NCBI GenBank assembly: GCA_054661495.1
Contig: BAAFSQ010000019.1
Coordinates: forward strand, 1 to 32,000
Direction: 5' to 3'
DNA: 32,000 nt
From: Zygophlyctis sp. KS116
Lineage: Eukaryota > Fungi > Chytridiomycota
The position numbers and the translations under genes were made by a program. Shown here one piece after another: positions 1-32,000 of this stretch. The notes beneath the pieces are model-generated. The model had not been told where the DNA came from and searched no databases. It saw nothing but the letters and a program-made list of their open reading frames with translations. Positions within the stretch are counted from its first letter, which is position 1. The number at the start of each line of letters is the position of its first letter.

Positions 1-150
1 GTTCAAGTTTTTCATTGAGCGCTCCGTTTCCTGACTGTAAAATGCAACATTCCCGCTTATTAGTCCATGATTATGGCAGGTAGAGTTGACAGCAAAGCGA
101 TGCTGCTTAAGATGTCTCCTAGCTATCGGCAGTGCCAAATTGTCTGCCAT
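1..150 (-). CDS. Possible 5' end of a gene running off the window edge (unknown, weakly WD40-like)
   Basis: ATG at 150 opens 50 stop-free codons to the edge (MADNLALPIARRHLKQHRFAVNSTCHNHG...). LKQHRFAVNS loosely resembles a WD40 L-x-G-H start. Too short to be sure. Confidence 0.3.
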   Translation of the reverse strand, partial: MADNLALPIARRHLKQHRFAVNSTCHNHGLISGNVAFYSQETERSMKNLN

Positions 151-187
151 TTTATAATATCCTACAATCATTTAACAGAAAACTTTT

Positions 188-320
188 ATGTGCAATGGTA
201 GGCCTAGTATACGTAAAATGCTGTTAGTAAATTTTACTACACACTAACTAACTGTTAAAACACACTTGGAAAAATAACAGTTAGCAGTTGGTCAGTACAC
301 TAGGTAGGCCCAATGCATAT
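188..320. repeat. Imperfect nested inverted repeat (MITE-like hairpin)
   Basis: Outer arm atgtgcaatggtaggcctagtatac (188-212) aligns imperfectly to the reverse complement of 295-320 (atatgcattgggcctacctagtgtac). Inner perfect 10-bp arms are ctaactgtta (248-257) and taacagttag (275-284). Confidence 0.4.
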
Positions 321-696
321 TTTTACGACGGGAAATAAATTCAGATTATATAGATCTCAAGAACATTATAAATAAACATAAAAACGGATTTATTCCTATG
401 AGGCATTTGGATTTTTTTCAGGTGATCTTCCTCCATCTGAGTCCATAAAATATTCCTGACATGAGGATCAACTAGCATATGACCAACTTCGGAGTTAATG
501 GAGTAATTGAACCTGTTTTGTAATTGGGTTTATCACCCTCATTTCTTACAATAAGGACATTTCCTTTGCAAGCTGCCCCTGTAGGTGAACTTCCAAGTAC
601 ACCCCCTTTGACTGTAGAAGTCAGACCAAGTACGAAACAAAGTTCTGAGTACTATTGGTGTCACGTTTTCAGAGCGCGGCCATAAATTAATCTTTT

Positions 697-1110
697 TTAT
701 TCATGAATACTTTGTATAAATCCCGTTTGTTCATTCATGGGAGGCTTCAACTGATGCTTGAATTTTTTATAGCCTTTATTAGTAAGATAGCGATGAACCG
801 TTGAGGGTGATGGAATCACATCATAGCCAGGTAGCTCGGATTTCAGAAGTCCAGGAATTCTTCTGACACCAATTTTAGGTTGATTAGTAACTATTTTAGT
901 AATTTGAAGTCCCATATATGCATCAATCATATTTTTTCGAGATTTTTCTTTGGGTGGCAAGCCAACGTTCTTGAGGAAATCCGAGTACCATGACCTTATG
1001 GTTGAACTTTTTCTACCTAGGACACCAGCAATAGTTGCTGGTTTGTATCCTTTTTCATAGCTGTCAACAATTTGGGCCTTTTCAAAATCAGTAAGCAAAT
1101 TTCTTGGCAT
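697..1110 (-). mobile_element. Truncated Tc1/mariner (IS630-Tc1) transposase, N-terminal bipartite HTH region
   Basis: MPRNLLTDFEKAQIV...ATIAGVLGRKSSTI (HTH1), then PSPSTVHRYLTNKGY...LKPPMNE (HTH2 plus KP linker). It is intronless and stops before the DDE domain. Shifted frames downstream give KRLIYGRAL and RTWSD, resembling Tc1 RL.FA and WSDE. Confidence 0.7.
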
Positions 1111-1758
1111 TGAACGTCAGAAGATGAGGAAATTCCCGGACATTTTGTATCGCCGCCATTTTCGCCTTTTTGTTCTACGGTTGAGTCTTGGTTGTTGTCC
1201 GATTTGTGATTTTTGTCTTTTGTGGCAGCTTGATAAGTGCTGATCATGTGTTCTGCAGTATTAAATCTCTCAAGATGCTGAATTTCTGTTGATTTGTTCG
1301 GTAATATATTCGTACGTTAAGAAGCAGCATAATCTAATATAGCACAGATCTGTCGAGTAAATTTGGAGAAATGATACCTTTTTTTTCTTTAATTGCTTTG
1401 GTAGATCAACAGCCAGACTTCTCTTTCTGGGAGAATCGAATGATTTCATATTTGTGCGATGTCTCCTTTTAAGATTTTACTATCGTTTACCTTTGAAACT
1501 GACAATAAGATGCGATCAATGAGAGCTATTTATTACTACCAGCCTTACTTATTACTTCCTTGTTGAAATATATATCAGTTGATACTACTTTCATGGAAAC
1601 AATTTTCATTTAAAAATATAAATTAGCGCATCATTCCTTAAATCACTCTGGAAAGAATGGAAAAATCAATTACTTGGTTTCTGCGGGTAAGAAAATCAGC
1701 CCGAAAATTAATTATTGAGCAGCGTTTTATTCAGAAAACAGACACAAGCATGTATATT

Positions 1759-4171
1759 TCACAGTTCGTCGTGAGTATTTTCGCCTATAGGAACATCATT
1801 CTCGTTTTCATTCAAATCGCCCTTCAATGTATTCCCAGCATCATCGCTAGAATCATGTTTTTTGATTTTAAGATGCTCTTCGAAAATATCATCGACAGTG
1901 TCTCCCACTGTCTCTTTTACATCTTCTGTAGTGGTTTCCTTCTCACTTCCATCAGCATATCCTGCATTATAATCTTCATCTAAAACTGTTTCAATTCCAA
2001 GACTTTTTTTGATTACAGTTTGAATCTTGAGACTAAACTTTTTGAGATTTCTGACAGAGAAACCAGACGCGATCACTGTAGATTCAAATAATACATGGAT
2101 AGTATCTTCTAAGACTTCAGAGTTATCTTCAGCCTTGTTTAACAATTCCAAAATAATCGGATGATTAGGATTAATTTCAAGAGTATACTTTTGACGCATA
2201 TAAAAATCAAACAGTGGATTGCTTTTAGCTGCATGCTGAGACTTCAAAATCTTTTCAGAAGCAGCATCGAGTGCCTGCCCAGAGGCAATCACTGCACACG
2301 GAGAAGAAGAAAGCTGACGAGACACTTTTGCATCACTAATGTATACACTTAATGTACGCTTTAGGCGCTTCAGTAAAGGTTCAAATTTCTTTTTTAACTC
2401 TTTATAGCTTTCCTTGTCTAAAATCAAAATCAAGCAAAATTTACCTTCATCTCCAAGTTTTACTCCACTTTTTGCAATATTTTGCAAGGTGATTTCTTCA
2501 TATCTCTTCAGCATTTCACCTTGAGCCAAATAAGGGTCCAGAGGATCCGTCATATAGAGGACTTCATACCCTTTTGCAAGAATATTCTCCAAATAGGGTA
2601 AATTCTCAATGTCTTTAACGCTTTCCCCGAGAACATAATATATCTGAGGTTGGTCTTTCTTCATTCCTTTAACGTAATCACTTAGAGAAATTAATTTTCC
2701 ACTCTTTGAAGATTGGAACCGTCTAAACATGTTAACATTGCAAAATTACAGGAATGAAATCAACTTTTCATTAACCTTAGAAGACATCTTATTTTCCAAG
2801 AGTCCAGCTTTAATATTTTTCGCAAATTCTTTGTAAAATTTCAAATATTTCTCGTCATCATCCATGAGCCCCTTTATAACATCCAAAATTTTAGCTAGAA
2901 TTTTTTTTTTGATTATTTTCATTTGAGCATTATTCTGCAATGTTTCACGAGATACGTTTAAAGGCAAATCATCAGAATCAATAACACCCTATCCATTAAA
3001 TCCTTTAAATTACCGTTATAAAACTTAAAAATCTTGGTAATAAATCTGTCAAATCATCAGTGATAAACACCCTTCGAACAAAAATCTTTATATTCTTGGC
3101 CGTTCCTGACACAAAAGCCTTCATATCTTCTTGAGAGACTGATGGGATATATAAAAGAGAAGAAAATTCCACATCTCCTTCAGCCCTAAAATGCGAATAC
3201 GCAATTGGATCTTCTTTATCCTTTGAAAACATTTTATAAAAGTCATTATATTCCTCTACAGTCACATCTCCTGGTTTCCTTATCCAAATAGGTTTTTGCT
3301 TATTAACTAAATCCCAATTAAAGACTTTTTTTTCAACGGTTTTTTTCACATCTTCATCCTTTTCCTCGGTTACATCTTCAACATCAGCCTCTTCCTTTTC
3401 AGTCTCTTCCTTTTCAGCCTCTTCCTTTTCAGCTTGCTTATTTTCAACTGTAATAGTACTAGAATCCCATAAATAAATTGGGAATTGAATATACTGACTA
3501 TGAACCTGTATTAAATCTCTTAATTTTTTAGAATCAAGAAATTCTAGAGCATCATCTTTCAAAAACAAGAGAATTTGAGTTCCTCTACCTAGAAGATTAC
3601 CATTTGGATCTGGAGTAATTGTAAAATCTATTATTATAAAGATATCAAATTTACCATTTTGATTTCTTGATTCCCAAATCCATTGTTGTTCATCTTGATT
3701 ACTCTTTGAAATAACTTGAACACGATCAGCAATTAAGAAGACAGAATAAAAACCAACACCAAATTTCCCAATTAAATTTGAAACATTTTCGTTTCCTCCT
3801 TCTAATCGTGACATAAAATCTGCCGTTCCTGATTTAGCAATTGTTCCTAAATTATTTTTTAAATCATCTCTAGTCATTCCTATCCCAGAGTCTGTAATTG
3901 TAATAATTTTAAATTTATGATCCACTGAAATCGTAATATTAAGATCCTTATTAGCGCCTAAAGCTTCAGGATCAGATAGACTCATAAATCTTATTTTATC
4001 TAGAGCGTCAGAAGCGTTAGAAATCAATTCTCTTAAAAAAACATCCCGTGACTTGTACAATGAATTAATAAGTATATTCATCAGTTTATTGACCGAGGCG
4101 TCAAAGGCGAATCGTTCTTCCGAAGCATAAACGGCTGTAAGCAAGAGTAGCACAAGACTGTATATTCTCAT
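1759..4171 (-). CDS. HSP90B1: Endoplasmin / GRP94 (ER Hsp90)
   Basis: Signal peptide MRIYSLVLLLLTAVYA, FLRELISNASDALDKIR, NNLGTIAKSGT, GKFGVGFYS, C-terminal HDEL. Introns at 3628-3654 (27 nt), 2989-3013 (25), 2723-2749 (27) and 2418-2444 (27). Splicing restores FITGVIDSDDLPLNVSRETLQ and FLRFQSS. Confidence 0.96.
3384..3433. repeat. 15-nt coding tandem repeat (about 3.3 copies) in the GRP94 charged linker
   Basis: tcagcctcttccttt / tcagtctcttccttt / tcagcctcttccttt, encoding AEKEE/TEKEE units. Confidence 0.85.
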
Positions 4172-4481
4172 TCCAGAAGTTTCCTATGGGAGTAGGCCGC
4201 AAGCGTAGGCATATCATGGTCTGATGTGGCTTTAGTCTATATTATTGACAATTTACAATGGATTAAACCGCTTAACTCTTGTGAATCACGACCAAATCAT
4301 TCGGACGGACGGCCACTCAGTTCTGACGGTCGGCAATGGACAATGCATTAAGAGTAATGGAATATCTACAGGACATCTTTATCATTACAAATAGAATAGC
4401 ATGTAATTACAGGGATAAATCCTCACAAAAGATGAGATCACTCAAACGTCATTCGCTGCAACGTAATTTCCCGGAAAGGAA

Positions 4482-6058
4482 ATGAAAGAGTAAGCAGTAA
4501 ACTTGTTTAAATTATAGATCGGCAACTGTTATAAATGCATTGGATCTAAAACAGATTTATCAGGCGATTGATGGAAAAGATATGCAGTCGCAAGTTGGTT
4601 CATACTTGCTGGAAGATGTACTAAGAAATTTATAAATATTAGAAAAAAATTAGACAATTGGCATCAAAAGAAAGAGTCAAGAATTGGGATAATACTGTTT
4701 CCGGACAATGTAGAAAAAGATTAGAAAGAAGAGCTCAAAAGTTGTTGCAAGAAGAAGAGCAAAGACGAGAATTGGATGAAATATTTGCAAAAGAAACTAA
4801 AATTAGAGATCAACAAATTATTGATAAAACTAAACAATTACAGTATGTTGGATCTGATTTGGTTAAAAATTTTCATTCTAGATTGGTTTTACTAGAAGTT
4901 TTACAAGAAAGAGATTTACAAATTGAAAGAAAAAAGAATAAGGGATCTTCAGACTCAAATTTAGATGTAATATACTCTAAAATGTCTTTGGAAAAATTAA
5001 AAAATGAATTACAAGAAGAAAAAATTCAAAAAGAATGTAAAAAGGCTGCAAAAGTGGAAATCGCAAAAGAACAATTACAGCAGTACAAGAAAAAACTTGA
5101 TTTAAAAAAAGCTGAAAGAGAATCTTTTCTACTTGAAGGTCAAAAAATTGCAGAGTTGGATCAAAATTATAAATCTTTACAAAAAGAACAAGACTCTAAA
5201 AAAAGAGAAAAGGCAGTGTCGCTTCGAAATGAACTAGATGATATGAAAAAACAAGTTATTCAAAGAAAAGAAGCCCAAAGAATTTCAGACTTGGAATATG
5301 AAGAAAAAATTAATGCCTGGAAAACTCGTAAAGATCTACAAAATCAGAAAAAGAAGGAGTTATCGGATAAATGGTTCAGCGAAGGGCTTAACCGTAGTTT
5401 AGCCTTGGGAGAAACTCAGCATTTAATATCTAGTAATGCAGATGCAAAACTTCATGAACAAATTACTCTTCGAGTTAAAGAACGAGACTCCAAAGCTTTA
5501 AAAGAGTCTGCTGAAGTTTTAACCAGAAAACAAAAACGTCAGGCTGAAATTAAACAATTTTATTCAGCGTATATGAAGAACAAGGACGAAAAAAAGGTTT
5601 TGAAAAAGGAAGCAGATAAGAAAGAATTGGAAGCTCATATTAAATTAAGAGATGATTATTTAGCACAAAAAGAAGCAGTCAAATCAGAAAAACTAAATTC
5701 AGGAAAAACTCTACAATCTTTCCACAAATCTCAAATTCTTTCAAACGAAGCTGCTAAATCTGCACGCTTTGAATCAGAAAAAGCGCAAGGGACTTACCAA
5801 TCTAAATTGGCCAATACAGAGACTGAAACACTAAAACACTATATGATTGCTGTGTCTAAAGAACCATGGGCAGCCTCTAACCCCCGACTCCTGGCATTTA
5901 TTAAAGACGAAGTCTCAGAAAAGCCTAGGGTTCCTCGACTTGCAGAAAAGTATAGGGTTGACACAACCTCTAGACTAGGCTTTGACACCAAGTATCAGGG
6001 TTGTGATTTCTTGAGAACCAATCCGATTGTAACTGGAAATGCTGTTTTATATAAATGA
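4482..6058 (+). CDS. CFAP210: Cilia- and flagella-associated protein 210 (CCDC173), TPH coiled-coil microtubule inner protein
   Basis: SKERVKNWDNT and QYVGSDLVKNFHSRLVLLEVLQERDLQIE resemble CFAP210/CCDC173 motifs, followed by a long E/K/R coiled coil. ATG 4482 joins in frame through introns 4490-4517 (28 nt) and 4618-4642 (25 nt). Confidence 0.8.
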
Positions 6059-6466
6059 TTTGAAGAGACTTGAGATTATAAAATCAAAGATATCTTTTGA
6101 CTACAAATTTAATTCCAATGTGACTGTACAATTGAAAAAATTTTCATTGAAATCAAGCATAATTTATTTATTAGAAAATGAATCTCTGGAACTAATATAT
6201 TCACCATCTGGAGTGTGTGAATCGAGGAATTTTGTAGAAATTTTGTCAAAATTAAGATATTCTCTTCAAAAGTCATTGGTGCTAAATGTATAAGTCTTAG
6301 GTTTAATATTTAGGGTTATTTATTTCTTGAAAATTTTACTGGTGCAGAACTGAAATATTATCCAATTGGAAAGAATATAATATTGGAGACAGAGTCTCTA
6401 GATCTTACAGAAGAAAAAGGTTATAATTCACTATATGATTTAGCAATTTCAGAATCATTAATTTGA
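6039..6466 (+). CDS. Hypothetical protein, about 133 aa, overlapping both neighbours
   Basis: ORF 6039-6287 plus a typical 26-nt intron (6288-6313, gtataag...ttaatatttag) continues in frame for 50 codons (GYLFLENFTGAELKYYP...SESLI*). No family recognised. Confidence 0.5.
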
Positions 6467-6741
6467 CCTTTAGATTTTTGATTAGAATTTACATAAATTT
6501 GCATTGCAAGTGCAGACAAACCAAAAGTCTGAGCTCCTAATCTAAGTCTTTGAGAAACTTGAAATCCTAGTTTATCATTTCTTAATAGATTTTTTAACAT
6601 TGACCCCATGGCTCCAATAGTAAATAGCAGTGCAATAGGTACAAATGGATTTTCATAGCATTTTCTCTTGAGTTTTTTCAAGAATGTTTCTTCCATTGCA
6701 GGATTTTGGTTGGCCACAAACGTAGACATAGACCAGGACAT
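6421..6741 (-). CDS. RCF1: HIG1-domain respiratory supercomplex factor (Rcf1/HIGD-like)
   Basis: KLKRKCYENPFVPI, a TM helix, the SQRLRLGAQ motif and a second TM helix. Intronless. Confidence 0.85.
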   Translation of the reverse strand: MSWSMSTFVANQNPAMEETFLKKLKRKCYENPFVPIALLFTIGAMGSMLKNLLRNDKLGFQVSQRLRLGAQTFGLSALAMQIYVNSNQKSKGQINDSEIAKSYSEL

Positions 6742-6753
6742 AGTAGAATTTGC

Positions 6754-6804
6754 GTGATTAATATTCTAGTGATTCAAGTGATTCAAGTGATTGTCACAGT
6801 GATT
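6754..6804. promoter_or_regulatory. Divergent promoter with five GTGATT copies
   Basis: GTGATT at 6754, 6769, 6778, 6787 and 6799, inside the 135-nt gap between the ATGs at 6741 (-) and 6877 (+). Confidence 0.5.
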
Positions 6805-6876
6805 TGATTGTAAATAATAAATTTAAATTGATTTCATGAGATTGAGTTGATTCTACAAAATAAATTCCCGATTGTG

Positions 6877-9800
6877 ATGCAGTCTGAGATTCTATCAAGA
6901 CTTAAATTGAATCAAGAGGAATTGTCCAGACTCAGATTAGCAAATGCAGAAAAGACAATTAGAAATCATGGTCTAGAAGAGTCGACAAGATCTAAAAGGA
7001 AAATTGACGATTTGCCATTGAATTTACCAATTGCAGATCATAATGATATTTATTTACAGTTTAATAGTCTTAAAAACGATTATCTAAAGACTGGGAAGAC
7101 ATCAAAAAGAGTCTTGGATGAATTTAAAAAATTAGAAAATCAAGTATTGCAGCTACAGGATCCAGAATTTAATACAAAAGATGGACTGGAGGAGGATGAT
7201 TTGGCAGAGATCAAACGGAAACATGCAAAAGAAATGCTGATTATAAAAAATCAAAAGGAATTGTTGCTACAAAAACTAGAAATTCAGAAATTAATCAAGT
7301 ATTTTTCTTATTATTCATCTAATAGAGAAATTGGGCCTGGAATAGATACAGCTTCAGGTGCATTTGGTTTTACAACTCTACCAGAAATTGGTGCTTCCAA
7401 TAATATAGTGGCTAATTTAAATCCAAATAATGCAGACGTTAAGTCAACACTCGTAAATACTGATACAAATTACACGCTTCCACTCACAAAGTCACTTCCG
7501 CAAATCAATAACAATGTAAAAAGAGATACTGAAATGGAATTTACTATTGAAAAGGGGCTATTTGGATTCATGTAATTTTTAGAATTTAAGAGATACAGAG
7601 ATTCAATCGTTGGACTCTCAAAAAGTTTAGACGATTATGATGTAAATTGTACTTTTGGGGTTTTTGAAGGTGCAGAGTCGAGGTAATTTAGAAAATTAAG
7701 TAGTAGAGGAGATTTAGAATTCATCTCTGATAAGAGGAATATAAATAGTTTAGCGGTTTTACAGAAATCTTTTAATTTAGATGTACTACCAATTAGGAAT
7801 TTTAGATTAATTTTGGAATTTAGAGCTCAAGATCCGAATTCTAGGAATGCACGGGACGTGATCTTGATTGGATGGACTTGTTTGGATTTATTTAATGAAA
7901 AATTTCAGCCAGATCTTGGAAAATGGTACTTTACTTTGCTAAATCAAGGTTGTTGCCATTATTTAGACCGCCATTGGATTTTAATATTTCTACAAATCAT
8001 TTATATTCTACAGGGCAAACTGTGTCTGGTGTAAATGTGGTTTTCTATTTAGTAGACAAACTAAAAAAGTTTTTTAAAGGGAATAAGGTGCCATTGGATG
8101 AAAAGATTGGGGCAGAATTGAAAAAGTATCCTTTTGCAGCGGTAGAACCAACCATTTAATTTTAGAAAGGATTAGAATTCTATGCAAATTCTGATAAGCC
8201 AAGGAAAAAGGGTGGACAAAAAAAGGAACAGATTATACAAAACGTAAAAACTGGCCAAAATATAGTTCAAAGCGCTATATCAATCAATAGAAATTTAAAA
8301 GATTTGGTCGCTGAACTTATCAATATTGAATTAAATTCGGATAAAAAGGCTAAAAAGGCTTGGAAAGCAGGAGACAATTCTAATATAAAGAACGCAGGGT
8401 ACTTTTTAAATCTTATATTTAGTGTCGGATTTCAAATCGAAGAGATTAGGAATTTACTTCCTACAGTGTCCTTACCAAAGATACGTTTTAAAGTTGCAGA
8501 AGTTTTTGAGGAAGTTGTGGAATTTGATCAAGAGCCTACCCATACTATTACCACGGAAGAAGCAGAGGTAATCATTCCCGAGACTTATATTTTAAGCCAG
8601 GAATTGATGATTCTTCATATGGATTTCCTTCTCAAGCATTTGTTGAGCTCCATGATCTTCCTTTAAGTCTGTTCAAGAAAGTATATATTGAAATCTTGGA
8701 CGTAATTATTTCCTTTAATCGACATAGGGAGCGGCTGTTGTTGCATCTGCGGAGATACCATTATGTAAAGAAGTTGGACAGTCAGTTGAACTTAATGAAG
8801 GAAATCACCGCCTAACTTTAGTCCGAAAGGCAAATTCAAACTTAGTTGGAAGTTCTGCAACTATTTCGATGAAGATTTATAATCCTATTAATGGCCGACC
8901 TGAGGAATTCAAGGTATCATTTTGTCTTTTCAATAGCTTTTAGTTTGCATCCAAAGTGGGAACGAAACCAATCCCTGAAGGCGCTTGGATATCGGTGGTT
9001 AATAATCCTCCATCAGGGCAAGAAAACCACTTCAGGCCAGGGGATGGAATTGCGATATATCTTGATGCTGCTCGATATTTGCCAGAAAATGTAGGACCCA
9101 CACGAGTTGTTTTTAGAATTTTTAATCAATCCAAGAAAGTTTCAAAGACAGATTATCAAACTAAGCTGGATCTAGAGGATTCTATCTGTAATCCAGAATA
9201 CGAGGTATGTTTTGATCAATTTGAACATGCAATAGTTTTCCACAATTTTTGAAAAATCTTATCTAGATTCAACGGCTTTTCTTGCTTTAAAAGTTTATAC
9301 GCTGCTGGAAGATAGAAGTAAAGCTCTTGTTGGATATGCTTCTATACCGCTGCTGATTCCTGACTCTGATAATAAAAAAGATAAAAGGTTTTTTGTAAAT
9401 GAAGGTGGTCATCAAATACCGCTGCTTCTAAGTTCTTCTCCAACAGAAAAAAGAAGGTAATTAAATTAATTAAAACAATTCATAGGATGCCTTGTTCATC
9501 ACTTTTAATGCGGCTGGTGCGTATCCCCGCAAACAAACTAAAAGGTAAGCTTTCTAAGAAATATATGACAAATTAGATACCGAGATTCTCAAAGTCCATT
9601 CAATTCCTAGATATTCAGATCGCATTTATGATTCGAGCTCGTGTGTTCCTAATATTTATGAAGAGCGACTCTTTTATTACGTATTCACTGAGAGAAAGGC
9701 GATTCAACTAAAAGACAAGCTCGCTGAAAAAGAAACAATTCAGACGGTATGTTTTGAACTTTCTAATTTTAGCTGTCGCGAAGGCTTCCTTCTAGCTTTG

Positions 9801-10554
9801 ATGAGGATTTACCACTTATAGATAGATCCTTTGTGGTAGCATATGATCCTAATGCAGGTTTTAGAATCAGCATAGATATTGCAATTAATTGTCCTTCTAA
9901 ATTCCCAACATTTGCCACATTATCTTTAATATCTAGTTTGGAGAGGAGTGATAGCGATTTGAAATTCATGCTGAAGCTTGATTATAATTCAAGCGTGAAT
10001 TCTCCAAAATGGTTAGATGGATACCAGGTATTTTTCTGAGATAATGAATTTAGTGGTATAGATGGAGTAAATTTGATCCGAACATGTTTGTTATCGTTCA
10101 GTTAGTTCAAATTGATGTTGCTAAAAATGTGCTGATTCCTGAAGGATGGACTGTGATCCCCATTTTTAAGAATGGAACAAATTATGTTTCTTTGGGAAAC
10201 TTTCAGTTTCCTGTAATGAAAGGTCAATGCCTTAAGCGGATGATTGCACGAATGAAGAAAAAGGGAGTAGAGGATGCATTGCTTGATCTCATAGAAAGTG
10301 AAGAAATACGCCTTAGCAAAGGGTGTCTTAATATACGGCTATGTGATGGCAGAAGAATGGAAGAGCTTCCAGTGGAAACCCCAGTGGAATTGAATGAAAT
10401 TTCGCAGATGCTGAACCTTAGGCTGGTTAACAACCTTCGCTCTTCATCAACGATCAGTTCTTTGATTCCCAAATCCAGTAACAGGTCAGAATTTGAAGCC
10501 AAAACTATCAAGATTTTAAATGAAGTAATTATAAGTAATTCTTATATTGTATAG
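6877..10554 (+). CDS. Large coiled-coil plus multiple C2-like domain protein, CCDC17-like, probably cilium-associated
   Basis: One continuous frame after removing 14 introns: 7299-7325, 7572-7598, 7683-7706, 7926-7948, 8142-8165, 8399-8422, 8568-8596, 8702-8727, 8914-8943, 9205-9235, 9457-9485, 9545-9576, 9747-9772, 10028-10053. C2-type motifs include IGWTCLDLF..GKWLLPLFRPP, GDGIAIYLDAARYLP, VNEGGHQIPL, YDPNAGFRISID and GWTVIPIF...GNFQFPV. The gene model is solid; the family call is tentative. Confidence 0.6.
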
Positions 10555-10590
10555 AATATTCGATCTATCAAGCAAGTATAATCACAAAAT

Positions 10591-12594
10591 CTAAGCAATA
10601 TGTTCGATTCCCCAAGTTTTAATCACTCCATCCTGTGATGCCGATGCAACTGTGTTGTTGTCCAAAAACAGAACTCCATTTATTGCGTCCGGATGGGCAC
10701 CTTATATCAGCAAAAAATTAAATACATTTGATTGAAATATGTTTCATTGGCTCTTTTACAGACCAAATTTCAATATTCGTATCTAGCCCTCCAGAAACAG
10801 CGTGTAAACTATCCGGAGCCCATGACACAGCATTTACACGTGCTGTATGGAATACCCATTGGTTAATTTTTAACTAATGATCAACAGTAAGATCATTTTA
10901 CCTCTTTTGTATTTGCATCGTAAACAAAAACTGCCCTTTGTGTATCGGCCGCTGCAATATATTGTCCATTTGGAGAATAGTTTAAACAAGTAATCTCACC
11001 ACGATTTTTGTCTGCAACACTGGTTTGGGTCAACGAAGTTCCATCCCATGAATAGAAATATATTTTACCATCCTATATCCATCAAAATTAATTGTTTTTA
11101 CCGTCGACCCAATAGACAGCTCTGAACCATCCAAAGAAAAGGCAATGGCAGAAGGTATAAATTCCAAATTCTTTGAAAAACACTGATTTTCATTCTTTTT
11201 GATGCATATGTCCTTGTTAATCGTAATAAAAGCAACATATTCTTTAAATGATGCTAAACCTTTAGGAATACCCTGTGTTGAAAAAGAGAGTGAATTTGAA
11301 ACTGACAAATCTTCCCCAATCAACGATGTCTTGACTAGATCATCCATTGCAGCAGATGCCAAATGGTTCCCATAAATAGAAAATCCCATTATTTGATTTG
11401 CATGTGCTAAAGATGGCAAATACAAAGGTACGCCTGTTAGCTTTGGCCAAAGCAATACTCGTCCGTCATAACTTCCAGATATCAAAGTGGAGCCATCCAA
11501 CTTGTCTAAAGATGTTATTCCTTTTTGATGTCCCTTTGTATTATTAATTTAAAAAAGTTACAACAATCACTTTCACTGGCTTTTGAGGTGCCTTTGGATC
11601 CCAGTAATTTAAGTTTCCACAAAGAGAGAGAGATACTAAAAATTCGCCATCCCATACTAATCCTACTTGATGATTATCAACTGCAGGCTTTGGTGCCAGC
11701 GAGAATGTACTGATTTTAGATAATCTTCTATTTTACCTAATTGCGACATTCTTCTCTACATCCCACAATTTCACAGTTGAATCAGCCGATGCCGAAGCTA
11801 ATTGTTTACTAGTTGGATCCCAAGCCAGCCCAAAAACAGAACCAGTATGTGATTGACTACTATCAGTACACAAAGGAGAAGCGGATTCACCAGCTCCTGG
11901 ATAAATGAAAATCTGTCCATCTGAACCACCAGACGCGAACAAGTCTCCTGATGGAGCATACCGCACCACTTGAACAAATCGCGAATGATCATGAAGAGAA
12001 TGAGAAAACTTGAATGGAACTCCTGAATGCACATTAACAGACATATCATCTGATCCTGTGATTGCCTTGAAAGGTCTTTTTGGCCTAATATCCACAGAAT
12101 TAATAGCTTTAGAGTGTCCAGTAACTTCTCCTACCGAAGACAATGTATCAAATAAAAATGCATGCGCAGATCTAAGTTATTATTCCAATGATCCTAGAAT
12201 TACTTTTCTTTTCCTTGCCCGACTGCGATAATTCTTTTTGATTCAGAGTCCCATGCAATATCTTTGACTGGTCCAGAAAACACCTTGATTTCACTTTTTG
12301 TCAAATGCTCTGCCTGTGTTGTATCCCAAATCTTGACTGTCCCAGACACATCTTGAATATTAAATTTTGAATCTTACCTCCTGATGCGATATAATATCCA
12401 GATGGTGAACATACACCAACAGTTGTAGTTTGCGAATGTGCCGTGTACTCTTGACAGACGCCTGGATCAGATAATGATCTAATATAAATTGACTTTCCTG
12501 ATGCATATACTAATTTCCCCTTGAACGACGAAAGTCTAGTTGATGAGCCTCTATTTGTAGAAGGTGCAGGAGCCCAAAGAGATTTATGTACCAT
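10591..12594 (-). CDS. AIP1: Actin-interacting protein 1 / WDR1 (WD40)
   Basis: [64 protein letters not shown]. Seven introns: 12352-12377, 12172-12203, 11710-11736, 11534-11561, 11073-11101, 10874-10901, 10701-10725. Confidence 0.95.
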
Positions 12595-12601
12595 TTTGTA
12601 T

Positions 12602-12632
12602 GTCAAAACGCGAAATTTATCGCGTTTTTGAC
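12602..12632. promoter_or_regulatory. Near-perfect palindrome with two AACGCGA half-sites in the AIP1/FARSA divergent promoter
   Basis: gtcaaaacgcga-aattta-tcgcgtttttgac. Confidence 0.55.
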
Positions 12633-12712
12633 CGACGGCGTTTAAGGACTGTACGGCTACTGATCATAGGATGTGATTATAGGATGGGAACATAGGTCTA
12701 TGTCTACTGAAA

Positions 12713-14255
12713 ATGGATTTGCAAGCGCAACTATTGACTCTTTTATCACAATCTGATCATCCGATTGATGGATCATCCTTTGATTCAAATGAACTCGTTA
12801 GGGTATTGAATGGATTATCATCTAGAGATATTGTATCGTTTGAGCCAATTGTTACAGAATCTTGGGTTTTGACCGACGAAGGAAAGGAAATTCTGGAAAA
12901 TGGATCCCATGAAGCGCAAGTCTTTAATGCTATTCCCGCTGATCATTCAATCAGCATTCAGGAATTAACGGTAAGAAATTTTAGATTTTTCTAAATTTAG
13001 GCTAAATTGGGACCAATCGCAAAGTTTGGGCAAGGTGCAGCTTTCAAGGCAAAATGGATTGGGAAAAATGATAAGGGGGAATTAGTGCGGCTCTTGGATA
13101 AGATTGTCGATTTAACAGTCAAAGATTTAAAGGTTATTAATGATACCGGATGTCATGATGATGGATCTGTCCTTAAGAATTTGAAGAAGAGGACTCTTAT
13201 TACTATAAAAAAGAATACAAAATATATGATCTCAAAGGGGAAGAAATTTACTTTGAATATTGTTGAAGAAGAAACAGATATTACTCATGAATTGATCGCT
13301 AGGTATGTAAATGGATTTTTTTAAAATATCATAGTGGAAAATGGAAAGATGCACAATTTAAAAAATACAATTTTGATGCACTTGGAGTTCAGCCGAATGT
13401 TGGGTCTCTTCATCCATTATTAAAAGTTCGAGATGAATTTAGACAAATTTTCTTTGAATTGGGATTCTCAGAAATGCCTACAAACCAGTATGTTGAATCT
13501 TCTTTTTGGAATTTTGATGCTCTCTTTCAGCCTCAACAGCATCCTGCTAGAGATGCTCACGATACATTTTTTTTATCTGATCCGCAAACTTCGGATAAGC
13601 TTCCAGCCGATTATGTTGAAAAGGTTAAAAAAGTTCATTCAGAAGGTGGTTATGGGTCTATTGGGTAATTTAAAAAGATTTTAAATTAAATAGTTATGGT
13701 TACGATTGGAAGATCCAGGAGGCTCAAAAGCTAATTTTAAGAACTCATACGACTGCGATTTCTTCTCATATGTTATACAAATTAGCTCAACAAAAAACTT
13801 TTACGCCTGTTAAATGGTTTTCTATTGATAAAGTATTTCGAAATGAAACATTGGATGCTACTCATTTAGCTGAATTTCACCAAATAGAAGGAGTAGTTGC
13901 TGATGTAGGACTTACTTTGGGGGATTTAATTGGTGTTTTGCATGGATTCTTTAAAAAATTGGGGATTGAAAAGCTCAAATTCAAACCTGCTTACAATCCT
14001 TACACTGAGCCATCTATGGAAATATTCTCTTGGCATGATGGTCTTAAGAAATGGGTTGAAATTGGAAATTCTGGAATATTTAGACCAGAAATGCTGCTTC
14101 CACTTGGTCTCCCTCCTGATGTTACTGTGATTGCATGGGGTTTATCAACTGAAAGACCTACAATGATAAAGTATGGATTAGATAACATTCGTGATCTAGT
14201 TGGACATAAATTAGATTTAGAGATGGTTGGAAGGAATCCTATATGTCGTTTTTAG
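12713..14255 (+). CDS. FARSA: Phenylalanyl-tRNA synthetase alpha subunit, cytoplasmic
   Basis: [52 protein letters not shown]. Introns at 12971-13000 (30 nt), 13303-13334 (32) and 13665-13693 (29). Confidence 0.97.
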
Positions 14256-14297
14256 TTGAGTGTTTTCATAAATAAGATGAAAAATATTTGTCAATTA

Positions 14298-15182
14298 TCA
14301 ACTTTTATTAGCTCTGTTTCCCCAACCTTTAGGATTATCATCTTTAAATTCATCCCAAGCTCTCTCCTTCATCAACTTTGTCTCCAAATCTTCTTCATTC
14401 ATATCATCAATAATTTTTTCTGTCTTGCCTTCAGTTCCACCCTTTAGAAAATTCCCACGTTCAAACTCCCTAGTCAAATACTCATCCACAGTCATACTAG
14501 GTAAATTATGACCTGGCTTGAAAACATTATCCTTTAGATCTTGCCTGTTAGATCTTATTATGAATGGCCTAAGAATTTTCCCTTCCTTTGAGAGTAATGG
14601 CCCATTCTTAATTTCAAGCCGTGAGTCTGAATATTGAGGGTTATGTTTAGGCTTTTCATTGTTCAGAGATTCCTCATGTTCTTCTAATAGTTCTATTTCC
14701 ATCGTATTACTTGATAATAATTGCTTTGACTTTAGAATTTGCAATTGAATATTTTCCAAGAATAATTCTCGCTGCGATTCTTCATCATTTCTAGTTTTCA
14801 AGATTTTAATATTTGACTGAATTTCTTTTTCCTTTTTGAAAGCCATAATCAATTCTTGCCTTGATGGTTTACTTTTATTTAAAGTAGCTAGTCCCAATCT
14901 TTCTACCGACTCCAAAAATTCCAACAGATTTTCCCTAGACTTTTTCAGAATTTCTAATCTTTCTCTTGAATTTTCAAAATTCAATTCAGAGAGTGCCAAA
15001 CCTTTGAGGGCCGGAATTTCCAAAAACTTTAAATCCATTGTAGAAATTTCCTTTAGAGATTCATTATCAGAGAATAAATCTAGCGTCAACATCCACTTTT
15101 GACATTTTTCTATTAGTTCTAGTCTCTTGCTAGGATCTGATTCCTGTAGAATTGAATCGTAGAGCGAATTTAAATTTGACAT
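14298..15182 (-). CDS. TAP42: PP2A-associated protein TAP42 / IGBP1 (alpha4)
   Basis: LFSDNESLKEISTMDLKFL, VFKPGHNLPSMTVDEYL, KERAWDEFKDDNPKGWGN. Intronless. Confidence 0.93.
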   Translation of the reverse strand: MSNLNSLYDSILQESDPSKRLELIEKCQKWMLTLDLFSDNESLKEISTMDLKFLEIPALKGLALSELNFENSRERLEILKKSRENLLEFLESVERLGLATLNKSKPSRQELIMAFKKEKEIQSNIKILKTRNDEESQRELFLENIQLQILKSKQLLSSNTMEIELLEEHEESLNNEKPKHNPQYSDSRLEIKNGPLLSKEGKILRPFIIRSNRQDLKDNVFKPGHNLPSMTVDEYLTREFERGNFLKGGTEGKTEKIIDDMNEEDLETKLMKERAWDEFKDDNPKGWGNRANKS

Positions 15183-15256
15183 GATTTAATTTTGTTATAA
15201 TTTTGGTATAATTTTGATTTAATTTTTCTAATATTATTCCCTTTATCCCTCTTTAA

Positions 15257-15300
15257 TTCTTATAACTTTCTTATAACTTTCTTATAACCTCAGTGCACTG
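15257..15300. repeat. 11-nt tandem repeat (3 copies) plus 10-bp palindrome in the TAP42/PAC3 divergent promoter
   Basis: ttcttataact, ttcttataact, ttcttataacc (15257-15289), then cagtgcactg (15291-15300). Confidence 0.75.
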
Positions 15301-15336
15301 GGACACTAGGTTCTAACACTAGGCTCAAGGTCAAGA

Positions 15337-15683
15337 ATGTTCCCTCTGAAAACAGCGTCTGCACAATTACAAATCCCAAACTCTGCTCCCGTAAAAATCC
15401 TCATTTCTAAAGGATCAGATTATTATCTGATAATGATTACTCAAAATTCAAAATTAGGGAATTTTAGTTGGTCAGATCCATTTACATCTCTCATGGGAGA
15501 CTCTAAAAGAAGTTTACTAAATCAAATTTACTCTACTCAACTCTCATTAACCCTAAACTCACCATGTTTACTCTGTCTCTCTCTAGACAATTCTTTAAAT
15601 CAGGAACTAGAGGATTTGGAGACTCATGGAAATTTACTAAAGGAAATTTGTTGTAAAGTTTCGACATTGATTAAAGAAAATTT

Positions 15684-15687
<4 letters not shown>
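15337..15687 (+). CDS. PSMG3: Proteasome assembly chaperone 3-like (PAC3/PSMG3)
   Basis: 116 aa. FPLKT...SDYYLIMITQNSKLG...SLMGD...LLCLSL resembles the PAC3 pattern. Its stop overlaps the KRR1 stop by 4 nt. Confidence 0.65.
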
Positions 15688-16856
<1,169 letters not shown>

Positions 16857-16878
16857 AAAGGCGGTCAATTTCAACGCG

Positions 16879-17327
16879 ATGAGTTTGTCAGTGCTGTCAA
16901 GGAGCTTTAAAAGAAACCTCTCTAGCAAATCTCTAATTCCTACTATAGAAGCAGATCTAATAAATGGAATTCCTCCACAGCAGTCTATAAGAAAAGTTTA
17001 TATTTACAAACCTGCTAATACAACAATGCAGTCGGGAGTTGGAAATTCTCAGTTTTGGAAAATAGACTTTGAATCTCAAAAGAAATGGGAAAATCCGCTC
17101 ATGGGTTGGGCATCATCGTAATCTTAACATTATAATATAATAGAGGAGATCCGTTACAAGCTACTTTTATGAAATTTAAAACTAGACAGGAAGCTATTCA
17201 ATTTGCTGAAATGCAAGGTTACACTTGGAATGTGGTAGAACCTAAAGAGTCAAAGTTTAGGGTAAAGTCCTACGCATCAAACTTCAAGTACAATCCAGGA
17301 AAAATTAGAAAGTTTTTCACAAAGTAA
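16879..17327 (+). CDS. NDUFS4: NADH:ubiquinone oxidoreductase subunit NDUFS4
   Basis: RKVYIYKPANTTMQSG, WENPLMGWASSGDP (restored by removing the 26-nt intron 17118-17143), FKTRQEAIQFAEMQGY, KSYASNF. Confidence 0.95.
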
Positions 17328-17341
17328 GAATAAATTTCTTG

Positions 17342-20300
17342 TTATAAATAACTTTTTTCTAATGAATTTCGTATTGATGGGTCTAAAATTGATAGTAGAC
17401 TCTGAAATTCTGAGATTCCAATCGAGTTGCAGTAATATTTGAGTCTAGATGAAATAAAATTTAAAAACTCTGATTGGGTTTGAAATAAAATAGATTCAAG
17501 AGAATCTTGTTCCCATTTTATAGTTGTTGAGAAGCTATGGGTTTTAGATTAGAAAATATACCTATTCTCAAGTAAAATTCCAGAAAAAATAATCATGATT
17601 CCTTGAAATTGAGGTCTAGAAATCAACACTAAAGGTAATAGTTGTGCTAGAGCTGAAGATACTAAAACTCTCTGGTTAGGTTGGGAAAGAGAGTCAAACT
17701 ATCATGTTAAAATATAAAAGTTACCCTGGAAATTAATTCATCTATAAATGAAGATAATAGATGATTAGAGTTTTCAAGACTATTGATTTCCCCAAGAAAG
17801 ATTTGAGGATTAGTCAAAATAATTCTTGATAGGATGAGATTATAATCCATAATAATAACATGTAATTCCTCTCCTTTAATAGTCTCTATAATCATTTTTT
17901 TCAAAATTCCACTTGCGCTGATTTCACTCAAGAGAAGCATTGATGGTGGATTTAATACCTGAATGCAAGTGTCCAACAAATTTAGAATATGTTTTGAGGC
18001 TTCAGGGATTAGACTTCCCAAAAGTATAGATAATTTTGAAATTAGGATGTTTCCATATTCTTGAAAAATGTTTTCTGGTGCTAATTTAATCATAAGAGCC
18101 AGGATTTTCAATACAGATTTAAGACTTTCAGTACCATTGTCCAATAAATTTATAATAAGTGGAATTAGTTGATACAATTGTTGAGTCATAGATTTTGTAT
18201 TCTGAACAATAGCCAAACACAGGTCTAATCCTTCTTCAAGAATGTAAATATGGCTTGGATCGCTAGTGTTTAATGCTGATTGAACAATTGGAATCGCGAT
18301 TGAGAGAGCATAAGTTTCTCCTCCAAGAGCCTATAATTATCAAATAATCCTAAAATACTAAAACTAGGCTAGTGACAATAGACACTATCGCACTCTTAAA
18401 TAAATGCTGGCTGTCCGCATGCTGCCATTGATTTGACAAGGTATTTAATATCTGAGGCGCAAAAGAAGCAGACTTGAATAATTAAAGAAAAAAGTATACC
18501 TGATCTTCCAAGCGCAAGACAAGAACTGAAATAGTGTTCAGTAAACATAGTTTGGATTCAAATTCTTCATATTCATCAAGCAATTTCAGACAATGTCCTA
18601 TAGTTGCGTTAACAAATGGAATAAAGTCCTCCAATTCAAAATCGTAATCGTCAATACATTGTCGCAAACATATAATACTCGTTAATTTAACAACAGAGTC
18701 TGGATCATTTGAAAGATTTAGTAATGCCTCATAGACAATAGGCCGAATTGGCTTTGGTACCTTTACTGAAATCCAACTTTTGATTACCAGTGCGATTCGT
18801 CTGCGAATTATTTTCAACCTACAGTTAAAATCAATTATATTACTCAGCAGACTTATCCATAGTTTCCTTTAGAATAAATGAGCCCAATAAAGCACCAAAA
18901 TCAACGAAATTTGCCAAGTCAGCCGCACATAAGCCAAGCACACAATAGGTAGACTCCTTAACACTTATATTAACATTATTCTCTACAGATGATAAGCATA
19001 GATTTACACTTACTAGTCACAGCTTCTACCATTGAAAGTAATGCAGGAGCCAGAATTTCTCGATGCTGCGAAACAAGATCCACTACTAATTTTTCAGCGC
19101 ATAGCTAAAAGTTAAAAATCCAAATATGAAAATTACACGAACATTGTATTCCCAATGATCCGCTTCTTCTTCTTGAACAAACTGCTCTGGTTCATCTTTC
19201 CAAAAATCCAAATCTTCTTCTGAAAGACAAACATATTTTAAAACCAGCAACTGTAAGCATGATTGCAAAAAATCAGGATTGAATATATTTGAATTTACAA
19301 ATTGTTGGGCATGATTTACTCGAGCTTTAATACTTTCATCTATACCTGAGAAAAAAAAGAATACCTTCACTGACAATATTAAACTCTGAATTCTTGACAA
19401 GCCGTCGTACCAGTTTCAAGGATTGCAAGACAACCTTATCAAAAGCAGCATCTTTTCCTAACTTTTTTAAAATCAGTAATTTTACCAGGAGTAGAATTTT
19501 GAAGAATATTCCAATAAAGAGTCACTACATCCAATAGCCCTGGAGTAAATATAAAATTTACTAGATCTCTCTCTTGTAAATCCAAGTATATTTTTCCTAT
19601 AAGAATTACAAATTTGCATATTTTAGCTGATAGTTTATCAAAATGCGTCCCTAAAACTTAATTTTTTCCAAAATATACTTATTTTTAACATTTCTTGATT
19701 ACAAATAACCAAATTCTTGTAAAATTCCAAAGCTCTTGTATTCTGAGAAAAATCACTATATCCATATACTAATAATCTCCTGCAAGACTTTAAAGCCAGT
19801 AAAGAAATCTCTAGCCTCATATTTGCCTCATCTTGATTTCCTAGAGATATTGAATTGAAAAATGCTGATAAAAATTCATTGAATAGACTAGCAAGAAAAT
19901 CAAGGATTGGAGGCGCAATCCTCATAAACTGGGCTCTACTGGTAGCAAGAGTTTTTGAAGCAAGAGTTTTTATAACAACATGCAGTGTATATAGCCCATG
20001 AATCTGAAAGGACATGGATCCACCAGCAAAACTAGATTTTATAACCTCCATCAGTTGGTCTATTAATTGCGGCCAAAACATTGGATAATCATATCTAGCT
20101 ATTTTTGCCACAATCAGAGAGTGTGATGCATTTAATACCTTGGTCTCATGAGCACCAAAGAATTGCATAATCATTGGACGCAAAACTTGTTTCTCATCTT
20201 CGGTTATCCTAATATTCAGTAAGTGATCATACCCATTTCTAGCATTTTTCCTCCAGTATTTATCAATTCCATTCTTAAAATATAATAATCCAAGTGTTTT

Positions 20301-20450
20301 CAACTTTAGATCAGACTCTTGATCAATCAAGTTCCATAGATTGCTATAGAAGCCTGGATGTCCTTCGCATGACTGAAGCATTTGATCCCCAGACGCTCGG
20401 ATCTCTGGGTCTGGAGAAGAGGCACAAACAAGTGCAGATCTCAAATCCAT
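17342..20450 (-). CDS. IPO11: Importin-11 / Kap120 (karyopherin-beta family)
   Basis: IBN_N motif LYFKNGIDKYWRKNA, IVAKIARYDYPMFWPQL, WKDEPEQF..EE, IIRRRIALVIKSW. Eleven introns: 20209-20232, 19651-19678, 19458-19485, 19340-19364, 19105-19136, 18983-19013, 18819-18843, 18473-18499, 18331-18358, 17699-17724, 17535-17561. Confidence 0.9.
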
Positions 20451-20491
20451 TGGTAAATTTCAGGGCTGCGGTAAAATTTATTGACTCAGAC

Positions 20492-23400
20492 TCAATATTT
20501 GGGGTTATTCACCATTGCTGCACGGCTAGGATGTATACCAGGATTTGAGCTTCTTCCTTCTCTACTATCCCTATTAGGATCCCTTGGTACATCACGTTGA
20601 CGGGGTCTAGACTGAGAATGAGATCCGCCACTATCTTTAATCTTCTTGTCAAGAGTCTTTTTTTCATCATCTTTAAAGAAACGAAGCAGGCTATCAACAT
20701 CTCGGAATTTACGCATACGGAATAAAAATCCGTCTGGCTGAATAGTGACGGTTTCACTTTTAACTCTTGCATGAGGATGCATATACACAAGGTAGAAACT
20801 TCCAGGCTTTTCAGATGAAATAGCAAACCCATACATTGATCTTTGGAAATATTTTGCTTGCTCTTCAACGTATTTGTCTAGTATTAATCTGTAATAAATC
20901 TTACACATTTCTTCTTTACTTTTTCTTTGAAATTTAGAATGTTGAATGATATCAGTAATGCGACGTGTCATTGGTTCAATATGTTCTGAAATGATTTGAT
21001 CAATTTCCAAAAACTGCCTATTTTCAATTTGGAGAATTTTCCCAAGACTCCATTCATTTTCTTTTTTGAGTTCGAGTACATCTTAAAAATTAGTAAATGT
21101 TTTTACCTATATGTTGATAAATGTCATCATCGATTTTCCAAGTGATTGAAATATGATCATTTCCTTTGGTTGAAGGACGAACAACGATTTCTCCTCGAGG
21201 CCTTCGGGAAAGATACTCTTCTGCAGCCTTAAAATCTATATTTTTGAAAAATGGATGCTGAATATGACGACTTTGACCACGGCTCTTCTTTTTTGATCCT
21301 ACAAGTGATATGTCGAATATATCCTTCTCTTCCCTTTCAAAATTGAAGAATGTATCACGCACAATTATATCCATGTTACGATCAACTACAGCAGATTTTC
21401 TTATATCCAATTCAAGACTTAGACGTTCTTTGCTAACCTCTAAAACTCGGGCTGGGATTGATTGCCCAGGAATATACAATAGATTTAGTTGTGGATCGTT
21501 TTCCATCTTTTTAGGTATATCAACATTCTTAACGTGCACAACGGCTTCCATTCCAGAAGAATGTTCACAAAAGATAAATCGATCTTTAACCTTTTGAATA
21601 TTGACATTTACTAGAGAGCCCACATGGAGAGTTTCATCCGTCTCATTTGTAAGCATGGTAAATATCTCATCCTGAGAAGCTCCGTGGAATGGCTCACGCT
21701 TTTCACTAAAGGGTGCCATCAGCTCATCTCGCATTTCATTCAAGGCAATTTTCTTCAACTTTCCCTCTGAACGCTCCAATTCGTCTGCATAATCATCCAG
21801 CATTAGCATCAACAGACGATCTGAATCATTTTCCATAATTTCAGCAACATGATGAGAGGGATTGTCGTCATCTCCTGCTGCATCATCAATATCCAATGCA
21901 TCAGCAGCCATTTTTCTTGCAATGTCGTAATCTTCAGGATGAATTCTTGTATCATCCAAGACATCAATAATTAGAGACGGAGTTCGCATAAAATGTCTTT
22001 CTTTTATCCGTATAAAGGAAGAACAGTTAATAAACACTTTTTCGGAACATACTTTCTTGAGTACCAGATCAGCTCGTGATTCTAACTTTCCGCCCTTAAA
22101 GATAAGTAATATTCTGAAATTACCAATCTGCCCAATTTAGAAATAATAGCGCTAGCTTTTCGCGGGCCCAAACCGCTAACAAATTGTAATGCGCCGCGAA
22201 GTTCTTCATTATCCAAGCAGAGATTGATATCTAATCCACTAATTATTAGGTTAATTTTATATACCAGCTAGCTATAACAGTCATGAAAGATCGTGTAATC
22301 GCCCTTTTGAGCTTATCCTCTGGCAACTGAAATCTTAGTTATTAAAACGTACCAATTTTTGTAATGGATGCAGGTGAAGATGTTTATAATCATCCTCCAC
22401 ATTCATCAGTCTTGAATATTCCATAATTGGATCTTGAACCTTCCTTGCTAAGGATACAAGGTATCTAACCATAGGATCTGAATCGGGGTAGTATTTCTGG
22501 CCCTCTTTAGAGTTCATAAATACTCTTGCAGCGTCATCATCAACCAAAATAATCGGAATTTGCTTCGAAAACGTTTTCCTGGATTTTCCTTTGTTCACTA
22601 TTTCACTGACAATATTATATAAGTGAGTTAATATTCCTGGATGAAAACCAGCTAATACGATGACATCGGGCTCATAAATCGCAACCTTATCACTAAATTT
22701 CTCCATATCTGCCTCTCTATCACGATCTCCGAGCTTAGAAAATGTACAAGAATGATTGAGCCTATGATTTGTCTCTACCACAACCATATGAGTTACAGAG
22801 GTTCGATCACCTTGACCCCAAGATAAAGCCATAACCTTTGCTGGGGTATCATCCATGAACTCATCATCTTCTTGAGCGGGCCTAAAAGGAGCCATATTTA
22901 ATTTCTAAAATATCAGATTATATCTAGTACCTTTTCTAAAATAAACCTGCACATACTAGAAACATAATCAATGGCACTCATTCGCAGCGTTTCTTTTAGC
23001 CATTTGCTGGTTTGCTCAAAGAGGATTGACTTTGAAGCGAAATCCGCAATTTTAACTCTTTGCTCGTTCCATTTTTCCGCAACAGCATTAACATAGTCAT
23101 TTTGAATATTTTTATATATATCTTTTAAGAGCTCCACTTCCATATCTACTTTTGCAGACACTGTGACTAATCCCTCATTTTCAGCAGTATTTATTTGAAG
23201 AAATTGGCCATCTTTAAAGTCTAAAACCGGTTTTGCAGTCAAATATTTAAATGGCTATAGTTAAATTGACAATGATAATATACATAGTATTTGTGACCAG
23301 GCTTAATTTCCGTTTTCCCTTTCATTGTTGGTGTGACTGTAATTACGGCATCAGTTGAATATACTCTGCGTAAGAAATTACGCAGTGTAGGATCGGCAGC

Positions 23401-25020
23401 GATTTCTTGAGCAATCATTTCACGAGCAGCTGTTTTTAAAAATCATTAAATTACCTGCCAAGACTTTTTCTGTATTGGGAAACAAAGTACAAACATAATT
23501 TTCAGCAGCCTCTTCCGGAGTGATTGAAGGATCTTCAGGAAAATGCAGTGATTGTCGGGTTATCAAACTCTGTGAATATTTTTTAAGATCGACGCCAAAC
23601 ATTTTGGCAAGATTGCCCAAATTATTTCTTTTCGCACCTTCATACGCCACTCGCCAGCCTGGTTTCTTAAACATGCGGGATTTTTGAACGTCTGATTCTG
23701 CCAAATCTAGCCCATAATGAATCTGAAGATATAGCTGCATATCTGCAATTTCATCTAGTGTTGATGCTTTTTCAATCTGATCATTTGCATAATTATCTTG
23801 TGCCGCACCTTGAGACTTTTTTTGAATATCTTCAAAAGATGCTTTTAAACTTTTTCGCTTCATTTCAATTGTTAAAAATGCCTCATCCAAATCATAAATA
23901 GTCCAGAGATCTGCAGGGTCCAAACACTGCATAAAATAATCTTTTCGATGGGTAGCAATAAACGGAACTTCTAATTGTTCGATTCTTATAAATTTCAATA
24001 CATCTAGAATCACTTTCAAAATCTGACTATTTGCAGCTGATGGTTGTAAAGTTTCATCTCTTTTCAACAGTCGAGCAATATAAATAGACTCTCTAGTCAA
24101 TTGACCTTCATCAGGAGGTGGGAAATTTTTCCGATCAACTTGATATCGTTCTGGAATATCTACACTTCTAATGATTTCATCTTCTTCTGTCAACATCTTT
24201 TGAGCAATCACTCCTGGCTCATAAAGATCCTTTAATTTAACTTCTTTTGCCTTTTTAATTTGTAAAGAATCTTGAGATTCACCAACAGCATCATCATGAA
24301 CAAAATTATCCTAAAATTTAAAAAGAATAAATTACAGGATCTAAAGCATATTCATAGTCCATACCATCTCCAAAAAGTTCCACAATTTCAGCCCAAGCTC
24401 TAAAATTTAAATATTTTAAAAAAAATACTCATCAGAGACCCCATAGTCTGCACCTTTATTCCCCATGAATTCCAACCGTTCCCTTCTTTTCCTAGCACGT
24501 TCTCTTCTACTAGCCTCATCTTCATCATCATCAATAACAAAATCATCCATATAATCATCTGGCTCATATAATTCTCTCGAATCAAAACCTTCAACCTGAC
24601 CCTCCTCTTCTTGCTCCTGATCATGAAAGAGAGCAGCAAGATCTTTTTCCTGATCCATCTTCTTTCGCAAACGTTTAAACTAGAATTTAAAACCTATAAA
24701 TACTTTTTTAGACGATGCCCCAATATTTTCATTAATCAAATCTAAATCATCGTCTTCCAGTCCCTCAGACTCTGCATCTGATTGCCTTTCTACAATAAGT
24801 TTTAAATTCTTTACCTGATCTTGATCTCTTTCGCACAACCTCGTCCTCCTCATCATCATCAGCAATAAACTTCTTATCAGCCTCTGTGGGTTCTTCTTCC
24901 AGCTCATCATCCTCCTCATCATCAGAGTATACCTAGTATTACGAATGTATATCATACACCCATTTTATTTGACGATGGCTTTAGTACATCTTCGCCTTCC
25001 GAATCAGACATTTTTGACAT
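20492..25020 (-). CDS. SPT6: Transcription elongation factor / histone chaperone SPT6
   Basis: Acidic N-terminus, DIPERYQ, EVPFIATHRKDY, LDDTRIHPEDYDIARKMAADAL, an S1 domain and a tandem SH2 (IVVRPSTKGNDHISITWK). Twelve introns: 24933-24957, 24790-24814, 24680-24703, 24400-24428, 24311-24335, 23430-23454, 23255-23283, 22905-22930, 22327-22352, 22239-22264, 22095-22123, 21082-21106. Confidence 0.96.
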
Positions 25021-25127
25021 TCCTCCACACAAACGCTCAGCCTATGTATGAATAGCGACCTATTGAAGATACAAACGCAGGTGTATGGCAAGTGTTAAAC
25101 ATTCCGTACCTGTGGCTGAAATATTAA

Positions 25128-26807
25128 ATGTCCCTATTCAATAGGAGAATCTTAAAATCTCTTGTAGCTGCATTTATTGCAATGATTGGACTAATAATCA
25201 TTTATTCCGTTGCGATAAAATACTCGCAAAATGTAAAAGTTTTGAAAAATGAATTATTTTTACAGAATCAAACTGATGGACTGGAAGAGAGGAAAAGGAT
25301 TATAGGTTTGCTCAGGCATGCTTGGGATGGATACGAAAAATATGCTTTTGGAGCGGATATGCTGTTGCCGATAAGTAAAAGTAAGGAAGAGTGGTTCGGA
25401 TTAGGTCTTAGTATATTGGACACCCTGGACACTGCATTGATAATGGGACAGGAGGATATCTACCAGAAATGTCGTACATGGATAAAAAATGAATTTAAAA
25501 TTGATGCAGAAAAATATACTATTTCTATATTTGAAACTAATATAAGAATAGTTGGAGGTTTCTTATCAACATATTCTCTCACAAAAGATAAACTATTTTT
25601 GGAAAAAGCAAAACAGGTTTTTATTAAGTTTTAAAATTATAGACGGCAGATAAATTACTTGAATATTTTCATCCAGTGTCTGGTATACCAAGTATGTATA
25701 TGGAAAGTCTTCAACGGAGGGGTAGTACGACTTTAGCAGATGCGGGAAGTTTATCTCTTACTTTTAAATACTTGTCTTATGTAACAGGGGATCCAAAGTA
25801 TTGGAATGCAGTCACCAAAATCTCGAAAAAATTTTATCCGAGTCTTTTGAATCAAGGGGTCTTGGGTTCACAAGTTGATGTAGAGTCTGGAAATATTTAT
25901 GGTACTCCAACTATAGGCCCTGGGGCGGATTCTTACTATGAATATCTTGCAAAACAGTATATTCAGACTAATAGAGTTGAAGAGGGGTTTCCTCCTCAAT
26001 GGGAAGTTTTGATGAAGAGTATCCGTTCATCATTAAAGACAAGCGCAAAAGGGCATTTTATGTTTGTAGATGGAGGTTATGGTCTAACGTGTCATCTTGA
26101 TTGTTTTTTAGCTGGTACTATTGGTCTATATGCCATTCAAGGTGCAAGAAATTCGAATTCTCTTAAATTAACAAGTGGACAATTACAAGATATCGATTTA
26201 GCTGAAGAATTGACCAGAGGTTGCTACGAATTATATCATCAGACCAAAACTCATCTTTCTCCTGAAATAGTTTACTGGAACTATGATGTAGAGGATTCTG
26301 AGCCTCTTACAGCTCATAAAACACCGCAAAAAAGTACTGCTAAATCAACATACTCTCTTTACAAAGGAACAGTTTCTAGACTTTCACCATTCGATTCTTT
26401 TACATCTGGAGATTTTAAAATTAAAGATTCACGTTATATTCATCGTCCTGAAACTATGGAATCATTATTTTACATGTACAGAATAACTGGCAAGCAGATG
26501 TATAGAGACATGGGATGGGAAATATTTTTAGCCTATGAAAAGTATTTAAAAACTGATGATGCAGGCTATGCAGGACTGGTATTTTTTTTTAAAAACTAAC
26601 ATTAAGGATGATGTTGATGACACAAACTCGTCAAAAATTGATAAGATGGAATCCTTCCTATTTGGGGAATTCATAAAATATCTTTACTTACTGTTTTGCG
26701 ATGAATCGGTAATACCATTGGATAAGTATGTATTTAATACAGAGGCACACCCCCTCCCAATATTCAATGTAACAGCTGAATTTAGAAAAATGGTTGACTG
26801 GCTATAA
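25128..26807 (+). CDS. MNS1: Class I alpha-1,2-mannosidase (GH47), type II membrane protein
   Basis: N-terminal TM anchor, [48 protein letters not shown]. Introns at 25617-25642 (26 nt) and 26579-26606 (28). Confidence 0.92.
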
Positions 26808-26899
26808 TTTTGTTAAATTTTGAAAAAACTAGAAAATAAATATTCATTTGGTTATAAGCTATGTAAATCGACCACTTTATCTTGTTCCTAGTATAGCGT

Positions 26900-27493
26900 T
26901 CAGACTTTTTTAGCTATTTGAATTGCACCCTTACAACCATTCTGAATAATCTGTTCTGATATATTTGCCACAATGCAACCTCCATCATTTCCCTGGCTTG
27001 CAATTTCGCGGTGAGAATCTTCTTCATCTCTACACTTTTTTATAGCCTTTATTAGTGGCTCAAGTTCAGCATCTTTTTCATTGAGTAACTGCCTAATTTG
27101 ACTATCCCATTAATTTACTAATACTTACTCATTATAATGCTCCACAATAACCTTTTCAACCGCTCTCGTACCCAAGAATGCACCACTTAATCCAAAACTT
27201 GCAGTCACGTGACCTAAAGCATATCCGAGAGTAGCCCATAAAGGATTTAGTAATGATGGCCTAACTCTATTTTGTATCATTAGCTGATTGAATAATTTTA
27301 AATGCTCTTCTTCATGTCCCTTCATTTCCTCTTTTTTAATTTATGCAAGTACCTTTGCAAGAGATTGATTTTCCCCTTTTAAAACATTGGCTTGAGCCTC
27401 GTACATATTAACGGCGGCGAGTTCTCCGGCATAGTTTACTCTAAGCATTGATTCTAGACAAATCTTTTTCCTTGCTTGAGGGAATTTGAACAT
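26900..27493 (-). CDS. COQ7: 5-demethoxyubiquinone hydroxylase COQ7/CLK-1 (di-iron), about 180 aa
   Basis: MLRVNYAGELAA, EEEH, RVRPSLLNPLW, AVEKVIVEHYNDQ, RDEEDSH. Introns at 27329-27352 (24 nt) and 27102-27128 (27). Confidence 0.92.
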
Positions 27494-27535
27494 GGTTGTA
27501 CAAGTAAATCTTATCGCCCTAAATCTTCAAGAAGA

Positions 27536-28421
27536 ATGACCATTGATCATTATCAGATCCTCTCGGACCCTGAATCTCAACTACCTCTAAGATTTAGATC
27601 TCTGTTTGCACTTAAATCATTGTATGGCTATGATGCAGCCTTGGGAATTGCAGAGTCCCTTTTAAAGTCTTTGGATAATGTTTTATTATGTCATGAGATG
27701 GCATATGTTTTAGGACAGATTGGAAATCCGATCGTCTGTCCGATACTTTCTCAAGTCTTAAGGGATGAATCGGCAGACTCTATGATAAGACATGAGGCAG
27801 CCGAAGCTTTAGGAGCAATTGGTTCAAAAGAATCTATTCCTATATTGACAGAATTCGCTAATCATTCTTGTTTAGAAATTAGTCAGACTTGTCAATTAGC
27901 ATTAGATCTTTTAAAACATAATTCATCAAATCCTAAAAAATTCAACAAGAAATATGATAGTACTGATCCTGCTCCTCCTTTGGAAATTAATGATATTACT
28001 AAATTAGAAAAAGAATTGATGGATTCTAGTAAAAGTTTATTTTCAAGATATAGATGTATGTTTTCTCTTCGAGATATAGGAACAGATGAAGCAGTCAATG
28101 TAATAATTTTAGAATTTTTAAAGAAAATAGGCTCTTGGGAAAGGATTTCAAGATAAATCAGCCTTGTTTAGACATGAAATTGCATATGTTTTTGGACAAT
28201 TACAATCACCAGCATCAATTCCTTTTTTAATTCCAGTTTTGGAAAATAAAGAAGAACATGCCATGGTCCGACATGAAGCTGCAGAAGCTTTAGGATCTAT
28301 AGGAACTACAGAGTGTATCGAGACTTTGGAATTATACTCAAAGGATTTACAAGTAGTTGTAGCAGAGAGTTGCATGGTTGGATTGGATATGGCAACTGCT
28401 GAATTTGTTCCATTGAATTAG
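27536..28421 (+). CDS. DOHH: Deoxyhypusine hydroxylase (LIA1)
   Basis: Four HE motifs ([32 protein letters not shown]) and the STDPAPP linker. Intron at 28100-28130 (31 nt). The first in-frame ATG is at 27536. Confidence 0.96.
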
Positions 28422-28683
28422 GGAAATTTTACATAAATCTATAATCTAGAAATTTATGTATTGACTGTTGAGAATATTATTAAGCAAAATGGCGCCTTTA
28501 GTGTCGTCTGCACTATAAATGACTTTAAGGGTACCAAATTCAGCAGGATGTCCATACAGACTTTTCCAAAATAACAATTAATGCAATCTCTAAAGATGGC
28601 ATTGTAACATTTAACGTGTTGGTTGATGAAATTTAAGCTTTTTAACAAATTTTTTTCTATTTTCCGAAAATATTCGCGTTTTA

Positions 28684-31432
28684 ATGAAAGTCTCAAACGG
28701 AATCTATGGTAAACTAACAGTCATTAGAGCCAATGGTGACGATGCAAACTTTTTCCCATTGAATGAATTAGAAAATACGCTAGGAAGAGACCCTGCATGC
28801 CTTGTGCATTTGCGGTCATGGGATATTTCAAGAATTCATGCAAGAATTGTTTTTAATGCTGAAACTAGAGAGGTAAATTCCAATATTTATATCAGGCGAC
28901 CATCATTGACTCTAGTGTTAATGGTACAATTCTAAATGAACAAGAGTTAACGGAGCCGACGACGTTGAAGAGTAATGATGTAATTCAGATGGGGCAAAGA
29001 TCTTTTAGATTTGAAAAGGCAGATCCTGTATGGCTATTTATTCTTATTTTAGATTTCTGCGAGTAAAATGGTGTCTATTAAACAAAAATTGAAAAATTCT
29101 CCTGGATACTTTAAAAAACAAGAGTCTATAGTAGAATTACCACCAACACCAAAAAAAGCAAAAACGGGTAGTATGTCTATGAAGAAAATGCTTTTTAAAG
29201 ATTTGATTTCCGCAAAGTATGCAGAAAAAGATCTCTTAAAAGATACTCAATTGGATAATAGTACAAAGTCAAGTGTGGAAACTAGTCCGTTTCATTCAAA
29301 TGTTCAAACTCCAGTCGAAAGTCCGACGTCTGACCACAAAGTAGGGCTAGGTGAGGCTAGTATTATTGATGATACAGCTCAAAGAGTAAAAGTTACACCA
29401 AAATCGGCCCCAAGAACAATGGTTGGAAAAGTATCGCCCTTTAAAAAATCATTTAGTGTTGCAAATACTCCAAAAGGAGCCATGGATTTCCTGAAACAAT
29501 TAAAGGATTCCAAAAAGATTGTAAAGAATTCACCAAAAGTTATAATGACGACTCCAAGATCTTCAAACACGGCTCGAAAAGGTTCTACGCCAAGCTCTTC
29601 TCTTTCTATAAAGCATGCAAGCATTAGAAAATCTGTCTCTGCTTTTCAATCGGTAGCTAAATCTGCCAAAAAGCAGCCATCAATATTGGATGCGAGTAAA
29701 GATGTCTTTTTTGAGCAAATTCAAGGATTTGTAGGATATTCAAAGGTTCCAGCATCCGAAAAGTCTTGTGGGAAAGTTAGTCCTGAATTAGAAAGTAATA
29801 GGCGTAGAAGCGTGACTTTTGGTCCACCTGTATGTTTTATTTTTCTTATAGATTAGTTGGAGCCTGAAATTTTTGATAAAAGAAATGCTCCTTCTTCTCC
29901 TCTTACTCGTGGAGATCCGGCTCCCCAGTTTAGCTCAAAGGATGGGACACCAATTCACAAATCTATTCTGAAATACTCTGTAGAGGAAAACTTATCGGTG
30001 AAAAGCAAAAAGTCAAATAGAGTCTCAAAATTGTACACTGCTGAAGTATTTAACTCCAGTCCCCTCTCCATAAGTACAGAATTGAAACCAAGAATGGGTG
30101 ACAGTATTCAAATGCAGAAATCATCAGAAACTCACTCTGAAGAAAAATATTTGCCATTGGCAGATTGTGATATTCATGACGGCTTGGAAGATGTTGAGGA
30201 CAATAATGAATATGATCTCCCTTTAGAATTAGAAATGGCTAAACCTAAAAAGGAGAATGTTATAATAACTAATTATTCGGGAATGAAGCAACTGTTAAAG
30301 ACCCCTATGGCGTTTCATCAAAAAGATGCTGATCTTTCTGGTTTGTCATCACTTTTTGATTCTCCCAAACCCATTGTACCAAAGATTAACTCTCCAGTCG
30401 TTTCTAAAGGATCAGAATCTCCTATTTTATATAGTGGAGTGCGCAAACTCGTTCAGACACCAAAGCCCGATCTACCAGTATCTTATCTTGGAATCAAAGA
30501 GCTTGTGAAAACACCTCAACATGCCTCTATTGTATCTCTAGTTGGAGTCAAAGAGTTGGTTCAAACTCCCAAGGATGGTGACGTGATATCTCTTGTAGGA
30601 CTTAAAGAAATGGTCAAAACACCAAAGCCAGCTCATATCACCTCTCTTGATGGCGTAAAGGAGCTTTTGGAAACTCCTTCAGTTTCCAATAAGAGTTTAA
30701 CCGTGGAAAGCCAAGACAAACCTACAGTTTCTAAATCTATAAAGTCTACACAAGCAGTTAAACCAAGGGAATCAATCCCTTCTACCTTTGAAAAAACTCA
30801 GATGCCTACGGATCCCGAGCCTTTAATTCATCCCGCCCCAACAAGAATGACCCGATGCCGAGTCAAGGCAATAATTGAAAACCAGGAAAAAGACAAGGAA
30901 GAAAAGGAAAAAGAGCAAGACATGCAAGTTTTAGAAAAGACTGTCAAGGTAATTTATTATAAACTAATCCCAGCCATCTAAACTTAAAGTCCCAAAGGAC
31001 CTTAGTATTCCTGCGTCATCATTTTATGGCACAGCAAAAAGCACTGATATATTAGGGCAGACTAAAGATCCGATAATTATTGTCAAGGACAAGCCCAAAG
31101 ATCCCATAATTATTGTCAAGGACAAGCCCAAAGATGAGACCATTAAAAAAAGAACCAAGAAGGAATCTAAAATCCCTTGTGCTCCTAGTATCAAAAAAGT
31201 AGAAGATGTAATTGAAAACCAATCTGAACCTAATTTAACAAGACGTACTACAAGAAGAGCACGTGTTTTACAAGAATCTAATGAAATTGCAAAAGACCTA
31301 TCTTTGCCTGATAAGCAGACTCTAGCAGAAGATCCTGTAGATAAAACGTCTGTAGTAGTAGAAGAAGAAGTCAAATCGCGTAAACGCAAATCGCCAGAAA
31401 ACAGCGTGCGACGATCATTACGCCATCGTTAA
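28684..31432 (+). CDS. Ki-67-like protein (FHA + PP1-binding motif + GxKELxxTP repeats + basic tail), about 882 aa
   Basis: Introns at 28873-28895 (23 nt), 29028-29052 (25), 29830-29856 (27) and 30949-30973 (25) give one frame. It has an FHA domain with GR, SxxH and NGT ending in RSFRFE, then RRRSVTFGPPLEPEIFDKRNAPSSPLTRG, seven TP/SP-ending repeats and C-terminal RRSLRHR. Confidence 0.8.
30421..30678 (+). repeat. 18-aa (54-nt) degenerate coding tandem repeat, 5 copies, Ki-67-motif-like
   Basis: YSGVRKLVQTP, YLGIKELVKTP, LVGVKELVQTP, LVGLKEMVKTP and LDGVKELLETP at exact 18-aa spacing. Confidence 0.9.
31064..31135 (+). repeat. 33-nt tandem duplication (KDPIIIVKDKP x2)
   Basis: 31064-31096 and 31097-31129 differ by one synonymous base. 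Confidence 0.92.
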
Positions 31433-31439
31433 GATTAAT

Positions 31440-32000
31440 ATGAGTTCTACAATTGTTTATAACCAATGCATGAAGAAGTTGGATGAGTTGAAGAATCTAT
31501 TAGAAGAGAATGCATCTATTCCTATTGCCACTGCCTCCCTTGATTCTTTACAGCAGAGTATTGGAGATTTACAAAAGTTTGCCAAGAGTGAAGTCGATGC
31601 ATCAAGGAGAGAAATTGGACTTTTAAGAGTCAAGAAATTACAACAGGAAGCTGGAGTCTTGCAAGAATCAATCAATTTATTAAAAGCCAAAGCCCAAGAG
31701 CGAATATCACTGGAACGGAATAGTCTTTTGGGTAAATTTGAAGAGTCTCCATCAACCATTCTTGATATTGATTATTTTAACAAGGAATCTGGAATCCTTG
31801 ATGCATCTGGAGACAGAATAGAAGAATTTATTGGACTAGGAAAGACTGCATTACAAGATTTATACGAACAAAGGAGCATGTTAAAAGTAATTTTAGTTTT
31901 TAAAGGAATAGTCTACTAGAAGAAGACTACTGGATGCTGCTCATACACTTGGACTATCAGGGTCTGTTATAAGATTTATAGAACAAAGGACAAGAACAGA
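31440..32000 (+). CDS. BOS1: ER-Golgi Qb-SNARE Bos1/membrin (GOSR2), truncated by the window end
   Basis: ERNSLL, IEEFIGLGKTALQDLYEQRSMLK, then after a 25-nt intron (31887-31911) STRRRLLDAAHTLGLSGSVIRFIEQR. Confidence 0.88.

What the first reader, a model, noticed from the sequence alone, without database searches (positions are those of the whole stretch)
28684..31432. A compact Ki-67-like protein with the ordered Ki-67 architecture in an apparently non-animal (chytrid-like) genome
Seen: splicing four 23-27 nt introns merges several ORF fragments into one ~882-aa protein. It has an N-terminal FHA (GKLTVIRANGDDANFFPL...LGR...SRIH...NGT...DVIQMGQRSFRFE), then RRRSVTFGPPLEPEIFDKRNAPSSPLTRGDP, then DLSGLSSLFDSP plus six GxKxLxxTP repeats, then a K/R-rich tail (TRRTTRR, RRSLRHR). 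It is otherwise disordered and rich in S/T-P sites. Known: human Ki-67 begins RLVTIKRSGVDGPHFPL...RSFRYE, carries the PP1 motif RRRVSFGGHLRPELFDENLPPNTPLKRG shared with RepoMan/CDCA2, then FKELFQTP repeats and an LR tail. It organises the mitotic chromosome periphery and is mostly discussed as an animal protein. Inference: this is a true orthologue, so the Ki-67/PP1 chromosome-periphery system would predate the animal-fungal split and have been lost in yeasts. The PP1 motif is split by an intron, so naive ORF calls would miss it. Similar proteins may already carry automated annotations in early-diverging fungi; I cannot check that.
Basis: partly seen in the sequence, partly recalled or inferred. 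Interest (0 to 1): 0.88.

Follow-up and report, generated by a model that had tools for sequence, protein, structure and literature searches.

The report
Fungal Ki-67/bridgin-family gene, already-known family
This freshwater zoosporic fungus has a real five-exon gene for a compact relative of the animal proliferation protein Ki-67, but fungal (including chytrid) relatives of Ki-67, called bridgin, were published in 2021, so it is a well-preserved new member of a known family and not a discovery.

Summary
At 28684-31432 (+), five exons joined by four GT-AG introns of 23, 25, 27 and 25 nt encode 882 aa. The parts in order are an FHA domain split by intron 1, an RVxF-type PP1 site (RSVTF) split from its Ki-67/RepoMan-type extension by intron 3, seven 18-aa Ki-67-motif units, and a basic tail. 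A metatranscriptome read crosses the exon 3/4 junction exactly. Four syntenic relatives keep the same exons and intron positions.

A profile of exon 4 finds a named fish Ki-67 as its best outside hit (E 7e-80). A profile of animal Ki-67 FHA domains picks this locus as its best match in the genome. The genome is fungal: it has Zn2Cys6 domains, and every named relative of a neighbouring gene is an early-diverging fungus.

The idea is not new. Sridhar et al. 2021 (bridgin, Cryptococcus) named Ki-67 as bridgin's metazoan homologue and listed homologues in Batrachochytrium, Rozella, Paramicrosporidium and Dictyostelium. A 2026 preprint extends this. A Gorgonomyces protein with FHA plus PP1_bind is already in NCBI.

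The modest addition is that this lineage keeps sequence-level PP1-domain and repeat similarity that both papers treat as lost outside the FHA domain. Function is inferred. The joined protein was never searched; all searches were exon by exon.

The parts
28684..28872 (+). Exon 1 (63 aa): start codon and N-terminal half of the FHA domain, including the extra N-terminal strand (GKLTVIRANGDD..FPL) typical of Ki-67 FHA
   Evidence: Pfam FHA 23.6 bits, profile 2-29. Animal Ki-67 FHA profile 31.8 bits, positions 3-60. 84-92% identical in three syntenic relatives.
28873..28895 (+). Intron 1, 23 nt, GT-AG
   Evidence: The FHA profile continues across it. The position is conserved and the frame changes in relatives L002 and L003.
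28896..29027 (+). Exon 2 (44 aa): C-terminal half of the FHA domain, ending RSFRFEKADP
   Evidence: Pfam FHA 28.3 bits, profile 34-67. Best solved structure is the human Ki-67 FHA (2aff/1r21), E 0.004 alone and 2.1e-5 as a 4-species profile; the next best is KIF1C at 8e-4.
29028..29052 (+). Intron 2, 25 nt, GT-AG
   Evidence: Relatives have a 24-nt gap at the same place, and the alignment resumes from the first residue of exon 3, before the internal ATG at 29068.
29053..29829 (+). Exon 3 (259 aa): disordered, lysine-rich linker (net +26, 12 S/T-P sites) that ends with the PP1 RVxF-type site
   Evidence: No Pfam hit. Composition. 47-69% identity to relatives.
29800..29829 (+). RRRSVTFGPP: RVxF-type PP1 docking site. 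RSVTF (29806-29820) fits [RK]-x(0,1)-[VI]-{P}-[FW], with a threonine at the x position as in RepoMan RVTF
   Evidence: Sequence. Motif definitions come from the preprint and PMC5005033. The contiguous SVTFGPPLSPEIFDK is seen in the annotated Gorgonomyces protein P0054.
29830..29856 (+). Intron 3, 27 nt, GT-AG; contains an in-frame TAG and splits the PP1-binding domain
   Evidence: The RNA read of run X23 joins 29829 to 29857 exactly. The DNA run X4 keeps the intron.
29857..30948 (+). Exon 4 (364 aa): rest of the PP1-binding domain, acidic spacer, Ki-67-motif repeats, and the first basic TR..R element
   Evidence: Pfam PP1_bind 15.5 bits, profile 13-55. Profile A1 finds Ki-67 proteins.
29857..29925 (+). 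LEPEIFDKRNAPSSPLTRGDPAP: the phi-phi pair (EI) plus a KiR-SLiM-like extension. It matches 8 of the 14 specified positions of FDxxLP(P/A)N(T/S)PL(R/K)(R/K)Gx(T/S)P
   Evidence: Motif from PMC5005033. This stretch is almost invariant in five related sequences.
30274..30681 (+). Seven Ki-67-motif units (GxKELxxTPK type, one of them degenerate); the last five are tandem with an 18-aa period
   Evidence: Regex positions. Single fish KI67R repeats score 20-45 bits against the profile. The same 18-aa period is seen in tapeworm and metagenome homologues.
30838..30870 (+). PTRMTRCRVKA: a basic T/L-R..R element conserved in the relatives (VTRSLRSR in P0002 and P0004)
30949..30973 (+). Intron 4, 25 nt, GT-AG (inferred; no RNA evidence)
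   Evidence: Relative L004 continues in another frame. Relatives P0002 and P0004 have no intron here and run on in one ORF to a similar basic C-terminus.
30974..31432 (+). Exon 5 (152 aa plus TAA): basic tail, net +12, with TRRTTRR (31238-31258) and the C-terminal RRSLRHR (31409-31429); candidate chromatin/DNA-binding end
   Evidence: Family members end similarly (PLRSLRKRH, ATRARRTRR, RRSSRLQH).
31064..31135 (+). 33-bp tandem duplication inside exon 5 (2.2 copies, encoding KDPIIIVKDKP); a natural variant has one more copy
   Evidence: TRF score 137. The metagenome contig of run X4 'goes back 33'.

Best explanation
This is the orthologue, in a deep-branching freshwater zoosporic fungus, of the Ki-67/bridgin family. 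The family consists of long, mostly disordered, phospho-regulated scaffolds that tether protein phosphatase 1 and other factors to mitotic chromatin.

Shown here: the gene is one spliced unit. It encodes, in the Ki-67 order, an N-terminal Ki-67-type FHA domain, an RVxF + phi-phi + KiR-SLiM-like PP1 docking domain, 18-aa Ki-67-motif repeats, and a basic C-terminal tail.

Inferred mechanism: the basic tail binds DNA/chromatin non-specifically. The FHA domain binds a phospho-threonine partner (NIFK in vertebrates, outer-kinetochore components in Cryptococcus). RSVTF and the following roughly 25 residues dock PP1. Docking can be switched off by mitotic-kinase phosphorylation of the Thr inside the motif, as in RepoMan. 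The 25 S/T-P sites let CDK change the charge and extension of the linker through mitosis.

Sequence alone cannot decide whether the protein coats chromosomes (Ki-67-like) or concentrates at kinetochores (bridgin-like).
For: Gene model: FHA halves contiguous across intron 1; an RNA read across junction 3; conserved intron positions with frame shifts in relatives L002-L004, and the same gene order (GH47-COQ7-DOHH-FHA...repeats-V-SNARE) in L002-L005.

Family: exon-4 profile A1 against 1.84 billion representatives gives 101 hits. The best non-relative is P0007, 'proliferation marker protein Ki-67 [Thalassophryne amazonica]', E 7e-80. Of 25 long hits, 18 carry PP1_bind, 13 FHA and 10 KI67R.

Reciprocal test: an animal Ki-67 FHA profile (A3) scores the two window exons at 31.8 and 28.8 bits, against 29.9 bits for the next locus. 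Yet this locus ranks only about 11th-12th for generic Pfam FHA. PDB: the Ki-67 FHA is the best match for exon 2.

Named fungal homologue: P0054 (Gorgonomyces haynaldii) has FHA at 53 bits and PP1_bind at 34 bits (cut-off 27), is collinear with this gene, and its FHA is nearest to the Ki-67 FHA in PDB (1.4e-8, against MEK1 at 2.3e-6).

Only one PP1_bind locus exists in the genome.

Fungal genome: 5 Zn2Cys6 matches, no nuclear-receptor or cadherin domains. All named TAP42 relatives are early-diverging fungi at 40% identity or less.

Literature: bridgin has FHA, a PP1 site, repeats and a basic domain; it co-purifies with PP1; and the human Ki-67 basic domain can replace its own (PMC7794384).
Against: PP1_bind does not reach Pfam's cut-off on either exon alone (15.5 and 19.7 bits against 27). 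The joined sequence was not scored. Pfam KI67R gives no hit on exon 4; the similarity lies in the short core motif, which could in principle be convergent. Exon 1 alone is nearer to the MDC1 FHA (E 0.04) than to the human Ki-67 FHA (E 1.5) in PDB. The FHA tree is poorly resolved. No hNIFK_binding match was found in the genome (the genome is incomplete). Only one of four junctions has RNA support, from a single depth-2 record. No functional data exist for any chytrid homologue.
Confidence: 0.85

Rival explanations
1. Same family, but the working role is bridgin-like: an outer-kinetochore-to-chromatin linker recruited through the FHA domain and the disordered region, not a chromosome-surface coat.
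For: Bridgin is the only fungal homologue studied experimentally (PMC7794384). Exon 1's highest identity in the FHA alignment is to the Vanrija bridgin-like protein (35% over 55 columns). No NIFK-binding motif was found in the genome.
Against: The disordered region is much closer to animal Ki-67 (285 bits for fish, 119-127 bits for tapeworms) than to the basidiomycete protein (26.9 bits). It has the canonical Ki-67/RepoMan PP1 domain, whereas bridgin has an 'unconventional' PP1 site. Sridhar et al. see bridgin as a possible compensation for the loss of conventional (CCAN) kinetochore linkers in basidiomycetes. Whether this genome keeps those linkers was not examined here.
Confidence: 0.3
2. 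Convergence: an unrelated FHA protein that independently gained a PP1 docking motif and TP-rich repeats, so it is not an orthologue of Ki-67.
For: Short linear motifs evolve easily. Exon 1 is nearest to MDC1 in PDB. The FHA tree is unresolved.
Against: Three independent modules occur in the same order as in Ki-67. Together they give E 7e-80 to a named Ki-67 and the best genome-wide match to a Ki-67 FHA profile. The PP1 extension beyond RVxF was reported for Ki-67 and RepoMan only. Intermediates exist in tapeworms, Gorgonomyces and Dispira.
Confidence: 0.05
3. Two or more separate genes: a small FHA protein, and a PP1/repeat protein starting at the ATG at 29068.
For: An ATG at 29068 follows a stop at 29064-29066 if intron 2 is not spliced. 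Prokaryote-style gene callers split the locus in the relatives. There is no RNA evidence for junctions 1, 2 and 4.
Against: Only one base would separate the two genes. Conservation in relatives starts five residues before that ATG, exactly at the predicted 3' splice site. The FHA domain itself needs intron 1. Homologues in Gorgonomyces, tapeworms and fish have FHA and PP1_bind in one protein.
Confidence: 0.03
4. The contig is animal contamination, so a Ki-67 gene here is unremarkable.
For: The nearest sequence relatives of the repeat region outside the lineage are animal proteins.
Against: The same 23-27 nt introns and synteny occur in four related freshwater or estuary metagenome contigs. All named relatives of the neighbouring TAP42 gene are fungi. 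The genome has Zn2Cys6 domains and no cadherin or nuclear-receptor domains. The assembly is 12.7 Mb.
Confidence: 0.01

Closest known systems
Ki-67 (MKI67) of vertebrates and the Ki-67-like proteins of invertebrates
   Same: The order is N-terminal FHA, then an RVxF/phi-phi/KiR-SLiM PP1 domain, then tandem repeats with the core G-phi-K-E-L-phi-x-T-P (human FKELFQTP), then a basic C-terminus. The protein is mostly disordered with one S/T-P per about 35 aa, is lysine-rich with a low R/K ratio, and has a net positive charge.
   Different: It has 882 aa against about 3,000. Its repeats are simple 18-aa units, not the ~120-aa units of human Ki-67, so Pfam KI67R does not match. KiR-SLiM is only 8/14 to the published consensus. 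The site reads RSVTF where Ki-67 has RVSF. No NIFK-binding motif was detected in the genome. Localisation is unknown.
Bridgin (Bgi1) of Cryptococcus neoformans and its basidiomycete homologues (Sridhar et al. 2021, PMC7794384)
   Same: It is a fungal protein with an N-terminal FHA, a PP1 site, a repeat-bearing unstructured middle and a basic C-terminal domain. That paper already named Ki-67 as the metazoan homologue and listed homologues in Batrachochytrium, Rozella and Paramicrosporidium.
   Different: Bridgin's PP1 site is 'unconventional' and lies right after the FHA domain (aa 161-164). Its middle region is acidic and has its own consensus motif. The exon-4 profile scores the Vanrija bridgin-like protein at only 26.9 bits, against 119-285 bits for animal Ki-67 proteins.
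Gorgonomyces haynaldii hypothetical protein EDD86DRAFT_275143 (P0054, 1279 aa)
   Same: It is a named chytrid with the same architecture: FHA 22-84, PP1_bind 370-399 with SVTFGPPLSPEIFDK, GVKELF-type repeats at 600-800 and a basic end.
   Different: The sequence relationship is distant: 27-38% identity in the FHA domain and 30% in the repeats. It is longer. It is annotated only as a hypothetical protein.
RepoMan (CDCA2)
   Same: It shares the PP1-binding domain (Pfam PP1_bind). The Thr inside RVTF, whose phosphomimetic T394D mutant binds PP1 about 30-fold more weakly, is mirrored by the T of SVTF here.
   Different: RepoMan has no FHA domain and no Ki-67-motif repeats. The genome has a single PP1_bind locus, so no separate RepoMan-like gene was seen.
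MDC1
   Same: It has an N-terminal FHA followed by a long S/T-P-rich disordered repeat region. Its FHA is the best PDB match for exon 1 alone (E 0.04-0.08).
   Different: MDC1 ends in tandem BRCT domains and has no PP1_bind. No BRCT was found in any exon, and the exon 2 and repeat evidence points to Ki-67.

Membership tests
Ki-67 family | N-terminal FHA domain of the Ki-67 subtype | tested here: met
   Pfam FHA is over the cut-off in both exon halves. An animal Ki-67 FHA profile gives its best genome-wide match here, 31.8 + 28.8 bits against 29.9 for the next locus. Exon 2's best PDB hit is the Ki-67 FHA. Caveats: exon 1 alone is nearer to MDC1, and the tree is unresolved.
Ki-67 family | PP1-binding domain (Pfam PP1_bind: RVxF + phi-phi + KiR-SLiM) downstream of the FHA domain | tested here: inconclusive
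   The exon-4 part scores 15.5 bits, and the six-frame read scores 19.7 bits, against a cut-off of 27. The joined sequence was not scored. RSVTF fits the RVxF pattern, EI stands as the phi-phi pair, and KiR-SLiM is 8/14. The junction is RNA-supported. Homologues pass: P0054 at 34 bits, P0023 at 36.5, P0070 at 40.4.
Ki-67 family | Pfam KI67R repeat (112-position model) | tested here: not met
   There is no KI67R hit for exon 4 even at E <= 10. Relative P0004 reaches only 17.4 bits, on profile positions 80-112.
Ki-67 family | Tandem copies of the core Ki-67 motif (G-phi-K-E-L-phi-x-T-P) | tested here: met
   There are six clear units and one degenerate unit, five of them tandem at an 18-aa period. 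The profile hits proteins with genuine KI67R repeats: the named fish Ki-67 at E 7e-80, with 20-45 bits per repeat.
Ki-67 family | C-terminal basic LR-type chromatin-binding domain | tested here: inconclusive
   Exon 5 has net +12 over 152 aa, with TRRTTRR and a terminal RRSLRHR. Similar ends occur in family members. There is no model for this domain, and DNA binding cannot be tested here.
Ki-67 family | Localisation to the mitotic chromosome periphery and surfactant function | not testable with these tools
   This needs tagging or antibodies in a chytrid, or expression in MKI67-knockout cells.
Bridgin (Bgi1) family | Architecture used by Sridhar et al.: N-terminal FHA, unstructured centre, basic C-terminus | tested here: met
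   The criteria are quoted. A chytrid homologue (B. dendrobatidis) is already in their list.
Bridgin (Bgi1) family | Outer-kinetochore recruitment | not testable with these tools
MDC1 | C-terminal tandem BRCT domains | tested here: not met
   No BRCT family appears in any of the five exons at E <= 10.

The most novel reading that the evidence does not exclude
These zoosporic fungi preserve a near-ancestral Ki-67. If so, the common ancestor of animals and fungi already had the full set: a Ki-67-type FHA, the KiR-SLiM PP1 pocket-binder (thought to be confined to Ki-67 and RepoMan), and an 18-aa G-phi-K-E-L-phi-x-T-P-K unit. That unit has been kept for over a billion years in an otherwise fast-evolving disordered region. 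It would therefore be a functional binding motif with an unknown partner, and basidiomycete bridgin would be a derived kinetochore-specialised offshoot.
Probability: 0.45. Interest if true: 0.5.

Novelty: new member of a known kind. Interest (0 to 1): 0.33.

Why it matters
It does not change the picture that Ki-67 has fungal relatives; that was published in 2021 and again in 2026. It does add a useful data point. Both papers identified distant homologues by the FHA domain and general architecture, and the preprint states that the disordered part has no sequence conservation. In this lineage and in Gorgonomyces, the PP1-binding domain and the repeat core are still recognisable by ordinary profile searches. 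These proteins therefore link animal Ki-67 and basidiomycete bridgin at sequence level. They point to the 18-aa unit as the likely primary repeat. At 882 aa, the protein is also a small natural version that could be used to ask which Ki-67 modules are essential and whether the ancestral job was chromosome coating or kinetochore linkage.

Tried and rejected
1. Exon 4 alone against PDB found nothing relevant. The Ki-67:PP1 peptide structures were not recovered because the RVxF half lies in another exon.

2. Exon 1 against PDB, alone and as a 4-species profile, put MDC1 ahead of Ki-67 at weak E-values. I do not read this as MDC1 membership, because there is no BRCT and exon 2 and all other modules point to Ki-67.

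3. An FHA tree with the two exons kept as separate rows was poorly resolved. Six of the seven other FHA domains sampled from the genome formed their own clade (87/89). Exon 2 fell among the Ki-67 rows. Exon 1 grouped weakly (82/84) with the Vanrija bridgin-like protein and a long-branch row. This is consistent but not decisive.

4. Pfam hNIFK_binding in the genome gave no match. The genome is incomplete, so this says little.

5. Runs X22 and X24 gave no junction information; X24 laid nothing.

6. No DNA could be fetched for P0023 (assembly GCA_041443045.1), so its organism and any upstream FHA exon remain unknown.

7. Not done: scoring, folding or complex prediction of the joined 882-aa protein.

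8. Two literature searches ('Ki-67' with 'chytrid', and 'Ki-67' with open/closed mitosis and Ichthyosporea) found nothing on point.
Full report
**What is there.**

- Five exons: 28684-28872, 28896-29027, 29053-29829, 29857-30948 and 30974-31432.
- Four GT-AG introns of 23, 25, 27 and 25 nt, all between codons.
- 63+44+259+364+152 = 882 residues with no internal stop.
- Every search was exon by exon, by reference.

**Is the splicing real?**

Four lines of evidence support it.
- **Domain continuity.** Pfam FHA matches exon 1 on profile positions 2-29 and exon 2 on positions 34-67, both over the cut-off. One domain is therefore cut by intron 1.
- **RNA.** In an estuary metatranscriptome (run X23), a record lies on 29857-29996 without a mismatch. 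It carries ten extra letters, TGGTCCACCT, which are exactly the last ten bases of exon 3. A DNA run (X4) has a contig that runs straight through the intron. This is direct, though thin (depth 2), evidence for the intron that splits the PP1 site.
- **Relatives.** Four related contigs from freshwater or estuary metagenomes (L002-L005) share the same gene order: GH47 mannosidase, COQ7, deoxyhypusine hydroxylase-like HEAT protein, FHA exons, long repeat ORF, V-SNARE. In L002-L004 the exon boundaries fall at the same places, with 24-28 nt gaps and frame changes that require splicing. Conservation is highest in the FHA domain (84-92% in exon 1, 66-82% in exon 2) and lower in the disordered parts (46-69%).
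- **One gene, not several.** Two relatives (P0002, P0004) lack intron 4 and run in one ORF from the PP1 extension to a basic C-terminus ending RRSSRLQH or RRSSRLKH. This ties exon 5 to the gene. Conservation also begins five residues before the internal ATG at 29068, at the predicted 3' splice site. That argues against a separate downstream gene.

**What family is it?**

- **Forward search.** A profile of exon 4 from five related sequences (A1) was run against 1.84 billion representative proteins and gave 101 hits.
  - After the close relatives, the best hit is P0007 (E 7e-80, 13 matched stretches). NCBI names it proliferation marker protein Ki-67 of the toadfish Thalassophryne amazonica.
  - P0007 carries FHA, PP1_bind and six KI67R repeats.
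  - Of 25 long hits scanned, 18 have PP1_bind, 13 have FHA and 10 have KI67R.
- **Repeat period.** Single fish repeats score 20-45 bits against the profile. The same 18-aa period of G-phi-[KR]-x-L-phi-x-T-P units is seen in tapeworm proteins and in many metagenome proteins.
- **Reverse search.** A profile of nine animal Ki-67 FHA domains (A3) was searched against the window's own 12.7-Mb genome. The two window exons came first and third (31.8 and 28.8 bits, profile positions 3-60 and 65-99). The best other locus scored 29.9 bits. With the generic Pfam FHA model, this locus ranks only about 11th-12th of 15 matches. It is therefore specifically Ki-67-like, not merely a good FHA domain.
- **Solved structures.** The human Ki-67 FHA is the best match for exon 2: E 0.004 alone, and 2.1e-5 as a four-species profile, with KIF1C next at 8e-4.
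- **Weak points.** Exon 1 alone is nearer to the MDC1 FHA at weak E-values. An FHA tree with the two exons kept as separate rows was poorly resolved. I report these as weaknesses, not as support.

**The PP1 site.**

Exon 3 ends RRRSVTFGPP and exon 4 begins LEPEIFDKRNAPSSPLTRG.
- RSVTF fits the RVxF pattern quoted in the 2026 preprint.
- EI stands where Ki-67 has the phi-phi pair EL.
- The following stretch matches 8 of the 14 specified positions of the KiR-SLiM consensus of Kumar et al. 2016 (PMC5005033). That study reported the motif only in Ki-67 and RepoMan.
- Pfam PP1_bind sees the exon-4 part at 15.5 bits, or 19.7 bits in the six-frame genome search. Both are under the 27-bit cut-off, because the first dozen profile positions lie in the other exon.
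- Homologues without that handicap pass: Gorgonomyces P0054 (34 bits), P0023 (36.5), P0070 (40.4), and tapeworm P0024 (38.9).
- The genome has only this one PP1_bind locus.

**Whose genome is it?**

It is not an animal genome.
- It has five Zn2Cys6 domains over the cut-off and no nuclear-receptor zinc finger or cadherin.
- The neighbouring TAP42 gene finds only fungi among its named relatives: Mortierella, Polychytrium, Spizellomyces, Polyrhizophydium, Phlyctochytrium, Synchytrium, Piromyces and others. None exceeds 40% identity.
- A TPH-domain (flagellar-type) gene lies in the window.
- The DNA recurs in freshwater, lake and estuary metagenomes.
- Earlier notes of this scan call it a freshwater chytrid with 24-30 nt introns. 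My tests agree with a deep-branching zoosporic fungus, though not with a particular order.

**What was already known.**

This is where the finding loses most of its claimed novelty.
- **Sridhar et al. 2021** (Nat Commun 12:146, PMC7794384) described bridgin (Bgi1) of Cryptococcus neoformans.
  - It has 1295 aa, with an N-terminal FHA, a PP1 docking site, 13 repeats in an unstructured middle and a basic C-terminal domain.
  - It co-purifies with PP1, and its basic domain can be replaced by that of human Ki-67.
  - The authors state that Ki-67 is the bridgin homologue in metazoa.
  - Their Supplementary Data 4 lists homologues in Batrachochytrium dendrobatidis, Rozella allomycis, Paramicrosporidium, Smittium, Jimgerdemannia, Pneumocystis, Saitoella and Dictyostelium. 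It lists none for S. cerevisiae, S. pombe, Spizellomyces or Allomyces.
- **A June 2026 preprint** (10.64898/2026.06.18.733134) reports Ki-67-like proteins in sponges, molluscs, insects and fungi (Malassezia, Mycoemilia, Paramicrosporidium), and in Dictyostelium and Thecamonas.
- **My own search** found named fungal relatives already in NCBI:
  - Gorgonomyces haynaldii (a chytrid; FHA + PP1_bind; 'hypothetical protein');
  - Dispira parvispora (partial, PP1_bind);
  - Vanrija pseudolonga (bridgin-like, FHA).

**What is modestly new.**

- Both papers found distant homologues by the FHA domain plus general architecture. [quoted passage not shown]
- Here the PP1 domain beyond RVxF and the repeat core are recognisable by plain HMM searches across the animal-fungal divide.
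- The disordered region is far closer to animal Ki-67 (119-285 bits) than to the basidiomycete bridgin-like protein (26.9 bits).
- This suggests these zoosporic fungi keep a near-ancestral form and that bridgin is the derived one. I have not tested this phylogenetically.

**Mechanism.**

Architecture and homology are shown. Function is inferred from the family.
- A basic tail on chromatin.
- An extended, CDK-regulated linker with 25 S/T-P sites, about one per 35 aa. The preprint gives the same density for human Ki-67.
- A PP1 dock that mitotic-kinase phosphorylation of the motif's Thr could switch off. The RepoMan T394D mutant binds PP1 about 30-fold more weakly.
- An FHA domain for a phospho-threonine partner.
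- Chromosome coat or kinetochore linker remains open. I put about 0.3 on a bridgin-like role.

**Verdict.**

The evolutionary inference is right but already published, and the functional inference is unproven. This is a new, unusually well-preserved member of a known family.

Noticed in passing
window 31064-31135: There is a 33-bp tandem duplication in exon 5 (2.2 copies, 97% match, encoding KDPIIIVKDKP). A freshwater metagenome contig (run X4) carries one more copy, so the copy number varies in nature.
   Followed up: partly
window 25128-31919; loci L002-L005: The gene order GH47 mannosidase, COQ7 (minus strand in the relatives), DOHH-like HEAT protein, Ki-67-like gene, V-SNARE is kept in four relatives. 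Their Ki-67-like exons are only 46-92% identical to the window's. This is long-lived microsynteny in very compact genomes.
   Followed up: partly
window 31430-31440: The Ki-67-like gene's TAA stop (31430-31432) is only 7 bases from the ATG of the next gene (V-SNARE-like, 31440). The upstream DOHH-like ORF ends 262 bases before the start codon. Intergenic spacers are extremely short.
   Followed up: no
proteins P0006, P0007 (fish Ki-67), P0024/P0119 (tapeworms), P0009: Fish and tapeworm Ki-67 repeats are built from about 18-20-aa sub-units of the same G-V-K/R-x-L-M/L-K-T-P-K type as the fungal ones. The human ~120-aa repeat may therefore be a higher-order unit of an old 18-aa unit.
   Followed up: partly
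protein P0023 (NCBI assembly GCA_041443045.1, 11.5-kb contig): This is an intron-free 948-aa ORF with a strong PP1_bind (36.5 bits) and eight repeats, but no FHA inside the ORF. The organism is unknown because the DNA could not be fetched.
   Followed up: no
window 1759-4171 (-), 4658-6058 (+), 14298-15182 (-), 19638-20450 (-), 21090-24211 (-): The neighbours are ordinary housekeeping genes: HSP90 (split into two ORFs), a TPH-domain flagellar-type protein, TAP42, an importin-beta-like protein and SPT6.
   Followed up: no
window 29830-29856: If intron 3 were retained, its in-frame TAG would end the protein right after the RVxF site. That would give an FHA + RVxF protein of about 375 aa without the KiR-SLiM, repeats or tail. 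There is no evidence that this form is made.
   Followed up: no
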